DNA of 64,000 bases, from IMG/VR virus record IMGVR_UViG_3300011187_000002; one strand, given 5' to 3'. The translations under genes were made by a program, and so were the position numbers. How positions within the stretch are numbered: the stretch's first letter is position 1; the number at the start of each line of letters is the position of its first letter. Shown here piece after piece: positions 1 through 64,000 of the stretch. The notes beneath the pieces are model-generated. The model was not told the origin of the DNA. It searched no databases and was given only the letters and a program-made list of their open reading frames with translations. This DNA comes from a virus. Taxonomy: Duplodnaviria > Heunggongvirae > Uroviricota > Caudoviricetes.

Positions 1-146
1 ACGGTGGATTTCCGATTCACCTCGCCTTTGTCCTTGTCATAAGGCGTCATGAAACCTAGCAAATATTCGTCTTCGCCTCTACTACGGCGCTGGAACTTGA
101 CGTAGACCTCTTCGGCGAGTTTCAGGTCGTTACTGAGTGCTGCCAT
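1..146 (-). CDS. hypothetical protein (gene continues beyond window edge)
   Basis: minus-frame ORF starting ATG at 144-146 (MAALSNDLKLAEEVYVKFQRRS...) runs off position 1. Confidence 0.4.
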   Translation of the reverse strand, partial: MAALSNDLKLAEEVYVKFQRRSRGEDEYLLGFMTPYDKDKGEVNRKST

Positions 147-211
147 CGTATTTCTCTTCGTATTAGTTGGGGTCAAACACTAGCAATACGTACCACAGCG
201 GTGTGGTAACG

Positions 212-1102
212 TCAAGCCTTCAGGATTTGGTTGCCTTGGCGTTTCTTGTTAGCTTCCACGATTTTGGCAAAAGCGATTGCTTCCCTTTCGTAAGGGGTCA
301 CTTGGTTATGCAGCAAAGGGTCGGGATTTCGCATGTCTCGGAGCCAGCCCACGTGCATTTCCAGAGCGGCAGCCCGGTCCTCTTCGGCTAACTTGAGGTA
401 CGACGCCATGTGCTCTTCGACTTCCCGGAAATGGTCTTTCCAGATATTCGACCACTGCACATTTTGCATGGCGTAGTAGTGGAGCTGCATCTCCAAAAAG
501 TCAAAGGGATCCGGCGTCGTCATCGACTCTTTGCGGGCCTTGAGGAGGGCCTCTTTGGTGTTGTGGTGCGTGAAACCATGTACGGAAATATTACCGTCTA
601 CACGACGCCACGAAGTCATGGTGGCCCCATAAGGATGCAGTTTACCTCGGTCTTTCAGATACCGGTCAACCCAAATATCAAAATCGAAACTGAGATCCCG
701 CAAGCCTTTCAGTTCGAAATACACGAGGGCTTCCGAATGGACCGAAGCCAACATTTCATTCTCGCACATCTTGCGATGCCAATCGACGAACGATAGACCC
801 GTGTCGTACTCCATCGTCGCCCCGTGGACGAACTCGTGGAGGTAGTACAGGTCGTGAATCGCATCGCTATCGTAATCCGGGCGTAGTGCGTAAGCGCCCA
901 TCCATGTCGTGAATTGCGACCATTCAATGCTGGGGTCATCCATCTCGAAAAACACAACGGGCCGCTGTGCTAGATCATCAACGATACCCCGGATATACCC
1001 GTTTTCGTCGTCTTGCGAATCCCGGAAAAGATCGGTGCGCCAGAGATCTCTGACGTAAGTATGAATCTCTTCGGGGTCATGTATGGCTATGATATTTTTC
1101 AT
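212..1102 (-). CDS. hypothetical protein with HExxH motif (possible zinc metallopeptidase)
   Basis: 296-aa ORF; LHEFVHGAT motif; stop/start ATGA overlap with upstream gene. Confidence 0.5.
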   Translation of the reverse strand: MKNIIAIHDPEEIHTYVRDLWRTDLFRDSQDDENGYIRGIVDDLAQRPVVFFEMDDPSIEWSQFTTWMGAYALRPDYDSDAIHDLYYLHEFVHGATMEYDTGLSFVDWHRKMCENEMLASVHSEALVYFELKGLRDLSFDFDIWVDRYLKDRGKLHPYGATMTSWRRVDGNISVHGFTHHNTKEALLKARKESMTTPDPFDFLEMQLHYYAMQNVQWSNIWKDHFREVEEHMASYLKLAEEDRAAALEMHVGWLRDMRNPDPLLHNQVTPYEREAIAFAKIVEANKKRQGNQILKA

Positions 1103-1584
1103 ACGTCCTCTGCTTCCTCTGGGGTAGCGTATATGTCGTCAGGATTAACAGTCGTCGAATTTCGGTACCCGGATTTCTTTTTCCACTGCTTATAACGACT
1201 TCCCGACTTGCGGAAATGGTGGGTAATTGAGATAGGCTTTGCTACCGCTACATCCATCTCCCCGGTATTCTTGCACTTCTTACACTCGAAACCGTTCGGG
1301 GGCTTGCCGTTGCAGTTCGTGCAAGGTCGCTTTTCAAAGGTGCGCACATACGCAGTGTCACCGGGCGGAATTTCGTAAGCGTCGTCCAACGGGCGCTCGA
1401 CATCTACCGTCGTTTCGATTCGGTATTCCCGGATGATACAATCGGCCAGATACTCCGGGGTCCAGTCCCGACGCCTGTTACTTTCGATACGGTTCAGGGC
1501 GTTTCCAAGGTTCACGTAACGCTTGGTTAATGCCGTACCCGAAGGCTCGTGAACAATCTGATATTCGTACTCTACTTCAGCCAT
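1099..1584 (-). CDS. hypothetical zinc-ribbon protein
   Basis: 161 aa; C-terminal CTNCNGK...CKKCKNTG (CxxC-x9-CxxC). Confidence 0.5.
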   Translation of the reverse strand: MAEVEYEYQIVHEPSGTALTKRYVNLGNALNRIESNRRRDWTPEYLADCIIREYRIETTVDVERPLDDAYEIPPGDTAYVRTFEKRPCTNCNGKPPNGFECKKCKNTGEMDVAVAKPISITHHFRKSGSRYKQWKKKSGYRNSTTVNPDDIYATPEEAEDV

Positions 1585-1587
1585 GTC

Positions 1588-2697
1588 TTACTCCGTATCG
1601 TACAAACCTTGCTCCATGCACCTATCGTACATGCGCTGGGTCAAGCAATAACGATTCTTGCCGGATGCGCGCTCGTAACGGCGGGGGAGATCCCCAACAG
1701 CCGTACTCTGATACGCCAAAAGGAACACGTCGGAGGGCTTAACATCGGACCCCATCGACGGGCTCAATCTTTTGCCACCATCATCGGCCCTGAGATCTTC
1801 GACGACGGCCTCTTGTAACGACCGGTATTTGTTTGGCAACTCGAACGGCGAATACCGGTTCATGAATTGCGTGCCCAGATAAAGGGACGACAGGTTTTTG
1901 AACCATTTGTTGCCCCACAATCCGGGATGTTCCGTGTGCGTAATCATACCGCCGATGCGGTGGTAATACAACCCGAACACTTTGGACAGCGAAAAGAACA
2001 CGGTATCAACTGCATCGTGGTTTGCGGGGATACGTTCGCCCACGTACTTGTGGACTTGTGGCGTGCAGGGATACTGGCCTTTGGGGACGCACCCGATATA
2101 GCACAGATCCAACATCACCTTGAGTTCAGTCGCATCCCCAATCGTATTGAGAAACGAACTGAACTCACGCCACAGGTTGCCGTCGATCGAAGATGGATGC
2201 GAAATGTAAAACCGCTGGCCTCTACCCTTACGCGGCTCTTTACCGATAGCGTGGATCGCTTCCCGCCAGTTGTTGCGGCTATGTTCCACTACCGTGATGC
2301 CATAAGGCTCCGCAAGCGCCCTGTAACCCTCGTATTCGCCTTTGAACACGTGAATGGTAGGGACGCCAAGATGGGGGCTATACTTAGCCAGAGAAGCCAT
2401 CTGAGCGAGGCTTTCGCGAATGGCTTCCGACGACCCTGCCGTGGGATACATGAAACCGCCCGTGGGCTTGTAAATATCTCCCGACGCCCAATTCCCCCAC
2501 GCCTCGAAAAACTCCTCGTGGTAAACGTCCTGTTTACCCGTCCATGCTTCCCGGTGGCGGCTCTGCAGTATATTTTGATGATAAGGATCCGATTGGACTT
2601 CCCGGATCAAGGCTTCCGTCTCGGGCATCACCCAAGAGTAAACCGTCTTCGAAATTCGAAGCTGCTCATCCAGATTCTTAGGCAGTGTTTCCGTCAT
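1588..2697 (-). CDS. PLP-dependent aminotransferase-like protein (fold type I)
   Basis: 369 aa; SLSK lysine motif (FFSLSKVFGLYYHRIGGM) and HPSSIDGNL resembling NPxNPTG of class I/II aminotransferases. Confidence 0.5.
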   Translation of the reverse strand: MTETLPKNLDEQLRISKTVYSWVMPETEALIREVQSDPYHQNILQSRHREAWTGKQDVYHEEFFEAWGNWASGDIYKPTGGFMYPTAGSSEAIRESLAQMASLAKYSPHLGVPTIHVFKGEYEGYRALAEPYGITVVEHSRNNWREAIHAIGKEPRKGRGQRFYISHPSSIDGNLWREFSSFLNTIGDATELKVMLDLCYIGCVPKGQYPCTPQVHKYVGERIPANHDAVDTVFFSLSKVFGLYYHRIGGMITHTEHPGLWGNKWFKNLSSLYLGTQFMNRYSPFELPNKYRSLQEAVVEDLRADDGGKRLSPSMGSDVKPSDVFLLAYQSTAVGDLPRRYERASGKNRYCLTQRMYDRCMEQGLYDTE

Positions 2698-3025
2698 GGG
2701 CTATCTCTTTATGGTCGTCGTCGTGGTGGGGAATCCGTACCCGGTCTTCCCACTGCGAATAGTGTAATAGATCGTCTTCGGCAAAAATATGGAACCCGTG
2801 GTGCTCAGTAAAGACCACCACAAAATCATCGTCCCAACCTCGGGGACAGTGCTTGACCGCGAAAGCGTCGAAATACGTGAACGTAGATCCTGATTCGTCT
2901 ACGACCGTAACCAACCCGTTAAAGCCGGGGTGTCCTGCTTTGCCCGTTCGGTGGTAATGGTCTGCCCATTTGTCCTCCCAACTGATAGCCCAAGCCCGCA
3001 CCTTTTGCATAGGAACACTCATCAT
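2678..3025 (-). CDS. hypothetical protein
   Basis: 115-aa ORF in operon context, overlaps neighbours by a few nt. Confidence 0.45.
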   Translation of the reverse strand: MMSVPMQKVRAWAISWEDKWADHYHRTGKAGHPGFNGLVTVVDESGSTFTYFDAFAVKHCPRGWDDDFVVVFTEHHGFHIFAEDDLLHYSQWEDRVRIPHHDDDHKEIAHDGNTA

Positions 3026-3034
3026 TTAGGGACC

Positions 3035-3448
3035 TCAGAGAAAAGAGAAATCAGCTAACATAAGATACGTATCCCGTACCTCGGCGAGCAGGCGCATTCG
3101 GTTTTGCTTCACGGCCTCATCGTCAGCCATGACCATCACACTTTCGAAAAAAACCGCAAGGGGTTCGGTAAGGTCTTTGAGAGCTAGGAACGCTTTTTTA
3201 TGTTCACGTGCAGCTTCAAGCCGCCGAATATCCTCGGCCACCTGTTTCACCACCTCATAAAGATGAACCTCTGACTCGTCCTCGAACAGCGTTTGGTCGA
3301 TTTGTCCTAGCGTTGCTTCGTCGATCTTGCGAAGGTAATAAACAGCTAGCTGCTGGCAAACCTTACGGACCATGTTTTCACCCATGTCCGCAACTTCGGT
3401 CCGCAACTCGTCGTCGCTCATGTTTTCGATGTCTAAATCGTCGCTCAT
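3035..3448 (-). CDS. hypothetical acidic protein
   Basis: 137-aa ORF; ATGA overlap with def. Confidence 0.5.
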   Translation of the reverse strand: MSDDLDIENMSDDELRTEVADMGENMVRKVCQQLAVYYLRKIDEATLGQIDQTLFEDESEVHLYEVVKQVAEDIRRLEAAREHKKAFLALKDLTEPLAVFFESVMVMADDEAVKQNRMRLLAEVRDTYLMLADFSFL

Positions 3449-3945
3449 TTGTTCCTCCGGTTCAGGAACTTGCGATACTTTTTCAGCGCCATCCGCTTGC
3501 GCAGAGCACTCATTCGGTCGATGAACAGAACGCCGTTGAGGTGGTCGATTTCGTGCTGAAAGGCTCGGGCTAAGAACCCTTCAACTTCCCGGTCGATATC
3601 ATCACCCTCGGGGGTCTGATACTTAACCCGGATCTTCGGCGACCTTTCGACAGGGGTATACACACCGGGGAAACTAAGGCACCCTTCTTCGTCGGCTTCG
3701 GGGGTGCCTTCCCACTCTAGAATGCGGGGATTAACCAGCACGTGTAGTTCATCCTCGAACTCTACGATACATACCCGCTTAGACTCACCCACTTGCGGGG
3801 CAGCCAAGCCGACACCTTTCGCATTGTGCATGGTATCGACGAGATCCTGCACCAAGGCATGGGTATCTTCCGACGTTGCTTCAACCTCGATAGTCGGCTG
3901 AATCAAAACGTCATTCGGATATAGCACTAGGTCACGAATCGTCAT
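3445..3945 (-). CDS. def: peptide deformylase
   Basis: 166 aa with all three PDF motifs: GVGLAAPQVG, EGCLSFPG, HEIDHLNG. Confidence 0.85.
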   Translation of the reverse strand: MTIRDLVLYPNDVLIQPTIEVEATSEDTHALVQDLVDTMHNAKGVGLAAPQVGESKRVCIVEFEDELHVLVNPRILEWEGTPEADEEGCLSFPGVYTPVERSPKIRVKYQTPEGDDIDREVEGFLARAFQHEIDHLNGVLFIDRMSALRKRMALKKYRKFLNRRNK

Positions 3946-4525
3946 TGTTTTCCTTGTTTTCGAGCGCCCATTTCAAGCGCCCTTCCTTGTCGTAAGGAAC
4001 TCCGTGTTCCCGAAATACCTCTGCCACCTTGGCGATAGGCCATGCAGTCCAAATACCGAACCCTCTAGGGGGCGCACCGAACGTCTCTTCGAAATCGTGT
4101 ACGATGCTTGGCACGGCCACCCACCAATCGCCTTTACCACCCGTCTCGAAATCGGGATGGAAAATGTTGGTATTGCCTTCGCCGAAAATGAACCGGTCTG
4201 ACGCCAGAGGTGAATCCTCATATTCCGACAGGGAATTTACGGGGCCACCACGAAGATGGTCGAGGGCGTTTTCGTCCTCGTCTTCGGCAGTCCACTCTTC
4301 CATATCGAAAAGGTCGTCCGTAAGCACCATGTCTGGGTCGTTTATCCTGCCCACAAACACGTCGCCGGGGACGAAATCGTAAGCCGCCTTGGTAGCGACA
4401 GCTACGTACCAGCCCGTAGTAACACGACCTAAATCAAGGTCTTGCTGTGTAGCCTCGGGTGTCGGTGGGCCTTCGATAATGGCCACCGTTACCGTCTCGG
4501 CTAGGCATTGTTCACACATAAGCAC
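3932..4525 (-). CDS. hypothetical protein
   Basis: 197-aa ORF preceded by consensus promoter. Confidence 0.5.
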   Translation of the reverse strand: MLMCEQCLAETVTVAIIEGPPTPEATQQDLDLGRVTTGWYVAVATKAAYDFVPGDVFVGRINDPDMVLTDDLFDMEEWTAEDEDENALDHLRGGPVNSLSEYEDSPLASDRFIFGEGNTNIFHPDFETGGKGDWWVAVPSIVHDFEETFGAPPRGFGIWTAWPIAKVAEVFREHGVPYDKEGRLKWALENKENNDDS

Positions 4526-4548
4526 CTCTGGGGTTTTAATGCCTGTTA

Positions 4549-4577
4549 CTTATACCCCAGCAAATGCTACGTGTCAA
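4549..4577 (-). promoter_or_regulatory. sigma70-like promoter (TTGACA-17-TATAAG)
   Basis: minus strand reads TTGACAcgtagcatttgctggggTATAAG about 25 nt upstream of ORF start at 4525. Confidence 0.5.
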
Positions 4578-4586
4578 AACGAATTG

Positions 4587-5147
4587 TTACAGGCTCATGT
4601 CGCCGGTAATGGCGGAAGGTAGGGAGGCGGTTCCAGCGGCCACACGGTGGATGATGCGGTATTTCACGTTCTGGTCCACATAGGATTTCCACGAATCGGC
4701 TGCAGGGTCATGGATGTTCCCTAGACGGACCGCACGCTCCGAATATTCGTCTTTGCCGATCCACCCGATCACAGTCTGGAGAGTATGCCCCACCTCGGGA
4801 AAACCCTCGACGTCCTTAGCGCCTGCGGTACGAAGAACCTCGTAACGCCCGGCCTCTAAGGGAAAGCCAATGTAGACAAGACGGGTGTGATCTTCTCCGG
4901 TCGCCGTGCGCAACCGAAGCTCTAGTGCGACGGAAGGTACGTCGACGTGGTTATCTATGGCAGGATCATACTCATCTTGCCATGCCCCAACGCCCGGCCA
5001 ATCCCTCAGCCACACCTCCGACACGACCGTGCAGGGCTTAGGTAGCACCTGTGCCGGTGCGTAATCATCGTCGGATGCGGTCTTACTTCGGGAAACAGAC
5101 CGGTGCATGTAGCGGTGTGCTACGATCTTGGCGAGTTTTAGGGACAT
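4587..5147 (-). CDS. hypothetical protein
   Basis: 186-aa ORF. Confidence 0.5.
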   Translation of the reverse strand: MSLKLAKIVAHRYMHRSVSRSKTASDDDYAPAQVLPKPCTVVSEVWLRDWPGVGAWQDEYDPAIDNHVDVPSVALELRLRTATGEDHTRLVYIGFPLEAGRYEVLRTAGAKDVEGFPEVGHTLQTVIGWIGKDEYSERAVRLGNIHDPAADSWKSYVDQNVKYRIIHRVAAGTASLPSAITGDMSL

Positions 5148-5180
5148 AGTAACCTCCTAAACCCGTTTAATACAAAGGGA

Positions 5181-5636
5181 TTATCCAAGAAGCCCCACGA
5201 CATGCATTGCTTTGGTGAACTTACGAACAGCGTCACGGTATTTTTCTGGCTGCTCGTACTTCAAAGAGCTAAAGAATCGGGTGCCGTCACGGCAATACAG
5301 AAACTGGTCTTCTTGTTCCCCATTAAGCTCATGGTAATCCGGGTAAAGCTGCGCCCCACGTTCCAACTGCCCCGTTGACAACTTAACAGCCCGAAGCATT
5401 ATATCAGGGTCTTCGATACCCTTCATCGTGTGGTAAAACATCTGGATTTCATCGTCCAGACGGGGGAAATACTCGACGTCCCTCAAAGCATGAAACTGTT
5501 GGAAACGGCGGCTACCTTTCCATTTATACCCGCTGTAACAAAACTCATAGTCCCGAATGTGGCGGGAAGGTAAGCCCGCAGTGAACCCACCGACCATTGT
5601 GCCATACCCTAAGAGGTTCTGGGCGAAGTGGGCCAA
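5181..5636 (-). CDS. hypothetical protein
   Basis: 151-aa ORF. Confidence 0.5.
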   Translation of the reverse strand: MAHFAQNLLGYGTMVGGFTAGLPSRHIRDYEFCYSGYKWKGSRRFQQFHALRDVEYFPRLDDEIQMFYHTMKGIEDPDIMLRAVKLSTGQLERGAQLYPDYHELNGEQEDQFLYCRDGTRFFSSLKYEQPEKYRDAVRKFTKAMHVVGLLG

Positions 5637-6133
5637 TCGTGCCTAACCGTCCTATTCAAACGCAACAGGCGCGACCTCAGACGTTCAGCATTAATAGGGT
5701 CATAGCGCGGAACGTCCACCTGCAACCACCGGTCAACCTCTTTCCAACAACCCGTGCGCTTCTTGTGGGTGTTGAAATGGAGGGACACCTTGATGCCTCC
5801 GTCGTACAGCCAGCCCTCGATCTTTTCTTCGAACACTTGGTCACGGTATTCCCACCCGTCAAGGTTCAGGGCAATCTGTGTGCGGCTCTTGGTCTTGTAA
5901 ACCTTCGCCTTGTCTGTGTACTTGAGGCACTCTTCACGAATCCCTTCGAGGGTTTCGACCTTGTTTTTGCGGTATTCGTTTGTGGCCCAATCATAGGTCT
6001 TGATTTCCGCAATTTCCGCCTCTGCCTGCCCGAGAATGTGACCGCAATACTTGCGGTATACGAAATCCCGGACCTCCCGGTACATAACCGGTGGAACTTT
6101 CAGGAACATGTAAGGGGAATCGAAAGTTTGCAT
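5609..6133 (-). CDS. hypothetical protein
   Basis: 174-aa ORF preceded by consensus promoter. Confidence 0.5.
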   Translation of the reverse strand: MQTFDSPYMFLKVPPVMYREVRDFVYRKYCGHILGQAEAEIAEIKTYDWATNEYRKNKVETLEGIREECLKYTDKAKVYKTKSRTQIALNLDGWEYRDQVFEEKIEGWLYDGGIKVSLHFNTHKKRTGCWKEVDRWLQVDVPRYDPINAERLRSRLLRLNRTVRHDWPTSPRTS

Positions 6134-6178
6134 CGCGGCCTCCGTCGTGGTTATAAGCAGTTTCCCTGCAACTACTTA

Positions 6179-6207
6179 TATATACCCTAGCATCCCGGCC
6201 ACGTCAA
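6179..6207 (-). promoter_or_regulatory. sigma70-like promoter (TTGACG-17-TATATA)
   Basis: minus strand TTGACGtggccgggatgctagggTATATA upstream of ORF start 6133. Confidence 0.5.
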
Positions 6208-6235
6208 AACTATTCTTTGAATCCGTGGTGCGCTT

Positions 6236-6658
6236 TCATGAGTGGTAAAAGCGTGTGGTTGAGTTCTTGGGGTAAGAAGTGACGACCTTATTGACGCCCC
6301 CCTCTTCGACCAGCACGAACAACCACCCGGACGAAAACCTCCCCTCGCCCTGTCTTTTGACGTTTTTATAAGTCCCGAAAGCCCCTTGTCTGAACAAGAG
6401 AATCATCGCGAAAAGCGCGTGGTCCGAATAGTCCAGATCGAGGTGAGGGAACAAGTCACGGGTCACTTGGTCAGCCCGCGCCATGAACCGCACAATCGAA
6501 TGGAAAGTGAAGAAGTATCTATCACCTTCCAATTCGATTTCGGCCATCGTCAAGTCTTCACCTTGAACGAGTTGAACCTTATCATCCCGCCTCAATGCTT
6601 TTTGGACTGGATCTTCGAATGAATCTTCGAATGTTGCTGAAACCGGTGCCGCTGACAT
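6236..6658 (-). CDS. hypothetical protein
   Basis: 140-aa ORF. Confidence 0.5.
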   Translation of the reverse strand: MSAAPVSATFEDSFEDPVQKALRRDDKVQLVQGEDLTMAEIELEGDRYFFTFHSIVRFMARADQVTRDLFPHLDLDYSDHALFAMILLFRQGAFGTYKNVKRQGEGRFSSGWLFVLVEEGGVNKVVTSYPKNSTTRFYHS

Positions 6659-6726
6659 AATGGACTCCTAAAAGTAAAGGTACGTTGTAAGAGCCTTCTA
6701 GGGCCACCCCAGAAGATCTCTAGTAT

Positions 6727-6755
6727 CACATACCCTTACTTTTAGGTTCCGTCAA
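6727..6755 (-). promoter_or_regulatory. sigma70-like promoter (TTGACG-17-TATGTG)
   Basis: minus strand TTGACGgaacctaaaagtaagggTATGTG upstream of ORF start 6658. Confidence 0.4.
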
Positions 6756-6757
6756 AA

Positions 6758-7225
6758 CTATTCCTCTAGGAGGGTGCTCTCGAACTCGTCCAGCAAGCCC
6801 TCATAGAGGACGTCATCTGTCCCGTATGTCGTCTTGACCGTAAGGTGAATGGCACGGTCTCGTTCGCTTCCAACTTGAGGAGCACACCTAATCTCGTAGA
6901 TATACTCTTCGCCGCAATCACGGGTACCTGCGGGGTACAGATAGCTTCCACCGGCTATGCCCTTGCTGAACAAATCGGAAGGGTCCCCGCCACACTTAAA
7001 ATGCGACACAACCTGCGCCGCCAAGCAAGGCATACCGTTGGCGATATTAGATACATCTCCGCCGATACCATTGACGATACGCACACCGCGAAGCAAATCG
7101 ACAAGATCGTCACCTAACCCGGAAGGGTATCCGTCGTACTGCTTGTACATAACGGCAACTTCGGTTTCGTCTTGTTGGGGCCAATAGTTGTTATAAAATA
7201 CGGTTAATGATCGTGTGCCCATCAT
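6758..7225 (-). CDS. hypothetical protein
   Basis: ORF-track start is TTG; in-frame ATG (MMGTRS...) with GAGGAG Shine-Dalgarno 6 nt upstream chosen. Confidence 0.5.
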   Translation of the reverse strand: MMGTRSLTVFYNNYWPQQDETEVAVMYKQYDGYPSGLGDDLVDLLRGVRIVNGIGGDVSNIANGMPCLAAQVVSHFKCGGDPSDLFSKGIAGGSYLYPAGTRDCGEEYIYEIRCAPQVGSERDRAIHLTVKTTYGTDDVLYEGLLDEFESTLLEE

Positions 7226-7279
7226 GAAACTCCTCAAAGCTAAACGGGGACCCGAAGGCCCCCGTCCAGTTACGTCAAA

Positions 7280-8263
7280 TTACTTACCAACTGACACACT
7301 AGCGGCGCTACCGGGCGGAATAAGGAAATCCTTATCGATGTACCACTTGGTACCCGACTTCAGCGACTTGGCGAACTCATGCTGCACCTCAGCGCCTTTC
7401 AAAAGGCTAAGGTACTCTAGGTAATTGCCAGTCAGTTGCTGGCGGATTTCTTTGATACCCTCCGCCTCACGTTTTTTGATTTCGAGATCAGCTTCGGCCT
7501 TGATGGTCGCCACCTCTTTCTCTTTCTCAGCCATCTCACGTGATACTTCGCGCTGTTGCTGGGCTTCAAACAGTTCACGTTCTAGGCGTACTTTGGACGC
7601 ACGCTGCTTTTCGGTTTCTTTGTTGGCTTCCATGCGGGCAACTTCGATTTCCTTAATCTTGGCTGTAATAGCCTTGGGCAATGAAATCTTGGACACCGTT
7701 AGCACGTCCACTTGCACCGGAAAACCTTTCTCTTCTAGCGTCTTTTCCAGATCACTTTTCACAGCTAGAGCCAACTCACCTCGAACGTTTTTGACCTCTT
7801 CGAGGGTAGATGCCGCTAGGTGATTGCGCAGTGATTCTCGGATCGTAGGCATGACGTACTTTTCGAACACCTGCGGGGGTTGGACGAAACGTGAATCAAC
7901 GGCGGGACCCACCTTGTTGACCAACTTCAGCATACTCTTGTTGGACGAACAGTCGGCGCTGTAGGTCACGCGAAGGTCAACCGTCACTTCCATGTCGCTT
8001 TGCGTCAGAACCTTCATAGGCTCTTTGACATGGGCGTCACGACAGTTGACCCCTTGAATATGGTCGTAGATCCCCGTGAAATGGGTACCCTCGTCCAGCA
8101 CTTCTTCCTCTTGGAGGCCGTCACCGCCCGAATACAGAGCAAGGAAACCGGTCCTATCAAACATGAAACCTTTGTGTCCTGCCGGTACGTCTTGGGTGCT
8201 ACACCCCGTATTGAATGTGGCGAAAAAAATCAAAAACAGTAGTGCTAGTGCTCGTTTCATCAT
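7280..8263 (-). CDS. SPFH/band-7 (prohibitin/stomatin-like) lipoprotein
   Basis: 327 aa; lipoprotein signal MMKRALALLFLIFFATFNTGC; C-terminal Glu/Lys-rich coiled coil typical of SPFH proteins. Confidence 0.6.
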   Translation of the reverse strand: MMKRALALLFLIFFATFNTGCSTQDVPAGHKGFMFDRTGFLALYSGGDGLQEEEVLDEGTHFTGIYDHIQGVNCRDAHVKEPMKVLTQSDMEVTVDLRVTYSADCSSNKSMLKLVNKVGPAVDSRFVQPPQVFEKYVMPTIRESLRNHLAASTLEEVKNVRGELALAVKSDLEKTLEEKGFPVQVDVLTVSKISLPKAITAKIKEIEVARMEANKETEKQRASKVRLERELFEAQQQREVSREMAEKEKEVATIKAEADLEIKKREAEGIKEIRQQLTGNYLEYLSLLKGAEVQHEFAKSLKSGTKWYIDKDFLIPPGSAASVSVGK

Positions 8264-8285
8264 TACTCCTAGTAATGGGTGTTGA

Positions 8286-8807
8286 TTAAACGCGGATTTC
8301 TTGCTCCTCGGGGATTTCGAAATTCTCTAACGCCACGTCACCGCTGTTGAGATCGAGGAAAACTTTGCGCTGGTCTTCGAGTTCTTCGGTGAACTCTTCC
8401 AGTTGGTCCAAAGATCGTTGCCAATCAAATGTCGCTTCGGAAGAAATCAGATACAACCGGCTCAAGAACTCTTCCATCGAATGGCGGATTTTCCTTTCCA
8501 ATCGTTGGTGGTGCTCGGCATGGTCTGCCACCCCCACAAGCTCGGAGGCTTCCGCCTGCATCTCCCTAAGCTCTTGGAGCCGTTCGTAGGCCACAAGGGT
8601 CATGTCGAGGAAAGTCTCACAGTTCGCCAAAAGGCGTTTCGCCCGGTCTTTTTGGCTACTGTCTATGCCCTTGAGAATGAGCTTACGCATCTTGCGAAAG
8701 CGCCTCTTGAGACTCCGGTCCAACCGGTTACGCCACCTGCGGATAAGCGTAAAGGTGCCGTAGATAATCAGTCCTACGAACAATAAGAACAGGATGGGTC
8801 GTATCAT
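8286..8807 (-). CDS. membrane-anchored coiled-coil protein
   Basis: 173 aa; N-terminal TM helix ILFLLFVGLIIYGTFTLI then basic and coiled-coil region. Confidence 0.5.
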   Translation of the reverse strand: MIRPILFLLFVGLIIYGTFTLIRRWRNRLDRSLKRRFRKMRKLILKGIDSSQKDRAKRLLANCETFLDMTLVAYERLQELREMQAEASELVGVADHAEHHQRLERKIRHSMEEFLSRLYLISSEATFDWQRSLDQLEEFTEELEDQRKVFLDLNSGDVALENFEIPEEQEIRV

Positions 8808-8845
8808 CAGCCTTCCATCTCGGAAAAGTTACCGCCAGCATCTAA

Positions 8846-8874
8846 GCTATACTACATAAAAAGCAAGGCGTCAA
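8846..8874 (-). promoter_or_regulatory. sigma70-like promoter (TTGACG-17-TATAGC)
   Basis: minus strand TTGACGccttgctttttatgtagTATAGC immediately after terminator, upstream of ORF start 8807. Confidence 0.45.
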
Positions 8875-8875
8875 A

Positions 8876-8902
8876 AGAAAAACCCCTCCGATAAGGGAGG
8901 GG
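8876..8902 (-). terminator. rho-independent terminator
   Basis: CCCCTCC-gataag-GGAGGGG hairpin followed on minus strand by TTTTTCTTTT; lies just after stop of 509-aa gene. Confidence 0.6.
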
Positions 8903-8927
8903 TTCGTACTGCTAACGTATCAAGTCA

Positions 8928-10457
8928 TCAGTCTTCGATACGCTCGTCTTCCGACAGTTCAAAACTAATGGTCTTGGTACCAGTAGTTTCGTCGAAATTC
9001 GCCCGCACCCGGCCATTCGTGATGATATCGAGGGCCACCTCCGGGTTCAACATGTTCAGACGACTTTCAATAAGGTCGTCAATGAGCAATTCCAAATTAG
9101 ACGTGGCCAGCCTCTGTTGGCGGTCTTCCAGCGACCCCATCGAATATCGTTGGGGAACAGGAGCTTGATTTTCGGAAGGCGTTACCTCGGTAACGGTTTG
9201 CCCACCTACTTCCACAGGTCGCATGGTAACTTGCCCACCTTGGATAACATTCGCCGGGGCTTCGACAGCCGCAAAGGTCACATCGTCTTGCGGCTCTAGC
9301 TGCAGGACCTCTTGGACCTCGGGTTGATCACCGGGCGTCACGTTCGAGAAAATGACTTGCGGTTCGTTGCGCTCCGTCACGATGTACGTGTACGGCTTGG
9401 TTCCGGTGTTCCGGGCGATAAGGCCCCGGTCTTCCAGACCACTGATCGCAGCCGACGTCGTGCCGTTGGAGGCCGTCCAACGTGTGCGGGTCGCGATAGT
9501 GACCAGTTCGTCGCCACCAATCTGAACCTGATCATCCTCGACCGCCAACTCTTGGAGCGTGGCGTAAATAAGGCCCTGCAACCACGTAAGGTTTTCGATG
9601 CTCGAAGTCGGCTCAGTTTCGACCGGTACCGTATTGACGAGGTTACGTGCCTCATCAACGGTAAGACCGTCGAACGTCACCGTTGTCGAGTAATAGCGCT
9701 GGCGTGGATCACGGTTGATGAAAGCATGGTCCAGAAGCCACTCCGTAGCCGACGATACCAGCGAAGTTGTCATACCAGTAAGCCGTACCACATCCGACTG
9801 ACTGTACCGTTCGCCTTGGGCATCCAAATACACGAAAGCGGCCAGCGTCTTACTCAGCGATTCGCTCATGTTCTGGAACACAAGGTGCGCTTTGGACTCT
9901 TGGATATCTTCCAAGGAGCGGTACTCATCGATCGGAACGTTGGGGTCGTCCGCACGGGATGCGAGGTGCCTCGCTACAGCCCGGTTATGGGCTTCGAGAT
10001 ACAGAGGGAGGTCGTCCCTTGTGATCTTGCCACGGGCTTCACCGCTCTTTACGGCGTCTGCCAGAACGTCACGGGTAGCCTGAATGAACGGCGGCAGGCA
10101 TTGGATCATCGAATGGCGGAGGCCCTTTTCAGTGCGCGCCAGAAAGCGGTCCACGTGATAAAGGATGTTTTCGTAATCCATTTCGGATCGACCAGCTACC
10201 TCTTGCAAAATGAGGTAGTTCATGTCGAGCGAATTCTGTTCCCGGTTGTGCGTCAAGCCGTAGAGCTTGGTGCCGATCAACGGGAATTTCGTGTGGGAAA
10301 AGACTACTTCCTCACACATTTCTACGAAATAAACAGCCAGCGAAGTGGCTTCGACGTAAGACTTTCTCGAAACCACATCGTTGACGTAATTCGCCAAGTC
10401 GAGCGAATACATACGGATGAAATCTCGGTTGTTGCGGGCATTCATTTGGGTCGTCAT
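8928..10457 (-). CDS. hypothetical protein (winged-helix-like segments)
   Basis: 509-aa ORF; Gln/Val/Thr-rich middle. Confidence 0.55.
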   Translation of the reverse strand: MTTQMNARNNRDFIRMYSLDLANYVNDVVSRKSYVEATSLAVYFVEMCEEVVFSHTKFPLIGTKLYGLTHNREQNSLDMNYLILQEVAGRSEMDYENILYHVDRFLARTEKGLRHSMIQCLPPFIQATRDVLADAVKSGEARGKITRDDLPLYLEAHNRAVARHLASRADDPNVPIDEYRSLEDIQESKAHLVFQNMSESLSKTLAAFVYLDAQGERYSQSDVVRLTGMTTSLVSSATEWLLDHAFINRDPRQRYYSTTVTFDGLTVDEARNLVNTVPVETEPTSSIENLTWLQGLIYATLQELAVEDDQVQIGGDELVTIATRTRWTASNGTTSAAISGLEDRGLIARNTGTKPYTYIVTERNEPQVIFSNVTPGDQPEVQEVLQLEPQDDVTFAAVEAPANVIQGGQVTMRPVEVGGQTVTEVTPSENQAPVPQRYSMGSLEDRQQRLATSNLELLIDDLIESRLNMLNPEVALDIITNGRVRANFDETTGTKTISFELSEDERIED

Positions 10458-10514
10458 TGACGTCTCCTACAGTGGGGGTGAGTATTGCGTATCAGATTTA
10501 CTACGTATGGGGGA

Positions 10515-10862
10515 TCAAGTCAAGAGCGCTTCGCAGACTTTTTGGGTCGTTTCCTTTTCGAATTTGCCTTCCCTATCGAACACGAGGGTTATTTCACCAC
10601 GGTCCCAGATAACCTGTACCATGTCCTCAATGTCGTATTCGGCGCGTTCTTCTTCGCCCCCGGCCCACCGATCCAAAGCCAACTGGTCTTTGTGGATGAA
10701 CAACTCCCAGCGACCCGGTTCCTCTTCGAGATCTTCAAGCACCATTTCCGGCCATATCGAACGGAACGCAGCAATGATCTTAGGCTTGACCCCTTCAATC
10801 GGCCTATGCACCGGTATCACTACATCAAATCCGCCTATCATCCGTATTGCTCCACTGCCCAA
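10515..10862 (-). CDS. hypothetical protein
   Basis: 115-aa ORF. Confidence 0.45.
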   Translation of the reverse strand: MGSGAIRMIGGFDVVIPVHRPIEGVKPKIIAAFRSIWPEMVLEDLEEEPGRWELFIHKDQLALDRWAGGEEERAEYDIEDMVQVIWDRGEITLVFDREGKFEKETTQKVCEALLT

Positions 10863-11437
10863 TCCAAAAACTTGACGATTTCGGGTTCCGGGCCTTTTGC
10901 TCTTTCAGATTCAGCATAGCCCGGATCATCATACCCCATATAGTCTTCGGCCAATCCGAACACACGATAATTGATTGACTCTTGCCAATCTGTAATCGGC
11001 GTTACGGTCGTCACGACGTCCATGTAGTCAGTCGCAATCTCGGCGGCCCCTACGACGTTGTAAACGGGCCTCTGATACTTGAACGCAACGCCACCGAAAT
11101 ACAGACCATCATAGTTAGCGCGGGCGTCACGGATCATAGTCGCATGTGGCTGCTCTTTCGAACGCTCGTCGATACCGCCGTTGTCGGTCCAGATACCGTC
11201 CACGCTTTTGAAAAAGCCGAACGCCTGCTTGGGATGTAGGTCAAGCGAATTGATCCCTAGCCACAGATCGGGGGCAAAATCCTGCACCGCCTTTACGACA
11301 CGTTGCAAATGCTGCCAATCCTTATCGTGGTTCACAAGAAACACGCCGTCAGCTTCGGCTTTTAGAACAATGTCCACGTTACGCAACACTTGGCGCGTTT
11401 CAGAAACGTGGATTACAGGCAATACTTTACAAGTCAT
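10838..11437 (-). CDS. hypothetical protein
   Basis: 199-aa ORF. Confidence 0.5.
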   Translation of the reverse strand: MTCKVLPVIHVSETRQVLRNVDIVLKAEADGVFLVNHDKDWQHLQRVVKAVQDFAPDLWLGINSLDLHPKQAFGFFKSVDGIWTDNGGIDERSKEQPHATMIRDARANYDGLYFGGVAFKYQRPVYNVVGAAEIATDYMDVVTTVTPITDWQESINYRVFGLAEDYMGYDDPGYAESERAKGPEPEIVKFLDWAVEQYG

Positions 11438-12173
11438 CGGGACCTATTCCTTGTTCAATAAACGGGATCAATACACGTGGGGAGGCAAGGCCGGTGTTAG
11501 AAATCGAATGCACGTCGCCACCAATCGAAAACCGCTTGATCTGCTCATCGGCGAAATACGAACACGAGTGGGTTTCTAGCCAGCCGTATTGCTCAGTCCA
11601 GACCTCAATGTCGACTTTGTAATGGTGATAACCCGGATCGTCTTTGGTGCAATCACGGGCGCGGCATTCAATCCCAAGGTCTTCTAGGAACCGAAGCGCA
11701 TTGGACAGCAATTCGAAAAATACCCTTTCCCATTCGTCGGGATCAACAAAGGCATACTGTTCTAGTTTGCGGAACTCTTTGCACGACCGCAAACCCTCGT
11801 ACTCATCTTCGGTACGGAAACAGGCGTTCTCAGCGTACAGGAGCATCGGCTCGACGTTTTGGCCCGCATATCGCTCCAAGATACCCTGCTCCGCCGAACC
11901 CGCCAGACAATGCACCTCGTCCACGTTCAGGGTGTGATCTACGGTGACTGTGCCTTGTTTGCGAAGCGATGACCATTTCAAAGAGGAAGGGACCGACAGG
12001 TACTTGAAACCCTTGGCGATCAATCGCTCTTCGAACATTCGAAAAAGGCGGCGCTCCAGTTCCGATAGCTCGGGTCCTAAATGCACCACCCCATCTTCGA
12101 TCGTGTAATCACTCATCGGTGCCATACTGTTTCGGGTTGAAGACTGGCCCGCTGGATTTCCCATTTTCGCCAA
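11427..12173 (-). CDS. class II aminoacyl-tRNA synthetase-like minimal catalytic core (SerRS/aa:carrier-protein-ligase-like)
   Basis: 248 aa; motif-2-like NACFRTEDEYEGLRSCKEFRKLEQYAF (fRxE...GL.R..EF...E) and motif-3-like GDVHSISNTGLASPRVLIPFIE; no anticodon-binding domain. Confidence 0.45.
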   Translation of the reverse strand: MAKMGNPAGQSSTRNSMAPMSDYTIEDGVVHLGPELSELERRLFRMFEERLIAKGFKYLSVPSSLKWSSLRKQGTVTVDHTLNVDEVHCLAGSAEQGILERYAGQNVEPMLLYAENACFRTEDEYEGLRSCKEFRKLEQYAFVDPDEWERVFFELLSNALRFLEDLGIECRARDCTKDDPGYHHYKVDIEVWTEQYGWLETHSCSYFADEQIKRFSIGGDVHSISNTGLASPRVLIPFIEQGIGPDDL

Positions 12174-12843
12174 TCATTTCACCAGCCAGCCCTTTAGGCT
12201 TGCGGCCATACTGTTCGGCTTGTTCGGTGAATTTCTCAGTCAGTAAAGCAGCGAATGCTCGGAGGCCGCCGAAATGGTTAATCATTTCCCGCTCGCCACG
12301 GTTGAAATCCTCATCCAGATCAAACTTCCAGCCTTGCTTTTCAAAGACATCGCAAATCATCGGTTCATCCCCCGGCTCCAGAATCTTGAGCGGCAATTCT
12401 TCCGGGTGATTTAGGTAACGGTCCTGCATCCTGCCGATCTTTGCGGCCATCGGAATGGAAGGGTTATCCCAGATGCGCCGACAGATAACTTCCCAGCCCC
12501 CCTCAAGTTCTCGGCGTGAGGCTTTGGCGGCTTCGAGGGATTGCTTGGCCTGTTCCAGATTTTCTTGGGCTTGGGCAGCCTCTTTCGACTTAACACCCCG
12601 GACCATTTCGCTGAAGGCAATCAGTTGATCGAGGTCGAAGCCATATTGCTCTTCGGCCACACCGGCGACAGCACCGATCACATCCGCAAGCTCTATCAGA
12701 ACCAGTAAGTCGAGGCCCCGGATATCGGCGTCAACGGCCTCATCCAGTTCCTCTTGAATCTTCGACAGTTCGCCGTAGACCCCTTTGGTGACTCGGACGT
12801 CGTGGTAGGGCGATTTTTTCGTTTTGTTGTCACGCATTTTCAA
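12109..12843 (-). CDS. MazG/HisE-like all-alpha NTP pyrophosphohydrolase domain protein
   Basis: 244 aa; N-terminal ELSKIQEELDEAVDADIRGLDLLVLIELADVIGAVAGVAEEQYGFDLDQLIAF resembles MazG/HisE EExxE...DxxE core. Confidence 0.4.
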   Translation of the reverse strand: MKMRDNKTKKSPYHDVRVTKGVYGELSKIQEELDEAVDADIRGLDLLVLIELADVIGAVAGVAEEQYGFDLDQLIAFSEMVRGVKSKEAAQAQENLEQAKQSLEAAKASRRELEGGWEVICRRIWDNPSIPMAAKIGRMQDRYLNHPEELPLKILEPGDEPMICDVFEKQGWKFDLDEDFNRGEREMINHFGGLRAFAALLTEKFTEQAEQYGRKPKGLAGEMIGENGKSSGPVFNPKQYGTDE

Positions 12844-13084
12844 CCCCGGTCAAGTAAAGCATCACACGCAATTTACTATCGACGCTGTAATACATGAACT
12901 TACGACGCTTAATAGTACCCCTAACCATACTAAAATCTTCGCCCCGTCCCCCTACAACCACTTCTTCCGACACATTCGGTACGGGAACAGGGTGCGAAAA
13001 TTCGTGAAATTCGAATGGGTGATCTGACCCGGCTGTATCCTCATCATCGTAAAATTCAATGTCCATCGAATAGTTATCCGGCAT
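12830..13084 (-). CDS. hypothetical acidic protein
   Basis: 84-aa ORF. Confidence 0.4.
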   Translation of the reverse strand: MPDNYSMDIEFYDDEDTAGSDHPFEFHEFSHPVPVPNVSEEVVVGGRGEDFSMVRGTIKRRKFMYYSVDSKLRVMLYLTGVENA

Positions 13085-13154
13085 TTCTGTCCCTTTCTGT
13101 TGGATTCATTATCGCTTGATAATGCTTATTGTAAATGTCCCCAAAGGCCCGATC

Positions 13155-13370
13155 TCACTCGTAAGTGCCTTCCTCGTAAACAAGAGTGAGATCTCTTGCT
13201 TCGTTTGCAACTTCCGTGATCACTTGCCTTAATTTAGGAGTAAAATTCTTTAGTAAAAGTGCAGAGTACCCCGAAACCACTATTGGGTGTTGTGGGGGTT
13301 CTTTTTCATACTTTCTCCGAGCGGCTTTGATTAAAGTCTTCGGATGTATGGCGGGCTTATATTCAGACAT
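13155..13370 (-). CDS. hypothetical protein
   Basis: ORF-track start runs into tRNA; internal ATG (MSEYKPAIH...) at 13370 chosen. Confidence 0.4.
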   Translation of the reverse strand: MSEYKPAIHPKTLIKAARRKYEKEPPQHPIVVSGYSALLLKNFTPKLRQVITEVANEARDLTLVYEEGTYE

Positions 13371-13391
13371 GCCGTAACTCCAGTATTCAAG

Positions 13392-13468
13392 TACCCCCGG
13401 TGGGACTCGAACCCACAACTAACCGGCATTTTAAGTGCCGTGCCTCATTCCATTTGGGCCACGGGGGC
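13392..13468 (-). tRNA. tRNA with anticodon UAA (nominally Leu) but class-I-sized variable loop
   Basis: GCCCCCG/CGGGGGU acceptor, GG in D-loop, anticodon stem CGGCA/UGCCG with loop CUUAAAA, 7-nt variable loop, T-arm GUGGG-UUCGAGU-CCCAC, discriminator A; no CCA encoded. Confidence 0.65.
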
Positions 13469-13937
13469 TTAATTTTGATCTTTTAACGTCGTGTACGACG
13501 GGTCTATTGTTTCCACATCCAAAGGATCCATGCGACCATTTTGGACCTCTGCACCATACTTCCCGGCGCAGGCCCGGACCTAGATCAATACAATGGAGGA
13601 TGTAAGCTGCAGCCGTAGACCGGCTGATACCCGCTTCACAATGACAATAGACGTACTCAGCCTCTAGGAGCGTATCAGACGCATCGAGAAGCCTTTGGAT
13701 ATCGTCATCGGTTGGCGCTTGGTACCCGGCCAAAGAAGCCGTGGAGACGGCCCACGGGGACGTCACGTCGTCAAAGCAAAAGAACTCGTGGCGCGGGTTA
13801 TCCTCTTCGAAGATAGCCCACAGTGGTTCGGAAGGTGGGGAAACAAACTCCACCAGAGCATAGTCCGTACCGGCCTCTTTCATTCGGGGGAGATCACGGA
13901 GTGCCCTGAAAACGTTGAATGTAAGGATCTTTTTCAT
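13431..13937 (-). CDS. protein tyrosine/dual-specificity phosphatase-like protein
   Basis: CX5R P-loop HCEAGISRS; start placed at internal ATG (MKKILTF...) to avoid tRNA-Leu(CAA); 3' end overlaps the UAA tRNA. Confidence 0.5.
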   Translation of the reverse strand: MKKILTFNVFRALRDLPRMKEAGTDYALVEFVSPPSEPLWAIFEEDNPRHEFFCFDDVTSPWAVSTASLAGYQAPTDDDIQRLLDASDTLLEAEYVYCHCEAGISRSTAAAYILHCIDLGPGLRREVWCRGPKWSHGSFGCGNNRPVVHDVKRSKLSPRGPNGMRHGT

Positions 13938-13948
13938 AGGGGATAAGT

Positions 13949-14031
13949 GCCGAAGGTGGGAGTCGAACCCACACGACCCGAAGGCCACCTGATTTTGAAT
14001 CAGGCAAGTCTACCAATTCCATCACTTCGGC
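13949..14031 (-). tRNA. tRNA-Leu(CAA)
   Basis: 83 nt; acceptor GCCGAAG/CUUCGGC, anticodon loop UUCAAAA, long variable arm, T-loop UUCGACU, discriminator A; no CCA. Confidence 0.8.
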
Positions 14032-14038
14032 TTAAAAG

Positions 14039-14299
14039 CTATTCTTTGGTCAAGGCTGCGAGTTCCTCTTCCAATTGGGCCTCTGCGGAAAGATCAACAA
14101 GTTCCGCGCCGTTCTCATCGAATAACACGTACTTGTCGAAATCTTGGTTCGTCGAGCGTGCCCGGCGAAACCAGTGCTTAGACCCGTCAGTAAGTACGAT
14201 CAAGATAGGTAAATCCCCTTTGATTCGGGGTGCTTTACGCAGCGCTTCCCTACCTACGGGGTCACGCATTATCTTGTTTTTCAGATCGTCCATACTCAC
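14039..14299 (-). CDS. hypothetical protein
   Basis: 86-aa ORF between two tRNAs. Confidence 0.45.
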   Translation of the reverse strand: MSMDDLKNKIMRDPVGREALRKAPRIKGDLPILIVLTDGSKHWFRRARSTNQDFDKYVLFDENGAELVDLSAEAQLEEELAALTKE

Positions 14300-14303
14300 C
14301 TCA

Positions 14304-14377
14304 AGCCCACGGACGGATTCGAACCGCCGACCAGCTACTTACAAGGTAGCCGCTCTGCCAGACTGAGCTACGTGGGC
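14304..14377 (-). tRNA. tRNA-Thr(UGU)
   Basis: 74 nt; GCCCACG acceptor, D-arm GCUCAGUCUGGCAGAGC, anticodon loop CUUGUAA, T-loop UUCGAAU. Confidence 0.8.
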
Positions 14378-14420
14378 GTGCTTTGGGGACAACAACAGAA
14401 TACCTGTTGCTCATTCCCGA

Positions 14421-14672
14421 CTATATGACCGATATCCAATTACCAGTCATGACGTCAAGCATCAAAAGGACTTTCTCATCCCCTTCCGGCGCTTGATATT
14501 CGAAAATCTCGTACCCCAACTTACTGCGCTCAGTACGTAAACACGTATAGCCTGTAAGGTCAAGGAGGGATTGCAAAGTTACAGCCTTGGAGACTTCGAC
14601 CTCATCTATCGAACCGCCCGCTTCTTCTACGTACTCTGTAGCGAATTCAAGCAAGTCGTCCATAGCCGTCAT
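14421..14672 (-). CDS. hypothetical protein
   Basis: 83-aa ORF. Confidence 0.45.
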   Translation of the reverse strand: MTAMDDLLEFATEYVEEAGGSIDEVEVSKAVTLQSLLDLTGYTCLRTERSKLGYEIFEYQAPEGDEKVLLMLDVMTGNWISVI

Positions 14673-15073
14673 AGCATTTCCTGTAAATCTTCGGCACCGA
14701 TAAGTATCGCCGATAGTACCATGAGGAAGTCACCCCATGCAACCACCCACCAGTTTTCAACCAGATAGGAAAATGTCGACAGGGAAGGGTAATCATACCG
14801 GTGCGCCATCAACAGGACAAACACCATGATGAATATCAAGAAGCCGACGCATCGAGCGATATGAAAAATAAGGGTTTTCATTGATCGCCCCGCCAAAAGG
14901 CATAAACAAGGGCGATCAGCATCACCAACACCATGACAGCTAAGAAAAAGACCATGATGCTTACAACAGTAAACGCCATTGGCTCCAGAGCACTGTAGCC
15001 AGTATCGGAGGCTTCGATCTGCTTGAAAGGTAAAAGGGGCATCATGCGTGCAACTCTGCGAGGACCTCATCAA
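14669..15073 (-). CDS. hypothetical membrane protein
   Basis: 134 aa with hydrophobic helix FHIARCVGFLIFIMVFVLLMA. Confidence 0.45.
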   Translation of the reverse strand: MMRSSQSCTHDAPFTFQADRSLRYWLQCSGANGVYCCKHHGLFLSCHGVGDADRPCLCLLAGRSMKTLIFHIARCVGFLIFIMVFVLLMAHRYDYPSLSTFSYLVENWWVVAWGDFLMVLSAILIGAEDLQEML

Positions 15074-15278
15074 CCGACAGGGGTGCCGGGTAAGAATCCC
15101 CGTCTGTTACTGAATCTTGTATCGCGCAAAAAACAACTTCTTCGATCGCCGCATACGCCTGCTCGACTGTAAGTCCATCTGCGGACAACAGAGGGAACTC
15201 CAGACAAAAGCCAATGAAATAGCCCTCGTCCTCATCATGCTTGATCACATAGGTGTAGCGACTTGCTTCAGTAGTCAT
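15042..15278 (-). CDS. HicB-like (UPF0150) domain protein
   Basis: YTYVIKHDEDEGYFIGFCLEFPLLSADGLTVEQAYAAIEEVV matches Y..VIE.DE.GGY.A.VPELPG...G.T.EEA pattern; internal start chosen; no HicA partner nearby. Confidence 0.4.
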   Translation of the reverse strand: MTTEASRYTYVIKHDEDEGYFIGFCLEFPLLSADGLTVEQAYAAIEEVVFCAIQDSVTDGDSYPAPLSVDEVLAELHA

Positions 15279-15522
15279 TAGGGTCAATCTCGACAAAACC
15301 CAGCGGCCCGGTGAACTCGTAAGTTTCTTCGAAGATCTCAGCATCACAGACGTAAAGTTCACCCTTAACGCCCCGCATCAAAAAATCACCGGCCTTGCCC
15401 GTCATAGTGCCCTCCATCGTCACGACACTGAAAGGCTCGTTGATCTTCTTGGCGTGGGCCGGGGCCTTTTTCTTGCACTTTTTCAGACCTTCGACCTTTT
15501 CGTACTCTGCGAACTTCAACAT
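15268..15522 (-). CDS. hypothetical protein
   Basis: 84-aa ORF. Confidence 0.45.
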   Translation of the reverse strand: MLKFAEYEKVEGLKKCKKKAPAHAKKINEPFSVVTMEGTMTGKAGDFLMRGVKGELYVCDAEIFEETYEFTGPLGFVEIDPNDY

Positions 15523-15822
15523 TCAAAATGCCCGGTTAGTCTGAACTTGGTTTATGACCACATCCGTTTCGGTGTACAGGTAAGACGTTGCGAATTCGAT
15601 GATTTCCATCACTCGCCAATCTTCGGTTCGGATAGGCCGGAAAATAACGACCTCATCGCTCCCATACTTAGCGGTACCCTCAACAAAAAGATTCTGGTTG
15701 CCGATGGTGTAAATACCACGAGGCAAATTGTCCAGATCAATAGGTATGGTCTTGGGCTTGACAGGAACCACACGTTGCTCTGGTCCGTTGCCTAAGCCCA
15801 AGATCCGCTTGAAAAACGACAT
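15523..15822 (-). CDS. hypothetical protein
   Basis: 99-aa ORF. Confidence 0.45.
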   Translation of the reverse strand: MSFFKRILGLGNGPEQRVVPVKPKTIPIDLDNLPRGIYTIGNQNLFVEGTAKYGSDEVVIFRPIRTEDWRVMEIIEFATSYLYTETDVVINQVQTNRAF

Positions 15823-15836
15823 ACTGTCTCCTAAAG

Positions 15837-15924
15837 GGTGCCTGACGGGACTTGAACCCGCAGTAAAACCGCAGTAAAACCGCAGTCACAGTGCGGCGCG
15901 TCTACCAATTCCGCCACAGGCACC
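15837..15924 (-). tRNA. tRNA-His(GUG) with encoded G-1 and an 11-nt tandem duplication in the variable region
   Basis: 8-bp acceptor GGUGCCUG/CAGGCACC (G-1:C73), anticodon stem CCGCA/UGCGG with loop CUGUGAC; between the anticodon stem and T-arm there is UGCGGUUUUAC x2 (plus-strand ccgcagtaaaa x2 at 15861-15882), about 14 nt longer than a normal tRNA-His. Confidence 0.6.
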
Positions 15925-15959
15925 ATACATCTTGATACTATCAGATACGTATCGCTACG

Positions 15960-16193
15960 TCAATACGCAAATTGCGGCTCGATATCGTAAGCCTTGCAAA
16001 TAGCCGCAAACAACCCTTTCGACCCCCGGATGTAACCCATCAAGCCGGGACATGCCTTGTAGGCTTCCAAGAGCTTTGCATCCGGCGTGTCGTCAAGGGC
16101 ATTGTTGTATTTTACGAACTGATCATGCACCCGCTGTACTTCTTCTTTCGTCATCATAATGTTCCTAGTTAGGGTAAACAGCGACGAACCCAT
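15960..16193 (-). CDS. hypothetical protein
   Basis: 77-aa ORF. Confidence 0.45.
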   Translation of the reverse strand: MGSSLFTLTRNIMMTKEEVQRVHDQFVKYNNALDDTPDAKLLEAYKACPGLMGYIRGSKGLFAAICKAYDIEPQFAY

Positions 16194-16471
16194 TTAACCG
16201 GGTCGTCCTCGTGTTCGGGAACCTCTTTTGTCTCTTCGGCCCACGCATGGGGGCTTCGATTCGACATACTAGATAAAGCCGTGGCCTTATCAAAATCTTC
16301 CAACAGGGCGCGTAGCAAGATGTAACACCGGGGGCCTAGAAACTTCTTGCTGGGATACTTCGACGCCCGGACAGGGATCACAGCACCCGCGTCGTTTTCA
16401 AGCAACACACCAAGGGGGAATTCCACGCCCTCGAAATGGCTCGGGGTAAACAGAATCCGGCAATACCTCAC
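16169..16471 (-). CDS. hypothetical protein
   Basis: 100-aa ORF. Confidence 0.45.
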   Translation of the reverse strand: MRYCRILFTPSHFEGVEFPLGVLLENDAGAVIPVRASKYPSKKFLGPRCYILLRALLEDFDKATALSSMSNRSPHAWAEETKEVPEHEDDPVKWVRRCLP

Positions 16472-16671
16472 GTCAAGCTCCGCATGGCCGCAATAGCTTT
16501 GTTCTGACGATCACGGCGTTTGCGTGCCCTTTCAAGGCGGCTCTGCCGGGACTTTTCGCTGGCCCTACGCACAGACTCCTTACCCTTATCGGACTGGAGC
16601 CATTCGTTGATCTTACGGACTTGTTCGTCGGCTTCGGCCTGTTCTTCTTCGGTCAATTCGAGATCACTCAT
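16468..16671 (-). CDS. hypothetical basic protein
   Basis: start placed at second ATG (MSDLELTEEE...) forming ATGAGTGA overlap with upstream small ORF. Confidence 0.4.
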   Translation of the reverse strand: MSDLELTEEEQAEADEQVRKINEWLQSDKGKESVRRASEKSRQSRLERARKRRDRQNKAIAAMRSLT

Positions 16672-16810
16672 TTTCGACCTTTCCCGGCTCCACATTCACG
16701 TAAATCTGATTGCAAGTCGCACATGAGATCCAATAAGGATACAGCGTTTTGGGAGGCTCAACACTCCCAAAGGGGCGATCACAGTCGGGACACACTTTCT
16801 CAGAGGACAT
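16664..16810 (-). CDS. small zinc-ribbon protein (48 aa)
   Basis: ORF MSSEKVCPDCDRPFGSVEPPKTLYPYWISCATCNQIYVNVEPGKVENE (CPxC...CxxC), below ORF-track size cutoff; sits between tRNA-Thr(CGU) and next gene. Confidence 0.4.
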   Translation of the reverse strand: MSSEKVCPDCDRPFGSVEPPKTLYPYWISCATCNQIYVNVEPGKVENE

Positions 16811-16826
16811 AATTGCCTACCCTAAA

Positions 16827-16899
16827 AGCCCGGAGCCGGATTCGAACCGGCGACCTTTTCGTTACGAATGAAATGCTCTGCCAACTGAGCTATCCGGGC
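16827..16899 (-). tRNA. tRNA-Thr(CGU)
   Basis: 73 nt; GCCCGGA acceptor, D-arm GCUCAGUUGGCAGAGC, anticodon loop UUCGUAA, T-loop UUCGAAU. Confidence 0.8.
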
Positions 16900-17441
16900 G
16901 TATACGACGTGAATTCCTGTGGGCTTTCTAACCGAACCTTCAAAACGATACGGCGGGGATACCCCTGCCCGTTCAAAGATTCAGTAGCGATCAACCCTTT
17001 GTGGGTGAGGCGGGTCAAGCAAGCTGAGGCCGCGCCCCTCGTCACCGGGTCAAAGTTCGTGCTGGCAGCCCGCATCAACTCCTTGGTTGATACTACTACG
17101 GACCACCGGCCCTGTTCATCACGCTTAGACATAACCTGCAAGGTCGCTAGGATATGCCGCTCACGTTCCGGTAATTCTGAGGCCGCTAGGAACGTGTCTC
17201 CGTCCACCGCATAGGTTTCGGGGGTGCTATACCGTGCGTGATTGTCCGTCGCCTCTAAGTCGCTTCTGAGGGCTTCTAGCTCTTGCTGGAAATCTTCGAC
17301 AAGAACTTCACGCTCAAGGAGTTCGGCTTCCCGACGTTCAAGGTCGGATGCGCATGTCTCAAGGGCTTCGAACATCTCGTCCACTACGGACGCCAGTTGA
17401 GCCTTGAATTTACGCTTCAGGTCTTGAACGTCGGAAGCCAT
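16890..17441 (-). CDS. coiled-coil plus C-terminal winged-helix-like protein (paralog A)
   Basis: 183 aa; C-terminal ...LTRLTHKGLIATESLNGQGYPRRIVLKVRLESPQEF alignable with downstream paralog; last 10 nt overlap tRNA-Thr(CGU). Confidence 0.5.
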   Translation of the reverse strand: MASDVQDLKRKFKAQLASVVDEMFEALETCASDLERREAELLEREVLVEDFQQELEALRSDLEATDNHARYSTPETYAVDGDTFLAASELPERERHILATLQVMSKRDEQGRWSVVVSTKELMRAASTNFDPVTRGAASACLTRLTHKGLIATESLNGQGYPRRIVLKVRLESPQEFTSYTPG

Positions 17442-17453
17442 GCGGTCCTCGAT

Positions 17454-18192
17454 TCAGGCGGAATTGCGGGCGCTTTCGATGAACTGTTCCGGGTTGCGAA
17501 GCCGGTAATTCAACACGACCTCACGACGCCTTTTGCCGTCAATGACGACCTTGTTGCTCGCAAGCACACCCTCTTTGTTGAGGGTACAGATGACGCTGGT
17601 GATGGTCCCTTCGGGGATCGTATAGTCCATCATCCGGTGCAACTCACGGTTGGTCAGGTCGCAGACCCCGTGGGTCTTGTTCTCATCGCAATAGTTCTGG
17701 ATGAAAGCGTAGACCTGACGCTCACGAGGACAGAGATCGTCGCCTTCGATGAACTTGGCCTTGCTTTCTTTCGAAAACAATTGACCCGAACGGGCGTCGT
17801 CGAGGACCACGACACGTGAACCTTCGGCATCTTCGGGCGCAACCAGACCGCGCACCTGTTCGTCGAAGTCCCGGAATGACGACCGGAAATCGCTGTACGT
17901 GGCTTGAAAGTCACGCACGTTGGACTCGTGCTGGTCGAGCTTCTTTTCGAGCTGCCCAGCCATGCGCTGAAGAGCATCTTCGCGTGCCACAAGGCTCTTT
18001 TCCCGACGATCGAGATTGCTTTCCTTTTGGGACAATTCGTTTGCACGCTTGTCCAAATGGCCCTTGCGACGGTCGAGGCTCCGCTCACGTTCCTCCAACG
18101 GGGCGAACACGTCGTCGGCACCGTCGTTGAGGAACTCCATGAACCGCTGCTGAATGTTCGTGAACATCGACTCTTGTTTCTGTGACGACATC
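17454..18192 (-). CDS. coiled-coil plus C-terminal winged-helix-like protein (paralog B)
   Basis: start chosen at ATG (MSSQKQES...) with AAGAGAGG Shine-Dalgarno; C-terminal ...TSVICTLNKEGVLASNKVVIDGKRRREVVLNYRLRNPEQF matches paralog A; ORF-track N-extension would overlap tRNA-Arg. Confidence 0.5.
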
Positions 18193-18255
18193 TGTACCTC
18201 TCTTGTAGTCATAAGTATCGTAAGGGTTCGTCGTCTCACCGCTAGATAGCGGTAG

Positions 18256-18330
18256 CACGCCCGGCAGGATTCGAACCTGCGACCCGGAGGGTAGAAACCT
18301 CCTGCTCTGTCCTGACTGAGCCACGGGCGC
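18256..18330 (-). tRNA. tRNA-Arg(UCU)
   Basis: 75 nt; GCGCCCG acceptor, D-arm GCUCAGUCAGGACAGAGC, anticodon loop UUUCUAC, T-loop UUCGAAU. Confidence 0.8.
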
Positions 18331-18374
18331 TCAATGAATACCACAATGAATCTAGTACGTTAACATACGTATCA

Positions 18375-18674
18375 CTATTTTACTTCCATAAAATCTGGAT
18401 GAGGCCGCCAACCGGTGCCTCGACATGCTCGGCATTGGGGGTGGTATTCGTTGATACCGGCCCCTTCGCACATCGGGCAAAGCAGGTTGTAGAGCTTGCC
18501 TTCACCAAAACAGGCGGGGCACCCCTCACCTTCGCAAGTAGGGCATAGGACCTCTTCCAACTCACCTAAACCGTCGCATTCGGAACATTCTTCCGATTCC
18601 AACTCGGCGTAATCCACTTTCTCGCCCATGCAAGACGGGCATAGAACCATCATTTCCGGGGGCATTTCGGCCAT
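18375..18674 (-). CDS. DnaJ-type CxxCxGxG zinc-finger protein
   Basis: 99 aa with five repeats: CSECDGLG, CPTCEGEG, CPACFGEG, CPMCEGAG, CRACRGTG. Confidence 0.6.
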   Translation of the reverse strand: MAEMPPEMMVLCPSCMGEKVDYAELESEECSECDGLGELEEVLCPTCEGEGCPACFGEGKLYNLLCPMCEGAGINEYHPQCRACRGTGWRPHPDFMEVK

Positions 18675-18742
18675 AAATCGTACCTACACAAACGCCCCTG
18701 TACCATAAAGTATCAGGGGCGTCAAAGAATGAAAAGGGCCGA

Positions 18743-21100
18743 TTACTCAGCGGCAGGTGCAGCCTTCACCGCTTCAACCGGGTCTTTTTCGAAAACCAGC
18801 GGCAAAAGCTCGGCGACGTCATCCACAAAGTGGAATTCCAAATCACCCTTCACGTGCTCGTCCACATCCACAAGGTCTTTCTTGCAAATAGCGGGCATGA
18901 CGATCGTCTTGATTCCCGCACGGTGCGCCGCGATAATCTTCTCCTTGATACCGCCCACGGGAAGCACATTACCCGACAGGGTGATTTCACCCGTCATAGC
19001 AACGTCTTTGCGCACTTTGACGTTCGTGAGGCGGCTCAGAAGGGCCGTGAACATCGTGATACCGGCGCTAGGACCATCCTTGGGGATAGCCCCCGCTGGG
19101 ACGTGGATATGGACGTCGGACTTCTTCTCGTTGAAATTAGCGTCCACACCGAACTTCTCGGAATTGGCTCGGATGTAGGAAAGGGCAGCGTGAACCGACT
19201 CTTTCATCACATCGCCAAGTTGGCCGGTGAGTTTCAGGTCGCCTTTACCGGGCATTTCTTGCGCTTCGATGAACAGGATATCGCCACCGCTTTGCGTCCA
19301 TGCCAGTCCCGTCGCCACACCCACTCGGTTAACCCGTTGGGCCACTTCGGAAAGGTAACGCTCCGGTCCAAGGGCCTCTTGGACAAAATCGTTATCCACT
19401 TCGATATGAATGGCAGCCCTATCATCGGGATCGGATTTAGCAACCTCGACCGCTACGCTACGGCAAAGATCCGCGAACCGACGCTCAAGGTTACGCACAC
19501 CGGCTTCGCGGGTGTACTTGTCGACCACGTATCGAACCGTGTCCTCGGGGAATTCGATATTGTCTTCGCTGATGCCGTGCGCTTCGATTTGCTTCGGGAT
19601 AAGGAACCGCTGGGCAATCTGCTGCTTTTCGTACAACGTGTAAGAAGGCACGTCGATGATTTCCATCCGGTCGCGAAGCGGCGGGGAAATCGTGTCCAGA
19701 CCGTTGGCCGTAGCGATAAACAGCACTTGGGAAAGGTCGAGATCTACTTCCAGATAGTGGTCGCTGAATGCGTGGTTTTGCTCAGGATCCAACACCTCCA
19801 AGAGGGCCGCACTCGGGTCGCCCCGGAAATCACGCCCCACCTTGTCGATTTCGTCAAGCAAAATCACGGGGTTCGTCGTGCCTGCTTTCGTGACCGCTTG
19901 GACAATACGTCCCGGAAGCGCTCCGACATAGGTACGACGGTGGCCGCGAATCTCGGACTCGTCGTGAACACCACCAAGGCTGATACGCTGGAACTTCCGG
20001 CCCAAGGTACGGGCGATCGACCGACCTAGCGAAGTTTTACCAACGCCGGGGGGTCCGTGGAGGCACAGGATAGGCCCTTTCATATCGGCCTTGAGGCCGC
20101 GAACAGCGAGGTACTCAATGATGCGGTCCTTGACCTTTTCCAAACCGTAATGGTCGTCGTCGAGGACTGCCTGTGCCCGCGTCAGATTGAGGCTATCTTC
20201 GCTCTTGCGATCCCACGGGACTTCAATGAGCGTTTCGATATAGTTCAGGGTGACGCTGTACTCCGACGACGATTGTTGCATCCCCGAAAGCCGGTTGAAC
20301 TGCTTCATCGCAGCCTCGTAGGCTTCTTCGGGCATACCCGCCTCTTCAATGCGGGTTTCCAATTCGTCGGTCTCGTCGTTGAAAGTCCCAAGCTGTTCTT
20401 GGATCGCTTTCAACTGTTGACGGAGGTAATATTCTCGCTGCTGGCTGTCCGATTGCTCACGAATCCGTTCCCGGATTTTTTCGGACACCTTCGAGATTTC
20501 GATTTGCTCCGTCATGATGCGGATGCACCCTTCCAGCCGCGTGTTGATGTCGAACTCGCTCAAAAATTCTTGCTTCTCAGCGACGTCCAAGCTGGCATGG
20601 GTGGTGATGAAATCCGCCAAGCGTGACGGATCCTCCATGTTTTGAATGAGTTGGATAGACTCGGAGGGGATGTCCGGGCTATTTTCGATAACCTCGGTCG
20701 CCGTATCCTTGAGCGACTTGACCAAAGCCCCTTCCGCATCGTCAAAGGTGCGGCGCTCTTCTACCTCTTCGAACTGTCCGAAAAAATAACCCTTGTCCGG
20801 GTCGTCTTCCAAATCAGTCAAGCGGATGCGTCGCTCGCCCTGTACGATGGCCGTGTACGTCCCATCCTGTGAAATAACTTTCAAGACCGAACAGACGGTA
20901 CCAATCTCGTAAAGATCGTCTTGCGTCGGCTCGTCAACGTCTTCGTCACGTTGCGAAAGCAAGACCATCTGTTTGTCCCCACCCATAACTTCTTCGAGTA
21001 GGGCCACGCTTTTGGGGCGTCCGACTCCAATCGGAACAACCGCGTGGGGGAAAAGAACCGTGTTTCGGAGCGGTAAGACTGAGTACTGATTGGTTGCCAT
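18743..21100 (-). CDS. lon: ATP-dependent Lon protease
   Basis: 785 aa; Lon N-domain (LPLRNTVLFPHAVVPIGVGR), Walker A GPPGVGKTS, Walker B LLDEIDK, protease Ser motif PKDGPSAGITMFTAL. Confidence 0.9.
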   Translation of the reverse strand: MATNQYSVLPLRNTVLFPHAVVPIGVGRPKSVALLEEVMGGDKQMVLLSQRDEDVDEPTQDDLYEIGTVCSVLKVISQDGTYTAIVQGERRIRLTDLEDDPDKGYFFGQFEEVEERRTFDDAEGALVKSLKDTATEVIENSPDIPSESIQLIQNMEDPSRLADFITTHASLDVAEKQEFLSEFDINTRLEGCIRIMTEQIEISKVSEKIRERIREQSDSQQREYYLRQQLKAIQEQLGTFNDETDELETRIEEAGMPEEAYEAAMKQFNRLSGMQQSSSEYSVTLNYIETLIEVPWDRKSEDSLNLTRAQAVLDDDHYGLEKVKDRIIEYLAVRGLKADMKGPILCLHGPPGVGKTSLGRSIARTLGRKFQRISLGGVHDESEIRGHRRTYVGALPGRIVQAVTKAGTTNPVILLDEIDKVGRDFRGDPSAALLEVLDPEQNHAFSDHYLEVDLDLSQVLFIATANGLDTISPPLRDRMEIIDVPSYTLYEKQQIAQRFLIPKQIEAHGISEDNIEFPEDTVRYVVDKYTREAGVRNLERRFADLCRSVAVEVAKSDPDDRAAIHIEVDNDFVQEALGPERYLSEVAQRVNRVGVATGLAWTQSGGDILFIEAQEMPGKGDLKLTGQLGDVMKESVHAALSYIRANSEKFGVDANFNEKKSDVHIHVPAGAIPKDGPSAGITMFTALLSRLTNVKVRKDVAMTGEITLSGNVLPVGGIKEKIIAAHRAGIKTIVMPAICKKDLVDVDEHVKGDLEFHFVDDVAELLPLVFEKDPVEAVKAAPAAE

Positions 21101-21194
21101 AAAACGTATCCCTGATGATGCCTTTGTAAGCCAGTATATTTGCTACGTAGAGAATACACCCGCTATCGTGATAAATCAAGCCCGATTGGAACGT

Positions 21195-21734
21195 ATGAAA
21201 CTTATAGTCCTCGACCTTGAAATGAATCAGCCCAGCCGAAAAATTATTCAGGTGGGTGCGGTAAGTGTCGACATTCACAAGCTCGATATTATACCCTTCT
21301 TTTCCGAGACCGTCAACCCCGGTGAGCTACCAAATAGCTACATTTCCAAGCTCACAGGGATAACGCCAGAAGACGTTAAAGCCGGGAAACCGCTTGAAAA
21401 AGCGTTATCCGACTTCTGGTCTAAGCTCGACCTGCTTGACGCTCCCATACGTATTGCGGCATGGGGTGACGATTGTCAAAAGCTCTACAAAGATTCGGTC
21501 AAGCTAGGGGTCGATGTCCCTACAGTCCAGATGTTTGATCTTCGGAAACTTTGCGACTTCCACCGTATCGCCGAGGCGGGGGACATTCGAAAGGGGAACG
21601 GTCTAATGAAAATGCTCAAAAACTACGACCTCCCCTTCGAAGGCCACCACCACAACGCCTATGACGACGCCTACATGACCGGGAAACTGTTCCTAGCCAT
21701 GCTGGACCAACTGCGCCCTATGCTCGTAGGCTAA
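21195..21734 (+). CDS. DEDDh 3'-5' exonuclease (DnaQ/RNase T-like)
   Basis: Exo I LIVLDLEMN, Exo III HNAYDDAYMTGKLF; start at ATG (MKLIVLDLEM); only plus-strand gene here, embedded between minus-strand lon and topoisomerase. Confidence 0.7.
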   Translation: MKLIVLDLEMNQPSRKIIQVGAVSVDIHKLDIIPFFSETVNPGELPNSYISKLTGITPEDVKAGKPLEKALSDFWSKLDLLDAPIRIAAWGDDCQKLYKDSVKLGVDVPTVQMFDLRKLCDFHRIAEAGDIRKGNGLMKMLKNYDLPFEGHHHNAYDDAYMTGKLFLAMLDQLRPMLVG

Positions 21735-21737
21735 CCG

Positions 21738-23666
21738 CTAGATATCTAGCTCGTCAACCGAAGACAGGTTATCGACGATGAAATCGTACCGGGCCTGACT
21801 GCTACGACCTAGAAGCGCCTTGATCGTGTCGTCGGTCACTTCTTCCAATTCGGTAGGCACTTCCACCGGAAGCAGGCTACGGGTATTTGGATCCAACGTC
21901 GTTTCACGCAAGGTATCCTTCATCATCTCGCCCAGCCCCTTGAAACGCGAAATTTCAGCGTTCTTGGCCCGACGCTTGCCCAATTTCTTTAGCACCTCAT
22001 CCCTTTCATCGTCGTCACCGGCCCAATGCACATCGGACCCGGACAAAATACGGTAAAGAGGCGGTTGGGCGATGTACAGGTGGCCAGCCGTAATTAGCTC
22101 GGTCATGTAACGATAAAAGAACGTCAACATCAACGTCGTGATATGGTGGCCGTCGCTATCCGCGTCCATCAACAGGATGATCTTGTGGTAGCGCAGCTTG
22201 GACATATCAACCTTATCGTCCATCCCACAGCCAAGCGCCTCCACGATGTCCCCAATCTCCTTGTTTCGGAGGATGGACTTCATCGTCGCCGACTCGGTGT
22301 TCAGAATCTTACCCCGCAAAGGTAAGACCGCCTGTGTGTGTCGATCACGGGCCTGCTTGGCGTTACCCCCAGCGGAATCGCCCTCTACAATGAAAAGTTC
22401 GCATTCAGCGGCGTCCGTAGAGGTGCAATCTGCCAGCTTGCCGGGCAATGTCAACTTCTTACTGATAGGCTTTTTACGGCGGACATGTTTCGATGCAGAG
22501 CGACTGGCCGCACGGGCCTTGGCTGCCTGTATGATGCGCTGGGTGATAGCGTCGGCAACCGAACTGTTGTTCAGGAGGTATTGCTCTAGGAAATTGCGCA
22601 CGACGCTGGTTACAAGCGGCTGGACCTCGGTGTTGTTGAGTCGCTCTTTGGTCTGGCCTTCGATTTCCATGTCCCCGTCGAGGAAAATCGACACAACCGC
22701 TTTCAAGCCCTCGCGGATATCTTCGGCGGCCACATCAAGACTCTTGGGCACCGAACTGTTGACCTCGAAATAGGTCCGTACAGCTTTCATCAACCCGGCC
22801 CTGAATCCGTTTTCGTGGGTACCGCCGCTTTTCGTGGGAATCGTGTTGACGAACGACCGTGTATCCTCGTTCGTGTCTTCGGTCCACTGCAGGGCAATAT
22901 CTATTTTCAAGCCTTTGGCCACGTCTTCGATCACAATAGGCTTGAGGTGGATGGGCGGCACCTTCGCCTCCTTAACCACCACTTCGAGGTACTCCTCTAC
23001 ACCGCCGTCGTGCTGACACGTCTCTTCGGTGTTATCCACCTCGTTGCGGAAAACAATGCGCAACCCCTTGTTGAGGAACGTCTTGATTTCAAGGCGCTCC
23101 TTGATGATATCCGGGTCAAACGTCTGGTTGCCAAACACCTCTGGGTCGGGGACAAACGTCACCTGCGTCCCCGTGTTGTTTTTGCGGCACTTGTCGACCT
23201 TCTTGACTGGACCGTCCGGGGTCCCTTGGGTGAAAGTCTGCTCGTGGACTTCTCCGCCCCTCCAGACCTTTGTCTCTAGCCTAGCGCTCAGAAAGTTAAC
23301 GACGGACGCTCCGACGCCGTGAAGCCCTCCTGACGCCCCATACGAGCCGCCGCCGAACTTACCCCCGGCGTGTAGGACCGTAAACACGACCTCCAGCGTA
23401 CTGACGCCCTTATCGGGGTGCTTGGCAATAGGGATACCACGCCCGTCGTCTTTGACCGTGATCTTTTTGCCGTCCTCATGCAACGTCACTTCGATGCTCG
23501 ACGCATGACCGTTCATGGCTTCGTCGACGCTATTGTCTACGACCTCCCACACGAGGTGATGATATCCTGTTTTGCCGGTACCACCAATATACATACCGGG
23601 TCGTTGCCGTACCGCATCGCGGTTTTCAAGAACCCGAATTGCATTTTCATCATATTTTTTACTCAT
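21738..23666 (-). CDS. type IIA DNA topoisomerase subunit B (GyrB/ParE-like: GHKL ATPase plus TOPRIM)
   Basis: 642 aa; GHKL ATPase motifs EVVDNSVDEA...DDGRGIP, GLHGVGASVVN; TOPRIM ELFIVEGDSAGG and PLRGKILN. Confidence 0.85.
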   Translation of the reverse strand: MSKKYDENAIRVLENRDAVRQRPGMYIGGTGKTGYHHLVWEVVDNSVDEAMNGHASSIEVTLHEDGKKITVKDDGRGIPIAKHPDKGVSTLEVVFTVLHAGGKFGGGSYGASGGLHGVGASVVNFLSARLETKVWRGGEVHEQTFTQGTPDGPVKKVDKCRKNNTGTQVTFVPDPEVFGNQTFDPDIIKERLEIKTFLNKGLRIVFRNEVDNTEETCQHDGGVEEYLEVVVKEAKVPPIHLKPIVIEDVAKGLKIDIALQWTEDTNEDTRSFVNTIPTKSGGTHENGFRAGLMKAVRTYFEVNSSVPKSLDVAAEDIREGLKAVVSIFLDGDMEIEGQTKERLNNTEVQPLVTSVVRNFLEQYLLNNSSVADAITQRIIQAAKARAASRSASKHVRRKKPISKKLTLPGKLADCTSTDAAECELFIVEGDSAGGNAKQARDRHTQAVLPLRGKILNTESATMKSILRNKEIGDIVEALGCGMDDKVDMSKLRYHKIILLMDADSDGHHITTLMLTFFYRYMTELITAGHLYIAQPPLYRILSGSDVHWAGDDDERDEVLKKLGKRRAKNAEISRFKGLGEMMKDTLRETTLDPNTRSLLPVEVPTELEEVTDDTIKALLGRSSQARYDFIVDNLSSVDELDI

Positions 23667-24430
23667 GAATTTCCCGGTAAGTATGAATCTTCGCCCGGTA
23701 AGTCCCGCGCATCCAGATCCGCCACCAAATGTAGTGACACGTCTTCTAGGTCGTCGATATAAACCGACTCTTTCGATTGGATCAACTGAAGGAGGGTAAT
23801 TTCCCGTGCTTCAAAATCAACTATTTCTTGTGCCGTGACTTCAATGTACATGTAACGTTCATCGGGGAGCGCTGTCCCTATCATTCGGGAACCGGCTCCG
23901 TCAATGTAATGAACCAGTACAGGTCCATCATACCAGACGTAAGTGATATACGACTCGTCTTCGAACCGCCACCTGAAAAATGTACGATCACGGTTATCAA
24001 TCATGCTTCGGGTATCTTTGCTATACCGCTCTAGACAATAGTCACAGCGGTAAGAGCCTTCGTTGAAACCCTCTTCTTCCCGGACCTCATCTACCAACTG
24101 ATCAAACCACCAGCTTAGATTTTGCTCTGGCTGAATACCAGCACCACGCTCTTCCGTCCCACTGAAATTAGAAGGCCCGAAATACCCGTACCCCATAACA
24201 TGCATCGCCCTCATCAACCCAAAGGCTTCGCAATAGTAGGGCTCCGTGTGCCCAAGGCGCTCATTCCGGGTATCAACACCTCGGTTCCGCATCGCATCCC
24301 ACCCTGCATGTAAAAGCGCCTTGACCGTACCGGCGACCTGTTGAAGCAACCAGTCGGGCATTTTACGAAAGCGGGGCTTAGGGTATTTCTGGTAAGCAGG
24401 TTCGATTACAGTCGACATAAGATCGGTCAT
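23663..24430 (-). CDS. hypothetical protein
   Basis: 255-aa ORF preceded by consensus promoter. Confidence 0.5.
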   Translation of the reverse strand: MTDLMSTVIEPAYQKYPKPRFRKMPDWLLQQVAGTVKALLHAGWDAMRNRGVDTRNERLGHTEPYYCEAFGLMRAMHVMGYGYFGPSNFSGTEERGAGIQPEQNLSWWFDQLVDEVREEEGFNEGSYRCDYCLERYSKDTRSMIDNRDRTFFRWRFEDESYITYVWYDGPVLVHYIDGAGSRMIGTALPDERYMYIEVTAQEIVDFEAREITLLQLIQSKESVYIDDLEDVSLHLVADLDARDLPGEDSYLPGNS

Positions 24431-24452
24431 CCGTCTAGTGCTTCAAAGCCAT

Positions 24453-24481
24453 ACCATACCAAATGTTCACGGCTTTGTCAA
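24453..24481 (-). promoter_or_regulatory. sigma70-like promoter (TTGACA-17-TATGGT)
   Basis: minus strand TTGACAaagccgtgaacatttggTATGGT about 20 nt upstream of ORF start 24430. Confidence 0.5.
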
Positions 24482-24821
24482 AAATCTTTTAATACACGCG
24501 GAATAGTGAGTACGGGCTATACGCTCTATTACTCTAACAAACTAAACCAGCAAGCGAGTACATTCGTGTTTGGACACTTAATATCCCCAATCAGCCGGAA
24601 AAGAGGCCATGTCAGTCTCTTGGTGGATTGGTGTGTCCTCACAGGTACCGAAGCTGGAAGTTTTGGCGGCAAAATCGAAGGCCGCATTTACGGAACGGAT
24701 GCAACGGTACAGGCAAACGCCTCGCTACCCTGCTGAATCTTTCCCCCTAGCCTTCGGGCGAGTCTCCAGTGGGAAAGAGCCACCGGGGGCGAAAGCATCC
24801 GGCCAACTCAATCACATACAA

Positions 24822-25370
24822 TTAGTAAATAGCCTCGACGGTAAGCTCCGGGTCAACTTCTCGGCGTAGCATGGCTTCCACACCCTTTAGGGTCCCTGAC
24901 ATTGAAGCCGGGCAACCCGAACAAGCACCTTGGTATCGCACATAGAGGGTGTTGTCCTCCAGTGCGGCGAGTTCCAGCGAACCCCCGTGGCTATTGAGAT
25001 AGGGCATAACGTCCTGTTTGATCACGATACGAATCAAAGCTACCCTCGGGTCATCCTCGGGTAATTGAGATTTGGAATCATCTGTCGTAGCGTCCCCGCC
25101 AACTTCTGGCTGATATTGGCGGAGGACCCCAGCGATTTGCCGGGATAATACGTCCCAAGACGTATCTGGCGAGTGGGTTATGGTAACCCAATTCCCTTGC
25201 AGGAATACCTCGTCTACCCCGGCTAAGTCAAGCAGGGTAGTTGCCAAAGCATGGTCCGATATGGTATCTTGAGTTGCGTGGACACTACTGAATGCAGGAA
25301 CGACCACCGTATCTAATACGAACCTTTTCGCATTTGGATTCGGGGTGTCTGCCAAGTCTTGGATTTTCAT
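24822..25370 (-). CDS. Nfu/NifU-like Fe-S cluster scaffold domain protein
   Basis: 182 aa; C-terminal Nfu motif GACSGCPASMSGTLKGVEAML. Confidence 0.6.
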   Translation of the reverse strand: MKIQDLADTPNPNAKRFVLDTVVVPAFSSVHATQDTISDHALATTLLDLAGVDEVFLQGNWVTITHSPDTSWDVLSRQIAGVLRQYQPEVGGDATTDDSKSQLPEDDPRVALIRIVIKQDVMPYLNSHGGSLELAALEDNTLYVRYQGACSGCPASMSGTLKGVEAMLRREVDPELTVEAIY

Positions 25371-25392
25371 AACGCTAAAGAGGTGGTCGATA

Positions 25393-25958
25393 TGGAATTC
25401 GAAAAAGAAATGACGTCATACTCGAAAGAGTTGTTCGCCAACGCTTTGAAGTTTTGCAAAAACGAACAAGACGCTGCCGATCTCTTGCAAGACACGTATA
25501 TCAAAGCGTTGAAATACAAGCATAATTTCGAGCCGGGTACCAATATGCGTGCATGGCTATACACAATTATGCGTAACACCTTCATCAACGGGTACCGCCG
25601 TAAAAAGCGGTTCTATGAATTTCTTGAAGAGGAAAAGCAATTCCTCGAAGAGGAAAAAGAGGGTCTGGGCAACGTGTCTGACGACGTGCTTGGCCGCTGC
25701 GAATTTCAACGGCTGATTGACGACCTCGAAAGCTACTTGGAAGATTGCTTTTTCTCGGTGCTTGTTCTGGTCGATGTCAAAAATAAGAGCTATAAGGAAG
25801 CGGCGGCCCTTCTTGAAATCCCTATCGGGACCATCATGTCTCGGCTGTATCGGGCACGCAAGTACTCCCGCGAGTACTTGCTGGAAAACTACGACGTGGA
25901 TCTCATCAATGAGTTCGTGTCGAAAGAAACCATCGAAGAACGCACGGAAGCCGCATAA
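25393..25958 (+). CDS. ECF-type sigma-70 family RNA polymerase sigma factor
   Basis: region 2 (LLQDTYIKALKY...MRAWLYTIMRNTFINGYRR) and region 4 (SYKEAAALLEIPIGTIMSRLYRARK); ATG with AGAGGTGG Shine-Dalgarno; ORF-track TTG start at 25359 rejected. Confidence 0.8.
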
Positions 25959-25973
25959 CCTAAAGGTACCACC

Positions 25974-27032
25974 ATGAAACATGACGAACTACTAAAACAA
26001 GTGACGACGGAGCTTCAATCCAACGGTCTGTATTCCGTAGGGTTTGTTGACCCGGACTTGGTGAACAGTAAAGGCCACGACTTCCGAAAGGGGCCGTTGG
26101 AAAATGTCCTGTTTCTATCCAAGTTCGGGTCACACCTGCACGGCACAACTACGCCCACTTCCGATCTGGACCTGAAAGCTGTTTTCATGTCCTCGTTGAA
26201 CAGCATCGTACTCGGCAAAGACCGGGAAACGGTTACGTCCAGCAGTGGCGGCAAAGGGCGGAACGGTGCCGACGACCTCGATATCGAATTCATCGAAATC
26301 CGCAAGTTCCTTTCAGATGCGATGAAAGGGCAGACCTATGCCGTAGAGCTACTACACGCTACGGGCGACTGTGTGGTCTTCTCAACGGACCTGTACGCCA
26401 ATCTAAGGGATAACAAGGACAAGCTGCTTACGTCCAATGTGTGGCCGTTCGTAGGTTACTGTATGGGGCAAGCCAAAAAGTATGGCATGAAAGGTGCCCG
26501 GCTGCAGGCCACAGAAGATGCGATGCACTTCTTGATGGGCCAAAACCCGTACTACCGCGTCGAAGATATCATCGATGAAATCCCCAAAAACGAAGTGGTT
26601 TTCATCGTAGAAAAGGACCTCGACGGCCAAGACGATCCTATTGAATTGCTAGAAATCAATGGCAAGCAATTCGATATGCGGGTCAAGATTCAAGATGTGG
26701 CTAAAGTTCTAAAGAAACTCGTCGGCAAATACGGTAATCGTGCGCGGCGGGCGAAAGATGGGGTTGATTGGAAAGCGGTCAGCCACGCTTACCGGGTCAT
26801 CTTCGAACTCGAAGAGCTTCTGAAAACCGGTGGTATCCAATTCCCCCTGAAAGACCGGGATTTCCTTCGGAAAGTCAAGTTGGGTGAGGTGGATTACGAC
26901 CAAGTTCAAGACGACCTGCCCGAACTCATTGAGAAGTCTAAGGATTTGGACAGCAACTTGCCGGAAAAAGCGGATGCGGAATTTTGGGAAAAATGGACCT
27001 TGACAGCGTACCAAAAATACGTATCGTTCTAG
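25974..27032 (+). CDS. Pol-beta superfamily nucleotidyltransferase (CD-NTase/SMODS-like motif)
   Basis: 352 aa; FGSHLHGTTTPTSDLDLKAVF (GS-x9-DxD) then acidic DDLDIEFIE about 30 aa later; long helical C-terminal half; 15 nt after sigma-factor stop. Confidence 0.5.
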   Translation: MKHDELLKQVTTELQSNGLYSVGFVDPDLVNSKGHDFRKGPLENVLFLSKFGSHLHGTTTPTSDLDLKAVFMSSLNSIVLGKDRETVTSSSGGKGRNGADDLDIEFIEIRKFLSDAMKGQTYAVELLHATGDCVVFSTDLYANLRDNKDKLLTSNVWPFVGYCMGQAKKYGMKGARLQATEDAMHFLMGQNPYYRVEDIIDEIPKNEVVFIVEKDLDGQDDPIELLEINGKQFDMRVKIQDVAKVLKKLVGKYGNRARRAKDGVDWKAVSHAYRVIFELEELLKTGGIQFPLKDRDFLRKVKLGEVDYDQVQDDLPELIEKSKDLDSNLPEKADAEFWEKWTLTAYQKYVSF

Positions 27033-27108
27033 CCATCACCGCAGTGAAATGACGAACTCGACCGTAGCTTACCACCAAGGCCCACCACCCTTACTTGCCT
27101 GAGTAACT

Positions 27109-27783
27109 TCACTTACCTGTAGAACCAAACCCGCCACGGTCGAGTTCGTCAAACTCCTCAATAGCAGCTTCCACCAAATCGGGTCGAGCATAGGGAATGA
27201 AGATCACCTGAGCGAACCGGCTCCCCGCTTCGACCACGAGCGTATCTTCCGCCTTCTCTTGGTGGGTAAACACGTCGAAAATCGGCTGGTTGGGAGCACC
27301 CACCTTGAGCAACTCCGTATCTTCAGGAGTCATAGACACCCCAAATTTCCGATTAGCTTGTGCCATGTTAGTACCCAAGCCCGGTGAACTCTCAAAGGTT
27401 CCCACATACGTTTTGCGGCGGGCACCACGTTCCAGATACACCTTGAGGGTATCGTCTTTGCCCTGATAGCTCGGGTCAATGATACCTACCGTGTTGGCAA
27501 TCCGCACAGAGCGCGCCCGCTTGGTTCCGGTGCTACTTCGGGGCACGAGGAGCATGAATAGCTTGATCGGGGTCTGCACAACCACGCCAGTATCCACCAT
27601 ACGGCGGCTCTGGAACGGCATGTGGATATCGTTACCCGGAGGGGCGTACAGGTCGTATCCGGCAGAGCCGGGTTCAGCCTGCTTAGGCACCAGACCATGC
27701 TTGCCGTGAACCTTGACCTCGAAACCATCAAGTTTCAGAAGGTCGAGTCCGATTTGCAATTTCTTCTCCGTCTTTTCCGTCAT
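27109..27783 (-). CDS. dut: dUTP pyrophosphatase (dUTPase) with internal insertion
   Basis: motifs AGYDLY, PRSS, GIIDPSYQG, RGGFGSTG; 224 aa (about 55-aa insert between motifs 3 and 4). Confidence 0.8.
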   Translation of the reverse strand: MTEKTEKKLQIGLDLLKLDGFEVKVHGKHGLVPKQAEPGSAGYDLYAPPGNDIHMPFQSRRMVDTGVVVQTPIKLFMLLVPRSSTGTKRARSVRIANTVGIIDPSYQGKDDTLKVYLERGARRKTYVGTFESSPGLGTNMAQANRKFGVSMTPEDTELLKVGAPNQPIFDVFTHQEKAEDTLVVEAGSRFAQVIFIPYARPDLVEAAIEEFDELDRGGFGSTGK

Positions 27784-27979
27784 TGATCTCCCTTACTTTA
27801 CCCATCAGGGTGTTAACTACAGCAACCACGTACTTTTCGCTGGCCTCCGTCTCGATTTCCAAGCCGGGGCGTAATAGTGGGTGCCCTACTTTGATCACGT
27901 ACTTGTTATTCATGTGCGACCCAATAGAAAAAGGACCAGTCAGAACTGGCCCTTACTCTATCTTCGGTATGATCTGGTG

Positions 27980-28234
27980 TCAAGCGAGATCGGCGAACGG
28001 GTTGAACGATACCTCCTCCGTGTAGCTGGAGGGTCCGTCTACATCCGTCTTGTCGAACAGTACAACTTCCTCTTCGGCATCAACCGGAACTTCTACCTCT
28101 TGACGGCACAGGGTCCGCTCATACTCTTTGCGCGGGTCCTGAATAACCCGGTGGCCGAAGCGACCATCGTAAGCGCCAGCTTCCGCTGCGGCTTGACGAC
28201 GTGCGCCTTTCACAATGTTAAGTAGCTTGCTCAT
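27980..28234 (-). CDS. hypothetical protein
   Basis: 84-aa ORF preceded by consensus promoter. Confidence 0.4.
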   Translation of the reverse strand: MSKLLNIVKGARRQAAAEAGAYDGRFGHRVIQDPRKEYERTLCRQEVEVPVDAEEEVVLFDKTDVDGPSSYTEEVSFNPFADLA

Positions 28235-28280
28235 GTCTGACTCCGTGTGATCTTAGGTTAGTGTGCGTCCCTTACAACAC

Positions 28281-28309
28281 CTTATACCCTAACACCGGAA
28301 CCCTGTCAA
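28281..28309 (-). promoter_or_regulatory. sigma70-like promoter (TTGACA-17-TATAAG)
   Basis: minus strand TTGACAgggttccggtgttagggTATAAG upstream of ORF start 28234. Confidence 0.5.
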
Positions 28310-28330
28310 AAGTTTCTTAGCTAGAGGTGC

Positions 28331-28717
28331 CTACCTCTTTTCGATAAGGCGCTTGAAACGGTTGCCTTTCTTTTCCATATCCGTCTTGCCTTCCATCCCA
28401 AGGGGAACGAGCCGTTTAGCCAGTTCGCCGTGGTGGTCGTAAGAGGTCAAGGTCTTTACAGCTTTCCCGGACAAGAAATTATTGGTTTCCCATTCTTCAA
28501 CCGTGAAATGATCACAGTCGGATACCCGAAGACCATAGGTTTCGAGTTCCTCTTCCAACTCCGTCTCTACGGCGTCTTCACACCGTGACCGGTTATCGAA
28601 TATAGCCAGAGGGATACGCCTGCTTTCCACCGAAGCTAAAAGCACATAAACAAATGTAGGTTCGTTACTCATTGATCTCGACTCCCAAAAAGCACCTGAA
28701 ATCGGCATGGCTTCCAA
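28331..28717 (-). CDS. hypothetical protein
   Basis: 128-aa ORF. Confidence 0.45.
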   Translation of the reverse strand: MEAMPISGAFWESRSMSNEPTFVYVLLASVESRRIPLAIFDNRSRCEDAVETELEEELETYGLRVSDCDHFTVEEWETNNFLSGKAVKTLTSYDHHGELAKRLVPLGMEGKTDMEKKGNRFKRLIEKR

Positions 28718-28917
28718 CCGAACCGAACGTCAATCGTGTAGTAAGACGGGATGTAATGGGCGGCGATCAGACGACTAAGACTGATAAGGCACAGGGAAGT
28801 CTGGGGGGTAGCACTCACTACGACTATAACGTCACCATCCATACAAAAAGACACGTCCCAGACACCGGGGTATTCGTTCATGATCGTGTCTTTGACGTGG
28901 CTTTCAAGGGGTGGCAT
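28669..28917 (-). CDS. hypothetical protein
   Basis: 82-aa ORF, 49-nt overlap with downstream gene (start uncertain). Confidence 0.35.
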   Translation of the reverse strand: MPPLESHVKDTIMNEYPGVWDVSFCMDGDVIVVVSATPQTSLCLISLSRLIAAHYIPSYYTIDVRFGWKPCRFQVLFGSRDQ

Positions 28918-28921
28918 AGCC

Positions 28922-29146
28922 TTAGCTCGGAAATTCTCTTTCGAGGTCCACTTCGGAGACTATTGACAGTCTTCGAAGCGCTGCCTCGGGATTATTAGAG
29001 AAATGCCGAAGGTCTTGCACTCGGGGATCATTTTCCGCCTCGGCCCGTTCAAGAGCCTTACGATAAAGGCGCTCCCACTTTACTTGCACCTTCGACTTGC
29101 CCGGTTTGGGTTTCCGAAGATACTTGCGCATCGTGCGTTTCGGCAT
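28922..29146 (-). CDS. hypothetical basic protein
   Basis: 74-aa Lys/Arg-rich ORF. Confidence 0.4.
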   Translation of the reverse strand: MPKRTMRKYLRKPKPGKSKVQVKWERLYRKALERAEAENDPRVQDLRHFSNNPEAALRRLSIVSEVDLEREFPS

Positions 29147-29147
29147 A

Positions 29148-29582
29148 TCAACTACCTTCGCCGGGCCGCTTGACCTTTCCGTTGTCGATCTCCATAACGG
29201 TCTTGCCTTTGGTTCCCGGCATAAAAATCCTCTTGAATTCCGTACTGATCTTATCGAGGGCTATATCCCACACAAGATCAATCTGTAGTCCCGCCGTAAC
29301 TGGAAGTGCTTGGTTGTGGTAACGGGTCGACTTAGTATCTTCGAAAACCGTCCTACCGTCCCTCAGCTTCAAGCGAAGCGTAAAGAAATTGACAGGCACT
29401 TGGATGTCCACAGGCTTGACGAACTCCATCATAAAGCGCACCTGAAGCCGCTTGTCGCCCGCCGTGATAGTAGGGTTGTTGTGGTAGCCCCAACCTACAA
29501 CCTCTACGTAGGCGTCTTGCCCTTCAATCATTCGTTGGAGGCTTTCCTGCTCATCGTCCAGTAAAGGTGTGTATGATGCCAT
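29148..29582 (-). CDS. hypothetical protein
   Basis: 144-aa ORF. Confidence 0.5.
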   Translation of the reverse strand: MASYTPLLDDEQESLQRMIEGQDAYVEVVGWGYHNNPTITAGDKRLQVRFMMEFVKPVDIQVPVNFFTLRLKLRDGRTVFEDTKSTRYHNQALPVTAGLQIDLVWDIALDKISTEFKRIFMPGTKGKTVMEIDNGKVKRPGEGS

Positions 29583-29587
29583 GCCTT

Positions 29588-30031
29588 TTAACTCCCATCG
29601 TCTTCTTTATTCAGGATTTGAATTTTGTAGGCGCGATCTCGACCGTCCCGGCCTCGGCGCACCATAAATCTAACACTGTCACCTTCGGTCAAACCGAGAT
29701 CACGTTGTTCCTCTACGATATCCGTAAAGTGGGCAAAAACATCCGCTTTTCCCTCACGCTCTACGAATCCGTAACCACGATCTTCGTTGTAGAACTTGAC
29801 TAAACCCTCCTCTTCGGATAGGTCCGGTGGTCCTACACGGGTGACTTCGATCGCCTGCCAACCTTTGTGGCCGCGCACCGCTTTGAATTCCACTTCTTCA
29901 TCTTCAAGTAGAATATCCCCATTCTGGATATCTGTGACATGGACAAAGTAATCCTCGTCCCCCTCACAAATAAACCCGAAGCCCTTCATATAGTTGAAGA
30001 ACTTAACTTTCCCGCGCTTCAATTCGCTCAC
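29588..30031 (-). CDS. tandem cold-shock-domain protein
   Basis: two CSDs: GKVKFFNYMKGFGFI and GLVKFYNEDRGYGFV (RNP1-like KGFGFI / RGYGFV); GTG start. Confidence 0.8.
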   Translation of the reverse strand: MSELKRGKVKFFNYMKGFGFICEGDEDYFVHVTDIQNGDILLEDEEVEFKAVRGHKGWQAIEVTRVGPPDLSEEEGLVKFYNEDRGYGFVEREGKADVFAHFTDIVEEQRDLGLTEGDSVRFMVRRGRDGRDRAYKIQILNKEDDGS

Positions 30032-30099
30032 TACGTCATCTCACTGGTATCAGAGTTTGACCGTACAAGTGTCAGCGAGCGTGGAAAATAAATACATTA

Positions 30100-30486
30100 T
30101 CAACCGCTTGTAGCTTGGGGATCAACGCCTTCAGCTTCTTCTGACTTGGCAACATCTGTGAAGAATGTGATCACCGCCAATACCGCCAAATACTCTTGCT
30201 GATATTCTTGGGCCGTCGTCACCATGATCTCCGGGTCCATCCGGGCGTCACTTTCCAGATCGAAATGCCCATTATAACCCATACGAAGCTGTACCCAAAA
30301 ATTCATTTCGAGCGCCTGCTCCAACACATAAATACTGTTCAGAGCCTCGTCCAACTTGTCCGTGTGATCTGCAAGCCCGTCCTTGAGCACCTCAGCCACA
30401 TCTTCGATCTGCGTTAGTGTCTTGGCGACGTGGGTATTGATCGGGTTCTCATATTGCTTACGCCTACGTCGGTTTTTCTTGGACAT
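30100..30486 (-). CDS. hypothetical protein
   Basis: 128-aa ORF. Confidence 0.45.
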   Translation of the reverse strand: MSKKNRRRRKQYENPINTHVAKTLTQIEDVAEVLKDGLADHTDKLDEALNSIYVLEQALEMNFWVQLRMGYNGHFDLESDARMDPEIMVTTAQEYQQEYLAVLAVITFFTDVAKSEEAEGVDPQATSG

Positions 30487-30806
30487 TACTCGTCCTCGGC
30501 GTCAGGATCTTTTGGCGTGGTCGGGTTAGCTTCCGCCAACCGTTGTGCATCATTGTACCGGTTGATCTTATCCATCAATTCCTGATTGGCGATGGTCTGG
30601 TCTTTGACCATCGTGTCCGGGTTGCTGGCGAACTTGATGAACACATCATCCACCTCCGGGCATTTCAGTCCACATTCAACGATGGAGTCCCGCGCCGCTG
30701 GGACACGGGTAAGAATCGAAAACAGCATCTCTTCGGGCATCGTGTACAACTGACACTTGCCTTGCGAATACCAATAGCAACCTAGCTGGTGTTTCTTTTC
30801 CGCCAT
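30486..30806 (-). CDS. hypothetical protein
   Basis: 106-aa ORF; ATGA overlaps both sides. Confidence 0.45.
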   Translation of the reverse strand: MAEKKHQLGCYWYSQGKCQLYTMPEEMLFSILTRVPAARDSIVECGLKCPEVDDVFIKFASNPDTMVKDQTIANQELMDKINRYNDAQRLAEANPTTPKDPDAEDE

Positions 30807-32188
30807 TAAAAGTCCTCCTCGTCGCCGTCCATCTCATCGAAATGGGGACTCCCATCCCGTTGGTCAATAGAATGGACGCTCAACCCCTCGGGACGGTATT
30901 GGGAAGGACGCCACTGGTCGGAAAAGGTGAGATCCCTCGGGTCGAATTCAATGCTATCCCAATCATCGCCCACATCACCCATAACCACCCGACGAATAAT
31001 CTCGCGAATGTGGGCACCGGACAGCTTCTTATCACCGCTAATATTGGAAATCACTTCCAACTGGCCTTCCGTAAGCTCCACGCCTTCAAGTCCTGCAAGA
31101 TACTGAATCACGCGGCCACGAACTTCCGGGGGCGGCGGGGCAATTTCCCAAATCTCATCGAACCGGCCCGGTCGCTTAATCGCATCCGGCAGTCGGTCGA
31201 GGTGGTTGGTCGTCGCCAGTAACAGCGGAACGTGGTTTTCCGTCTCTTCAAACAGCGACAAAAGCCGTTCGAGGTTGGACTTCATGCGGTCGATGTCGTC
31301 AATGATCACAACATCTGGCTGTACGATTTCCAAAGCGTCGGCGAAATACTTCACCGAATTGGCCTCGATAATCGTGTCGATAGGGACGTAAAGCACGTTG
31401 GCCCCAATATCTACCCCAAGCTGGCGGGCCAGAGTACTCTTGCCGGTTCCGGGAGGACCGTGAAGGATGATGAACCGTCGAATATCCAATTCGAACGCCT
31501 TTTTCCAGCGCTCAATCAGCGTAACCCCGAACTCACCTTCGTAACGCCACGGGTGATCGGGTTTCTTACGGAAAGAAAATTCGCGGTTTTGACCCCACAG
31601 CATCTCTACTTGGGTGCCATGTTTTTTCCACAACACACGAGCCAACACCTTCTTGACATGCGCCTTGTCGAAATCTTTGGAGCAAATGATCTCCGTATAC
31701 TCCATACCGTCACTATACCAATAGACGGGGATGTATTTTACCTCATCCTCGTCCTTCACGGTAAAGACATAACGGTACAGGGTGGGGCCTTTGCGTTTCT
31801 GGTCCCCATCGGAAGACTCTAATTCTTCGATGCGTTCAGGGTCGAACAACTGCACGAAAAGGTGCGACACATCATCGGTCGTAAGCTCATGGCCCTTTTC
31901 CTTGAGAGCATTGAACTTCTTTAGAGCCGCTGGTGTCGTGACCTTATCGAACTCGTAGAAAACCTCCGCCGTCTTAGCGACAGCGTGGGCAATCGAAAAC
32001 GGATTACTTGGTTTGACTCCCTTTGCTACTTTGAAAAGGCGCTCGGCCTTGCGAATAGTATCCTTGACCTCTTTCTTGTTGTAGAAATCACGGGCTTTCT
32101 TGACGGCTTCCTTGACAGCGCCGTCTTCCGGGAGATCATCGGGGGGTGCTGCACCCGGCCCGATATCCTCAAACGGGTTGTCGCTCAT
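30806..32188 (-). CDS. AAA+ ATPase (classic AAA clade)
   Basis: Walker A ILHGPPGTGKSTLA, Walker B VVIIDDIDRM, sensor-1/Arg-finger region LLLATTNHLDRLPDAIKRPGRFD. Confidence 0.8.
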   Translation of the reverse strand: MSDNPFEDIGPGAAPPDDLPEDGAVKEAVKKARDFYNKKEVKDTIRKAERLFKVAKGVKPSNPFSIAHAVAKTAEVFYEFDKVTTPAALKKFNALKEKGHELTTDDVSHLFVQLFDPERIEELESSDGDQKRKGPTLYRYVFTVKDEDEVKYIPVYWYSDGMEYTEIICSKDFDKAHVKKVLARVLWKKHGTQVEMLWGQNREFSFRKKPDHPWRYEGEFGVTLIERWKKAFELDIRRFIILHGPPGTGKSTLARQLGVDIGANVLYVPIDTIIEANSVKYFADALEIVQPDVVIIDDIDRMKSNLERLLSLFEETENHVPLLLATTNHLDRLPDAIKRPGRFDEIWEIAPPPPEVRGRVIQYLAGLEGVELTEGQLEVISNISGDKKLSGAHIREIIRRVVMGDVGDDWDSIEFDPRDLTFSDQWRPSQYRPEGLSVHSIDQRDGSPHFDEMDGDEEDF

Positions 32189-32256
32189 TTACATCCTCAG
32201 GGATTTGATCACGAGCCAATAGTTACGTAAGACTATATAGCCCGACCCCTAAGATT

Positions 32257-33135
32257 TCAAGCGTCTTTTGGTACCTTTGTAAATGGTACGTAGCAATATT
32301 CGCAACCCGAAGCGCACCCGAACTGTTTACCTTGGCAGGGGTCAAGCGAAAGCTGGCACCCACAACCGTTCTCGTCTATCTGTGGCGTGTCCATCCCGAA
32401 AACCCGGTCAAGGGTGCCTCTGTCCAGACAACGTGTCTCAAAGGCGTTCTCAGCCAGTCCTGCGTCGAGGGTTTTCAGCAGTCGCAAGTCGTCGGCACAA
32501 GTGCCCACACGAATGCCGTGGAACTTCGCCATACCGACCAAGCGCCTTACCACGTCGGCGCGGGCTTCTTCTTCGTCGGGGATAGCGTCGTGGGCGTAGC
32601 CCTTATCCCAATGCGGACTAGGCTGTAGGAGGCTGATATCCACCTCGTCGATCCCGTACAACTTCATCCACTGGCACAGGGTGGTGAACTTTTTCCGACG
32701 CACCTTGCCTGCCGTGTTTTGATAGCCAAAGTCGTTAGGAATCGGGCTGTACCGCCAACGTACCTTTTCAGGGCCAACCAATTCGATATGGTTGCCAAAG
32801 GCTTCTAGTTGCTCTTTCAGGGGCGGTACGCGGGTTTCGACCTCGTGCCATCCCGTGATAGTCACCGCCGTAAACACACGATAGGGCGCAAGCCACGTCT
32901 GCATCGCCGACGTCAGTTTGGGCGGGTATTTGGTCCAGAAAAATAGCGAATGGATTTCGTCCGGGTCCGCTTTCCAGAACGAAAGAGAAAGGGATTTCGG
33001 GTCTGTCGCCGGGATAACACCCTTGACAGTCATCATATCCTGCAGCCACGGCATGTACCAGTGAGCTACATCAGTCCAGCGGGATAGTGATATTGGTAGG
33101 CCCCGCTCAAGCGAGCTTTTAAGGGGGATAGCCAT
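32257..33135 (-). CDS. hypothetical protein with C-terminal cysteine cluster (possible Fe-S site)
   Basis: 292 aa ending ENGCGCQLSLDPCQGKQFGCASGCEYCYVPF (CxC-x7-C-x6-C-x3-C-x2-C). Confidence 0.5.
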   Translation of the reverse strand: MAIPLKSSLERGLPISLSRWTDVAHWYMPWLQDMMTVKGVIPATDPKSLSLSFWKADPDEIHSLFFWTKYPPKLTSAMQTWLAPYRVFTAVTITGWHEVETRVPPLKEQLEAFGNHIELVGPEKVRWRYSPIPNDFGYQNTAGKVRRKKFTTLCQWMKLYGIDEVDISLLQPSPHWDKGYAHDAIPDEEEARADVVRRLVGMAKFHGIRVGTCADDLRLLKTLDAGLAENAFETRCLDRGTLDRVFGMDTPQIDENGCGCQLSLDPCQGKQFGCASGCEYCYVPFTKVPKDA

Positions 33136-33172
33136 ACGTATCGTCTCGTAGGGGTAACGTTCAACGTTACGT

Positions 33173-33201
33173 ATGGTACCCTATCCCTCGGGGTCCGTCA
33201 A
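33173..33201 (-). promoter_or_regulatory. sigma70-like promoter (TTGACG-17-TACCAT)
   Basis: minus strand TTGACGgaccccgagggatagggTACCAT upstream of ORF start 33135; weak -10. Confidence 0.3.
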
Positions 33202-33204
33202 TCG

Positions 33205-33735
33205 TCAAGAGAAGGGTTCCTCAGCTTGGGCTTGTGCTTGTTCTTTTCGTACCACCGCTTGCTTACCGATTTCCCACGGCCACGGTCGTATTTGTTTTTG
33301 GCGCTTTTTTCCGGGGTTGCGCTCGTAATCCCGTCGCCTTTCGCGATTCTCCGACCTGTTTTTGACCGGCTTGCGGTCGTGGTATTTACGACCTTTGCTT
33401 AACGCATCGACGCCCGCATCGAAATCTTCCTCTTGCTCTTCAGTCAAAATCGTGAAGTCCATATACTCGTCTTCGACCGAATCTTCGTACCGGCTGCCCG
33501 GATCACTAAGAGGCGCTTCGGCATAGAGGAAATCATCTTCTTGTGCCTCATCCCAATCATCAGGCAAAATCATCGGCTCTTCGCTTACCGAAAAGCTACT
33601 GTCTTTACACGAGCAATCGTCGCAATTGCCGTCACAGTCGCCGCCGCAATCACCACCGCAGCCACAAGAGGCACTACGGTAGAGATCTTCAACATGCGAG
33701 TAAAGTTGTGACGCTGTACGTACTAGATCAATCAT
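33205..33735 (-). CDS. hypothetical Cys-rich acidic protein
   Basis: 176 aa; SCGCGGDCGGDCDGNCDDCSC cluster, acidic middle, basic C-terminus. Confidence 0.45.
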   Translation of the reverse strand: MIDLVRTASQLYSHVEDLYRSASCGCGGDCGGDCDGNCDDCSCKDSSFSVSEEPMILPDDWDEAQEDDFLYAEAPLSDPGSRYEDSVEDEYMDFTILTEEQEEDFDAGVDALSKGRKYHDRKPVKNRSENRERRRDYERNPGKKRQKQIRPWPWEIGKQAVVRKEQAQAQAEEPFS

Positions 33736-34424
33736 ATTTTCTCCTCAAAGGTAAGGGCTTTTGCCCCAAAAGTGTCAGTTGAACGATGGCAACCCACGCA
33801 TAGTGTACGACCATTGCTTAGATCCCAAACCTCCGGTGTATTACGAGCATCTTCCACACAAGCCACACCAGAGGTGCGTAGCAGGTGAGACAAGGGGATG
33901 ATATGATCTGCTTGAAGATCCCCACCTCGGACTCCACAGTTCTGGCACGTCCAGTCGTCCCTCTCAAATATCGAAGATCTCCACTCAGAATACTCCGGCA
34001 TATTACGAACCGAATCCCAAATATGGCTACGTCCATCAATATATTGGGGATGGTCTGGCCCGGATAGCTCACCTAAAGGAGGTCTACGTGGTATATTATG
34101 CCGTTTTAACCATCGGTGGACGGTAGTGGTACTACTTCCGGCTTCATCTGCAATGGCCTGAATACTAAGACGCTCACTTAAATATTTTTCTCGCAACCAA
34201 TCTGCGTCTGTGTGTTTCCCGCCCTTATACAAGGGATGCTCTTCAATAGGCAACTTAGAGGCTGCTGCGAGAGAAGGCCGGGCAGGTATATCATGCCGCT
34301 TCAACCATGTGGAGATGGTTCTAGCAGCTACACCACATATTGACCCAATCTTGGTAGTGGAGAGCCCTTTATCCATATACTGCTCACGCAGCCAACCTGC
34401 ATTTCTGTACTTCGGGTCACTCAT
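33732..34424 (-). CDS. HNH endonuclease with two N-terminal sigma-70-region-4-like HTH repeats
   Basis: two repeats (GLSTTKIGSICGVAARTISTWLKRHDIP / LSIQAIADEAGSSTTTVHRWLKRHNIP) then HNH CQNCGVRGGDLQADHIIPLS...NGRTLCVGCH. Confidence 0.75.
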   Translation of the reverse strand: MSDPKYRNAGWLREQYMDKGLSTTKIGSICGVAARTISTWLKRHDIPARPSLAAASKLPIEEHPLYKGGKHTDADWLREKYLSERLSIQAIADEAGSSTTTVHRWLKRHNIPRRPPLGELSGPDHPQYIDGRSHIWDSVRNMPEYSEWRSSIFERDDWTCQNCGVRGGDLQADHIIPLSHLLRTSGVACVEDARNTPEVWDLSNGRTLCVGCHRSTDTFGAKALTFEEKI

Positions 34425-35505
34425 AACCTAGCAACCCTCTGACCTTAGCATGGAAGTGACGGACACCCTCCACGCCCAAAGACCCTAAAATTTTAGGCCT
34501 CTCAAATTCTCTATCTCTGTCCAAATACTCAACAAAGTCACACTGGCCGGGCTTCGGTTTGGCAGGGTTAGGTACATCTGTCCACCACGTCGTTACGAGC
34601 CGGGCAGATCTATTGTCCACCACAAACACAACGGTCAAACCTATCTTACGAGCGTCGAAACGGACTGGCTCGCCATAGGCTAGCTGTTCAAAAATCTTGC
34701 GTGCTTTGGGCTTCATGTTCTGGGCGTCACGCTTTCGAGCAGCGTACCACCGGCTAAACTCGTCCAAAGCCTTTTGCATCTCGGGTACGGTAATACCACG
34801 CTGATCCATCCGGTACTGAGAGTGGGCCGTCAGTTCCAACTGGCTGAACAAGTCAATTTTGGTGGGGATCTTCTTGGGGTCGTAGATTTTGTCTGCCTGT
34901 GCATTCGACAGCTCCTTACCCCTCTGAATATCCTCAATCAGCTCACCCTTGATCCTGTCAGGGAGACGCTCTTCTTCGATGTTGCGGATGATATGGCAAG
35001 GGCCACCCGGAATACCAAGCGGCGTCGATCTAGCATTTACAGCGCGATTCACAGGGGACTCCTTTGTTACCCATTGTGCGTTTTCATCTCGTCCTAACGT
35101 CACGACGCCTACCGATTCACCGTGTTTCCACGCCTGCAACTCGAACTCGTTGAACATCGTTCGCCCGTACATATCCCGCGAATGATCACGGGTCTTGTCC
35201 ATGAGCATCACCTTGATATCGTACAGGGGCTCAAAAGGGATCGCCAATTGCATTTCCGCCAAATCTTCACGGTTGATGATTGCCGTCTGTGCGCCTACCG
35301 CTTCCCAATTGGGAGCCAGTTTGTATTCGGTGTTCAAGCGGCTTAGATAAACCGAAGCTGGATCTTCGAGGCGGTCTGGTCGGGCCTCTAGCAACTCAAC
35401 TTTCCCGTCTATGACGAGAAAATAAAGGTATGTGATTTCGCCTATCATGAGCATCGGGAAAGCCTCCTTGAGGTTCTGTGCCCACGGAGTACAAAAGGAA
35501 AACAA
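34417..35505 (-). CDS. hypothetical protein
   Basis: 362-aa ORF between two HNH genes. Confidence 0.5.
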   Translation of the reverse strand: MFSFCTPWAQNLKEAFPMLMIGEITYLYFLVIDGKVELLEARPDRLEDPASVYLSRLNTEYKLAPNWEAVGAQTAIINREDLAEMQLAIPFEPLYDIKVMLMDKTRDHSRDMYGRTMFNEFELQAWKHGESVGVVTLGRDENAQWVTKESPVNRAVNARSTPLGIPGGPCHIIRNIEEERLPDRIKGELIEDIQRGKELSNAQADKIYDPKKIPTKIDLFSQLELTAHSQYRMDQRGITVPEMQKALDEFSRWYAARKRDAQNMKPKARKIFEQLAYGEPVRFDARKIGLTVVFVVDNRSARLVTTWWTDVPNPAKPKPGQCDFVEYLDRDREFERPKILGSLGVEGVRHFHAKVRGLLGYE

Positions 35506-35537
35506 AAAGCCCGGCGTTTGAAGGCCGGGCTTTTCTC
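35503..35537. terminator. bidirectional rho-independent terminator
   Basis: AAAAA-GCCCGGC-gtttgaag-GCCGGGC-TTTT; perfect 7-bp GC stem with A-tract and T-tract on either side; just downstream of HNH gene stop. Confidence 0.6.
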
Positions 35538-35556
35538 GGTATAGAACGTATAAGGA

Positions 35557-36192
35557 TCAGGCGGTCAAAGATAAAGCGTCGTCCGTCAGGAAATCTTTCC
35601 AGATTTCGGGGACTTCACGCCCGATGAGGCCGAACTCAATGTTGTTGAGGTTGCTCGGCTCGTAAGGCTTTTGCAACAGAGGCATCTTAGCCTCTTTGGG
35701 CAACAAGTCGCCTTTGACCCGGTTGCATGTCCGGCACGCAGCCACAATGTTTTGCCACGTCGTCAAGCCACCACGGGACCGGGGGAGTACGTGGTCGAAA
35801 GTCAAATCACGCACCCTCAGATCGCCATTCTTTACACAGTCGCCGCAATACTGACAGGTGAAATTATCCCGGATGTAAAGGTTCGTCCGGCAAAAATTCA
35901 CCCGTCTATGACGATGCACATACTGCTTGAGCATGAGGATGGCAGGAACCGTAAATGCTGCGGATGCGCTGCGTACCAGCCATTCGTCATATTCCGCCAA
36001 GACGTACACCACGTCTCGCAGTTTGTATTCGATCGCCTTTTGCCATTTCACGACGGCTTTAGGCTTGTAATCAGCATTTAGCAATAAGGTATCCATGTTC
36101 CTACCCTTTAGATCAATGTTACGTCTTACTGTAACTGTCGCGGTTGTAAATGAGCCCCTTTTGACTGGCTCCGACATTGACTCTTTCTGCAC
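35557..36192 (-). CDS. HNH endonuclease
   Basis: CQYCGDCVKNGDLRVRDLTFDHVLPRSRGGLTTWQNIVAACRTCNRVKG. Confidence 0.75.
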   Translation of the reverse strand: MQKESMSEPVKRGSFTTATVTVRRNIDLKGRNMDTLLLNADYKPKAVVKWQKAIEYKLRDVVYVLAEYDEWLVRSASAAFTVPAILMLKQYVHRHRRVNFCRTNLYIRDNFTCQYCGDCVKNGDLRVRDLTFDHVLPRSRGGLTTWQNIVAACRTCNRVKGDLLPKEAKMPLLQKPYEPSNLNNIEFGLIGREVPEIWKDFLTDDALSLTA

Positions 36193-36273
36193 CCGTAACG
36201 GTTATCGTTTTCATCGCCGCATATCTCGTGTTGCGCATCATGCATCTCCTAGTAAGGAGCGCGTAAAAGTAAA

Positions 36274-37074
36274 TTACAGTTCGAACGTCTGGTGCTTTCG
36301 CGCTAGACGCATTCCCTGTAAGTCCTCGGGAGCGTTATCAGGATTTCCGTAATGCATCAAGTACGTTCTTTTGCGAACGGACTCAGGCAAATCCACCATC
36401 TCTTCGAAATGGGTGTGGACCGTGGCCGGATAACGCGGCATAAACATACAGTCGTGGAACACTATATCGAAGGCTTCAAGATCGACTGTCCGTTCCGATG
36501 TAGAGTCCGCTGAGAAGAACACCGTAGTACCCGTCTCTGATTCCAATACAAGGCCATAAGAGGTTTTATTTGGTACGTGGTTCGTCTTCACAAAGATGAA
36601 CTTGATACCTCCCACCTTTATCGGATCCTTGGGGGACTCGGAGACGTGGACATTGAAATACGTGTCCATATCGGCCTGTACCGCGTTGCCTTCGGCGTCC
36701 TGAATGTGTACCATACCGCCTTTAAGGCAATTGTGCCAGAGGTCCGGGTAAACATCGCTATCGTAACCTACGACGGCTCTGGAGGGCACCAGCAAGTTCG
36801 GTACGTACATATCAAACTTTTGCTTGGGACCGAGGAACAAGCCTCGGAACCCTAATTCTTCAAGACCGCCTACGTGATCTGCATGGACATGTGTTACGAT
36901 CACCCCGTCGATATCAAGAGGATCAACCCCAAGTTCATCTAAACTTTCGAGGGCCGTGCCCCCGCAATCAATCAACAGTTTTTTGCCCGAATCCGTTTGG
37001 ATCAAGACGTTGTTGTGAAAATTTTCGTGTGACCGGCTGAACGCGCCACCCGTACCTAAAAATGTAAATTTCAT
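36274..37074 (-). CDS. metallo-beta-lactamase fold hydrolase (RNase Z-like / phosphodiesterase)
   Basis: FLGTGGAFS ... VIVTHVHADHVGGL (HxHxDH) ... further His/Asp ligands. Confidence 0.65.
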   Translation of the reverse strand: MKFTFLGTGGAFSRSHENFHNNVLIQTDSGKKLLIDCGGTALESLDELGVDPLDIDGVIVTHVHADHVGGLEELGFRGLFLGPKQKFDMYVPNLLVPSRAVVGYDSDVYPDLWHNCLKGGMVHIQDAEGNAVQADMDTYFNVHVSESPKDPIKVGGIKFIFVKTNHVPNKTSYGLVLESETGTTVFFSADSTSERTVDLEAFDIVFHDCMFMPRYPATVHTHFEEMVDLPESVRKRTYLMHYGNPDNAPEDLQGMRLARKHQTFEL

Positions 37075-37076
37075 AC

Positions 37077-37739
37077 CTACTCCAAAAATCCCGAATTGAC
37101 TAGTTTTTCGATTGTCTTATGCACGAAAGGGCGCTGACTAAACTGCGGCAACAAAGCCCGTAATAGATTGTACGTATCCTTTTGTCCGATAGCTTCCAGA
37201 TCCGCATTGACTTTTCCCACGACGCCCGGACATTCACGGTTCACTGTCAGTGCTCGGTTACAGCGCCAATACGTATCCTCTTTGTCCCAAGCATCTATCC
37301 ACTTGGACTCGCAAAAATCAGTGCGATCATGTGGCTTTTTGCGGTCTGCATACGCCCATTTCTTCGGGTAACTTACCCGGCTGCGAACACTGGTTGCGTG
37401 GTGGCCCGGCTCACGTAAAGAATACACCTCCCCGATTCGGACACCGAACGTTGAAATTCGATAGTTCGAAGGGTAATAGGCCGCACGCCATAACCGGGAG
37501 GGCATTTCACCTTTGGTTTGCATCAAGAAAAAAGGCGCTATCTGTTTACATTCTTCCGGGGTGAATTCCGAAGGGTTCTTCGAATTAGGCCGCCGCATAT
37601 ACAAAAGCTGGTCGCCTATTTTCAGGTCGGACTCAAATCGGCAATAGCGCAACTTTGAATGGTAAGGCCAAAACTCGATTTTCAGGAGTTTCAAAGCCAT
37701 GTGCGCCGCGTACCTATAATCAAGGTGGTTCGTAATCAT
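37077..37739 (-). CDS. hypothetical protein (tandem paralog 1)
   Basis: 220 aa; N-terminal MITNHLDYRYAAHMALKLLKIEFW and C-terminal LLRALLPQFSQRPFVHKTIEKL align with neighbour. Confidence 0.5.
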   Translation of the reverse strand: MITNHLDYRYAAHMALKLLKIEFWPYHSKLRYCRFESDLKIGDQLLYMRRPNSKNPSEFTPEECKQIAPFFLMQTKGEMPSRLWRAAYYPSNYRISTFGVRIGEVYSLREPGHHATSVRSRVSYPKKWAYADRKKPHDRTDFCESKWIDAWDKEDTYWRCNRALTVNRECPGVVGKVNADLEAIGQKDTYNLLRALLPQFSQRPFVHKTIEKLVNSGFLE

Positions 37740-38428
37740 TCCAACGCCTCACCTAGATCAATACCAAGTTCCTCAGTCCACTTTTCCACGGCCCCCACCA
37801 CCGAAGGTCGGAACGGTTCATTGGACTGTAACGCCCTGAAAAGAGCATGAAATTCACCATTGCCCCCTGCAGGATTTACCACATACCCGAAACTCGAAAA
37901 ATGGTTGTCGAGGCCGTCCTTAAACTTCCCGATGATACCGTAATGATCGCCGTCAGGCTTGAGGGTGAAATTACGCCTCTTATGGCTTCCCCCCGCATAC
38001 TCCTTTTTGTCATACCATTTGGTATCGTAACCCATCGAAGGATTCGGTTTGAAACCCCAACCACTAGGTCTACTATAAAGCGACTCCGCCTCGAAAAAAG
38101 ACCGGTGCTCATTGACGTTGAAAAGCTCGCTGACGTGAAGGACCCGGAAAGCTGTGCTACAGCGCTTACTCTGAGGCAAAAAACCAATATCCCCGTAGTC
38201 AAGGTCAAAATGACGGATGACCGGCGGTAATTGGTTTCGATCCTCATCCTTATACCGGTGTCCCGCCACACTCAAACCCGGCCTTCGGTACTGCAAAAAC
38301 CAATCACCTTCTTCGACTTCATCGAAAAAAGACACCGACCGGATTTGGTCCGCACTGTAAAATTCTAAACCCAGCGCCTTGGCAGCCACTACAGCATAAG
38401 GGTGGTCAAGAAAATGGTTACGAATCAT
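37736..38428 (-). CDS. hypothetical protein (tandem paralog 2)
   Basis: 230 aa; N-terminal MIRNHFLDHPYAVVAAKALGLEFY and C-terminal LFRALQSNEPFRPSVVGAVEKW; ATGA overlap with paralog 1. Confidence 0.5.
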   Translation of the reverse strand: MIRNHFLDHPYAVVAAKALGLEFYSADQIRSVSFFDEVEEGDWFLQYRRPGLSVAGHRYKDEDRNQLPPVIRHFDLDYGDIGFLPQSKRCSTAFRVLHVSELFNVNEHRSFFEAESLYSRPSGWGFKPNPSMGYDTKWYDKKEYAGGSHKRRNFTLKPDGDHYGIIGKFKDGLDNHFSSFGYVVNPAGGNGEFHALFRALQSNEPFRPSVVGAVEKWTEELGIDLGEALE

Positions 38429-38513
38429 CGTTTCCTCTAGACGGAGTGGGTCGTAGCGCTACGCTCTAATACGTAGTGACCCTACCCCATCTAAAGGAAA
38501 ACGTCAAACCGGC

Positions 38514-39623
38514 TTAGGCACCGGAAAGGTGGCGGATGATACGCTTGGTCAAGGTATCTTTGACGAACCCACTGAGCTTTTCGCGAAGCTCATCATCGTC
38601 GTCGGGAGAGTAAAGGAATCCGATAGGCACTTTGGCTCCACCGGCCCCCTGCTTGCCGCCTGCTACATCGGGTCCGAAGACCTTCTGACAGAACGTGTGG
38701 ACGTTTACCGAACTGTTGCGGCTACGAACGGACGCCTGAATGCACCCGTCAATCATAGCGAACACCACAACCGTTTCCACACCCTCCATGCGCAAGAACT
38801 CATCCGAAATAATCGGAAGTGCGTCACGCCGCTTGTCGGATAGAATCCCCAGATAGGAAATCAAAATAGACGCTTCCGACACCATGTTCTCGGCGGCCAA
38901 GGCCCTCAGCTTGAACAGGTAAGGTGGCAAGGGGTGGTCCAGAATATCACGATACTTTTTCGTGTCGATGTACGGGTGGAGGGCCGCCCACGCATCCCGA
39001 TCCAGATTACTTACGTTGTCGTCACCAAATTGGTGGGTATCATTTACGATCCCGAACAAGAGGGCGGTAGCTACGACAGCGCCCCTTTCGGTCGAAAAGT
39101 CCATCTCGAATTCCCGGATGTAATCCCAGATGATCGATGAACAAGCACCGCACGCACGAATATCCGTAACGGGGAGATCCAATTCAAACTGGTGGTGGTC
39201 AAATACGCAATGCCATTCGTCGATCAAGTCTTCGAAACCCGTGTTTTGCGGTACCGTATCTACCGTCACATAGGTCGAATACTTGGTGGGGTCAAAGTCG
39301 TCTCGCTGTTTCATCTGCACATTGAGGACGTTGACTTCCGTCTGATTCTGGGCATGGGAAATCTGGCCCGCGTAATAAATGTCACTCATCAGTCCATATT
39401 TGCACTCCAACAACCAACCCAAACCTAGAGCGCTACCAATGGCATCGGGATCCGGTGTGTGTTGCATCACAATACACACCTTCAAGTCTTCGGGGCAATC
39501 CGAAAAAAATTCATCGAACCGCCTGTAGCGATCCGATGTATCAACTGAAGCCATATCAGACTCGTCAAAAGACGTTTTTGAGACTGCGGATTTTGGTTCT
39601 ACGAGGTTCGCTTGACTTGTCAT
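38514..39623 (-). CDS. DHH/DHHA1 family phosphoesterase (NrnA/GdpP-like)
   Basis: motif I-II HTPDPDAIGSALGL, DHH motif CVFDHHQ, DHHA1 GGKQGAGGAKV. Confidence 0.7.
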   Translation of the reverse strand: MTSQANLVEPKSAVSKTSFDESDMASVDTSDRYRRFDEFFSDCPEDLKVCIVMQHTPDPDAIGSALGLGWLLECKYGLMSDIYYAGQISHAQNQTEVNVLNVQMKQRDDFDPTKYSTYVTVDTVPQNTGFEDLIDEWHCVFDHHQFELDLPVTDIRACGACSSIIWDYIREFEMDFSTERGAVVATALLFGIVNDTHQFGDDNVSNLDRDAWAALHPYIDTKKYRDILDHPLPPYLFKLRALAAENMVSEASILISYLGILSDKRRDALPIISDEFLRMEGVETVVVFAMIDGCIQASVRSRNSSVNVHTFCQKVFGPDVAGGKQGAGGAKVPIGFLYSPDDDDELREKLSGFVKDTLTKRIIRHLSGA

Positions 39624-39839
39624 CTTCTACCACTTCTCGCCTGTTAAGCTCTAAAGTAACTTCCCTAACCTTCTGGACCTGCGTGATCTTTTCTTTCGAA
39701 CTGTCTGGCTCTGGGGCAAGCCGTAAATCCAATAGCTCGGCTATTAATACACCGAGCTTCATATTCGCAACCGTTTCACGGTATGTGTCTAATTCATCGG
39801 ACATTCAAACCCCCACCTTACACCTTTCGATACGTATCA

Positions 39840-40214
39840 TCAAGACGTCTCCCCTTGCGCTAGCTCCTCGTCATCGTCGTCCTCATCGTCATAGTCGGCT
39901 TCGGGTAACTCCACCCCTTCCTCTTTGACGGGCAAAAGCTCAATCTTTCCGGCCAATTGCCCCATCAAGAAACTCGCTTTCACTAGATAGTCAAAGTAAG
40001 TTTCAGTGGTCGACTCCTCCTCTTTGAGCAAGAAGAAAACCGCCTCTTCCGGGCGTAGCCTAACTTTCATCTCCCGCCAGTACGTCCCCGCGCTAATCTT
40101 GTGGGCGTACATGTGGTCCTTGTCCCCTGTCGGCTTAAAGCCGAAGGTTTCGATTAACTGTTGCACATCGGCCATACGGGCCTTGTGATTGATCGACCAT
40201 TTGAAAACGCTCAT
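39840..40214 (-). CDS. hypothetical protein with acidic C-terminus
   Basis: 124-aa ORF. Confidence 0.45.
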   Translation of the reverse strand: MSVFKWSINHKARMADVQQLIETFGFKPTGDKDHMYAHKISAGTYWREMKVRLRPEEAVFFLLKEEESTTETYFDYLVKASFLMGQLAGKIELLPVKEEGVELPEADYDDEDDDDEELAQGETS

Positions 40215-40525
40215 GGAACTTCCTCCAGTGCTTCAATAAACCGTCCGTCCAAATAATAACCGTCGTAAGGAGCCTGATCGTCGTACAAATAAACGCGCAA
40301 CCCCTTGTATTCCTTGGCCCGGCTCGAAATGATGCAATACTCGTGGGGATCGAAATAGGCTATCGTACCGCAGGGATCGGCATACTGCCGAAATAGAAGC
40401 ATTAGTGATTGGTTGGCCTGCGCGGTATCAAAGTCGGCGTGCGGCACGTACAGAAGGTTTAGGTAATCGGTCTTCTGTTCCAACCGTATGTAATAACGCG
40501 GTCCGTCGTTGTCGAATTCAAACAT
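40211..40525 (-). CDS. hypothetical protein
   Basis: 104-aa ORF, ATGA overlap. Confidence 0.45.
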   Translation of the reverse strand: MFEFDNDGPRYYIRLEQKTDYLNLLYVPHADFDTAQANQSLMLLFRQYADPCGTIAYFDPHEYCIISSRAKEYKGLRVYLYDDQAPYDGYYLDGRFIEALEEVP

Positions 40526-41372
40526 CTTGACTCATGATCTGGTGAGCGCAATTACGTCCGTGTGCGATGGCCGCCTCTTTCAACGGGGAATTGAAATTCA
40601 GCTTGGAGTACCCAAGGTTCCGTAAAGGGCGGATCACCCGCACGTCTATATTCCTGTACCCGTCTTGGTTGTTCCTCGCAAGGAGCGTTCGGAGATCACT
40701 ACGTAACCTTGACATAGAACTAATATCGAGGATGCGAAGAGCCGTCTGTACCACTCCCGTAGGCAACGCGGGTTCCGGCTCATGAATTTCGAGAGATACT
40801 ACCACGATCTCGGTGGCCCCTAACAAGACAGCCGGTTTCAACGGAGCATACTGTAACAGAGATCCATCCCATTCGCCACGGGACCACGGAAACACCAAAG
40901 GGATTGCTGTCGAGGACATCACAGCATCCACGTCAAGCAAGTCTGGACGGTAAAGGCGACGGAACTTCGGGGGCAACCCTGTTACCCTGTTAGCGTAGCC
41001 CTGAAGGTGTCCAGTACGGACGTCCACACTGAAACACGTAACGGTTTGCGGTGAGTGCTGAAGTTCGTCGAAATCTACGTATTTGTTGAGGAGTTTCGAA
41101 AGAGGTGTGGTATCGAGGACATGGCTCCATTTCCAGAACTTCAGCCATTGGTTAGGGGGACGCCACCGGTACACATCCCGACTCGTAACCTTGCGCCAGA
41201 GTTCACACAGGTGCTCCGGTGATTTACCCGAAGCTAGACCAGCGGCATTGATGGCCCCCACCGATGATCCGCAAATGATCTCGGGTATCCACCCTATTTC
41301 GTAGAGGGCCTGAATCGCCCCGGCCTGAAAAGCACCGTGGGCGGCACCTCCTGATAAAACTAAAGCTCTCAT
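40518..41372 (-). CDS. patatin-like phospholipase
   Basis: oxyanion motif LSGGAAHGAFQAG and nucleophile elbow GSSVGA (GxSxG) at N-terminus. Confidence 0.7.
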   Translation of the reverse strand: MRALVLSGGAAHGAFQAGAIQALYEIGWIPEIICGSSVGAINAAGLASGKSPEHLCELWRKVTSRDVYRWRPPNQWLKFWKWSHVLDTTPLSKLLNKYVDFDELQHSPQTVTCFSVDVRTGHLQGYANRVTGLPPKFRRLYRPDLLDVDAVMSSTAIPLVFPWSRGEWDGSLLQYAPLKPAVLLGATEIVVVSLEIHEPEPALPTGVVQTALRILDISSMSRLRSDLRTLLARNNQDGYRNIDVRVIRPLRNLGYSKLNFNSPLKEAAIAHGRNCAHQIMSQDV

Positions 41373-41427
41373 ACGGCCTCCACTATACAGACCGTATAAG
41401 AGCTTTTTGGGTTGAGCTAGGCCCGGC

Positions 41428-43407
41428 CTAGGATTTTACGCGGCAAGTCACTGGAGCGTTGGTATCGTGGCTAGGGCAATGCTGGTACGAATTCTCTTGG
41501 GCTTTATCACACACACCACAGCCATCTCCTTGGTATTGTCCATTCTGGTAATCTACCAGATCGGGGTGGTTCCCTTGGATATCAATAATGTACTGACTGG
41601 CGGCATTCGCACCCTGCACCGTCAATGAACTGGAAAACGCTCCGCCCAACGAAACAAGATCCGGGTTTTGTTGAATATACATTACGCCACCCACGGACGT
41701 GACGGACTGAAAACCAGACACCGTGTAAAAATCCGTAAAAATGATTTGTAAATCCCCACCAACCGTAAGGAGTGCGTTGAAAGCATCCATTGTCAAGGGG
41801 TTAGTGGTGTTAGCCTCTTTGGCCCCATCGCGGATAAACATGTCACCACCAATAGTGGTCAAAGAGGGAAAGCCCACAAAATCAACAGCATCGCCTTGGT
41901 TAGTGACGAGATCCGTGACCACGAAATTATCCATTTCAAAATTACTCGTGACGGTTTCCAAATCCGCAAAAGCCACTTCGTTATTGACGTATTCAAAACG
42001 TGCCTTATTTCCCGTGCTATTGTTGAGGTCCAGACGAAAAGTCCCCAGAATCTCGCGCAACGTGTGGACTTCAAACAGTTGGGTAGCGGTTCCGGTGATG
42101 GTTACATTACCGTCTACCGAACAATACCCGGAAAGGGTAATCAAGTCTGAGTTTGTGTTTGCTGTGAAATCCCCCACGTACTGTTCACAGGGATTCAGGC
42201 ACGGGGCACCCCCGATGCACGTGTATCCAGTAGCAACAGCACAGGATGCCGTACAACCCGGCCCTCCATCACATTCTTCGCCTTCATTAACGTCGAGGTT
42301 GCCGTTACCGCAAGTCGCCCCGGTTTCCGTCACCACTTGGGTACACGAATCACACCAAGTGCAAGTCTGTCCATATCCGGGGACACATACGTCGCCCGTG
42401 CTCGCACCCTCGTCACAAACCTCTGCCGAATCCACGATACCGTCGCCGCAAACGTTTAGCTCCCGGCAACTGAACCCGTCGCCTGTGAAGCCGCTATCGC
42501 AAGCACATGAAAATGATCCGTAAGTGTTTGTGCATGTTGCGTTTGAATCGCAAACCGCTGTGCCGTTGGCGCACTCGTTGTTATCTACGCAAGCGTAAGT
42601 ATCGTTGTCTGTGTTAGGGTCGAGATCTTGGCAGGTGGTTCCCGTTTGGCAATTGGCGGACCCGTTGCTGCACTCATCCACGTTGGCGCAAGTGAAAGCC
42701 TGTTCCCCATTAAGAGGATCACCGTCTATACATTCGGTTCCAGCGCTGCAGGAATCCGTACCGTCAACACACTCATCCACGTTCAAACACTCATATCCGC
42801 CCAGCGTGTTGTTGCATTCGGTACCGTTTCCACAAACGTTGGGGTCGTCGCATTCGTTCACATCCTCACAGGTACCAGCCACATCCGCATAGCCCGCGTC
42901 ACAGGTACAGTCGTAATCGCCTTCGGTATCGGCACAAGTTGCGTTGGGACCACAAACATTGGGGTCGTTGCACTCGTCGATATTGGCGCACGCACCATTG
43001 ACCACCTCGTACCCCGGATCACAATCAATCTCAGGGGTGTCCGTTTCTACCTCGTCTCCCGTATCACCACCATCGTCTCCCGTATCGGTACTGGTGTCCT
43101 CCGCATCCATGCCGGTGTCGGTGTCCGTGTCCGTACCCGAATCTGTACCGATGTCTTGCTCTCCGGTATCGGTATCCGAACCCGCATCTTCACCCGTATC
43201 CAAACCGGTTTCCTGATCGGTGCCACTGTCCGTATCAGGAACAATTCCCGTGTCGCTGTCCACCCGAACTTCTTCAGTGTAAGTGTCCGTACCAGCATCA
43301 GGGCTGGTTACGGTGTCCGTGGTTACGGGATAGGTCGGAACCTCTTCGGTACAACCAAAGGCCGTCAAGACCAGAACAAGTAAGGCTAATGTCGTGTAGT
43401 GTCGCAT
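41428..43407 (-). CDS. secreted lipoprotein with D/T-rich acidic region and calcium-binding-EGF-like cysteine modules
   Basis: signal plus lipobox LLVLVLTAFGC; low-complexity TDTD/DTGT region; at least 5 modules of form (N/D)(I/V)(D/N)EC...C...C.N..G.Y.C.C (NIDECNDPNVCGPNATC...GDYDCTCDAGY; DVNECDDPNVCGNGTECNNTLGGYECL; etc.). Confidence 0.6.
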   Translation of the reverse strand: MRHYTTLALLVLVLTAFGCTEEVPTYPVTTDTVTSPDAGTDTYTEEVRVDSDTGIVPDTDSGTDQETGLDTGEDAGSDTDTGEQDIGTDSGTDTDTDTGMDAEDTSTDTGDDGGDTGDEVETDTPEIDCDPGYEVVNGACANIDECNDPNVCGPNATCADTEGDYDCTCDAGYADVAGTCEDVNECDDPNVCGNGTECNNTLGGYECLNVDECVDGTDSCSAGTECIDGDPLNGEQAFTCANVDECSNGSANCQTGTTCQDLDPNTDNDTYACVDNNECANGTAVCDSNATCTNTYGSFSCACDSGFTGDGFSCRELNVCGDGIVDSAEVCDEGASTGDVCVPGYGQTCTWCDSCTQVVTETGATCGNGNLDVNEGEECDGGPGCTASCAVATGYTCIGGAPCLNPCEQYVGDFTANTNSDLITLSGYCSVDGNVTITGTATQLFEVHTLREILGTFRLDLNNSTGNKARFEYVNNEVAFADLETVTSNFEMDNFVVTDLVTNQGDAVDFVGFPSLTTIGGDMFIRDGAKEANTTNPLTMDAFNALLTVGGDLQIIFTDFYTVSGFQSVTSVGGVMYIQQNPDLVSLGGAFSSSLTVQGANAASQYIIDIQGNHPDLVDYQNGQYQGDGCGVCDKAQENSYQHCPSHDTNAPVTCRVKS

Positions 43408-43465
43408 TTATGATTCCTTGAGTCTCAGGATAATTTATGCGAAGGACATACCACCCTCGCATTAA

Positions 43466-43494
43466 CATATACCCTAAAACGAGCAATTCGTCAA
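43466..43494 (-). promoter_or_regulatory. sigma70-like promoter (TTGACG-17-TATATG)
   Basis: minus strand TTGACGaattgctcgttttagggTATATG about 55 nt upstream of lipoprotein gene start 43407. Confidence 0.5.
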
Positions 43495-43581
43495 AAACTT
43501 TAGACATTCAACACACTTAGCCGTCCTCATTTGAGGACAGCTATCGGTAAGTACCTAATTTTGTTGAAGAAACCGGGATCC

Positions 43582-44310
43582 TCAGAAACTCTCAAGGTGG
43601 GGAACTACCATGAAAGGTGTTTGCCGCCAATCACCCTGACCGAAGAGTTTGGTCATGCGGGAGTTGGCTTTTTCGACCAGAAAACCGTGGCGCTTTTCGA
43701 CCCGCCACCGGAGGTCCTTTGCTCGTACAAGTTCAAGTTCATCCGAAGATACCCGTACCTCGGAGTTCCATTTGAGCAACCGGGAAAGCTGGTTGGCCGC
43801 TTTCTTATGTGTGGTGAAAAGCGTGGCCTTATCTAAGGGCTGCAAAAGCACCCCTCTCAGGTTACACCGGTAAAAGTAAGACTCTAAGGTGGTTTCCCGC
43901 AAGGCGTAGTAAGTAAACGGCCCCTTGTCGGCGTGAATGAACGCTGAGGAAGTCGAAGGGAACGTACCTGCCACATCACACTGCATTGGGTATACAGAAC
44001 AAGGTATTTTCACGACCTGTAGCTCCGGGCGTGGTTTTTTAGTCGTCAACTCACGCTCTGCATCCAAGCCATAAAGGTCTTGCTTTGAAGCCGAGATCAC
44101 TGCAGCGGCTGCATCATCCGGGTCTGTGAAGCATACGGAATTGTACAGCGCCGGTTTACCGCTCATGGGCAAAAAATCCAAAACGTATTTGCCCGGTGCG
44201 TGTTCGCGAAGCCATGCTTGACCGCTATAGCCGTTGCTAACATCACCACCATAATGGACATCACGTATGAAATAGACGGGGAGCATTTTCCTACCCTCTT
44301 GGAAAATCAT
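43582..44310 (-). CDS. hypothetical protein
   Basis: 242-aa ORF. Confidence 0.5.
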   Translation of the reverse strand: MIFQEGRKMLPVYFIRDVHYGGDVSNGYSGQAWLREHAPGKYVLDFLPMSGKPALYNSVCFTDPDDAAAAVISASKQDLYGLDAERELTTKKPRPELQVVKIPCSVYPMQCDVAGTFPSTSSAFIHADKGPFTYYALRETTLESYFYRCNLRGVLLQPLDKATLFTTHKKAANQLSRLLKWNSEVRVSSDELELVRAKDLRWRVEKRHGFLVEKANSRMTKLFGQGDWRQTPFMVVPHLESF

Positions 44311-44610
44311 AACCTATCGCGGAAGTACTCTTCGAACGCTTACCTGCTCAAAGAATATCCGCGCCAGTGTGACGGGCATTATAGGACAACCCCTACGGAT
44401 CCAACCTTTAATATAGGCGGTTGAACCCGTTGTTCCCCTGCCCTCATGTCCCATCGGCTGGATTCAGTCTGCTCACCATCTCGTTTCCCTGTAAGTGTGT
44501 AGGGCAACACCTTCAGGCGTTGAAATGGTCCCGCATTCCCTTCCCCAAACCGCCGTGGCTGTGCATCGCCACATGTTATAGGCTTGGCGGTTATAACACA
44601 CCCCAAGGAG

Positions 44611-44637
44611 GGGGTCAAAAGAAAAGGCCGCCCCTAA
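44611..44637 (-). terminator. putative rho-independent terminator
   Basis: minus strand GGTCGCC-tttagg-GGCGGCC (one G-U) followed by TTTTCTTTT, after HD-hydrolase stop. Confidence 0.4.
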
Positions 44638-44669
44638 AGGCGACCTTGATACGTGTGTTACCAACCCTG

Positions 44670-45161
44670 TTACGTAATAGCTTCCAGATGCGCCCACAAC
44701 GAGGCAGTCTCAGGGGCGTCTACGAAAAGGGCTTTGCGGAATTCGGGCTGCTCTTTGCAATACATACCGTACAGACCCCGCTTTCCCGTGGCTATGCAAT
44801 TCTCTACGTTGGCAATTCGATCGGCCAACTTAATGAGGGTGGCCGATACATCCCCCTTAATCTTGGGGTAAGTCTTAGCCTTACGTTCCTTACGGTTAGC
44901 GCCCGGCTCATCGGTCACACGTTGCACGATGTCGGCTACCACATCGCCCACAAGGGCTTGTACGTCTTCGACGGTGGTATCGGTATCCTCTACCACATCG
45001 TGAAGCCATGCGGCCACGTGAAGGTCGGTGTCGTCGAAACCAAAACGGGTCAGGACATTCGCTACCTGTACCAAATGGTACGTGTAGGGCTGACTTCCAT
45101 ACATCTGCCCTTTATGGGCTTTTGCCGCGAAGTCTTGCGCTGTCTGTATAGAGTCACTCAT
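44670..45161 (-). CDS. small alarmone hydrolase (RelA/SpoT-type HD domain (p)ppGpp hydrolase)
   Basis: 163 aa; HLVQVANVL...VAAWLHDVVEDT...IKLADRIANVEN matches SpoT hydrolase signature (H..HD.vEDT ... KLADRLhNmr). Confidence 0.75.
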   Translation of the reverse strand: MSDSIQTAQDFAAKAHKGQMYGSQPYTYHLVQVANVLTRFGFDDTDLHVAAWLHDVVEDTDTTVEDVQALVGDVVADIVQRVTDEPGANRKERKAKTYPKIKGDVSATLIKLADRIANVENCIATGKRGLYGMYCKEQPEFRKALFVDAPETASLWAHLEAIT

Positions 45162-45168
45162 AGTATCA

Positions 45169-45197
45169 CCTATACCTTAAACGTCCTGACCCGTCAA
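45169..45197 (-). promoter_or_regulatory. sigma70-like promoter (TTGACG-17-TATAGG), near-leaderless
   Basis: minus strand TTGACGggtcaggacgtttaaggTATAGG; -10 ends 7 nt before the ATG at 45161. Confidence 0.45.
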
Positions 45198-45199
45198 GT

Positions 45200-46897
45200 T
45201 TATTCATCTTCGTCGGGCTTATTGTCCTTCGAAGCGAATCCGATAGCACACGAAGTCGTAATCAAAAGAGACGATACCGACACCGCGTTCTTGATTCCCT
45301 CTTCGACAACCAGTACCGGGTCAACGATACCAGCTTCAAAGCAGGGACGAATCTCTTCGGCGTTCACATCGAACACAAGATCCGGCGTCTCACGCTTTTC
45401 GACTTCCGTGCGGTACTGGTGCAACAGCACTTCCGGCGAAAGGCCCGCATTTTTCACGATTTGCTGGAACGGGGCTTCAAGAGCCTTGGCTACCAGAACC
45501 CAACCAGCTTTCTCTTCCTCGTTGACGAACACCGTCTCCTCGTCCTCCGCCAAGATGTTGAGCATGTTGGAGACTTCGATCAATGTGCAACCTCCTCCGG
45601 GACACACACCACCTTTCACAGCGGCTTTCGTGGCGCTGAGGGCGTCTTCCACACGGGCCTTGTACTCCTTGAGTTCAACCTCCGAATTGGCACCAACCCG
45701 GATCACAGCCATACCACCACCAAGCTGGCTGATACGCTGTTGGGTGAATTCCTGATCGTGCGGGCTACCGGAAAGTTTGACCTGTCCGCGAAGGACTTTG
45801 ATGCGTTGTGCAATAGCATCATCTTCGCCGTCACCACCCAAGAAGGTCGTGTGTTGCTTGGCAGCGGACGCCGTGGCGCAACCACCCAGATAGTCACCGG
45901 GATGTACCGACTTGAACGTGATTCCCTTTTCCGGGGAAATAACTTGACCACCCGTGAGGACCGCAAGGTCTTCGAGTACCTGCGACCGCTTGTCCCCAAT
46001 GCGTGGAGCTTTCACGGCACATGCCTTGAGCTTACCCTGCAAGTGGTTGGTAATCAGCATCGCAAGGGCTTCACCTTCCACATCATGTGCTACGACGAAC
46101 AAGGGGCGTCGCTGGGATGCCGCGTGCTCCATCGCACTCATGATGTCTTGGGCGGATGAAATGCGCTTGTCAGCCAACAGAACCAGAGGGTTCTCTAGGC
46201 TCACGACACCATCTTCTTCCATTCGGGCGAAGTCCGGGTTCAGGTATCCCCGGTCCAGTTGCATACCCTCGGAAAACTCCAGAACGGTGTTGGTGGACTT
46301 GCCTTCTTCAACGGAGATCACACCACCCTTGCCGACTTTTTCCATCGCTTCGGCGATCATTTCACCGAGGGCTTCGTCGCCGTTCGAAGAGATAGTAGCA
46401 ACCCATTTGATTTCTTCGACGTTATCGACCTCTTTGGCGAGGTAACGGAGGTAATTCACACCCTCGGCTACGGCCCGGTCCATACCGCGCTTCAGAGGGA
46501 TCGGGGAAAGTCCTGAAGCCACCATCTTGCGGGCTTCGTTGAAAAGCGCCTGTGCGATAACCGTTGCGGTCGTCGTACCGTCACCTGCCATTTCAGCCGT
46601 GCGGATAGCCGCCTCTTTGATCGTCTGAGCGCCCATGTTCTCGAATCGGTCTTCGATTTCGATTTCACGAGCCACGGACACGCCGTCTTTGGTGACGTTA
46701 GGCTGACCGAACTGCTTTTGCAACGCAACGTTACGTCCACGCGGCCCCAGCGTTACCTTTACCGCATCGGCCAACGTGTTTACGCCCGCTTGCAAACGAT
46801 TGAGCGCTTTGTTGTCAAATAGAATCGTCTTTTTCTGTCCCACAAATTCCTCCGTAATTAACCAAATAAACCCGATATATCGGGCGGGCTTGCCCAC
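45200..46897 (-). CDS. groL: chaperonin GroEL (Cpn60)
   Basis: 565 aa; canonical GroEL sequence (AVKAP..GDKRSQVLEDLAVLTGG, GGGMAVIRVGA); lacks C-terminal GGM repeats. Confidence 0.9.
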   Translation of the reverse strand: MGKPARYIGFIWLITEEFVGQKKTILFDNKALNRLQAGVNTLADAVKVTLGPRGRNVALQKQFGQPNVTKDGVSVAREIEIEDRFENMGAQTIKEAAIRTAEMAGDGTTTATVIAQALFNEARKMVASGLSPIPLKRGMDRAVAEGVNYLRYLAKEVDNVEEIKWVATISSNGDEALGEMIAEAMEKVGKGGVISVEEGKSTNTVLEFSEGMQLDRGYLNPDFARMEEDGVVSLENPLVLLADKRISSAQDIMSAMEHAASQRRPLFVVAHDVEGEALAMLITNHLQGKLKACAVKAPRIGDKRSQVLEDLAVLTGGQVISPEKGITFKSVHPGDYLGGCATASAAKQHTTFLGGDGEDDAIAQRIKVLRGQVKLSGSPHDQEFTQQRISQLGGGMAVIRVGANSEVELKEYKARVEDALSATKAAVKGGVCPGGGCTLIEVSNMLNILAEDEETVFVNEEEKAGWVLVAKALEAPFQQIVKNAGLSPEVLLHQYRTEVEKRETPDLVFDVNAEEIRPCFEAGIVDPVLVVEEGIKNAVSVSSLLITTSCAIGFASKDNKPDEDE

Positions 46898-47742
46898 AGA
46901 TCACTAAGACCGTGATCGCTAACTTCAACTGCTGGTTCAACTTTTTGCCGCTTTATCTCCGCCTTTTCCACATCGTACTCAAACACGACCTCCGTCTGTG
47001 ACAACGGCAGGTCTCGGAGCTTCGCTTTAGCCTCCGTCGTATCCACGCCGTACTTATCATGAAAACGTTTCAGCCGGGAGTACGTCCGCATCCGGTCGTG
47101 TGTATGTAAAATTTCAACGGGCAACTCGCCCTTGAGCTTTTTGTCCAAAACATCGAGCGGCGGCGAACTGTCCACTGTAATCAATCGCTCTCTATTGTAC
47201 CCATACATACAAATGTCAAGGTCAAATGTTGCTACGATTTCATCCAGCGTCCTACAATGCGTGTAGCACATTATCTGGACGGGATACCCAAAAGCAACGC
47301 CACCCCTATCAAGGGTCGTATCAAATGGGTCGTCTGGTCCAATATGCCCGTTAGCAATCCGGTCACGGCGATCTACTTCATCGATATCAACCACTTCACC
47401 TAACACAACCACAGCATCCTTGTCTTGGATACGAGTGATCGACGTGGAATCTACAACCGACCATACGTGATGAGTCGGGCTGAAATGTGATAGGATCTGA
47501 CTGACTTTGGTGCGAAGTAATTGCCCCACACTGTCTTTCATGAGGCGGGCAAAGACGCCACGCTTGTTACCCCCGGTGATAAATACGTCGATGTCCTTCG
47601 GGTCGTTACCGGTAAGGATGTCCCTTACCGCACCGCCCGCGATCATCATATTGTGTGGACCGGTATCGGGGAAAGCCTTTTGGAGTTCCGTATAAACGAA
47701 ATCCAGCTTCCGAAGACGTGCCAAAGGGGTTGTGATCGTCAT
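46858..47742 (-). CDS. class II nucleotidyltransferase, minimal CCA/poly(A)-polymerase-family head-neck protein
   Basis: 294 aa; motif A MMIAGGAVRDILTGNDPKDIDVFI (GGxVRD...DxD), motif B DRRDRIANG (RRD). Confidence 0.6.
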   Translation of the reverse strand: MTITTPLARLRKLDFVYTELQKAFPDTGPHNMMIAGGAVRDILTGNDPKDIDVFITGGNKRGVFARLMKDSVGQLLRTKVSQILSHFSPTHHVWSVVDSTSITRIQDKDAVVVLGEVVDIDEVDRRDRIANGHIGPDDPFDTTLDRGGVAFGYPVQIMCYTHCRTLDEIVATFDLDICMYGYNRERLITVDSSPPLDVLDKKLKGELPVEILHTHDRMRTYSRLKRFHDKYGVDTTEAKAKLRDLPLSQTEVVFEYDVEKAEIKRQKVEPAVEVSDHGLSDLWASPPDISGLFG

Positions 47743-47776
47743 AGTAGTAATTCAAACGAAAGCGTTAGCAATGGTG

Positions 47777-47805
47777 ATTATAGGGGGCGATCAACTAAAT
47801 GTCAA
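47777..47805 (-). promoter_or_regulatory. sigma70 consensus promoter (TTGACA-17-TATAAT)
   Basis: minus strand TTGACAtttagttgatcgcccccTATAAT upstream of ORF start 47742. Confidence 0.55.
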
Positions 47806-48149
47806 GTCTTGGGATTTAGATAAACTCCCGCTTCCGGGAGACACTCAAAGGACTCTGTAATCTGATCTGCTTCGAGTGTTTCCACGGCCCAATGTCCGGC
47901 GTGGGAATGCTCCAGTCGGTACGCTTTACCTGACGTCGGATTCAAAAGAAAATCCCGAAGGGGCAGCCGGTCGTTAACCAAATCTTGATATTGATCTTCA
48001 GTGGCCGCCACGCAAAGAATCAGGTCATATTCGGTACCCTCTTCGGACAGATAATGTGCCCATGCCTGATTGTTGGCGTCAAAGCCGAAACGTAACAAAG
48101 TGGCCCCATTATACGTGACCACATCCAATGTGCGTTCAAAGTCGATCAT
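47802..48149 (-). CDS. hypothetical protein
   Basis: 115-aa ORF. Confidence 0.45.
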   Translation of the reverse strand: MIDFERTLDVVTYNGATLLRFGFDANNQAWAHYLSEEGTEYDLILCVAATEDQYQDLVNDRLPLRDFLLNPTSGKAYRLEHSHAGHWAVETLEADQITESFECLPEAGVYLNPKT

Positions 48150-48874
48150 ACTTTTTCCAATTCTTCAACCACGTTAAGCATCGTCTTAGTTGCTACCTTG
48201 TTCTCAGCGCTATCTTTTGCCATGCGATACAGTTCTTGGGCAAGCTCCTTATCGATATACGAAAGCATCTCGACTACCGACATACCTTTATAGCCCGGAC
48301 CTAGAATTCGCAAAGAGACGTCCGAATCACTTTGATAACTCCACTTCACCCGGAACAGCTTGATGTAAAAATGCCCGCTGTCCAATTCGACCTGCGTCTT
48401 GTAGTAATCTTGGACGTACTTCTTATTGCCAATCCCAACGTGATCAGCCGACACATGCGCCATGTTTCCTGTTTCCCACTCGACGTCCCCCTCATAGGTT
48501 TTGTTGATGATAGCGTTCGCCCATTTCACGACGTACTTCTTACGGGCGTCCTTTAGGTAATAGAGCTTTTTAGCCTCGGGTTCGTCCGGGGCACCATCAT
48601 CTAGGACCACTTCGTCCTCTTCGATCACCTCACCATCTTCGTTTAAGAGGCGCTCGAAAAGCTCGATAGCTTCATCGTGATCGTCAAGCATCAGAAACTT
48701 CTCAGACGTGTCCAAATTCTCGTCGCCAAGGACTTGGGAAACCCGAGCTTCACGCATCTCTTCGAGCATCTTGCCTTGGTTATCAAGCTGTTTTTTGGCG
48801 GGCACTGAAAAGGAAAGGAGGTGGTAAATCAGATACGTAAGCCCGATAAACAAAAGGATGGTATTAACTTCCAT
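48146..48874 (-). CDS. hypothetical membrane-anchored protein
   Basis: 242 aa; N-terminal TM ILLFIGLTYLIYHLLSF. Confidence 0.5.
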   Translation of the reverse strand: MEVNTILLFIGLTYLIYHLLSFSVPAKKQLDNQGKMLEEMREARVSQVLGDENLDTSEKFLMLDDHDEAIELFERLLNEDGEVIEEDEVVLDDGAPDEPEAKKLYYLKDARKKYVVKWANAIINKTYEGDVEWETGNMAHVSADHVGIGNKKYVQDYYKTQVELDSGHFYIKLFRVKWSYQSDSDVSLRILGPGYKGMSVVEMLSYIDKELAQELYRMAKDSAENKVATKTMLNVVEELEKV

Positions 48875-48893
48875 TGATCCTACAACCTCTACT

Positions 48894-49607
48894 TTAGATT
48901 TCGAGGAAAGCGAAGTCGTGAGGTCCGCCGTGGCGGATCATATCAACACATCTCCATTCACATCCTCGGTACGTGCCACTCATCTTGCGATGATAATGGC
49001 CGAAATACCAACGTTCGGGGTGAACCATATCTAATACGTGTTGAAGGAACTTACGATTCCCGTCCACCACATCATTGCCAGTATATACGCAGGCTTCCGA
49101 AACGTCAATACCACCGGGACAGTCGTGGCTTATGACGGTGTGGATAGGGATCACCTCCGGGTCTGTCTTGGCCCGTTCTTGATACGTATCAATAGCTTGG
49201 AGGATATACTCTTGCTCGGCATACGATATGTTCTCTTCCGGCCACCAATCAAGGCCCCGCTGTCTATGCTCGGCGTCGATGGAACGTGCTCCACCGATGA
49301 ATAAAATACCCTGTCGGATAGCTCCCCGTGGGATATACTCCCATTGGCCATACACCAGTTCGTCGGATTCCAGTTCACGGAGCATTTCGTGGTCGTCGTG
49401 GTTCCCGTCGATAAACCAGCACGGGTGATCGAACTCACGTTCCCATCTATTTTTGGGGTCCAGACGAGGGAAAAAGCCGAAGTCCCCCAACTGAATCATG
49501 AGATCAATCCGGTCCTTATAAACTTGACGGATCACATCGTAAAGGGCGTCAGCTTGGTCGAAACGTCCGTGTATGTCGCCTAACAGCAGGATGTTCATTG
49601 GTACCAC
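48894..49607 (-). CDS. calcineurin-like metallophosphoesterase (Ser/Thr phosphatase family)
   Basis: motifs LLGDIHG, GDFG, GNHDDHE, GHYH. Confidence 0.75.
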   Translation of the reverse strand: MVPMNILLLGDIHGRFDQADALYDVIRQVYKDRIDLMIQLGDFGFFPRLDPKNRWEREFDHPCWFIDGNHDDHEMLRELESDELVYGQWEYIPRGAIRQGILFIGGARSIDAEHRQRGLDWWPEENISYAEQEYILQAIDTYQERAKTDPEVIPIHTVISHDCPGGIDVSEACVYTGNDVVDGNRKFLQHVLDMVHPERWYFGHYHRKMSGTYRGCEWRCVDMIRHGGPHDFAFLEI

Positions 49608-49635
49608 CTCAGATCAAGTGTAATGGGAAATATCT

Positions 49636-49661
49636 CAAAAGAAAACCCCCGTCTCCGGGGG
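49636..49661 (-). terminator. rho-independent terminator
   Basis: minus strand GCCCCCG-gaga-CGGGGGC followed by TTTTCTTTTG. Confidence 0.6.
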
Positions 49662-49739
49662 CTTCCATTCACACAACATCCAGTATTCAGGCAGTCCAAC
49701 ACTTCCGTAATGCAACTGAGATCACACGCGGAAGGCTTA

Positions 49740-49934
49740 GTCGTCCTTTTTGTCGTCGTCCTTATCCTTTTTCTTCTTGGCTTCCTCTTGCTTTTTCTAG
49801 GCCTGCTCACGCAGTGCCGGGGGCAAGTTTTCCAAGCCGCCAGCCTTTTTGACCTTCTTCTTGCACTTGACGCAATAGCCGGTCTGCTCCAGAACCTTCG
49901 TGCCTCAATTCGGGCATTCGAAAGTGTCCGCAGC
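49740..49934 (-). pseudogene. decayed zinc-ribbon module (copy of upstream gene's CPxC...CxxC knuckle) with TGA at Cys codon and later TAG, no start codon
   Basis: minus-strand -1 frame relative to 269-aa gene reads ...SKVSCGHFECPN*GTKVLEQTGYCVKCKKKVKKAGGLENLPPALREQA*KKQEE..., versus intact ...GSTFTCPHCEGKVLEQTKYCVSCQKKVKK in the gene. Confidence 0.4.
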
Positions 49935-50744
49935 TTACTTTAGAATGGGAAGGAGCGCCCCACGAAGCTCGGGCTTATTGTACGCAAGCCGAATAAGATC
50001 ATCGCGTAGTGCGCTTTCACGCTCTTTCTTGAGCTTGTCCTTGTATTTCTCGTTCATCGCCTCCCACTCCGCCGCTTCCTCGGGCGTCATGTTCTGCGTG
50101 GGATCGGCGGGGACACCTTCTTCGAATCGAGCTCGCCTGCGTGTGGCAGATTTCTTGACCTTCTTTTGGCAACTCACGCAGTATTTTGTCTGCTCGAGCA
50201 CCTTACCCTCACAGTGGGGGCACGTGAATGTGGATCCGTCGGCCTGCCGGTTTCGGCTCGACGCGTTCCTGTCGAAAAGACTCTCATCAAGGGCCTCAAG
50301 GAGTTCGGTGCGCCAGTTTTTGAGATAGTCGACGAACCCAGCTTCAAGATCCGCATAGGACTCATCCCGATAGGCGGGATCCTGTTTCGCGCTGTACGCC
50401 AACTCCTCAGCGATGGCCCCGTAATTTCTACGATCAAGATCCTTGAGGGTTTCCTTTCTCAGATCCCAAGCCCAGGTGAGGAATCCAGGGATGTGCTGAC
50501 TGCTGCCGTAATTTTCGGTGTACCCTTGGTTCCAACCGGCCAAGTGGTCCTCGGCGTCGGAGGTGTCGAAGGCAAAGCGGCGTCTGTGCGTTTCGGTGCG
50601 TCTCATAGCGTAACCCTCGTGGGGGAATTCTGCGATTTTGAAGGTGTCTTTGTTGCCCGCATCCCGGAGAAGGGGCACGAGGTCCTCTCGGATCTCAGGA
50701 TTGTCATAGGCGAGCTTGATGATGGCTTTGCGTAGATCAGTCAT
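49935..50744 (-). CDS. zinc-ribbon protein with N- and C-terminal copies of the 'LAY..PELR..L.PIL' head module
   Basis: 269 aa; N-terminal MTDLRKAIIKLAYDNPEIREDLVPLLRDA, C-terminal DDLIRLAYNKPELRGALLPILK, central CPHC...CVSC. Confidence 0.55.
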   Translation of the reverse strand: MTDLRKAIIKLAYDNPEIREDLVPLLRDAGNKDTFKIAEFPHEGYAMRRTETHRRRFAFDTSDAEDHLAGWNQGYTENYGSSQHIPGFLTWAWDLRKETLKDLDRRNYGAIAEELAYSAKQDPAYRDESYADLEAGFVDYLKNWRTELLEALDESLFDRNASSRNRQADGSTFTCPHCEGKVLEQTKYCVSCQKKVKKSATRRRARFEEGVPADPTQNMTPEEAAEWEAMNEKYKDKLKKERESALRDDLIRLAYNKPELRGALLPILK

Positions 50745-50783
50745 AACAGGGCACCTTCTAGTGTCTAAAAATTACAAGTTGAG

Positions 50784-50801
50784 GGGGCCTTATGGCCCCC
50801 G
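50784..50801 (-). other. stable GC hairpin between sheath gene and downstream gene (terminator-like / mRNA-stabilising)
   Basis: GGGGGCC-ttat-GGCCCCC perfect 7-bp stem; weak T-tract 13 nt after on minus strand. Confidence 0.4.
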
Positions 50802-50811
50802 TTGCATCCGT

Positions 50812-53800
50812 TTACAGTGAGTTCGCGCTTCCGATCGTGTACGTGATCGGGATGTACTTCAAGGGGAAGATCGGTGCGTAAAAAGCACTGACTCGAAGTA
50901 CGGTCGGATCGTTAGGATCCGGCTCGGCACGAACACCCTTGAAGTCTACAATGATCTGCTGCTCCATAAGGGTGTTAAGTAGTCCCGAAAGGGCCAACTC
51001 TACATCCTGCGCCCGGCTGGTGAGGAACTTCAAACCGATGAAACGGTCCAAGCTCTTGCGTGCCTGTTGCTGGACGTGATCCTTAATAGCGACAATCGAA
51101 GGCGTTGACGTGAACCGGTTGGTAACGTCGGTGGTTAGACCGTCACGTACCTGTAGGAACGATCCTCGATCTTCGAGGACTGTAACACCACCGACAGCAA
51201 GCTGGTTCTTTTCGATCTCATCAAGCGATCGGTTAAGGCGTCTGAAACCGACAAGGCGACGTCGTGTTAACGGGGTTGCAACATCGAACTGCGGACTTAC
51301 CAGAACACCGGCAAGTGCCGCCGCTACATACGTTCCGTCGACGATGAAACTCTCATCTTCCCCAAGCTCGTTCGTCAGTGTGACGATTGCGCTATCGGGG
51401 TATACGAGAATCGACCGTCCGCTCTTGAGGCTCTTCGCGATGTTAGCCGCGTCTTCAGGACGAGTGCCCGAAGCAACACCGAAGATGCACCGGCGTTCCT
51501 GACGGAAACGCTGGCTCGACTGGATCTCGGAGTGGTTAACATAGGCACCCATAACATCCGGGTCCGTCGTAAGAGGGACCAAAAGATCAGGGGTAATGCC
51601 CGAAGCCAGCGGCTTTTTAAGCTCTTCCAAAGCGTCCATGAACGCCGCTGTAGGAGCTTGACTGAAGCCGGGGGTCTTTAGTACCTGCTTGCACCCGACG
51701 ATGACCGCACCGTTCAACACAGCGAGGTATGACGCCAAAGTAAGCGGGTTCTCAGCGGACAGCTTGCCGTAATTGCGCTGAATGTCCCGGAACCGAGTGA
51801 ACAGACGGGTTGAGAAATCCGTCTTTTCGTATTCGTAAGAGATATAGTAGAAATCTCCGATTCCCGGCTCGGCACCTGACTTGTTGTAAGTCGTTACTAC
51901 CGCCGTATCACCTACTCCGATATCCGTCGTGTTGTCCACCCGAACTTCAGTGCCCGGAACGGCCTTGACGACTTTGCTGAATCCCGTAGTGAAAGTATCC
52001 GACACATTCAGTGTGAAAGACTGTCCGTCCGTATAATCGCCGGTACCAGCCTCCAAAATCGTGAACCGAAGTCCCGTGTTGGAATCCTGATACGTTTGAC
52101 CAACCACACCTTCGCCGGTTGAGCCGTTGGTAGCCGAAGAGGCCACATCGAACCCATCCCGTGCATCTGTTCCCGCAACCGAATCACCGGCTTCGATCCC
52201 AATGCCCGTATCGTTAAGTGCCGAATCCGTTCCGGTACCAAACGTGAAGGATGCTGTGGAACCTTCCGCGAATGTAGTCAAGCGGAGGTAAGTCCCTTCG
52301 CCCGGCTTTACAAACGTATCAGCAAAGGCCGATGCAATGTACTCGGTAGCAGCCGTTGGGCTGTACCAATCCGAGGCTTGACTGTTCAGAACAGCAGCGA
52401 TCTCGTGGGCTTCAACACGTCGTTGCGAGGCACTATCACCTTCGCTGAATCCAACGTACTGGTTAGCTGTTCCGGCACGAACCTCAATGCGACTCTGGTT
52501 CGTGTCCAAGTTGGAAGTGATGCGGATCTTGTCCGTATCTTCTACGGCCACCGTGGCATCTGTGAGGGCTGCATCCAAAGCGGTCTGGATTGCGCTTACC
52601 GAGGCTAGGCTCGATAGATCCACCGTATGCTCAGTGCCATTTACCGCTACAACAAAGTCTGCGGTAGAAGCGCTATTAAGGGAAGCAAGGTCTGAGGCCG
52701 AGATCGCACCACTAAGAAGCGTAGCTCCTTTGTTAACAGCTTTCTCGGTGCCCTCGGCATACTGGAAGTCAGTGAAACCGAGAGTCCCGTTAGCGTTGCC
52801 GTCCTGCACCCTGATATGGGATGCATCTGCAGGTCCCGAAGGAGACACTTTCGATCGAAGGAGGAAACGCTCATCATCAGCACCCGAATCCCGGTAGCTC
52901 GCTACCAGAATGTTCTCATGCGAATCACCGTTGGTGAAACCAAGGACCGGGTTGGCTGTGCCTGTACCAATCGTAAGGCTTTCAGAAGCCAAGAGTTGGA
53001 CTTTACCCGAACCATCATCAACCGCATGTCCGTCGTTGCCAACAACTGCCGGATCACCTACCGTAAGATTTGCGTTGGTGATCTCGGTGTTAATCAACGT
53101 AGCTAATTGTGCAGCCGTTTGACCTGTCAATGTTCCAAAATCAACATTAACGGGGGTACCGTTCATGTCAAAATCGAAAAGATCATCGGACGCATCGGTG
53201 AATGCAAAGCTCTCCGTTGATGTACCAGTAATAGTAGCATCAGTCGGTACCGACCGCCAGATATCTTCGGCAATGTCAGCACCTGTTCGGCCCAACCCTG
53301 CTGTAAGAGTGACGCTATAGTCCGTACCGTCTACTTCAAACTCAAATACGTCGTTTTCGGTAGCAACGATGTCGTAAGTCGAACCATCGTCATGTCCGTC
53401 AGAAACGGTCACACCGAAAGCAGACTGGTTAAGGTCTACCGTTAGGCTGTTACCGTCTACATCCACATACAAGGTGTCAGACGCATCCGCATAGAGCGAA
53501 TACGGGTCAGCCGCGTAATTCGTGAATACAGCAGGCTCGGCCCCGATCTCTTTGAACGTCACCGTCACGGTTTCGTCCACACCATCAGCGCCCGCAATGA
53601 ATGCGTCCGGGTTAGTTTCCACACCGGAAGGCCACTGGATCGTTTCGTTAACTCCGGTGGTACCGAAATCAACCCCGAAAAGCTGCTCGCCTCTGCGGGA
53701 ACTGTAAACGCTATACTGGCCGGGTGTCGTAGCCGTCGACTGGCTCAAGACTTCGAAGGTTAGTTCATCATCCTGAAGCTGGTTGTACCAATACGTTGCC

Positions 53801-55365
53801 CACACCGTGTGACTCGGCGGAATAGCATCTTCAACCGTCACTTTACGGGTTTCAGGATCAACGTCCACAACCCCTACCGGGCCATTAGCCATCGCCTCGG
53901 ATAGATTGTCTCCGTGGTATACTTTAACAAGATCGGCCCGGTGCGTGCTCACGCCTACCCGGCTGTTCGATACATTGCCAAAGAGCTTCGAGTCTAGAGA
54001 CGTGCTCCGTCCGTTACCCGTCGTAGGTACATTACCTAGTAGGACAGTCGTGTCGGAGGTCACAGCCGGGCTGACCGAACGATCTACAAATCGGCTGGTC
54101 TCTTCGAAATACATCCGGTTATCAACCAGCGATGCACTGATCTGAGTCTCGTCGAAAAACTCCGTGCCTGCCGTATGCAGGCCAGATTCGATCGTTGCCG
54201 CCGAACCCCAGAGAAGTCGACCGTTCTCGTCAACTACGTAATCGTTACCCTCGATATAATCGGTGCGTCCGGGGCTGATACCAACCTGTTGGACTTTCCG
54301 AATTCCCGTATTGGGGAGGTAATCGAAAGTGTCTTGCCACGTGTTGTGGAAATACTCAACGGAAACGACGGCCCCTACAATCGGAGCCTGCTTGAGCGTG
54401 ACCGCTCCGTTAGTTCCATCAACCTCTTCGGGCACTACTTGGTTGCCGTCTACCTTGACCACAACATCGGAAGGATCCGTCGTGATGATCCCGCCGTTAT
54501 CGCCCGTAACAATCGGAGCCTGATAGACGTAAAAGGTACGGTTGCGCGTGGTTTTTTGACCAGCACCAAAACCAAGAACCGAGTTAGCTGTTCCCGAAAG
54601 GATCTCAATCGACCCTTGGGCTTCCAACTGAATTCGGTTATTGCCTTCGTTGTCCGCAGCTACACTGGCGGTAAGACCTACAATGCCCGCAGCGTTAATG
54701 TCGTTGACCACATTGTTGGCGCTCTGAGTCGCACCTGTCGTGAGGGTCACACTTGCGTCTGCACCGTCCACGTTGAGATTCAGGACGTTAGCCCCGGATA
54801 GAATCTCATAGTCTTCGACTTGCGACGAAAGGAGGATTGCGGACTCTTCAGCCACCTGACCCGAAAGGTCATCGGTGAACTTCGTGTCGGTACGGTTGAA
54901 GAAATACGTAACACGCACATCTTCACCGGTCTGTGGCGGCACTTGCAAGGTGATAACACCCCGCGCACCGTCTACAGCAGCAGGCGACACGAGATCGCCA
55001 TCTACGGTTACTGTGATATCGGAAGTATCACTCGTCACTAACCCTTGCCCATTACCCGATACAATCGGATAATTCTGGACACGAAACTTGACTTCACTGC
55101 CAGTCTTCGCACCCAAAACAGGGTTATCAGGGTTAGCATTGTCGAGGATGAACCTGTCGTTCACGTCCTCATTGACAATACGTTGATCTACCGATGCCGA
55201 AGAACCACGCACCAGCTCAAAGTCGTCTTGGGATAGAGTCTCCCGACCGACACCAATAAGAACCGGAATCCGGTTCCCCGTTGGAGGGCCTGACGAACCT
55301 TGCTGAGTTTGTGTTTTTGTGTATACTCCGGGTGGAGCGTAACTATCGAATGGTCCAAATGCCAC
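50812..55365 (-). CDS. tail sheath-like structural protein with multiple inserted repeat domains
   Basis: ORF-track GTG start trimmed to second GTG with TGAGG Shine-Dalgarno; N-terminal MAFGPFDSYAPPGVYTKTQ resembles sheath ...PGVY..E start; C-terminal ...VLRVSAFYAPIFPLKYIPITYTIGS; about 60-aa repeats (VTLT.G...A..I...IN...... GTAN.VLGF) recur at least 5 times. Confidence 0.5.
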   Translation of the reverse strand: MAFGPFDSYAPPGVYTKTQTQQGSSGPPTGNRIPVLIGVGRETLSQDDFELVRGSSASVDQRIVNEDVNDRFILDNANPDNPVLGAKTGSEVKFRVQNYPIVSGNGQGLVTSDTSDITVTVDGDLVSPAAVDGARGVITLQVPPQTGEDVRVTYFFNRTDTKFTDDLSGQVAEESAILLSSQVEDYEILSGANVLNLNVDGADASVTLTTGATQSANNVVNDINAAGIVGLTASVAADNEGNNRIQLEAQGSIEILSGTANSVLGFGAGQKTTRNRTFYVYQAPIVTGDNGGIITTDPSDVVVKVDGNQVVPEEVDGTNGAVTLKQAPIVGAVVSVEYFHNTWQDTFDYLPNTGIRKVQQVGISPGRTDYIEGNDYVVDENGRLLWGSAATIESGLHTAGTEFFDETQISASLVDNRMYFEETSRFVDRSVSPAVTSDTTVLLGNVPTTGNGRSTSLDSKLFGNVSNSRVGVSTHRADLVKVYHGDNLSEAMANGPVGVVDVDPETRKVTVEDAIPPSHTVWATYWYNQLQDDELTFEVLSQSTATTPGQYSVYSSRRGEQLFGVDFGTTGVNETIQWPSGVETNPDAFIAGADGVDETVTVTFKEIGAEPAVFTNYAADPYSLYADASDTLYVDVDGNSLTVDLNQSAFGVTVSDGHDDGSTYDIVATENDVFEFEVDGTDYSVTLTAGLGRTGADIAEDIWRSVPTDATITGTSTESFAFTDASDDLFDFDMNGTPVNVDFGTLTGQTAAQLATLINTEITNANLTVGDPAVVGNDGHAVDDGSGKVQLLASESLTIGTGTANPVLGFTNGDSHENILVASYRDSGADDERFLLRSKVSPSGPADASHIRVQDGNANGTLGFTDFQYAEGTEKAVNKGATLLSGAISASDLASLNSASTADFVVAVNGTEHTVDLSSLASVSAIQTALDAALTDATVAVEDTDKIRITSNLDTNQSRIEVRAGTANQYVGFSEGDSASQRRVEAHEIAAVLNSQASDWYSPTAATEYIASAFADTFVKPGEGTYLRLTTFAEGSTASFTFGTGTDSALNDTGIGIEAGDSVAGTDARDGFDVASSATNGSTGEGVVGQTYQDSNTGLRFTILEAGTGDYTDGQSFTLNVSDTFTTGFSKVVKAVPGTEVRVDNTTDIGVGDTAVVTTYNKSGAEPGIGDFYYISYEYEKTDFSTRLFTRFRDIQRNYGKLSAENPLTLASYLAVLNGAVIVGCKQVLKTPGFSQAPTAAFMDALEELKKPLASGITPDLLVPLTTDPDVMGAYVNHSEIQSSQRFRQERRCIFGVASGTRPEDAANIAKSLKSGRSILVYPDSAIVTLTNELGEDESFIVDGTYVAAALAGVLVSPQFDVATPLTRRRLVGFRRLNRSLDEIEKNQLAVGGVTVLEDRGSFLQVRDGLTTDVTNRFTSTPSIVAIKDHVQQQARKSLDRFIGLKFLTSRAQDVELALSGLLNTLMEQQIIVDFKGVRAEPDPNDPTVLRVSAFYAPIFPLKYIPITYTIGSANSL

Positions 55366-55437
55366 GACGAACCTCACTTATCGCTTAAATGATATGCGAT
55401 CAACCACTGAAGGCAAATATCAATAAAATACCGGGCG

Positions 55438-55875
55438 TCACTGATCAGACGATTCCGATTCACGTTTCTTGTGCTCTCGGATTACCCGATCATTCTCTTT
55501 ATGAAGACGCTGGAACCGTTGCACGTCCTTGTTGGGCATCGGTTCGTAATTGCCTTCCGAGTTGAGACGAAGCGGTACTTGACCTTCGTCTCCGTATTCT
55601 CGTTGAACTTTTCTTTTTCGACTAGTGCGATCCTTAACGTGTTCCCACCTAACTTCCGCATCCCGACCAATTCGCTTATCATGATCTCGGTCAAGCGAAT
55701 CAACCCCGGTGTTTCCCGGAACTTTTCCGTCTCCGAAAGCAAAACCAAAGTCAGAAATCAACCGTTCAGCCTCGGCCCCACAAGAGGAGCACGAAAGCGT
55801 TTTGGGGGGCTCTTTTCTAAAGAGCTTTTCTTGGCGGAGTCCGCAAGAATCACAACCATACTCAAATACTGCCAT
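55438..55875 (-). CDS. FmdB-family zinc-ribbon protein
   Basis: MAVFEYGCDSCGLRQEKLFRK...LSCSSCGAEAERL matches MP.YEYRC..CG..FE.....CP.CG. Confidence 0.55.
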   Translation of the reverse strand: MAVFEYGCDSCGLRQEKLFRKEPPKTLSCSSCGAEAERLISDFGFAFGDGKVPGNTGVDSLDRDHDKRIGRDAEVRWEHVKDRTSRKRKVQREYGDEGQVPLRLNSEGNYEPMPNKDVQRFQRLHKENDRVIREHKKRESESSDQ

Positions 55876-55912
55876 AAGGACCCTCTACTAACCGATACGG
55901 TATATAAACACT

Positions 55913-57709
55913 TTAGCGGATCTTCTCTAAATCACCCTTGGAATCTACCACGTATACCAAACCGAACCCGTTGAGGTTGTTTTCCCCACGTGAGTCCATG
56001 TTATCGGGCCTTTCAAGAAGGATCCCATCGTCAGCTACGGCCCCTCTTGCATCTTGATCAAAGGATTCTGGAGTGATTCTCTTAATAAAGAGCGGCTTCG
56101 CTATGTAAATCTCCCAATCGGTCATAAGGGAAAGTGAGATATTGGCGAGGTAGTAATAGTCGTCACCCGTATCGTCATAAGGCTCTTCGGACTCGCCACC
56201 AAACGACACACTGTTCAGGATGAGGCCCTCTTCGGCCAACCGTTCACGTCGCCATTGCCAGAGGTACATAACTACAAGATCAGCCAACTCGCCCCGCGTC
56301 ATTGAATCACGAGCAATGATATCGAAATCAATCGACATATCGATCTTGCCCCCATACACATCCGCCACATCCGAACGTTTCTCTTCGACAACGACGGCCA
56401 TCGCATCACCGCCCTCTAGCTCTTTTCCGAAAGCCAAAACGACGCCGGGGATCGCTTCATTATTCGAAACCTCCCCGCCACCAATATAATAAGGCCCCCG
56501 AGAAGCAACGGGATAACGATAGTCCGCAATGACCTGTGTTCCCGGCGTAAAGGAACGAAGGAAAGTTATTTCGCCAGTGGAAGCGTCAAGAGTGTAATCC
56601 CCTGCGTCTTCCGTACCCACTGCAAGCGAAGTCACAGCGAACCCGTTCTCAAGCTCTAAGGCAATATCTTCAACGGGGCGTGTGCCTTCCCTCAGATCGT
56701 ATTCGATAGCCGTACCATCCACTTCCAGACGAATGGTGGAACCCTTCGGCACATGGGGCTGAACCATGAGGCCCGTTACTTCCGGTGCTACATACCCGGA
56801 GGTAAAACCAAGCGTTGGGTTGGCTGTGCTGGTTGCATCATCCTCGATGCGCAAACTCTGGGAGGCCGTGATCTCAACCGCATTTGAAACGACGTCTACC
56901 GAATAGAGCGTCCCGTCCAAACCCGTAGCTACGATAGCCGCTTCGATTTCATCCGCCACATCGGCTGCCCCAAAGTTGCCCGCCGTCAGTGTTACGGAGA
57001 CAGACATGCCGTTGATCTCGAAAGCAAAGACGTCGTTGGAACCGCTGATAATCGTGTAGGGCTGTGTATTCGATCCCTTAACCGACACTGGCACATAGCC
57101 TTCGTCGAACCCGAAAAGGATGTTCGTGTTTCCGCCGCCGATGTACAGCGATTGGGCCGCTGTAAGGCGTAGGGCTTTCCCTGTGTGGAGCAAATGGTCG
57201 GGGTAAGCATAGAGGCGGACGCTACCCTCCAGCACCGGAGCATACGCTAGGATAGCCGACGTCTCGGTTCCGGTTTGAAACTCAATGATCGGTTCCTCTA
57301 GAACCGAAAGGAGGGGGTCCACCCAAAACTGAAATTCAGGTACATCACCCGTTGGGGTAATGTCTTCGATCTGGACATAATAGACGCCCGGCTCGGAGGG
57401 GAAATTACCACCATACTCTTCGACGGCGGCAGTGTCCTCACGTACCCATTCAAGGGCGGTACCCCGGTGGTCGTCTACTTTAGCCAACATGATGTACGAA
57501 TACATCGTGCCGATGTAATTGTCGGCGGCCAGTGACATGGGGTTGGCGCTGGCGCTCTGTAGAACGATCCCCTTCTGGGGACGCTCTGAAAACTCATACT
57601 TTTCCCGAATGTGCTTGACAACATCCCGATGCCGTGGGTTTGCATCGAAGCAAAACCTGAGCGTCTCCATAAGACGCTTTTTCACGGCACGTGATAGATA
57701 GTGATACAT
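55913..57709 (-). CDS. virion structural protein sharing repeat modules with the sheath-like protein
   Basis: 598 aa; repeats FEINGMSVSVTLTAGNFGAADVADEIEAAI... and ...TANPTLGFTSGYV as in sheath gene. Confidence 0.5.
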   Translation of the reverse strand: MYHYLSRAVKKRLMETLRFCFDANPRHRDVVKHIREKYEFSERPQKGIVLQSASANPMSLAADNYIGTMYSYIMLAKVDDHRGTALEWVREDTAAVEEYGGNFPSEPGVYYVQIEDITPTGDVPEFQFWVDPLLSVLEEPIIEFQTGTETSAILAYAPVLEGSVRLYAYPDHLLHTGKALRLTAAQSLYIGGGNTNILFGFDEGYVPVSVKGSNTQPYTIISGSNDVFAFEINGMSVSVTLTAGNFGAADVADEIEAAIVATGLDGTLYSVDVVSNAVEITASQSLRIEDDATSTANPTLGFTSGYVAPEVTGLMVQPHVPKGSTIRLEVDGTAIEYDLREGTRPVEDIALELENGFAVTSLAVGTEDAGDYTLDASTGEITFLRSFTPGTQVIADYRYPVASRGPYYIGGGEVSNNEAIPGVVLAFGKELEGGDAMAVVVEEKRSDVADVYGGKIDMSIDFDIIARDSMTRGELADLVVMYLWQWRRERLAEEGLILNSVSFGGESEEPYDDTGDDYYYLANISLSLMTDWEIYIAKPLFIKRITPESFDQDARGAVADDGILLERPDNMDSRGENNLNGFGLVYVVDSKGDLEKIR

Positions 57710-57759
57710 AGCACATCGGCAATATTAGGGTGTCCATTAACTGCCCCCACGAATTCGCT

Positions 57760-58185
57760 TTAAGCTACGAAATCATGGAGATCGTACATCTGGATGATAT
57801 CTTCCACCGCTTTCTCAAGGAGGCGCTTGTCAAGGCCCTGTGCGAACTCGTCAGCCAATTTATCGGTGTCCCGGAAATGGCGTTCAAATTTGCGCAAAAG
57901 AGTACCCGCCCGATCACGAGACTCGACCTCTACGGGAAGATCCCACATACGGGCGATTTGTTCGAACTGCTCACGACTTTCACGGTCCCCCACGTATCCC
58001 ATCAAATTGCTGAGAGCTTCTGTGGCACCGAGCATTTCCCGGACTTGCGACCACTTGCCCCACGGCCCTGATCGGTAGGCTTCACGGGTATTACTTTCCA
58101 GTGCCTTGAGGATAGGTTGGAGGTGTGTGCGAAGCCCCTTTTTCTTGTTCCCCAACTTGATCAACTGGTCTTTAAGGTCGGTCAT
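57760..58185 (-). CDS. hypothetical protein, 'DLKDQLIKLG' head-module paralog
   Basis: 141 aa; MTDLKDQLIKLGNKKKGLRTHLQPILKALE. Confidence 0.5.
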   Translation of the reverse strand: MTDLKDQLIKLGNKKKGLRTHLQPILKALESNTREAYRSGPWGKWSQVREMLGATEALSNLMGYVGDRESREQFEQIARMWDLPVEVESRDRAGTLLRKFERHFRDTDKLADEFAQGLDKRLLEKAVEDIIQMYDLHDFVA

Positions 58186-58215
58186 AAGATACTCTCACAC
58201 GGTTAGAGGGATTAA

Positions 58216-60489
58216 TTAAACATATTCTTGCATGGATTGGACCAACAGTCCCTGAGCCACGGAGGTCATGGGGTCGTCGGCTTGTCGAATTTCACTGATC
58301 TCAATTGGAAAACGCTTGCGCTGTTTTTCGAATACTTCCTTGAACAAGTCGAGGAATCCACCGGCCAACGATGTTCCCCCGGACACGATGATGGGGATAG
58401 CTTCTTTGAGTTCCGTGTCATTCTGTGTGTTCTTGAACTGCTTGCCGATATTGTCGAGGGCGTATTTGATCAGTGACTTGTAATAGACAACCAGCGCTTC
58501 CTCTTCGCGGCTTTGAGGGTTCGTGAGGTCTATCCCTTTCTCTTTGATGGAACAGAGGCGGGAAGCGGTCGAACCCACAGCCTTCGAAGCGTTCTGGTCA
58601 ATCCAGTCGCCGCAGTTGTGTACGACAGCACCCCACGTCGCGAAAGCATGATGGGATTCTCCAATGGAAATATCATACACATCATCGTCATAGGGGATAG
58701 TCTCAACGGAAAGCACTTTCCTTTCCGCAAAATGCCCAGAGGGGTACCGCAAAGAGTTGCCCTCCTTGGAAATAAGGGCTCCCAACACGGAAACCGCTAC
58801 CGCATCTCTGATACGAACTGTGTAAGAATCCTTACGGCCCTCGATCTGAACTCCTCTTGAGTTTACACCACCTTGCCTTGGATCTCGTTTCTCGATTGTA
58901 TGCCAGATGCCAAATCTATTCAGAAGGTGACTCATGCTGCGGACAAGAGTCTCAGACGTGTTATAAAACTCGAAACCTTTTTCCGTCCGTGACCCGTCAC
59001 TATCTAATAGACCCTCTAGTACCCCTACTGCCATCTGATCGGGAATTTCGTGTACAGGAAGCGGGAGGATCTTATCCCCCACCCCATTATAACATTTACT
59101 CTTGAGATGGTCTGCAATCTTATGGTATTCAAGGTTGATAAGATCCATTTCAACCTCAGTCCTAGACACCACAGATGGAAACCGACCAAAGAGGTCGTTA
59201 ATAACATCTTGGTATTTCTGGACCAGTTGTGCATCCTTCCGGTTAAACGCCAAACGAACTCGACCCCCAGAATTGCCCTGTCCGTTCTTATAAAGACAGG
59301 TGCTGCCATCCCCTAAGAACATCCCCAAAAATCTACCCAAGTTGCGAGACTTCGTAACCGTGACATTTTGACCATCTTCCCGGCAAAAATAGTACGAGCT
59401 GTGGTTCCCACGGTAGGGGATACGAGGTACCCCTACGATGTCCCCCTCCCGAGCATCCTGTGCTGCTACCCACTCCCACTGAGCGCCACGGCGAACACTA
59501 ATTTTGTGATCACCTGTAACATCAACCGGTGCAAAGGGCAGACCTTCTAGTTGGAGTTGATAAAGTTCTTCACGATGCCCGTTGTTAAATACTTCTAGGA
59601 CTTCGGTATATGCTCCGTCCTGACCTAATACCAAGTCACCGGGTCGGATTCCCGAAACTGGTTTCATACCAGAAGGCGTATCAATCGGGAAATCTTTAGA
59701 CAGGCATCGGGCCAACGAAAACTCCATGATCGGCATGGTCATGTACGAAAGGGCGCAGTTGACCATCCCGGAACCGAAGCTAATGCCGATTCCGCTAAAA
59801 TTGTCGCTAGCGCATTCCGAATAAATGATCGCCATCGCCTCGTTGCCCGAAATAGGGTCGTATCCTAGCTCGTCGAGGATCTTTGCGAACACAGCCTCGT
59901 GGTACACGACGTCTTGACCCGGCATATCCAGAGGGGCTGCAGGGATCGAATAGTAGCAAACTTCACCCTCCTCTTGGGGCTTGCCTACCACCTGTTCGAT
60001 CAAAATCGACAGGACTTCGAGCGCATCAATTTCCGAAGAGGAAATCAGACCCTGTGACAAGGGACGCCGAGCTTCCCGCTTAAACAGGTTGGCTGTTTCG
60101 ATTGCGGGGTCGCCCAAAATCAGAATGCGATCATCATATTCGATGAAACTAACACCCGACAGCTTGAGCATCTTCTTGGCGTCGATATCGAGGTCAAGGA
60201 AAGCATCACGCACACGTTTCGTCTCAACCGACGTACCGATCTTACGAGCGGACACAAGGTTCATCGTACCAATGTCCAACCCGATACCCATCTCTGGCTT
60301 TTTATCTTCACTCATATCGTCACTCCGATTTTCACTTGACTCCAAAGGTTTATCCAAACCGTACTCCTTTGCCCGTTTACTAATCGTGGATGCGCTGCAC
60401 CCATACTTGTCGGCAATATCAGCATACGACAAACCGGCTTCGAGGTGATATCGAAGGTCGTCACGTGGTATGTCTATGCGCTTTGCCAT
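58216..60489 (-). CDS. actin-like (MreB/ParM-fold) ATPase with N-terminal HTH, interrupted by an intein
   Basis: phosphate-1 MGIGLDIGTMNLVSAR, phosphate-2 GIGISFGSGMVNCAL, adenosine motif PIIVSGGTSLAGGFLDLF; N-terminal HTH LSYADIADKYGCSASTISKRAKEYGL; 364-aa intein inside. Confidence 0.65.
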   Translation of the reverse strand: MAKRIDIPRDDLRYHLEAGLSYADIADKYGCSASTISKRAKEYGLDKPLESSENRSDDMSEDKKPEMGIGLDIGTMNLVSARKIGTSVETKRVRDAFLDLDIDAKKMLKLSGVSFIEYDDRILILGDPAIETANLFKREARRPLSQGLISSSEIDALEVLSILIEQVVGKPQEEGEVCYYSIPAAPLDMPGQDVVYHEAVFAKILDELGYDPISGNEAMAIIYSECASDNFSGIGISFGSGMVNCALSYMTMPIMEFSLARCLSKDFPIDTPSGMKPVSGIRPGDLVLGQDGAYTEVLEVFNNGHREELYQLQLEGLPFAPVDVTGDHKISVRRGAQWEWVAAQDAREGDIVGVPRIPYRGNHSSYYFCREDGQNVTVTKSRNLGRFLGMFLGDGSTCLYKNGQGNSGGRVRLAFNRKDAQLVQKYQDVINDLFGRFPSVVSRTEVEMDLINLEYHKIADHLKSKCYNGVGDKILPLPVHEIPDQMAVGVLEGLLDSDGSRTEKGFEFYNTSETLVRSMSHLLNRFGIWHTIEKRDPRQGGVNSRGVQIEGRKDSYTVRIRDAVAVSVLGALISKEGNSLRYPSGHFAERKVLSVETIPYDDDVYDISIGESHHAFATWGAVVHNCGDWIDQNASKAVGSTASRLCSIKEKGIDLTNPQSREEEALVVYYKSLIKYALDNIGKQFKNTQNDTELKEAIPIIVSGGTSLAGGFLDLFKEVFEKQRKRFPIEISEIRQADDPMTSVAQGLLVQSMQEYV
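58615..59706 (-). mobile_element. intein with LAGLIDADG homing-endonuclease domain (aa 262-625 of host protein)
   Basis: starts C (FSLAR|CLSKDFPIDT), block B VTGDHKIS, LAGLIDADG blocks LGMFLGDGS and GLLDSDGS, ends GAVVHN|C. Confidence 0.7.
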
Positions 60490-60495
60490 GATTGG

Positions 60496-60867
60496 TTAAA
60501 AGTTGACCGGGGTCTTGATACCTAGAAGGTCCGCAATCTTAGCTACCTGATTGCGCAACATGTTCGCATCGCTAGGCGGGCGTCCCAGCATATTGTTGAG
60601 CCTGTTGAACGCTTTCTCTTCGCCACCGTCCAACTGAAGCCGATCGGAAAAATGCTTAAAAATGTCTTTGAGCATATCCGCCGTCTGTTCATCCCCACCC
60701 TTACGAGCCTGTGATCTGAGCTTCCCAGAAGCGCGGAGATCCACGATATCCCGCATCAGATTGAGTTTGGATGTTCGCTGTAGTTCGGCCAAAACCGGAC
60801 GGATATGTGGGCGAAGTTCCGGGTTGGTGGACCCGAGGCGAATGAGTTGATCTTTAAGGTCTGCCAT
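60496..60867 (-). CDS. hypothetical protein, 'DLKDQLIKLG' head-module paralog
   Basis: 123 aa; MADLKDQLIRLGSTNPELRPHIRPVLAELQ. Confidence 0.5.
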   Translation of the reverse strand: MADLKDQLIRLGSTNPELRPHIRPVLAELQRTSKLNLMRDIVDLRASGKLRSQARKGGDEQTADMLKDIFKHFSDRLQLDGGEEKAFNRLNNMLGRPPSDANMLRNQVAKIADLLGIKTPVNF

Positions 60868-60935
60868 CGGCGCAGCTCCGTATATGATTTAGGTACAGAT
60901 AGGCGTCACAGTAAACGGAGCATATAAGTAGATTC

Positions 60936-62369
60936 TCACCGCTTGCGATACAGAACCTTGACTGCTTCGGTAAGGTTCCGAGGGCTTTTCCGCAGGCCCG
61001 GCTGCCGAAGCAAAACGTCGCGAGCCACTTCCATGAGGTTGCGGATTTCCCGGCCTTGGAGGTCAAATTCACCAATCAACGCTTGGGTATCCATCTGGCG
61101 GCCCGGCTGTTTCAGGAGGTCAACGAACTTGTCCGCCTCCCGTGCTTCCATCTCTAGGGCAACCGTGCGCAACCGGGCCATCTGAGCGTCGTCTAGGAAA
61201 CGAAGCCGTGTGTTCAACGGGAGGCCGATATCCATCATGTCGAAAAGGAACAGGACCTTCGCATCCCGACCCGCCCAATTCACAAGGGTTTTACGGAAAG
61301 GCTTATTGCTTTCGAGCATCTCTTTGACCACATCGAGCAGGCCCAGATTCTTGAGCACTTTCAGGGTGGTCTTCGACTGGCTCATCTGTAAAATGTCATT
61401 GACGAGGATCTCGCTAATGGCATTTTGCGGGGCCTTCTTGAGCTTATCAGCGTTTCGACGAATAGCCTTGGCGACAGGTGGATCAATCTTGAAGCCGTAC
61501 TTGACCAAGAACTTCACCGCCCGCAACATCCGGGTGGGGTCATCCGAAAATGTCTTGTCCGGGTCGCTAGGACACTTCATAACGCCTTCTTGAAGGTCAT
61601 CCACGCCACAACCCGTGAGGTCAATAATCTCTGCCTTATCCGGCCCGTGAGCAAGCTCTGAGAGCTGCCACAGCAACGTATTGAACGTGAACTCACGCCG
61701 TTTGATATCCTCTTCGATAGTCGAAGGCTCTACCATGTGTGGCTTGTATCCTTTCCCCTCGTCACCGCCGTAGGACTCTTTGCGGGCATTGGCGATTTCG
61801 ATAACTTCGCCTTGGAGGTCCGCGCCGTCCACTACCCACGATTCATTGACGGACAGGATAGCTACGCCGTACTGATTCGTCTGGAGGCTGGTCTTAGCCG
61901 GAATCGCCCCCTGTAACTTCTTGGCGAACCATGCCGAGTCCTTTCCCCCAAGCGCTACCGAATCTATCACGACGTCGATATCTTTGATGGGCCGGTCGAT
62001 GATGAAATTGCGCACAGCACCGCCTACTACATATACGTGTTCCCCAACCCCTAGCCGCTTGGCGACTTTGGATAGAAACCGCATCAGGGCGATCGACTGT
62101 TCATGTGCTTGTTCGGAAATCACGGTACGTCTCGAAGCTAAACGGGTCTGTTCCCGGTAAAAGAACGACCCATCACGGAACGTTAAATCACCCATGTTAA
62201 CGAGGGATTCGATAATATCCCCCATCAGGTCAGGTGCATCGGTCATAGCTTCTACCAAATCATCATATTGGTTGAAAGCCTGTTCCATAACATTCGATGC
62301 GGTACGATTACGTCCCGAGGCTAGAGATAGGAGGTAGCGTCGTGCGACCTTTTTAGATAGATCAATCAT
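60936..62369 (-). CDS. class II tRNA nucleotidyltransferase (CCA-adding enzyme / poly(A) polymerase family)
   Basis: 477 aa; motif A VYVVGGAVRNFIIDRPIKDIDVVI, motif B DIKRREFTFNTL. Confidence 0.7.
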   Translation of the reverse strand: MIDLSKKVARRYLLSLASGRNRTASNVMEQAFNQYDDLVEAMTDAPDLMGDIIESLVNMGDLTFRDGSFFYREQTRLASRRTVISEQAHEQSIALMRFLSKVAKRLGVGEHVYVVGGAVRNFIIDRPIKDIDVVIDSVALGGKDSAWFAKKLQGAIPAKTSLQTNQYGVAILSVNESWVVDGADLQGEVIEIANARKESYGGDEGKGYKPHMVEPSTIEEDIKRREFTFNTLLWQLSELAHGPDKAEIIDLTGCGVDDLQEGVMKCPSDPDKTFSDDPTRMLRAVKFLVKYGFKIDPPVAKAIRRNADKLKKAPQNAISEILVNDILQMSQSKTTLKVLKNLGLLDVVKEMLESNKPFRKTLVNWAGRDAKVLFLFDMMDIGLPLNTRLRFLDDAQMARLRTVALEMEAREADKFVDLLKQPGRQMDTQALIGEFDLQGREIRNLMEVARDVLLRQPGLRKSPRNLTEAVKVLYRKR

Positions 62370-63060
62370 CGCTATCCTCCTGTTTCTTCTTACCTTTCTT
62401 AGACCCCCGGAGCGCTTTGAGTGCTTCGGCGGCTTTATTTAATTGGTCACTACCCTCTTTGGCTTCGGACTGAATTTCGACCGCCGAAGAGGTTTTGGCT
62501 TTTCCCGACCGAATTTTCGACGGGATGAACGTAGGAGTGTCATCCACAACACCACTATCCGAAGTCGGTACGGGCGCTGTGCCTGTGGAGGGTACACCTT
62601 CGATCTTGATGGGGCGTTCCATGTACTCGGAAAACTTTTCCATCATAAGCTGTTGCTGTTGCATGAGCTTTTCAAGATTGCCCCGCAGCTTTGCGTTCTC
62701 TTCGAGGGTTTGCTCAAGCATCTTTTCCGACTTGGAGTCGGACTTTTTATCGTCAGTGGCGGAAACCTTCTTGGTAGTAGTGGAAGGCGGAGGTGCAGGT
62801 GCGGGTGTCGTGTGTTTTTGGACGGGCTTCGACCGAGGTTTAGACTTTTTAGGTACAGGCGAAGCCGTATTAAGGTCATGCCCGCTGATTACCTTCTTCT
62901 TGACTACCAAACCCTGTTGGAGGGCATGGTTAAGATCACGGCTCCAGTTGGCACGCTCGTAGTTGAGGACCTCTTCCTTCTGGTACGCCACATCCAACCC
63001 CAAATCTTGGATTGTATGTCCCCCGAGGACGCGCCCTTCTATGACGAGAAACTTTTCCAC
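62362..63060 (-). CDS. hypothetical protein (coiled coil, Lys/Pro-rich linker)
   Basis: 232-aa ORF. Confidence 0.5.
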   Translation of the reverse strand: MEKFLVIEGRVLGGHTIQDLGLDVAYQKEEVLNYERANWSRDLNHALQQGLVVKKKVISGHDLNTASPVPKKSKPRSKPVQKHTTPAPAPPPSTTTKKVSATDDKKSDSKSEKMLEQTLEENAKLRGNLEKLMQQQQLMMEKFSEYMERPIKIEGVPSTGTAPVPTSDSGVVDDTPTFIPSKIRSGKAKTSSAVEIQSEAKEGSDQLNKAAEALKALRGSKKGKKKQEDSDD

Positions 63061-63072
63061 TCAACACCTCTG

Positions 63073-63579
63073 TTACTTGCCTTGCAACCGGCTCTTGATG
63101 CGATCTTTAATGCTCTGGGCAATACGTTCCTTGACCTTTTCACGGGCCTTTTCTACGCCCCGCTCAATGAAATTCTTTCCCTTGATTCCGGGGTGCTGCC
63201 ATTTGCCCTCTTGCATGGATTTCGGTGTGGCACTACGGAAAATCACGTCGCCCTCATCCGTGAGGATAGGGATCGGCTTATCCGATTTCGACAAATAAGT
63301 CATCTGGTGCGCTTTGACCCCTTTGTCGAGATACTTTGCAGCCGGGTGGTCGGACTCCAGTACCAAGGTACTTTTGCCTTCGACCCGATAACTGAACGAA
63401 TCCAGAAGATCCTTGGGCTGCCCTTTGAAAGACGTGCGCCGGATCTCTTTCTGGACCGCTTTGATCGCCTCCTTGCCCGTCTCTTCAAGCAAATCGGAAC
63501 GGTCCTCATCGTCTTTGAGGGGTGTCCCTTTGACGAGGGGTTTACCGTATACGCCTCTGAGTCTGTATTTACCGGCCAT
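63073..63579 (-). CDS. hypothetical protein
   Basis: 168-aa ORF. Confidence 0.5.
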   Translation of the reverse strand: MAGKYRLRGVYGKPLVKGTPLKDDEDRSDLLEETGKEAIKAVQKEIRRTSFKGQPKDLLDSFSYRVEGKSTLVLESDHPAAKYLDKGVKAHQMTYLSKSDKPIPILTDEGDVIFRSATPKSMQEGKWQHPGIKGKNFIERGVEKAREKVKERIAQSIKDRIKSRLQGK

Positions 63580-63805
63580 AGGTCTTTAAGATGGCTTTAG
63601 ACGCCCAACGGTTACGGGCAGCGGTACGCTCCCGAACCGTGCCCACACATTTCGCATGGGCCTCCTGCTGGTTGATGAAAATGCGATACAATGGTCCCTT
63701 AACTTTGGAACTCACCCGAACCTTTAGCCGCACACCGTCTTCGGCAGCAACACGTTCGAGCCGTTCACTGCCCAGAAGTTTTGAGTTGTGATCTCGCAAT
63801 GTCAT
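63569..63805 (-). CDS. hypothetical protein
   Basis: 78-aa ORF. Confidence 0.4.
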   Translation of the reverse strand: MTLRDHNSKLLGSERLERVAAEDGVRLKVRVSSKVKGPLYRIFINQQEAHAKCVGTVRERTAARNRWASKAILKTYGR

Positions 63806-63965
63806 AGTCCACGCATTTGAGTGACGACAGTAGTTCAGCGTTCGCTTCGATCTCTATATCAACGGGATGTACCCATTTTTCGGTATCCAACCCGTCGCTC
63901 ATAACCGAAATGATCTTAGTGCCATGTGCGGTATAAGGTGAAATCGTCTGTAACAGTTGGCCCAT
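63765..63965 (-). CDS. hypothetical protein
   Basis: 66-aa ORF near window end. Confidence 0.35.
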   Translation of the reverse strand: MGQLLQTISPYTAHGTKIISVMSDGLDTEKWVHPVDIEIEANAELLSSLKCVDYDIARSQLKTSGQ

Positions 63966-64000
63966 GCTATCCGCAAATTGACGGAAACCTAGATCTAAAA

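Follow-up and report, generated by a model that had tools for sequence, protein, structure and literature searches.

An 11-nt tandem duplication forms an apparently very young minor allele of a tRNA-His gene in a huge phage

A tRNA-His(GUG) gene was examined in a stretch of phage DNA of 64,000 nucleotides (IMG/VR record IMGVR_UViG_3300011187_000002), hereafter called the window. The gene contains a perfect 11-nt tandem repeat and has one repeat unit more than its counterpart in most members of the same phage population. Judged from sequence comparison, the repeat is a very young minor allele, absent from a related phage; as a gene, the locus is an ordinary phage tRNA-His. Our preferred interpretation, which we hold with a probability of about 0.8, is that the extra unit arose by a slippage duplication and is a transient polymorphism, neutral to deleterious, rather than an adaptation.

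The gene content of the window is that of a huge tailed phage, with genes for GroEL, a tRNA nucleotidyltransferase and a homologue of the tail sheath; genes neighbouring the tRNA are found on contigs of between 0.2 and 1 Mb. Huge phages that carry clusters of tRNAs and genes for translation have been described before (Al-Shayeb et al. 2020, PMC7162821). The relevant features are the following:

13391-18330, minus strand: cluster of tRNA genes (Leu-UAA, Leu-CAA, Thr-UGU, His-GUG, Thr-CGU, Arg-UCU) with small ORFs, called by ARAGORN and Rfam and syntenic with the cluster of the related phage (contig L013)
15523-15822, minus strand: 99-aa ORF that starts 14 nt after C73 of the tRNA, with AGGAG between the tRNA and its ATG
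15837-15924, minus strand: tRNA-His(GUG), 88-nt allele, from G-1 (15924) to the discriminator C73 (15837), found by ARAGORN, Rfam RF00005 and sequence reading
15887-15889, minus strand: anticodon GUG (CAC on the plus strand), found by sequence reading and ARAGORN
15935-15963, minus strand: sigma-70-like match TTGACG-17 nt-(TG)TAGTAT, a consensus match only, ending 10 nt upstream of G-1
60936-62369, minus strand: tRNA nucleotidyltransferase (CCA-adding enzyme; Pfam PolyA_pol 1.2e-15 and PolyA_pol_RNAbd; phrog_2244 4.9e-31)

The sigma-70-like match is one of six such sites in the region, where 4.3 are expected in shuffled sequence; the number is thus not above chance. Coding on the plus strand was discarded as an account of the locus, as only trivial ORFs overlap it. 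No homologues of the 99-aa protein were found outside this phage population, the only match being a fragment of itself; hence it offered no route to divergent relatives, and the Lon protease gave one. The ORF upstream of the tRNA is on record in a 65-aa form and not as an extended 77-aa form.

Other genes of the window deserve mention on their own account. The tail-sheath homologue is a 1521-aa protein (50812-55377, minus strand) whose C-terminal ~350 residues match phrog_2839 (1.4e-31), with no match for the N-terminal part. A 757-aa protein (58216-60489, minus strand) matches Pfam Volactin, an archaeal actin-like family, at 1.2e-70 in two stretches, interrupted by an intein splicing domain that contains a LAGLIDADG endonuclease; it is thus an actin-like protein with an intein, encoded by a huge phage. 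Calcium-binding EGF domains (Pfam EGF_CA 5.8e-15), unusual in a phage, are found in a 659-aa protein (41428-43407, minus strand). Beyond the window, contigs of the same phage (L028 and L029) encode peptide deformylase and a stand-alone DALR_1 domain, the anticodon-binding domain of ArgRS.

The identity of the tRNA gene is clear. ARAGORN calls tRNA-His(gtg) on the minus strand at 15836-15923, a frame one base off because the program does not model G-1. The Rfam RF00005 match covers 15837-15923 at full length (model positions 1-71) with 54.7 bits, against a gathering score of 29, and treats 14 surplus bases as inserted in the variable region. Sequence reading locates G-1 at 15924, G1 at 15923, GUG at 15889-15887 and C73 at 15837, exactly the 88 nt that an earlier note, made from the sequence alone, had assigned to a tRNA-His(GUG) at 15837-15924. 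From 15924 to 15837, the minus strand reads:

G-1 GUGCCUG UG GCGG AAUUGGUAG ACGC G CCGCA CUGUGAC UGCGG UUUUACUGCGGUUUUACU GCGGG UUCAAGU CCCGU CAGGCAC C73

The acceptor stem (GGUGCCUG/CAGGCACC) has 8 bp including G-1:C73, with 15924 opposite 15837, and the 7-nt anticodon loop CUGUGAC, with GUG centred, is closed by CCGCA/UGCGG. Both elements are as the earlier note had described them, G-1:C73 pair included, and the same pair is present in the short allele, in L013 and in the metagenome contig L010. The 88-nt gene also has G18G19 in the D-loop, the T-loop UUCAAGU, and anticodon and T stems of 5 bp each. CCA is not encoded (the bases after C73 are C, U, U), which makes the CCA-adding enzyme of the phage relevant.

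In bacteria, the His identity set is made of G-1, C73 and G34 U35 G36, and in the complex of Thermus thermophilus HisRS with its tRNA the contacts of the enzyme are limited to the acceptor end and the anticodon (PMC9976931). The variable region is the least conserved element of a tRNA, with 4-5 nt in class I and at least 10 nt in class II (PMC7609411). The window gene has every sequence feature of the bacterial-type tRNA-His family except one, the length of its variable loop, which is 18 nt instead of the 4-5 nt of class I.

The additional length belongs to the tandem array:

15858-15886, minus strand: perfect 11-nt tandem array (Tandem Repeats Finder: period 11, 2.6 copies, 100% match, score 58)
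15858-15868, minus strand: 11-nt unit by which the gene exceeds the majority 77-nt allele, seen as a single 11-nt alignment gap

The array, 29 nt in all, runs through the 3' strand of the anticodon stem and the variable region and reaches into the T-stem. Its unit is CCGCAGTAAAA on the plus strand, with UGCGGUUUUAC repeated in the RNA, and the resulting RNA string is UGCGG-UUUUAC-UGCGG-UUUUAC-UGCGGG. Sequence reading and Tandem Repeats Finder agree with the earlier note on this string and on the 18-nt variable region; the array stands as it was reported, and only the position of the full units, given as 15861-15882, is corrected to 15858-15879, a trivial register slip. The register of the extra unit is itself arbitrary, as all 11-nt frames within 15858-15886 are equivalent. 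At an offset of 11, chance would produce an exact 18-nt self-match about 1e-6 times in 64 kb (64000 x 4^-18). Elsewhere in the window, no occurrences of the unit were found beyond chance-level matches with one mismatch. An iteron or operator, conceivable for a period of 11 nt (about one helical turn), was ruled out because the unit is not dispersed in the window.

Contigs from other public assemblies were retrieved through the exact products of the ORFs that flank the tRNA, and two alleles were found. The 77-nt allele, with one unit fewer (UGCGG UUUUAC UGCGGG) and a 7-nt variable loop, is present in 10 contigs from 10 samples (L001, L002, L003, L004, L005, L007, L008, L016, L018 and L023). This majority gene, at 9911-9987 in L001, has the loop UUUUACU, itself atypical. 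The 88-nt allele is carried only by the window and by the JGI contig Ga0136556_1029649 (L009, identical to L011), two of the 12 contigs. On identical flanks, the repeat is therefore found in 1.6 copies in 10 contigs and in 2.6 copies in 2. A third copy-number state, with 3.6 copies, was not detected by pattern scans that allowed up to 31 nt between the arms.

Other searches contributed less. A scan of metagenome contigs returned two loci and missed JGI contigs that carry the short allele, so that it is unusable for allele frequencies. Neither the tRNA pattern nor the 99-aa neighbour gave a match in searches of viral contigs, and the contigs returned by a look-up via the Band_7 protein end short of the tRNA.

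Alignment to the window showed how little else separates the two alleles. Contigs L002, L005, L007, L008, L016, L018, L022 and L023 differ from the window by 0 mismatches and one 11-nt gap; the zero-mismatch alignments of short-allele contigs are 1.2-11 kb long. In L001, L003 and L004, 8-9 mismatches were counted over about 11-12 kb. The near absence of mismatches with short-allele contigs indicates that the duplication is younger than essentially all other variation in the population.

A second polymorphism lies nearby. A segment of ~358 bp with a tRNA-Thr(GGU), corresponding to window position ~16511-16520, is carried by L002 (8956-9313), L009 (~80-440) and L019 but is missing in the window and in L001. 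In the alignments the segment is flanked by a ~10-bp overlap, and it alters the neighbouring small ORFs, which encode 64 and 90 aa instead of 67 aa. All four combinations of this indel and the tRNA-His alleles were found, which implies either that the duplication moved between backgrounds by recombination or that it arose more than once. The presence of the 88-nt allele on two backgrounds means that it persisted until recombination or that it recurs; hence, it is not instantly purged.

Further insertions occur in the same region. Contig L001 has two, of ~1.1-1.2 kb (12251-13372 and 15940-17159), which are not in the window (~13572 and ~11006-11019); one of them brings a gene for an HNH_3 endonuclease to a position immediately upstream of tRNA-Leu(UAA). 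Mobile endonuclease genes thus appear to move within the tRNA cluster.

One assembly, ERZ27315558, breaks inside the tRNA-His gene: contig L019 ends at window position 15898, and L024 and L006 start at 15864. Such a break is what alleles coexisting in a sample would cause, an interpretation that is only suggestive. It also has a bearing on a more trivial explanation, namely that the extra unit is an artefact of assembly, a possibility already raised in the earlier note, or of sequencing. Assemblers can miscount tandem repeats, and here one assembly was indeed fragmented at the repeat. However, an array of 29 nt is far below both the length of short reads and the k = 141 of the contig ids, so that reads span it, and Ga0136556_1029649 is an independent contig that has the other state of the neighbouring indel and the same 88-nt allele. 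We regard an artefact as having an almost negligible probability.

The duplication is real, and its most likely origin lies in the 77-nt gene. In the short allele, TGCGG occurs twice, 6 nt apart: once in the 3' strand of the anticodon stem and once in the 5' strand of the T-stem (U-GCGGG). The genes of L010 and L012 likewise have two copies of TGCGG, 4 nt apart. A pentamer shared by coincidence between the anticodon stem and the T-stem would thus provide direct repeats, and replication slippage between them, or an equivalent misalignment mediated by microhomology, would have duplicated the 11-nt unit in the lineage of the window and extended the variable region from 7 to 18 nt. Slipped-strand mispairing between the pentamers predicts exactly the 11-nt tandem duplication that is observed. 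We infer slippage from this agreement, and the earlier suggestion of a slippage-generated repeat is strongly supported by the finding of near-identical genomes that differ by one 11-nt unit flanked by 5-nt direct repeats. The footprint of a transposon, with an 11-bp target duplication left after excision, was also considered and discarded: it is unneeded given the 5-nt flanking microhomology, and no mobile-element remnant was found.

More distant relatives were then compared. The contig L013/L014 (IMGVR_UViG_3300028410_000013) belongs to a related huge phage whose Lon protease is 76% identical. Its syntenic cluster contains Arg-UCU, Thr-GGU, His-GUG, Thr-UGU, Leu-CAA and Leu-UAA, and its tRNA-His, of 75 nt, has an identical anticodon arm and a 5-nt variable loop, UUCUA. 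Seven further tRNA-His genes with the same 17-nt anticodon arm, found in viral contigs, are 73-76 nt long. Comparison with related phages, as proposed in the earlier note, thus yielded tRNA-His genes of 73-76 nt, and among the relatives compared the array is not shared as a conserved long arm. No relative emerged when GenBank phages were searched by DNA similarity, the matches being confined to generic tRNA-Thr sequence.

Both the anticodon arm and the core of the T-arm are exactly shared by two other genes, which have 5-nt loops and encode CCA. One is in L010, a 275-kb metagenome contig (Ga0315336_1000164), where a near-identical gene at 8556-8633 is preceded by similar upstream sequence. The other is in L012, the Chloroflexi MAG Casp150-chloro-G5 (5083-5160), the only one of 185,579 species genomes in which the identical combination was found. 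This match is a weak hint as to the source of the tRNA or the lineage of the host, too thin for a host call. Taken together, these relatives suggest that the loop went from 5 nt (ancestral) to 7 nt (the common allele) and then to 18 nt (the window).

When five tRNA-His genes were aligned, all 102 of the 102 cloverleaf cells contained standard pairs. Across these related genes, both partners have been replaced in four pairs, of which three belong to the acceptor stem and one to the T-stem; examples relative to L013 are G3-C70 to A3-U70 and C50-G64 to U50-A64. Controls with slid partners were 37-48% paired, in what is a small sample of five genes. Full pairing against such low controls indicates that the lineage is under structural constraint and is not a decaying relic.

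A different member of the cluster, tRNA-Leu(UAA) at 13391-13468 (minus strand), is also short: it has A73, a variable region of ~7 nt (GUUAGUU) and a class-I-like length of 77-78 nt. At the same place (15074-15157), L013 has a normal 84-nt class II tRNA-Leu(UAA) with a paired variable arm. The short form is present in all the contigs of the window's phage that were checked. Counting the 7-nt loop of tRNA-His, two of the six tRNAs of the cluster have atypical variable regions. In unrelated viral contigs, ARAGORN reported four-base anticodons (ctta twice, gtcg), one two-base anticodon and a tmRNA in L040 (loci: L033 3255-3330, L034 347-422, L038 888-973, L037 1225-1299, L040 8761-9037).

The effect of the extra unit on the tRNA was approached by folding. 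Nearest-neighbour folding is a poor judge of tRNAs, and it misses the T-arm of the short allele too; used comparatively only, it places the best structure that contains the cloverleaf 9.4 kcal/mol above the minimum-energy fold for the 88-nt allele, 4.0 above it for the 77-nt allele, 1.1 for the tRNA-His of L013 and no more than 2.9 for three further tRNAs in the window. The predicted probability of the anticodon-stem pairs is 0.00 in the 88-nt allele, 0.99 in the 77-nt allele and 0.63 in L013. In the minimum-energy fold of the long allele, CCGCA is predicted to pair with the third UGCGG, the T-arm is disrupted, and units 1 and 2 form a 9-bp helix that includes three G-U pairs. The competition between UGCGG copies anticipated in the earlier note is therefore reproduced in prediction, and when the alternatives are folded the misfold competes strongly in the 88-nt allele. 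If the cloverleaf is imposed, the 18-nt region can form nothing better than a 2-bp hairpin by internal pairing.

Other considerations temper this picture. All four stems, G18G19, the T-loop, the G-1:C73 pair and the anticodon are intact and identical to those of the short allele. The Rfam score is 56.2 bits for the short allele and 54.7 for the long one, a drop of 1.5 bits small enough to indicate that only the insertion is penalised. During transcription, the native anticodon hairpin would form before the extra copies are made. If it reached the cloverleaf, the 88-nt transcript would still be chargeable by HisRS, whose contacts are restricted to the acceptor end and the anticodon; extra length in a tRNA can be accommodated in the variable region. 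Engineered tRNAs with long V-arms and G-1:C73 can be charged by E. coli HisRS, and V-loop insertions in E. coli tRNAs are reported to leave marginal activity only (PMC7590224). Because the extra unit yields no arm of the class II type, and because a non-tRNA fold is predicted to be much more stable, the 88-nt allele is probably impaired, partly or wholly. Its effect is likely to be neutral to harmful; taken together, folding and rarity describe a transient, neutral-to-deleterious mutant of a working tRNA-His.

A stronger version of this conclusion is that the duplication inactivates the gene, producing a fresh tRNA-His pseudogene that is tolerated because the tRNA-His of the host, or another copy in the phage, suffices. 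The predicted misfold, with its wide energy gap, its lost anticodon stem and its disrupted T-arm, points in that direction, as do the marginal activity reported for E. coli tRNAs with V-loop insertions and the rarity of the allele. However, stems and identity elements are all undamaged, the loss in Rfam score is slight, and the same thermodynamic prediction errs for the T-arm of the short allele as well. We therefore view complete inactivation as possible, if tentative. It is a sub-case of the slippage reading, from which it differs in the size of the functional loss and not in the origin of the repeat. The term pseudo-tRNA used in the earlier note is not borne out insofar as stems and identity elements are intact, and a loss by misfolding could still apply.

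The opposite proposal is that the long form has been selected, either as a class-II-like tRNA-His that evades a nuclease or a modification enzyme, or as a decoy, or because the array is a contingency locus in which copy number acts as a switch. In its favour, stems and identity elements are intact, and the allele is found in two haplotype backgrounds; copy number varies in the population, the ERZ27315558 assembly breaks exactly at the repeat as if both alleles coexisted, and even the unduplicated allele is unusual in having a 7-nt loop. Against this, the 88-nt form is a minority allele (two of 12 contigs) on a background with zero other substitutions, hence very young, and it occurs in two copy-number states only, the scans having revealed no 3.6-copy form. 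In addition, the insert lacks the hairpin of real class II arms, the tRNA-His of the related phage and of other phages is class I, and both alleles have the same anticodon loop, which is what anti-phage tRNA nucleases usually target. Selection for the oddity is improbable in our opinion, and the earlier description of a deliberately odd, decoy or processing-resistant tRNA finds no support in a minority allele that has no structured arm and is absent from L013. Its specific functional forms, a switch in which slippage between the TGCGG pentamers repeatedly adds and removes the 18-nt variable region and so toggles between a working tRNA and a misfolded or nuclease-resistant one, or an 88-nt class II-like tRNA-His that is charged and used, we consider highly improbable. 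If functional, the 88-nt species would be the first case of a long variable region in a natural His tRNA, and either such a tRNA or a switch would be of interest to tRNA biologists and genetic-code engineers.

The interpretation that we favour, a recent slippage duplication that is neutral or harmful to the phage, has implications of its own. The two alleles are a natural pair in which the genome is otherwise identical and an 11-nt insertion in the variable region is the one difference; they could serve to measure the tolerance in vivo of a class I tRNA, and of HisRS, RNase P, EF-Tu and the ribosome, for added sequence that lacks structure. A tRNA gene whose anticodon stem and T-stem share microhomology by chance would be a hot spot for slippage. 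For annotation, the case is a warning that an over-long phage tRNA may be a strain-level mutation and not a new class of tRNA.

Comparison with known systems places the gene closest to class I bacterial tRNA-His, with which it shares GUG in a 7-nt loop, the 8-bp acceptor stem, G18G19, the T-loop UUCAAGU and the 5-bp stems. It departs from class I in its variable region, which has 18 nt in the window and 7 in the majority allele instead of 4-5, and in that CCA is unencoded. With class II tRNAs (Leu, Ser and Tyr in bacteria; Sec) it has in common a variable region of at least 10 nt. However, class II arms are base-paired stem-loops, whereas the 18-nt insert is copied stem sequence without a stable hairpin; the window gene has His identity, and its long region is not conserved in relatives. 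The lack of a variable-arm stem-loop and the different amino-acid identity together indicate that it is not a class II tRNA.

V-Spinach tRNAs and aptamer-tagged allo-tRNAs (PMC7590224) also carry extra sequence in the variable region. Those engineered inserts are designed hairpins, whereas the insert of the window lacks structure and is complementary to sequences elsewhere in the tRNA. Compared with phase-variable contingency repeats, the array described here is in an RNA gene and not in a coding or promoter tract, shows two states only (1.6 and 2.6 copies) and resembles them only in the variation of copy number. In form the array is like slipped-strand duplications, being perfect and head-to-tail: here, 5-nt TGCGG repeats are found at the bounds, and copy number varies between otherwise identical genomes.

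What the first reader, a model, noticed from the sequence alone, without database searches (positions are those of the whole stretch)
41428..43407. Phage lipoprotein built from calcium-binding-EGF-like modules and a leucine-periodic C-terminal domain
After a lipobox signal (LLVLVLTAFGC) and a long D/T-rich acidic stretch there are at least five modules with the cbEGF signature (N/D-x-D/N-E-C … C … C-x-N-x-x-G-x-Y-x-C-x-C-x-x-G-Y). Examples are NIDECNDPNVCGPNATCADTEGDYDCTCDAGY and DVNECDDPNVCGNGTECNNTLGGYECL. A Cys-rich furin-like stretch follows, then a roughly 250-aa region with L..I.G.L.I..N..L periodicity like a beta-helix or receptor L-domain. cbEGF arrays are a metazoan extracellular hallmark and are very rare in prokaryotic viruses. 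The gene has its own consensus promoter and hairpins on both sides. It may be a host-surface adhesin, superinfection-exclusion factor or decoy.
Basis: partly seen in the sequence, partly recalled or inferred. Interest (0 to 1): 0.65.

Follow-up and report, generated by a model that had tools for sequence, protein, structure and literature searches.

The report
Huge-phage lipoprotein with cbEGF stalk
A very large uncultured phage, probably infecting predatory Myxococcota, encodes a lipid-anchored protein that holds a fast-evolving receptor-L-domain "head" on a calcium-binding, disulfide-rich EGF stalk; the domains are known bacterial ones, the combination is new for phages, and its role (probably binding something at the infected cell's surface) is untested.

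Summary

**Anatomy**
- Lipobox signal peptide.
- 109-aa acidic D/T linker.
- Five cbEGF-type modules. Only two are complete 6-Cys cbEGFs; three are 4-Cys truncations.
- Two DUF4215-like CGxG repeats, not a furin-like domain.

**Distribution**
- The gene is not a one-off. Orthologs sit at the same position (after Cpn60, before p104-p124-DHH) in three huge-phage lineages of 231-437 kb.
- A phage sharing no other detected gene carries the same plan.
- A sister phage keeps 98.5%-identical flanking DNA, but its stalk is made of MopE/DxDxDG repeats.
- The head evolves fastest among orthologs.

**Origin**
- All modules are typical of bacterial surface proteins, especially Myxococcota.
- The phage's Lon protease is closest to Bradymonadales.
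- cbEGF is therefore not metazoan-specific here. It is absent from deposited phage genomes and PHROGs.

**Likely role (inferred)**
- An envelope-displayed binding protein.
- Superinfection exclusion or receptor masking is the leading guess.

New variant of a known kind; moderate interest.

The parts
43466..43494 (-). Sigma-70-like promoter candidate: TTGACG (43494-43489), 17-nt spacer, TATATG (43471-43466).
   Evidence: Read from the sequence. Not called by the consensus scan, because the last base of the -10 is G. The -10 region is conserved and is a perfect TATAAT in the sister contig L004. Function is inferred.
43518..43543 (-). Upstream hairpin (11-bp stem, 4-nt loop) between the preceding gene's stop codon (43582) and the promoter candidate.
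   Evidence: Inverted repeat I3. RNA fold dG -20.5 kcal/mol, z -4.0, with 0 of 200 shuffles as stable. No U-run follows it.
43351..43407 (-). Signal peptide with lipobox (aa 1-19, LTAFG|C). Cys19 is the predicted lipidated N-terminus of the mature protein.
   Evidence: PROSITE-type lipobox rule satisfied here and in P0002, P0010, L050 and L052. An AAGGA Shine-Dalgarno-like sequence lies 7 nt upstream of the ATG.
43024..43350 (-). Acidic, low-complexity D/T/G/E linker (aa 20-128), with 37 D+E against 1 K+R. Its length varies between strains.
   Evidence: Composition. Variant P0273 has a 20-aa TD/SG expansion, and this is the only region that differs within the population. Hexamer repeats are present. 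An acidic linker of 57-109 aa is present in all five family members.
42985..43023 (-). Half-EGF hairpin (aa 129-141, CDPGYEVVNGAC), resembling the C5-C6 sub-domain of an EGF.
   Evidence: Read from the sequence. Conserved in P0010. No Pfam hit on its own. pLDDT above 90 in the stalk model.
42865..42984 (-). cbEGF module A (aa 142-181), complete with six Cys.
   Evidence: EGF_CA 31.3 bits, profile positions 2-43 of 43. Matches the PS01187-like and Asx-hydroxylation-like patterns. pLDDT about 90-96.
42784..42864 (-). cbEGF module B (aa 182-208), truncated after Cys4.
   Evidence: EGF_CA 31.3 bits, but only profile positions 1-28 of 43. Matches the PS01187-like pattern. pLDDT about 88-90.
42586..42783 (-). 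Modules C and D (aa 209-241 and 242-274): four Cys each, a cbEGF-type N-terminal D-E-C motif, and a lengthened C3-C4 loop.
   Evidence: EGF_CA 16.2 and 15.2 bits, below the cutoff of 27. They match only the relaxed pattern. Conserved in P0010 and L050. Among 269 fetched proteins this module type occurs only in P0001, P0010 and P0077. pLDDT 46-75.
42466..42585 (-). cbEGF module E (aa 275-314), complete with six Cys and a GDG motif.
   Evidence: EGF_CA 44.5 bits and EGF_3 48.7 bits. Up to 72% identical to single modules of metagenomic, Ciona and MYXO-CTERM proteins. pLDDT 86-94.
42190..42465 (-). Two DUF4215-like Cys-rich repeats (aa 315-406; CGDGIVDSAEVCD... and CGNGNLDVNEGEECD...).
   Evidence: Pfam DUF4215 scores only 12 bits against a cutoff of 27. 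BLASTP and phmmer align the region to the CGDG repeats of PF13948-annotated proteins P0073, P0086, P0041 and P0052, with E from 1e-13 to 6e-19 in a small database. Not resolved by AF2, pLDDT below 50.
41608..42189 (-). Receptor-L-domain-type right-handed beta-helix 'head' (aa 407-600), including a probable N-cap Cys pair (C407, C429).
41428..41607 (-). C-terminal cap and tail (aa 601-659 plus stop codon), with four Cys (630, 633, 644, 655).
   Evidence: The four Cys are conserved in P0002. This is the most diverged part between the sister alleles: 32% identity, with saturated dS. pLDDT 57-69.
41362..41406 (-). Downstream 18-bp hairpin followed by UUUU. A probable terminator of this gene that also buries the Shine-Dalgarno sequence (GGAGG) and AUG of the next gene (patatin).
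   Evidence: Inverted repeat I1. dG -28.9 kcal/mol, z -6.6. 68 of 69 nt are identical in the sister contig L004.

Best explanation
What it is (largely shown): a conserved, fast-evolving accessory gene of a clade of huge tailed phages that probably infect Bradymonadales or other Myxococcota.

Its product is exported by a Sec/lipoprotein signal peptide and lipid-anchored through Cys19. It consists of four parts:
1. A 109-aa strongly acidic, disordered tether.
2. A disulfide-rich stalk: a half-EGF, five calcium-binding-EGF-type modules and two DUF4215-like repeats. The mature protein has 44 Cys, so all can pair.
3. A receptor-L-domain beta-helix head.
4. A small Cys-knotted cap.

How it most likely works (inferred): the anchor fixes it in the envelope of the infected cell. 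The acidic tether and the Ca2+-stiffened stalk hold the L-domain head tens of nanometres from the membrane. The head binds a surface or periplasmic ligand.

The stalk looks like a generic spacer. In a sister phage it is replaced by a different Ca2+-binding-type Cys-rich repeat (MopE/DxDxDG), while the anchor, tether and head are kept. The head is the specificity determinant, because it is the fastest-diverging folded part.

The most likely biological role is to occupy or mask a receptor on the infected cell. That would give superinfection exclusion and/or protect progeny virions from adsorbing to debris.
For: Export and anchoring:
- The lipobox rule is met in all five family members, although signal-peptide identity is only 33-50%.
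- Every member has an even number of mature Cys (44, 30, 56, 56, 52). This fits full disulfide pairing in an oxidising compartment.

Stalk:
- EGF_CA is above the Pfam threshold.
- The Ca-binding N-terminal motif is present in all five modules.
- All stalk Cys are conserved between orthologs that are 34% identical.
- P0002 has MopE at 169.8 bits over five stretches, with six DxDxDG motifs in place of the EGF/DUF4215 stalk. It still has the same lipobox, an acidic linker and a 66%-identical head.

Head:
- L052's head matches our head profile by hhalign at 96.5% probability, E 8e-10.

Host-interaction signature:
- Syntenic in three huge-phage lineages, in the order Cpn60, target, p104, p124, DHH.
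- Only about 34% identical, while its neighbours are 55-64% identical.
- The head is 21-41% identical against 38-69% for the stalk.
- Between the sister alleles the flank is 98.5% identical, yet in-gene dS is saturated. The head core has dN/dS about 0.19, so it is under purifying selection and functional.
- The layout is moron-like: a promoter-like site plus a strong terminator hairpin. In L052 it is the only gene on its strand.
- Neighbouring genes are accessory or counter-defence types, not structural or lysis genes.

Host:
- All 11 organism-named best hits of the phage Lon protease are Bradymonadales or Myxococcota.
- All organism-named bacterial EGF/DUF4215 hits are Myxococcota.

Precedent for the role (my own knowledge): T5 Llp and phi80/N15 Cor are phage lipoproteins that block FhuA.
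Against: - No experimental datum bears on localisation, Ca2+ binding, ligand or phenotype.
- Known exclusion lipoproteins such as Llp and Cor are tiny and share no sequence or architecture with this protein. There is no PHROG hit.
- The disulfide topology could not be checked, because model coordinates are not returned.
- The DUF4215-like region and modules C and D are poorly modelled.
- Surface exposure, as opposed to a periplasmic orientation, is unknown.
- The +2 residue is not conserved (T, G or I), so the sorting rule is unclear.
- Conservation in every member of the clade could equally point to a core infection function rather than exclusion.
- Host assignment rests on one gene plus domain repertoire. 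The window's GC content of about 52% is, from my own knowledge, lower than that of cultured Bradymonadales.
- The flank comparison with L004 covers only 69 nt downstream and 62 nt upstream.
Confidence: 0.4

Rival explanations
1. A cell-cell or cell-prey adhesin, or recognition factor. The phage decorates its predatory, contact-dependent host with a new surface adhesin. This would change aggregation, prey contact or kin contact, for example to bring susceptible cells close to the infected cell. It would resemble the head-on-stalk design of myxobacterial TraA.
For: - It has the same head, stalk and lipid-anchor logic as TraA. TraA's Cys-rich repeats were proposed to be a rigid stalk presenting a variable head (PMC3325183).
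- Bacterial relatives are secreted surface proteins carrying T9SS tails.
- The probable host order is a contact-dependent predator (PMC7460792).
- The head is fast-evolving and the alleles are swappable.
Against: - There is no homology to TraA: no TIGR04201, PA14 or MYXO-CTERM, and NCBIfam gives no hit.
- The orientation is inverted, with an N-terminal anchor.
- The benefit to a lytic huge phage is speculative.
- Within a population the head is invariant, so there is no sign of a polymorphic recognition locus at that scale.
Confidence: 0.25
2. A periplasm-facing inhibitor or modulator. The lipoprotein stays inside the periplasm and uses its long tether and stalk to reach and bind a host envelope machine, such as a type IV pilus, secretin, peptidoglycan synthase or outer-membrane porin. 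This would be part of host takeover or envelope stabilisation during a long huge-phage infection.
For: - Most bacterial lipoproteins face the periplasm (general knowledge).
- The known phage lipoproteins Llp and Cor act from the periplasmic face (my own knowledge).
- The gene lies among host-takeover and counter-defence genes.
- Its conserved position in the clade suggests a routine infection function.
Against: - The combined tether, seven-module stalk and head look too long for a periplasm. This is an inference from typical module sizes.
- cbEGF, DUF4215 and Recep_L modules occur in bacteria in secreted or surface proteins with MYXO-CTERM or T9SS tags.
Confidence: 0.15
3. A eukaryote-directed mimic. 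The cbEGF array was acquired from, or mimics, animal extracellular-matrix proteins. It would let the infected bacterium (or the released protein) bind animal cells or matrix, in the way ankyrin-carrying phages of sponge symbionts act.
For: - The highest-scoring database hits by summed score are metazoan: Ciona, Branchiostoma, fibrillin and LTBP-like proteins.
- Module E is 70% identical to a Ciona module.
- The fold of the head is best matched by animal insulin-receptor, IGF1R and ErbB L domains.
Against: - Metazoan hits rank high only because they contain many repeats. Per module, the bacterial and metazoan best hits tie at 68% and 70%.
- All non-EGF parts are of bacterial type.
- The sister allele has no EGF at all but keeps the head.
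- The probable host is a free-living saline-habitat predator.
- No evidence of an animal-associated sample could be obtained.
Confidence: 0.07
4. A virion component: a tail fibre or decoration adhesin that binds the host surface during adsorption.
For: - The gene lies about 7 kb from the sheath gene.
- It is fast-evolving and shows module swapping, as receptor-binding proteins do.
Against: - A conserved lipobox signal peptide directs it out of the cytoplasm, where tailed-phage virions assemble.
- Twenty-two predicted disulfides would not form in the cytoplasm.
- There is no PHROG tail or fibre hit.
- The immediate neighbours are non-structural.
- Receptor-L domains, not tailspikes, are the top structural matches.
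Confidence: 0.05

Closest known systems
Myxococcota secreted 'EGF domain-containing' or 'DUF4215 domain-containing' proteins (for example Sandaracinaceae MAG proteins P0031 and P0037, Polyangium sp. 15x6 P0041, MYXO-CTERM protein P0052)
   Same: They have tandem cbEGF modules of the D-x-D-E-C...NATCTNT-x-GSF-x-C-x-C-x-x-G-F/Y-x-GDG type, followed by CGDG...E-x-CD Cys-rich repeats. Identity is 30-35% over the whole stalk, and single modules reach up to 68%.
   Different: They use a C-terminal MYXO-CTERM or other anchor instead of an N-terminal lipobox. They have no receptor-L-domain head. Their EGF modules are all 6-Cys, whereas the phage proteins carry three 4-Cys truncated modules. They are cellular, not phage, genes.
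Bacterial Recep_L_domain (PF01030) surface proteins, such as T9SS-sorted multi-repeat proteins (P0124, P0175, P0181) and the lipoprotein P0121
   Same: They share the L..V.G.L.I..N..L beta-helix repeat at about 30% identity (E down to 1e-39 by summed repeats). P0121 also has a lipoprotein-like N-terminus, and P0138 combines MopE with Recep_L as the sister allele P0002 does.
   Different: They usually carry many tandem L-domain units and a T9SS tail. The phage head is a single divergent unit that falls below Pfam detection, and it has an irregular first half and a Cys-knotted cap.
Insulin receptor, IGF1R and ErbB L1 domains next to a Cys-rich region
   Different: Sequence identity is about 14%. 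The domain order is reversed (Cys-rich region, then L). The Cys-rich part is EGF/DUF4215-type, not furin-like, and there is no PF00757 hit. There is no second L domain, FnIII domain or kinase.
Fibrillin, LTBP and fibulin cbEGF arrays
   Same: The calcium-binding consensus and Cys spacing of modules A, B and E match. Tandem arrangement suggests a Ca2+-stiffened rod; this is established for fibrillin (my own knowledge) and inferred here.
   Different: There are only five modules, three of which lack the C5-C6 sub-domain. Two have a C3-C4 loop that is 5-6 residues longer. The context is prokaryotic and lipoprotein.
Phage-encoded envelope lipoproteins used for superinfection exclusion (T5 Llp, phi80/N15 Cor); other phage lipoproteins (o-spanins, lambda Bor)
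   Same: They are phage-encoded, lipobox-anchored, and act at the envelope of the infected or lysogenic cell. The gene here has a moron-like layout with its own promoter-like site and terminator.
   Different: Those proteins are roughly 60-100 aa long with no stalk or head. There is no sequence similarity and no PHROG hit. No i-spanin partner gene lies next to this gene. Their functions are recalled from my own knowledge, not tested here.
Myxococcus xanthus TraA kin-recognition receptor
   Same: It works on the same architectural principle: a variable binding head held on a Cys-rich repeat 'rigid stalk' with a lipid-type anchor at the cell surface (PMC3325183). It comes from the same host phylum as inferred here.
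   Different: It is not homologous: TraA has a PA14 head, TIGR04201 repeats and a C-terminal MYXO-CTERM, none of which is detected here. The polarity is the opposite.

Membership tests
Calcium-binding EGF (Pfam PF07645 EGF_CA; PROSITE PS01187-type) | Profile score above Pfam's gathering threshold | tested here: met
   The whole protein scores 55.7 bits against a cutoff of 27. Modules scanned alone score A 31.3, B 31.3 and E 44.5 bits, while C 16.2 and D 15.2 are below threshold.
Calcium-binding EGF (Pfam PF07645 EGF_CA; PROSITE PS01187-type) | N-terminal Ca2+-ligand motif [DN]-x-[DN]-[EQ]-C, plus C3-x-[DN]-x4-[FY]-x-C4 | tested here: met
   The N-terminal motif occurs at aa 142, 182, 209, 242 and 275. 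The full PS01187-like pattern matches modules A, B and E. Modules C and D match only when the C3-C4 loop is allowed to be longer. The pattern was written from memory of PROSITE.
Calcium-binding EGF (Pfam PF07645 EGF_CA; PROSITE PS01187-type) | Six cysteines per module (C1-C3, C2-C4, C5-C6) | tested here: inconclusive
   Modules A and E have six Cys in canonical spacing. Modules B, C and D have only four and lack C5-C6. Disulfide connectivity could not be read because model coordinates are not returned.
Calcium-binding EGF (Pfam PF07645 EGF_CA; PROSITE PS01187-type) | Actual Ca2+ binding and Ca2+-dependent rigidity | not testable with these tools
   This needs biochemistry, for example Ca2+ titration, protease protection or SAXS.
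DUF4215 / Myxococcus cysteine-rich repeat (PF13948, TIGR02232) | Profile score above threshold | tested here: not met
   PF13948 scores 12 bits here, 16 bits in P0010 and 19.7 bits in L050, against a cutoff of 27. NCBIfam gives no hit.
DUF4215 / Myxococcus cysteine-rich repeat (PF13948, TIGR02232) | CG[DN]G...E-x-CD repeat motif and pairwise homology to annotated members | tested here: met
   The motif occurs twice, at aa 320 and 366. BLASTP and phmmer align aa 315-410 onto the CGDG repeats of the PF13948-annotated proteins P0073, P0086, P0041 and P0052, with E from 1e-13 to 6e-19 against a small local database. On balance it is a divergent relative, not a certified member.
Furin-like cysteine-rich region (PF00757) | Profile match | tested here: not met
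   No hit at E up to 1 for the whole protein, or up to 10 for the region alone.
Receptor L domain (PF01030) | Direct profile match | tested here: not met
   No PF01030 hit at E up to 1.
Receptor L domain (PF01030) | Homology to certified members | tested here: met
   phmmer of aa 407-659 against 1.84 billion representatives gave 1,438 hits at E up to 1e-3. Seven of seven sampled carry PF01030 at 59-211 bits. P0121 (PF01030) hits at E 7e-6.
Receptor L domain (PF01030) | Single-stranded right-handed beta-helix fold of L domains | tested here: met
Bacterial lipoprotein (signal peptidase II substrate) | Lipobox and signal-peptide rule (PROSITE PS51257-type) | tested here: met
   The rule is met in the window protein, P0002 and P0010, and also in L050 and L052. 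The pattern was written from memory of PROSITE. No dedicated predictor was available.
Bacterial lipoprotein (signal peptidase II substrate) | Lipid modification and membrane localisation | not testable with these tools
   This needs globomycin or palmitate labelling and cell fractionation.
Phage superinfection-exclusion lipoproteins (Llp, Cor) | Sequence or family relationship | tested here: not met
   No PHROG family at E up to 1, and no tblastn hit in 50,697 phage records.
Phage superinfection-exclusion lipoproteins (Llp, Cor) | Blocks adsorption or DNA entry of the same or related phages | not testable with these tools
   This needs a cultured host and phage.
Spanin (o-spanin or u-spanin) | A small outer-membrane lipoprotein next to or embedded in an i-spanin gene, or a lipoprotein with a C-terminal transmembrane segment | tested here: not met
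   The protein is 659 aa and has no second hydrophobic segment. The neighbours are patatin, a 242-aa protein without Pfam hits, HD_4 and Cpn60, and none looks like an i-spanin partner.
TraA-type myxobacterial recognition receptor | PA14 head, TIGR04201 repeats and MYXO-CTERM | tested here: not met
   No such Pfam or NCBIfam hits. It is an architectural analogy only (PMC3325183).

The most novel reading that the evidence does not exclude
The gene family is a phage-borne counterpart of polymorphic cell-surface recognition receptors such as TraA. Huge phages of predatory Myxococcota would impose a new surface identity on the infected cell: a fast-evolving L-domain head on an interchangeable Ca2+-binding stalk. 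This would redirect cell-cell contact (kin contact, prey contact or outer-membrane exchange) in favour of phage spread. It would be the first case of a phage manipulating bacterial social or predatory contact behaviour with a dedicated receptor.
Probability: 0.1. Interest if true: 0.8.

Novelty: new variant of a known kind. Interest (0 to 1): 0.5.

Why it matters
- **A new architecture for a known class.** Phage-encoded envelope lipoproteins are known as small exclusion or lysis factors. This family is ten times larger and is built like a eukaryote-style receptor ectodomain from bacterial extracellular modules.
- **Held across a clade.** It is conserved at one locus across a clade of 231-437-kb phages.
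- **Separable parts.** It offers a natural experiment in modular design. The stalk is swappable, since two unrelated Ca2+-binding Cys-rich repeat types serve in sister phages. The head evolves fast.
- **A tractable entry point.** It could show how huge phages remodel the host surface.
- **A host lead.** The Lon protease evidence gives a concrete, testable host hypothesis (Bradymonadales) for a huge-phage clade with no cultured member.
- **A correction.** cbEGF arrays should not be read as evidence of metazoan origin.

Tried and rejected
- **Direct family assignment of the C-terminus.** Pfam, NCBIfam and PHROGs gave nothing. Exhaustive phmmer plus structure prediction resolved it instead.
- **Close relatives.** None in INPHARED by tblastn. 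None in IMG/VR with the whole protein or the head alignment, nor in two scans of GTDB representative genomes. The head scan of JGI metagenome contigs found nothing, and the whole-protein scan returned only generic EGF arrays. These scans depend on exact peptide patterns, so they are weak negatives. A scan with a cbEGF-module alignment did find four viral contigs.
- **Halophile explanation for the extreme acidity.** Rejected, because the window's proteins overall have a D+E to K+R ratio of only 1.36.
- **Module phylogeny, bacterial against metazoan.** Uninformative at 40 aa, with the best named hits at 68% and 70%.
- **Stalk structure.** The AF2 stalk model does not resolve the DUF4215-like region or modules C and D. 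Coordinates are not returned, so disulfide geometry could not be checked.
- **AFDB fold search.** That library was not available.
- **BFVD viral structures.** No significant match.
- **Hypervariability within a population (DGR-like).** Rejected. The variants differ only in linker length.
- **Defence or anti-defence family.** No PADLOC hit for the target.
- **Functional linkage to patatin, HD_4 or p242.** Rejected. These neighbours are absent at the orthologous loci L003 and L050.
- **Host or lineage from the Cpn60 and sheath proteins.** Uninformative or too distant.
- **Sample accessions in the literature.** Nothing found.
- **Literature on cbEGF in phages.** Nothing found.

Full report
**1. 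The observation**

A single ORF of 659 aa occupies exactly 41428-43407 on the minus strand.

- **N-terminus.** MRHYTTLALLVLVLTAFGC fits the PROSITE-type lipoprotein rule: Arg in the n-region, an uncharged h-region, and T-A-F-G-C with Cys19. No other hydrophobic segment exists.
- **Linker.** Residues 20-128 are 25% Thr and 24% Asp, with 37 acidic and 1 basic residue.
- **Whole mature protein.** It has 118 D+E against 11 K+R and a pI of about 4. This is not a proteome-wide property, since the window's proteins overall have a ratio of 1.36.
- **Pfam.** EGF_CA scores 55.7 bits against a cutoff of 27, and EGF_3 scores 46.3 bits. There is no Furin-like or Recep_L_domain hit. NCBIfam and PHROGs find nothing.

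**2. The Cys modules**

I scanned the modules one at a time, checked them against PROSITE-style patterns written from memory, and counted Cys.

| Module | Residues | Cys | EGF_CA result |
|---|---|---|---|
| A | 142-181 | 6 | 31.3 bits, complete |
| B | 182-208 | 4 | 31.3 bits, ends after Cys4 (profile positions 1-28 of 43) |
| C | 209-241 | 4 | 16.2 bits, below threshold; C3-C4 loop 5-6 residues longer |
| D | 242-274 | 4 | 15.2 bits, below threshold; C3-C4 loop 5-6 residues longer |
| E | 275-314 | 6 | 44.5 bits (EGF_3 48.7), complete |

- Modules C and D keep the N-terminal N-V-D-E-C motif.
- A half-EGF hairpin (aa 129-141) precedes the array.
- Among 269 fetched proteins, a 4-Cys module followed directly by the next calcium-binding motif occurs only in this protein, its ortholog P0010 and one Deltaproteobacteria MAG protein.
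- The AF2 stalk model is confident for A, B and E (pLDDT 86-96), marginal for C and D (46-75) and unresolved beyond aa 332.
- The 'furin-like' stretch (aa 315-406) holds two CG[DN]G...E-x-CD repeats. Pfam DUF4215 reaches only 12 bits.
- That region nevertheless aligns to the CGDG repeats of PF13948-annotated proteins, including a Polyangium 'DUF4215 domain-containing protein'. The E-values run from 1e-13 to 6e-19 against a small local database.
- I therefore call it DUF4215-like, not furin-like.

**3. The C-terminal domain**

- A word-indexed search found one relative, a bacterial lipoprotein-like protein carrying PF01030 (E 7e-6).
- An exhaustive phmmer search of 1.84 billion representatives found 1,438 hits. 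Only P0002 was close (65%).
- The rest are long multi-repeat proteins at about 30% identity. Seven of seven sampled carry Recep_L_domain.
- Of those seven, four also have a T9SS sorting tail and one also has MopE repeats.
- An AF2 model built on a 20-sequence alignment has pLDDT 81 and pTM 0.84.
- The top 36 Foldseek PDB hits are all insulin-receptor-family L domains, though with weak E-values.
- No viral structure in BFVD matches significantly.
- The domain is therefore a divergent bacterial-type receptor L domain, ending in a four-Cys cap.

**4. Context and distribution**

*The window is a huge tailed phage.*
- It carries a 1,521-aa sheath-like protein, topoisomerase II, a Lon protease, Cpn60, six tRNAs, Apyc1 and an intein-split Volactin-like actin.
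- The same phage occurs in several samples. The longest contig is 230,823 bp.

*Orthologs hold a fixed position.*
- The order Cpn60, target, p104, p124, DHH, HNH, p362 recurs in two other lineages.
- These are P0010 on 366- and 373-kb contigs (the same phage as IMG/VR fragment L049) and a 754-aa protein on a 437-kb IMG/VR contig, L050.
- HD_4, p242 and patatin, the window's immediate neighbours, are absent at those loci. They are therefore not functional partners.
- The window protein and P0010 are collinear, with every stalk Cys conserved.
- They are only 34% identical, whereas the neighbouring proteins are 55-64% identical.
- By region, the head is always the most diverged folded part: 21-41% identity, against 38-69% for the stalk.

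*The plan also occurs in a phage with no other detected shared genes.*
- L052 (128 kb; helicase, RuvC, head and tail genes) encodes a 618-aa protein.
- It has a lipobox, an acidic linker, a Cys-rich stalk with two cbEGFs and an L-domain head. hhalign gives the head 96.5% probability and E 8e-10.
- It is the only gene on its strand there.

*All five proteins share three features.*
- A lipobox.
- A 57-109-aa linker with at least 23 acidic and at most 2 basic residues.
- An even number of mature Cys.

**5. A swapped allele**

- Contig L004 (P0002, 664 aa) carries the same locus from a sister phage. Its 69 nt downstream of the stop codon are 98.5% identical to the window and include the hairpin and the patatin start.
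- The -10 promoter region is conserved as well.
- Inside the gene, the signal peptide, linker and stalk are saturated or unrelated.
- The stalk is made of five MopE repeats (169.8 bits) with six DxDxDG motifs instead of EGF/DUF4215.
- The head is 66% identical overall, with a gradient along its length:

| Head region (aa) | Identity | dS | dN |
|---|---|---|---|
| 420-520 | 86% | 0.50 | 0.09 |
| 521-600 | 64% | 1.5 | 0.32 |
| 601-659 | 32% | saturated | 0.78 |

- This pattern is cassette replacement by recombination, with purifying selection on the head core. It is not in-place hypermutation.
- Within each population the folded domains are invariant and only the linker length varies.

**6. Expression signals**

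- Upstream lies TTGACG-17 nt-TATATG (43494-43466). It is near-consensus and the scan did not call it.
- A strong hairpin sits before it (dG -20.5 kcal/mol, z -4.0).
- Downstream is an 18-bp hairpin (dG -28.9 kcal/mol, z -6.6) followed by UUUU. It also buries the patatin gene's Shine-Dalgarno sequence and AUG.
- The gene thus looks like an autonomous, moron-like transcription unit. This is inferred.

**7. Origin and host**

- By summed score the top hits are metazoan multi-EGF proteins. Dozens of bacterial proteins also hit, and every organism-named one is Myxococcota, often with DUF4215 or MYXO-CTERM.
- Per module, the best named bacterial and metazoan hits tie at 68% and 70%.
- The phage Lon protease has phage-clade relatives at 60-76% identity, then bacterial Lons at 58-59%.
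- All 11 organism-named bacterial hits are Bradymonadales or Myxococcota: Persicimonas, Lujinxingia, Bradymonas, plus Bradymonadaceae, Bradymonadales and Myxococcota MAGs.
- Bradymonadales are contact-dependent predatory bacteria of saline habitats (PMC7460792).
- A Myxococcota host is therefore the best inference. It rests on one gene plus the module repertoire.
- The sheath relates the phage to uncultured huge phages: LR745208.1 at 41% identity and Tunturi_5 at 33%.

**8. Mechanism**

*Shown or strongly indicated:*
- An exported, lipobox-bearing precursor.
- A disordered acidic tether.
- A disulfide-rich stalk with calcium-binding motifs.
- An L-domain head.
- Conservation in a phage clade.
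- Accelerated divergence concentrated in the head.
- An interchangeable stalk.

*Inferred:*
- The protein is lipid-anchored in the infected cell's envelope.
- The tether and Ca2+-stiffened stalk act as a spacer.
- The head binds a ligand.

I commit to receptor occupation or masking (superinfection exclusion, or protection of progeny from debris) as the most likely role, at about 0.4. The argument is by analogy with phage lipoproteins Llp and Cor (my own knowledge) and from the arms-race signature.

The rivals are:
- An adhesin or recognition factor altering cell contact, a TraA-like design (PMC3325183): 0.25.
- A periplasmic modulator of an envelope machine: 0.15.
- A eukaryote-directed mimic: 0.07.
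- A virion adhesin: 0.05.

**9. Novelty and verdict**

- Every domain family is known, and phage lipoproteins are known.
- The combination is new for phages. There is no PHROG, no deposited phage relative and no paper found.
- The 4-Cys cbEGF truncations and the stalk swap are unusual.
- I rate it a new variant of a known kind, with interest 0.5.
The metazoan framing and the furin-like label are not.

Noticed in passing
window 58216-60489 (-): A 757-aa protein with an HTH_23 N-terminus and a Volactin domain (PF25216, 239 bits; an archaeal-type actin family). The Volactin domain is interrupted by an intein carrying a LAGLIDADG_3 homing endonuclease. An actin-like protein with an intein in a huge phage may be relevant to phage cytoskeleton or compartment biology.
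   Followed up: no
window 18743-21100 (-): A full-length Lon protease. Its organism-named best hits (58-59% identity) are all Bradymonadales or Myxococcota, which is the only host clue obtained. Some relatives (P0290 at 1,129 aa, P0360 at 1,155 aa) are much longer; P0290 carries a LAGLIDADG-type domain (PF14528), suggesting an intein.
   Followed up: partly
window 40518-41372 (-) and hairpin 41362-41406: A patatin-like phospholipase resembling CBASS-type effector phospholipases (PADLOC PDLC00758, E 2e-12). Its Shine-Dalgarno sequence and start codon are sequestered in the 18-bp hairpin that ends the cbEGF gene (dG -28.9 kcal/mol). The hairpin is conserved in sister contig L004. This may be translational control of a potentially toxic enzyme. 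The gene is absent at the orthologous loci L003 and L050.
   Followed up: partly
window 36274-37074 (-): An anti-Pycsar Apyc1 homolog (PF23023, 114.6 bits against a cutoff of 50). It lies in a stretch of accessory nucleotide-signalling genes: DHH/DHHA1 at 38514-39623, HD_4 at 44670-45161, Metallophos at 48894-49607, and a Gad2-like/PolyA_pol NTase at 46858-47742.
   Followed up: no
window 7280-8263 (-) and 8286-8807 (-): A second envelope-directed pair. One is a 327-aa SPFH/Band_7 protein with a lipoprotein-like N-terminus (MMKRALALLFLIFFATFNTGC; PHROG 200 'lipoprotein'). It is preceded by a 173-aa protein with an N-terminal transmembrane helix.
   Followed up: no
window 50812-55377 (-): The tail-sheath homolog is 1,521 aa. 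Only its last roughly 350 residues match ordinary sheaths (phrog_2839). The full length is shared with LR745208.1 (485 kb, 41% identity) and Tunturiibacter phage Tunturi_5 (33%).
   Followed up: no
window 13391-18330 (-): A cluster of six tRNA genes (Leu-TAA, Leu-CAA, Thr-TGT, His-GTG, Thr-CGT, Arg-TCT). There are also two PolyA_pol/CCA-adding-type nucleotidyltransferases, at 46858-47742 and 60936-62369.
   Followed up: no
L051:7386-8630 (+), IMG/VR UViG_3300045009_000365: Another viral-contig lipoprotein built from 'eukaryote-like' matrix modules: a lipobox, DUF7151, collagen triple-helix repeats (54 bits), one cbEGF (34.5 bits) and an unassigned C-terminal domain.
   Followed up: no
L025:273-2840 (+) and L025:3096-6488 (+), metagenome contig Ga0070727_10005399: A high-GC bacterial contig with two adjacent lipobox proteins. 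One has a long acidic D/A/G/P linker and the other has cbEGF-type modules. The lipobox-plus-acidic-linker layout therefore also occurs in cellular genomes of this kind.
   Followed up: no

What the first reader, a model, noticed from the sequence alone, without database searches (positions are those of the whole stretch)
49935..60867. Local paralog family sharing a ~30-aa 'DLKDQLIKLG…PELR..L.PIL' head module
Four copies of the same N-terminal module occur within 11 kb. Three are at N-termini: MTDLKDQLIKLGNKKKGLRTHLQPIL (57760..58185), MADLKDQLIRLGSTNPELRPHIRPVL (60496..60867) and MTDLRKAIIKLAYDNPEIREDLVPLL (49935..50744). The fourth is at the C-terminus of the 269-aa protein (DDLIRLAYNKPELRGALLPILK). 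Two of the genes directly flank the intein-containing actin-like gene, and the third sits beside the sheath gene. The downstream parts diverge completely. This looks like a modular family with a shared interaction or targeting head and variable tails, a pattern seen in phage anti-defence and host-takeover families, but I do not recognise the module.
Basis: seen in the sequence. Interest (0 to 1): 0.6.

Follow-up and report, generated by a model that had tools for sequence, protein, structure and literature searches.

The report
Shared head tag of huge-phage proteins
The repeated ~27-residue segment is real: it is an undescribed helical-hairpin mini-domain, found almost only in huge bacteriophages, that sits mostly at the very start of dozens of otherwise unrelated small proteins per genome and most likely acts as a common docking or address tag.

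Summary
Four copies of a 26-28-aa module lie at the stated coordinates. Leave-one-out profiles recover each copy at 19-32 bits against about 6 bits for the best unrelated six-frame hit.

The family is much larger than "local". The same phage has at least three more module genes just beyond the window edge. An exhaustive HMMER search finds 4,399 protein clusters with the module, carrying 1-5 copies each. A degenerate DNA pattern hits 58 sites on viral contigs, mostly 50-485 kb long, but only 3 MAG contigs in 596 Gb of cellular genomes.

No Pfam, NCBIfam, PHROG, PADLOC or PDB entry covers the module. AlphaFold2 predicts a very confident helix-turn-helix. In a less biased viral sample 76% of copies sit directly after the start Met of small proteins (median 154 aa) with unrelated tails.

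Within one 485-kb phage, 11 copies are 78% identical in protein, yet 54% of the identical residues use different codons. That indicates selection on the peptide. Tails are shuffled between architectures among relatives.

Adjacency to the actin gene is not conserved. The best reading is a common docking/address tag; the partner is unknown.

The parts
60496..60867 (-). Gene B, 123 aa: N-terminal module plus a helical tail
   Evidence: ORF. A 99% identical copy occurs in IMG/VR contig L005. The tail is 48% identical to residues 81-169 of the L006 173-aa protein. AF2 gives pLDDT 88-98 over residues 1-30 and 58-76 over the tail.
60781..60864 (-). Module copy in B (aa 2-29: ADLKDQLIRLGSTNPELRPHIRPVLAEL)
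   Evidence: 58.6 bits against the family profile; 31.9 bits in the leave-one-out test.
57760..58185 (-). Gene A, 141 aa: N-terminal module plus tail
   Evidence: ORF. A 99% identical copy occurs in L007. The tail is 54% identical (E=2e-33) to residues 215-321 of the L006 321-aa protein, in which the module is internal.
58099..58182 (-). Module copy in A (aa 2-29: TDLKDQLIKLGNKKKGLRTHLQPILKAL), the most degenerate copy: KKKG replaces NPE
   Evidence: 48.5 bits; 30.2 bits in the leave-one-out test.
49935..50744 (-). Gene C, 269 aa: module, lineage-specific body, CxxC..CxxC zinc ribbon, charged linker, module
   Evidence: ORF, with sub-parts mapped. A 99% identical protein, P0201, lies on a 73-kb contig. 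The locus is hypervariable among near-identical relatives.
50658..50741 (-). N-terminal module of C (aa 2-29)
   Evidence: 47.6 bits; 19.2 bits in the leave-one-out test.
50226..50639 (-). Body domain of C (aa 36-173), restricted to this phage lineage
   Evidence: Only 3 database hits. It is absent in variants L007 and P0089 and duplicated in L003.
50169..50222 (-). Zinc ribbon of C (CPHCEGKVLEQTKYCVSC)
   Evidence: Weak zinc-ribbon Pfam hits. It is a recurrent companion unit of the module in other proteins.
50016..50129 (-). Charged linker unit (RFEEGVPADPTQNMTPEEAAEWEAMNEKYKDKLKKERE), which recurs with the module elsewhere
   Evidence: The same unit is seen in L002, L006, L007, P0033, P0051 and P0076. 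It is present in 13-18 of 148 multi-copy proteins.
49938..50015 (-). C-terminal module of C (aa 244-269), ending exactly at the stop codon
   Evidence: 45.1 bits; 29.2 bits in the leave-one-out test.
49740..49934 (-). Silenced 3' extension of C: a second zinc ribbon plus a K/D/E tail, intact in relative L007
   Evidence: Over about 420 nt it differs from L007 at only three positions, and each converts a sense codon to a stop.
58216..60489 (-). Neighbour rather than part of the family: HTH-Volactin-type actin with a LAGLIDADG intein, flanked by B and A
   Evidence: Pfam Volactin 1.2e-70, LAGLIDADG_3, Intein_splicing and HTH_23. The L006 orthologue has no intein.
50812..55377 (-). Neighbour: 1,521-aa tail sheath directly upstream of C
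   Evidence: phrog_2839 tail sheath, 1.4e-31, over the C-terminal 350 aa. It is 41% identical to LR745208.1 and 33% identical to the annotated sheath of Tunturiibacter phage Tunturi_5.

Best explanation
The module is an autonomous helix-turn-helix hairpin of about 27 residues, with the consensus S-L-R-x-x-L-I-R-L-A-H-x-N-P-E-L-R-x-x-L-L-P-L-L-K-x-A. It works as a portable protein-protein docking or address tag.

Proposed mechanism:
1. Each phage of this group attaches the tag to many unrelated, mostly small, accessory proteins, usually at the extreme N-terminus.
2. The hairpin is too small to be stable alone, so it folds against a partner surface. Its conserved hydrophobic stripe and its invariant Arg and Pro residues form that interface.
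3. All carriers in one phage therefore go to the same phage-specified partner or assembly. That shared target is why the copies within one genome keep a genome-specific consensus.
4. Proteins with 2-5 copies separated by charged linkers act as multivalent versions.
5. New carriers arise by recombination that joins the tag to new tails.

What is shown: the module's existence, its distribution, its positional bias, the predicted hairpin, purifying selection on the peptide, and tail shuffling.

What is inferred: that it binds a partner at all, and that the partner is shared. The destination (virion interior, an intracellular assembly, or other copies of the module) is unknown.
For: - **Portable unit on unrelated proteins.** The tails of A-F and of the LR745208.1 carriers show no similarity. 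Partner domains in 123 multi-copy proteins are diverse and mostly unknown.
- **Tails are exchanged between architectures and genomic slots**.
- **Strong terminal bias.** 65 of 86 modules in 427 kb of viral stretches lie within 4 residues of the start Met, with a median carrier of 154 aa. In LR745208.1 this holds for 10 of 11.
- **Selection acts on the peptide, not the DNA.** The 11 copies in LR745208.1 are 78% identical in protein, yet 54% of identical residues use different codons. In the window phage the figures are 48% and 70%.
- **Genome-specific consensus.** LR745208.1 copies read TLRSKLIRLAHENPALRPHLLPLLKEA. In the window phage, copies B, D, E and F and the four tandem genes of related contig L026 read LK.QLIKLG....LRPHIRPVLAEL. 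Mean identity between the two genomes is about 33%.
- **Interface-like conservation.** A11 is conserved at 94%, P15 at 96%, R18 at 98% and P23 at 95% over 337 instances.
- **Predicted structure.** AF2 gives pLDDT 88-98 for the hairpin and much lower confidence for B's tail.
- **Virus-restricted.** 58 pattern matches on viral contigs against 3 MAG contigs in 596 Gb of cellular genomes. Sampled contexts look like huge phages.
Against: - No partner has been identified, and no binding has been shown or even modelled.
- About a quarter of copies are internal or C-terminal, and many proteins carry several copies. A simple one-tag-one-cargo signal does not need that.
- In B the second helix runs straight on into the tail (H16-46), so the module may be part of the fold of some carriers.
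- Within-genome uniformity would also follow from homotypic binding.
Confidence: 0.45

Rival explanations
1. Homotypic sticker. Modules bind one another, two hairpins forming a four-helix bundle. Multi-module proteins with charged disordered linkers would then be scaffolds of a network or condensate, and single-module proteins would be clients recruited into it.
For: - Many proteins carry 2-5 modules separated by long D/E/K-rich linkers, often with one copy at each end.
- The natural two-module mini-protein P0005 is predicted as four helices with pLDDT 82-89 and pTM 0.60 from an alignment of only three sequences.
- Uniformity of copies within a genome is what mutual compatibility would require.
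Against: - pTM 0.60 is only suggestive, and inter-hairpin contacts could not be inspected.
- There is no significant structural analogue (best Foldseek E=3.7).
- Most carriers in the less biased sample have a single N-terminal copy (68 of 77 ORFs).
Confidence: 0.2
2. Actin-filament adaptor. The module is the filament-binding peptide of adaptors for the adjacent Volactin-type actin, as in ParR/ParM or AlpA/AlpC, with the tails binding cargo.
For: - In the window, B and A flank the actin gene with gaps of 6 and 30 nt.
- In relatives L002, L004 and L006 the gene after the actin also carries the module.
- L014 has module genes about 4 kb from a Volactin gene.
Against: - In LR745208.1 (actin 55% identical) the actin is followed directly by the 598-aa homologue. 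None of its 11 dispersed modules lies within 13 kb, and the A, B and X domains have no homologue there.
- B is missing between the CCA-enzyme gene and the actin gene in L006, and its tail sits after the sheath instead.
- Module genes occur in regions with no actin gene nearby.
Confidence: 0.05
3. Quality-control tag. The module is a terminal degron or chaperone-recognition tag read by the phage's own Lon protease or Cpn60 chaperonin, giving timed turnover or folding of accessory proteins.
For: - The window encodes a full-length Lon (18743..21100; Lon_C 1.9e-85 plus the substrate-binding N-domain) and a Cpn60 (45200..46897).
- The module sits mostly at protein termini.
- Cpn60 is also present in LR745208.1 and L006, and Cpn10 in L025.
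Against: - LR745208.1 has 11 modules but no Lon homologue at E<=1e-5.
- Degrons are usually unstructured and poorly conserved, whereas this is a confidently predicted, highly conserved hairpin.
- Chaperonins are common in huge phages generally (own knowledge), so this co-occurrence carries little weight.
Confidence: 0.07
4. No shared function. The module is simply the slowest-evolving remnant of an old, rapidly diverging paralogue family, or a recombination joint retained because it promotes module exchange.
For: - Module genes occur in tandem arrays that suggest duplication (L026, four in a row).
- The C locus is rearranged at module and linker boundaries among near-identical genomes.
Against: - DNA identity is low: half or more of identical residues use different codons, so the module is a poor substrate for homologous recombination.
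- Tails differ in length, composition and predicted class and include unrelated Pfam domains.
- The module occurs at N-terminal, internal and C-terminal positions.
- Near-invariant Arg and Pro residues across thousands of clusters indicate direct constraint.
Confidence: 0.1

Closest known systems
Capsid-targeting sequence of T4 internal proteins, and N-terminal propeptides of phiKZ-type head proteins (own knowledge)
   Same: A short N-terminal peptide shared by otherwise unrelated proteins of large myoviruses, serving as an address for one destination.
   Different: - The CTS is about 10 aa and is removed by the prohead protease; no cleavage is shown here.
- An L-x-E-like motif at the module's end is not conserved (E at position 27 in only 18% of copies).
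- The module is a 27-aa hairpin that also occurs internally, C-terminally and in multiple copies.
- There is no sequence similarity.
Encapsulation peptides of bacterial microcompartments and cargo-loading peptides of encapsulins (own knowledge)
   Same: Short amphipathic helical tags at the N- or C-terminus, or between domains, of diverse cargo. They are joined by linkers and act by docking to a common shell.
   Different: - Those are single helices or short extended peptides of about 10-20 aa, not a conserved helix-turn-helix.
- No shell or encapsulin gene was identified here.
- The present module is restricted to huge phages.
N-terminal marker domains of polymorphic cargo of contractile injection systems: MIX/FIX/RIX of T6SS, and N-terminal packing signals of PVC/eCIS payloads (own knowledge)
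   Same: A conserved N-terminal marker on a large set of proteins with unrelated C-terminal parts, in an entity that has a contractile sheath.
   Different: There is no sequence or profile similarity, the sizes differ, and loading into the tail or capsid is untested.
HEAT / LRV-type alpha-helical repeat units
   Same: A helical hairpin of 24-30 aa with a pattern resembling L..LA..(D/N)P.(L/V)R..L.P.L. A PDB profile search gives only weak echoes to a designed helical repeat protein and to transportin HEAT repeats. LRV and HEAT domains co-occur in a few carriers.
   Different: - The copies are single or widely spaced, not a contiguous solenoid.
- No Pfam HEAT or LRV model hits the module in the window proteins or in 121 of 123 multi-copy carriers.
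- The PDB matches are insignificant per domain (2-4 bits).
ParR/ParM- and AlpA/AlpC-type adaptor-actin pairs (own knowledge)
   Same: Small genes adjacent to an actin-like gene, with a short helical peptide that could bind the filament.
   Different: Adjacency is confined to the window's immediate clade, and the module is dispersed genome-wide elsewhere.

Membership tests
Any curated protein family (Pfam-A, NCBIfam, PHROGs, PADLOC) | A significant match of the module region to a library profile | tested here: not met
   - A and B have no Pfam, PHROG or NCBIfam family; their only PADLOC line is a weak Csn2 hit on A's tail (E 0.015).
- C has only sub-threshold zinc-ribbon and DUF7173 hits, and these are not reproduced in its relatives.
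- No family recurs over the module in 123 multi-copy carriers.
- NCBIfam and PADLOC give nothing for the other module carriers tested.
Solved structures (PDB) | Sequence-profile or fold similarity to a solved chain | tested here: not met
   The best profile-search hit is a designed helical repeat with per-domain scores of 2-4 bits. The best Foldseek E-values are 3.7 and 7.7.
HEAT/LRV helical repeats | Tandem array of contiguous repeat units forming a solenoid | tested here: not met
   Copies are single, or separated by 30-300 residues of charged linker or other domains.
HEAT/LRV helical repeats | Match to the Pfam HEAT, HEAT_2, LRV or LRV_2 models | tested here: not met
   Only 2 of 123 carriers match LRV and 1 matches HEAT. 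The window proteins match none.
T4-type capsid targeting sequence / cleavable head propeptide | N-terminal position on proteins of unrelated function | tested here: met
   65 of 86 modules lie within 4 aa of the start Met, and 10 of 11 in LR745208.1.
T4-type capsid targeting sequence / cleavable head propeptide | A conserved prohead-protease cleavage motif directly after the tag, and presence of carriers in virions | tested here: inconclusive
   L-x-E follows the module in B, E and most LR745208.1 copies, but E at that position is only 18% family-wide. Virion proteomics is not available.
Actin-like segregation adaptor (ParR/AlpA type) | Conserved genetic linkage to the actin-like ATPase gene | tested here: not met
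   Linkage holds in the window, L002, L004 and L006. It is absent in LR745208.1, where the actin is followed directly by the 598-aa homologue and the nearest module is 13 kb away.
Actin-like segregation adaptor (ParR/AlpA type) | Direct binding of the peptide to the filament | not testable with these tools
   No complex prediction or experiment was available.
Microcompartment / encapsulin targeting peptides | Co-occurrence with shell or encapsulin genes | not tested
   No shell-like family turned up in the genes annotated, but the genomes were not searched systematically.
   - The signature is specific, with four positions conserved at 94% or more.
- It is rare: 4,399 of 1.84 billion representatives.
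- The LIRLAH-type pattern hits 3 MAG contigs in 596 Gb of cellular genomes against 58 sites on viral contigs.

The most novel reading that the evidence does not exclude
The module is a virus-encoded protein-sorting signal peculiar to a large group of huge phages. It would be a linear, transferable address tag that sends dozens of unrelated small proteins per genome to a single destination. That destination could be the capsid or tail for co-injection with the DNA, or a phage-built intracellular assembly in which the multi-module, charged-linker proteins are the scaffold and single-module proteins the clients.
Probability: 0.3. Interest if true: 0.85.

Novelty: new variant of a known kind. Interest (0 to 1): 0.62.

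Why it matters
Huge phages are known almost only from metagenomes, and most of their genes have no annotation. A single 27-residue tag that marks ten or more otherwise unrelated dark-matter proteins per genome, and more than 4,000 protein clusters overall, gives a handle on a whole class of them at once.

If the tag is an address label, it defines a cargo set. It would also offer a transferable peptide for directing proteins in infected cells or into virions, and would point to an unknown partner or compartment in huge-phage biology.

Even on the most modest reading, it is a new domain family that would improve annotation of huge-phage genomes and serve as a near-specific marker for them in metagenomes.

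Tried and rejected
- **DUF7173 / pXO2-72.** Weak Pfam hits on C (E 0.004-0.016) are below threshold and were not reproduced in relatives' proteins. The weak DUF4404 hits on two X-domain proteins are also below threshold.
- **Actin-adaptor idea.** Linkage is not conserved.
- **Phage-Lon degron idea.** LR745208.1 has no Lon.
- **DNA-level repeat or gene conversion.** Rejected on codon divergence, and similarity starts at the ATG with no shared upstream sequence in the window.
- **Stop-codon recoding as the explanation for in-frame stops at the C locus.** All three stop types are involved, no suppressor tRNA is among the six tRNAs in the window, and the window's genes read normally under code 11.
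- **Fold searches.** Both AF2 models gave no significant match.
- **Literature searches.** Motif strings, and huge phages combined with actin, returned nothing relevant. The Volactin papers concern haloarchaea only.
- **Automatic back-translation of the family alignment.** It failed and was replaced by a hand-made degenerate pattern that samples only the LIRLAH subtype.
- **First profile search with only the four window copies.** It found just two fragments, because the word index needs shared 5-mers.
- **Cultured phages.** No cultured phage in the INPHARED collection carries either subtype.


Full report
**1.
The three minus-strand ORFs are present as described: A at 57760..58185, B at 60496..60867 and C at 49935..50744. 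Each begins with the module, and C ends with a fourth copy.

Pairwise ungapped BLOSUM62 scores between copies are 43-78. The maximum over 20,000 shuffles was 37. Profiles built from any three copies recover the fourth at 19-32 bits, whereas the best unrelated fragment in the six-frame translation of the 64-kb window scores about 6 bits. A later 33-sequence family profile still finds exactly four copies in the window.

The remaining parts of the proteins are not detectably similar to one another. None of A, B or C matches a Pfam or PHROG family apart from weak zinc-ribbon hits in C.

**2.
Near-identical contigs from other samples extend past the window's right edge. They show three more small genes of the same phage with the module at or near the N-terminus (D, E and F). 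That makes at least six genes and seven modules in about 21 kb.

Comparison with relatives shows true domain shuffling:
- **A's tail.** In the more divergent L006 it is the C-terminus of a 321-aa protein whose module is internal (54% identity, E=2e-33).
- **B's tail.** In L006 it sits in the slot after the sheath, behind a C-type module and a charged linker (48% identity). No B gene lies between the CCA-enzyme gene and the actin gene there.
- **The A slot in L002/L004.** It holds a 258-aa protein that shares L006's N-terminal "X" domain and internal module but has a different tail.
- **The C locus.** It differs among genomes that are otherwise about 99% identical. The forms are: module-body-Zn-linker-module (window); module-linker-module-body-Zn-linker-module (L002); the same with a duplicated body (L003); and a 135-aa linker-module-Zn-tail form with no body (L007).

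The true repeat unit at the C locus is about 70 aa: a charged linker, RFEEG.PADPT.NM.PE.A.EW...KYKDKFK, followed by the module.

**3. Global distribution.**
- A profile of 13 copies retrieved 40 small metagenomic proteins, nearly all beginning M..LRxxLIRLAHxxPELRPHLLPILK.
- An exhaustive HMMER search of 1.84 billion cluster representatives with a 31-position profile found 4,399 proteins at E<=1e-3 and 311 at E<=1e-10. The top hits carry 2-5 copies in proteins of 63-1,780 aa.
- A degenerate DNA pattern for LIRLAH..P.LR..LLP carries about 42 bits. It matched 3 contigs in 596 Gb representing 185,579 bacterial and archaeal species, all of them uncultured MAG contigs. In IMG/VR it matched 58 sites in 51 stretches, mostly on contigs of 50-485 kb and often several per contig.
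- Sampled contexts look like huge phages: chaperonins, homing endonucleases, Ro60/TROVE, MoxR/CobT-like genes, aminoacyl-tRNA synthetase, giant ORFs and mostly unannotated genes, on contigs up to 530 kb.
- The closest deposited genome is LR745208.1, an uncultured 485-kb phage with the sheath 41% and the Volactin 55% identical. No cultured phage in the collection carries the module.

**4. Position and carriers.**
In 427 kb of viral stretches there are 86 distinct modules. Of these, 65 lie within four residues of a start Met, 4 are at the C-terminus and 17 are internal or undetermined. Proteins with an N-terminal module have a median length of 154 aa, ranging from 38 to 692.

LR745208.1, scanned whole, has 11 copies at 35-52 bits, while shuffled and reversed controls peak at 10.6 bits. 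The copies are dispersed from 15 kb to 433 kb, and ten of them directly follow the start Met. None of the ten carriers scanned has a Pfam domain.

Among 123 multi-copy carriers no Pfam family covers the module. The partner domains are scattered: LRV, zinc ribbons, pentapeptide, GNAT, WGR, RelA_SpoT, HEAT and DUF7717. NCBIfam, PADLOC and PDB give nothing.

**5. Structure and constraint.**
AF2 models B's module with pLDDT 88-98: helix 2-14, a break at residue 15, then a second helix. The tail has pLDDT 58-76. A natural two-module mini-protein is modelled as two hairpins with pTM 0.60. Neither model has a significant structural neighbour.

Over 337 instances the consensus is xSLRxxLIRLAHxNPELRxxLLPLLKxA, with A11 at 94%, P15 at 96%, R18 at 98% and P23 at 95%. 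NPE is a typical helix N-cap (own knowledge).

The 11 copies of LR745208.1 are 78% identical in protein, although 54% of identical residues use different codons. In the window phage the figures are 48% and 70%. The similarity is therefore maintained by selection on the peptide and not by gene conversion. The consensus is genome-specific, with about 33% identity between the two phages.

**6. Links to the actin and sheath genes.**
In the window's immediate clade the gene after the actin always carries a module. In LR745208.1 the actin gene is followed directly by the homologue of the 598-aa protein, the nearest module is 13 kb away, and the A, B and X domains have no homologue. The module genes behave as accessory insertions between conserved core genes (CCA enzyme, actin, 598-aa protein, Zn_ribbon_8 protein, sheath, Cpn60), not as conserved partners of the actin.

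**7. Mechanism.**
The best-supported reading is a portable docking or address hairpin that brings many unrelated proteins to one partner or assembly (confidence about 0.45). The existence, portability, positional bias, predicted fold and peptide-level selection are shown. Binding itself, and the identity of the partner, are inferred.

The main rival is homotypic association, with multi-module proteins acting as scaffolds (0.2). It is favoured by the beads-on-a-string proteins and the P0005 model.

The actin-adaptor model (0.05) and the Lon/chaperonin-tag model (0.07) were tested by co-occurrence and weakened. A "mere remnant of descent or recombination joint" reading (0.1) fits poorly with the codon divergence, the variable positions and the near-invariant residues.

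**8. Comparison with known systems.**
In logic it resembles the T4 capsid-targeting sequence, microcompartment and encapsulin targeting peptides, and the N-terminal markers of T6SS/eCIS cargo. In shape it resembles a single HEAT/LRV-like hairpin. It is not a member of any of these by sequence, profile or fold, and several defining features were either tested and not met or could not be tested (see the membership table).

**9. Novelty and limits.**
Within the libraries and literature available here the module is undescribed.

The limits are these:
- The DNA pattern samples only one subtype.
- The top-150 list of the exhaustive search is biased towards multi-copy proteins.
- The AF2 alignments were shallow.
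- No complex prediction could be run.
- Host and environment were not determined.

Noticed in passing
window 49797..49937 (minus strand), compared with L007 8080..8420 and L001 340..760: Downstream of C's stop the window is identical to relative L007 over about 420 nt except for three substitutions. All three convert sense codons to stops in C's frame: GAA>TAA (C's own stop), TGC>TGA and GAG>TAG. L001, from another sample, shares them. In L007 the frame is open and encodes a second zinc ribbon and a K/D/E tail. All are G:C>T:A changes. Three of three differences being nonsense is not what neutral decay predicts.
   Followed up: partly
L001 ~313..315, L002 8260..8262, L003 1192..1194 (equivalent to window C codon 184, GAG): Contigs from three samples carry an in-frame TAG inside C's zinc ribbon (CPHCEGKVL*QTKYCVSC), where the window has Glu. 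The 85 codons after it are fully conserved. This suggests either read-through or a very recent, spreading truncation. No suppressor tRNA is among the six tRNAs in the window.
   Followed up: partly
window 58216..60489 (-): The actin-like protein belongs to the Volactin family (Pfam 1.2e-70), so far described in haloarchaea. It carries an N-terminal HTH domain and a LAGLIDADG intein inserted at ...SLAR|C...HN|CGDWID. The L006 orthologue (399 aa) has the HTH domain but no intein. LR745208.1 and LR756511.1 also encode homologues.
   Followed up: partly
window 50812..55377 (-); L002 3570..7445; L006 5471..9706: The tail sheath is gigantic and variable in length (1,521, 1,291 and 1,411 aa). Only the C-terminal ~350 aa match a sheath profile. 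The middle consists of repeated, probably Ig-like, insertions.
   Followed up: no
window 18743..21100 (-) and 45200..46897 (-): The phage encodes a complete Lon protease (substrate-binding N-domain, AAA+, S16 protease; phrog_15585 at 960 bits) and a Cpn60 chaperonin. LR745208.1 has the chaperonin but no Lon.
   Followed up: partly
window 41428..43407 (-): A 659-aa protein with calcium-binding EGF domains (EGF_CA 5.8e-15, three stretches), a domain type typical of animal extracellular proteins.
   Followed up: no
window 13391..18330 (-): A cluster of six tRNA genes: Leu-TAA, Leu-CAA, Thr-TGT, His-GTG, Thr-CGT and Arg-TCT. There are also two PolyA_pol-type nucleotidyltransferases, at 60936..62369 and 46858..47742.
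   Followed up: no
LR745208.1, upstream of module genes at 351543, 20732, 390948, 226068 and 275658 (CTATC), with near-variants CTATG/CTATA at 31283 and 15269: Five of ten module genes have CTATC, four of them at a fixed 13-14 nt before the ATG, against 19 of 520 crude genes (binomial p about 1.4e-5). Several are preceded by a stem-loop and lack a Shine-Dalgarno sequence. This suggests separate, co-regulated transcription units. The motif is not seen upstream of the window's module genes.
   Followed up: partly
P0051, P0071, P0076, P0089, L007 7873..8280: Other short units recur with the module in a beads-on-a-string fashion: the acidic linker RFEEGKPADPTKNMSPEDAxxW..KDKFK, a GCEKLPEGPMRDNC unit, a zinc ribbon F.CP.CG.KVLE.TGYC.KC.KKVKK, and K/D/E-rich tails.
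   Followed up: partly
L003 19..1191: The lineage-specific body domain of C is tandemly duplicated, with the junction at ...GSTF|KIAEF.... It is absent in other variants, where DTF is followed directly by the zinc ribbon. It therefore behaves like a cassette bounded by (D/S)TF. An assembly artefact is not excluded.
   Followed up: no
L006 2667..3092: The tail of one module protein in the relative matches Pfam DUF7717 (1.7e-12, above the cutoff). It is one of the few carriers with any annotated domain.
   Followed up: no
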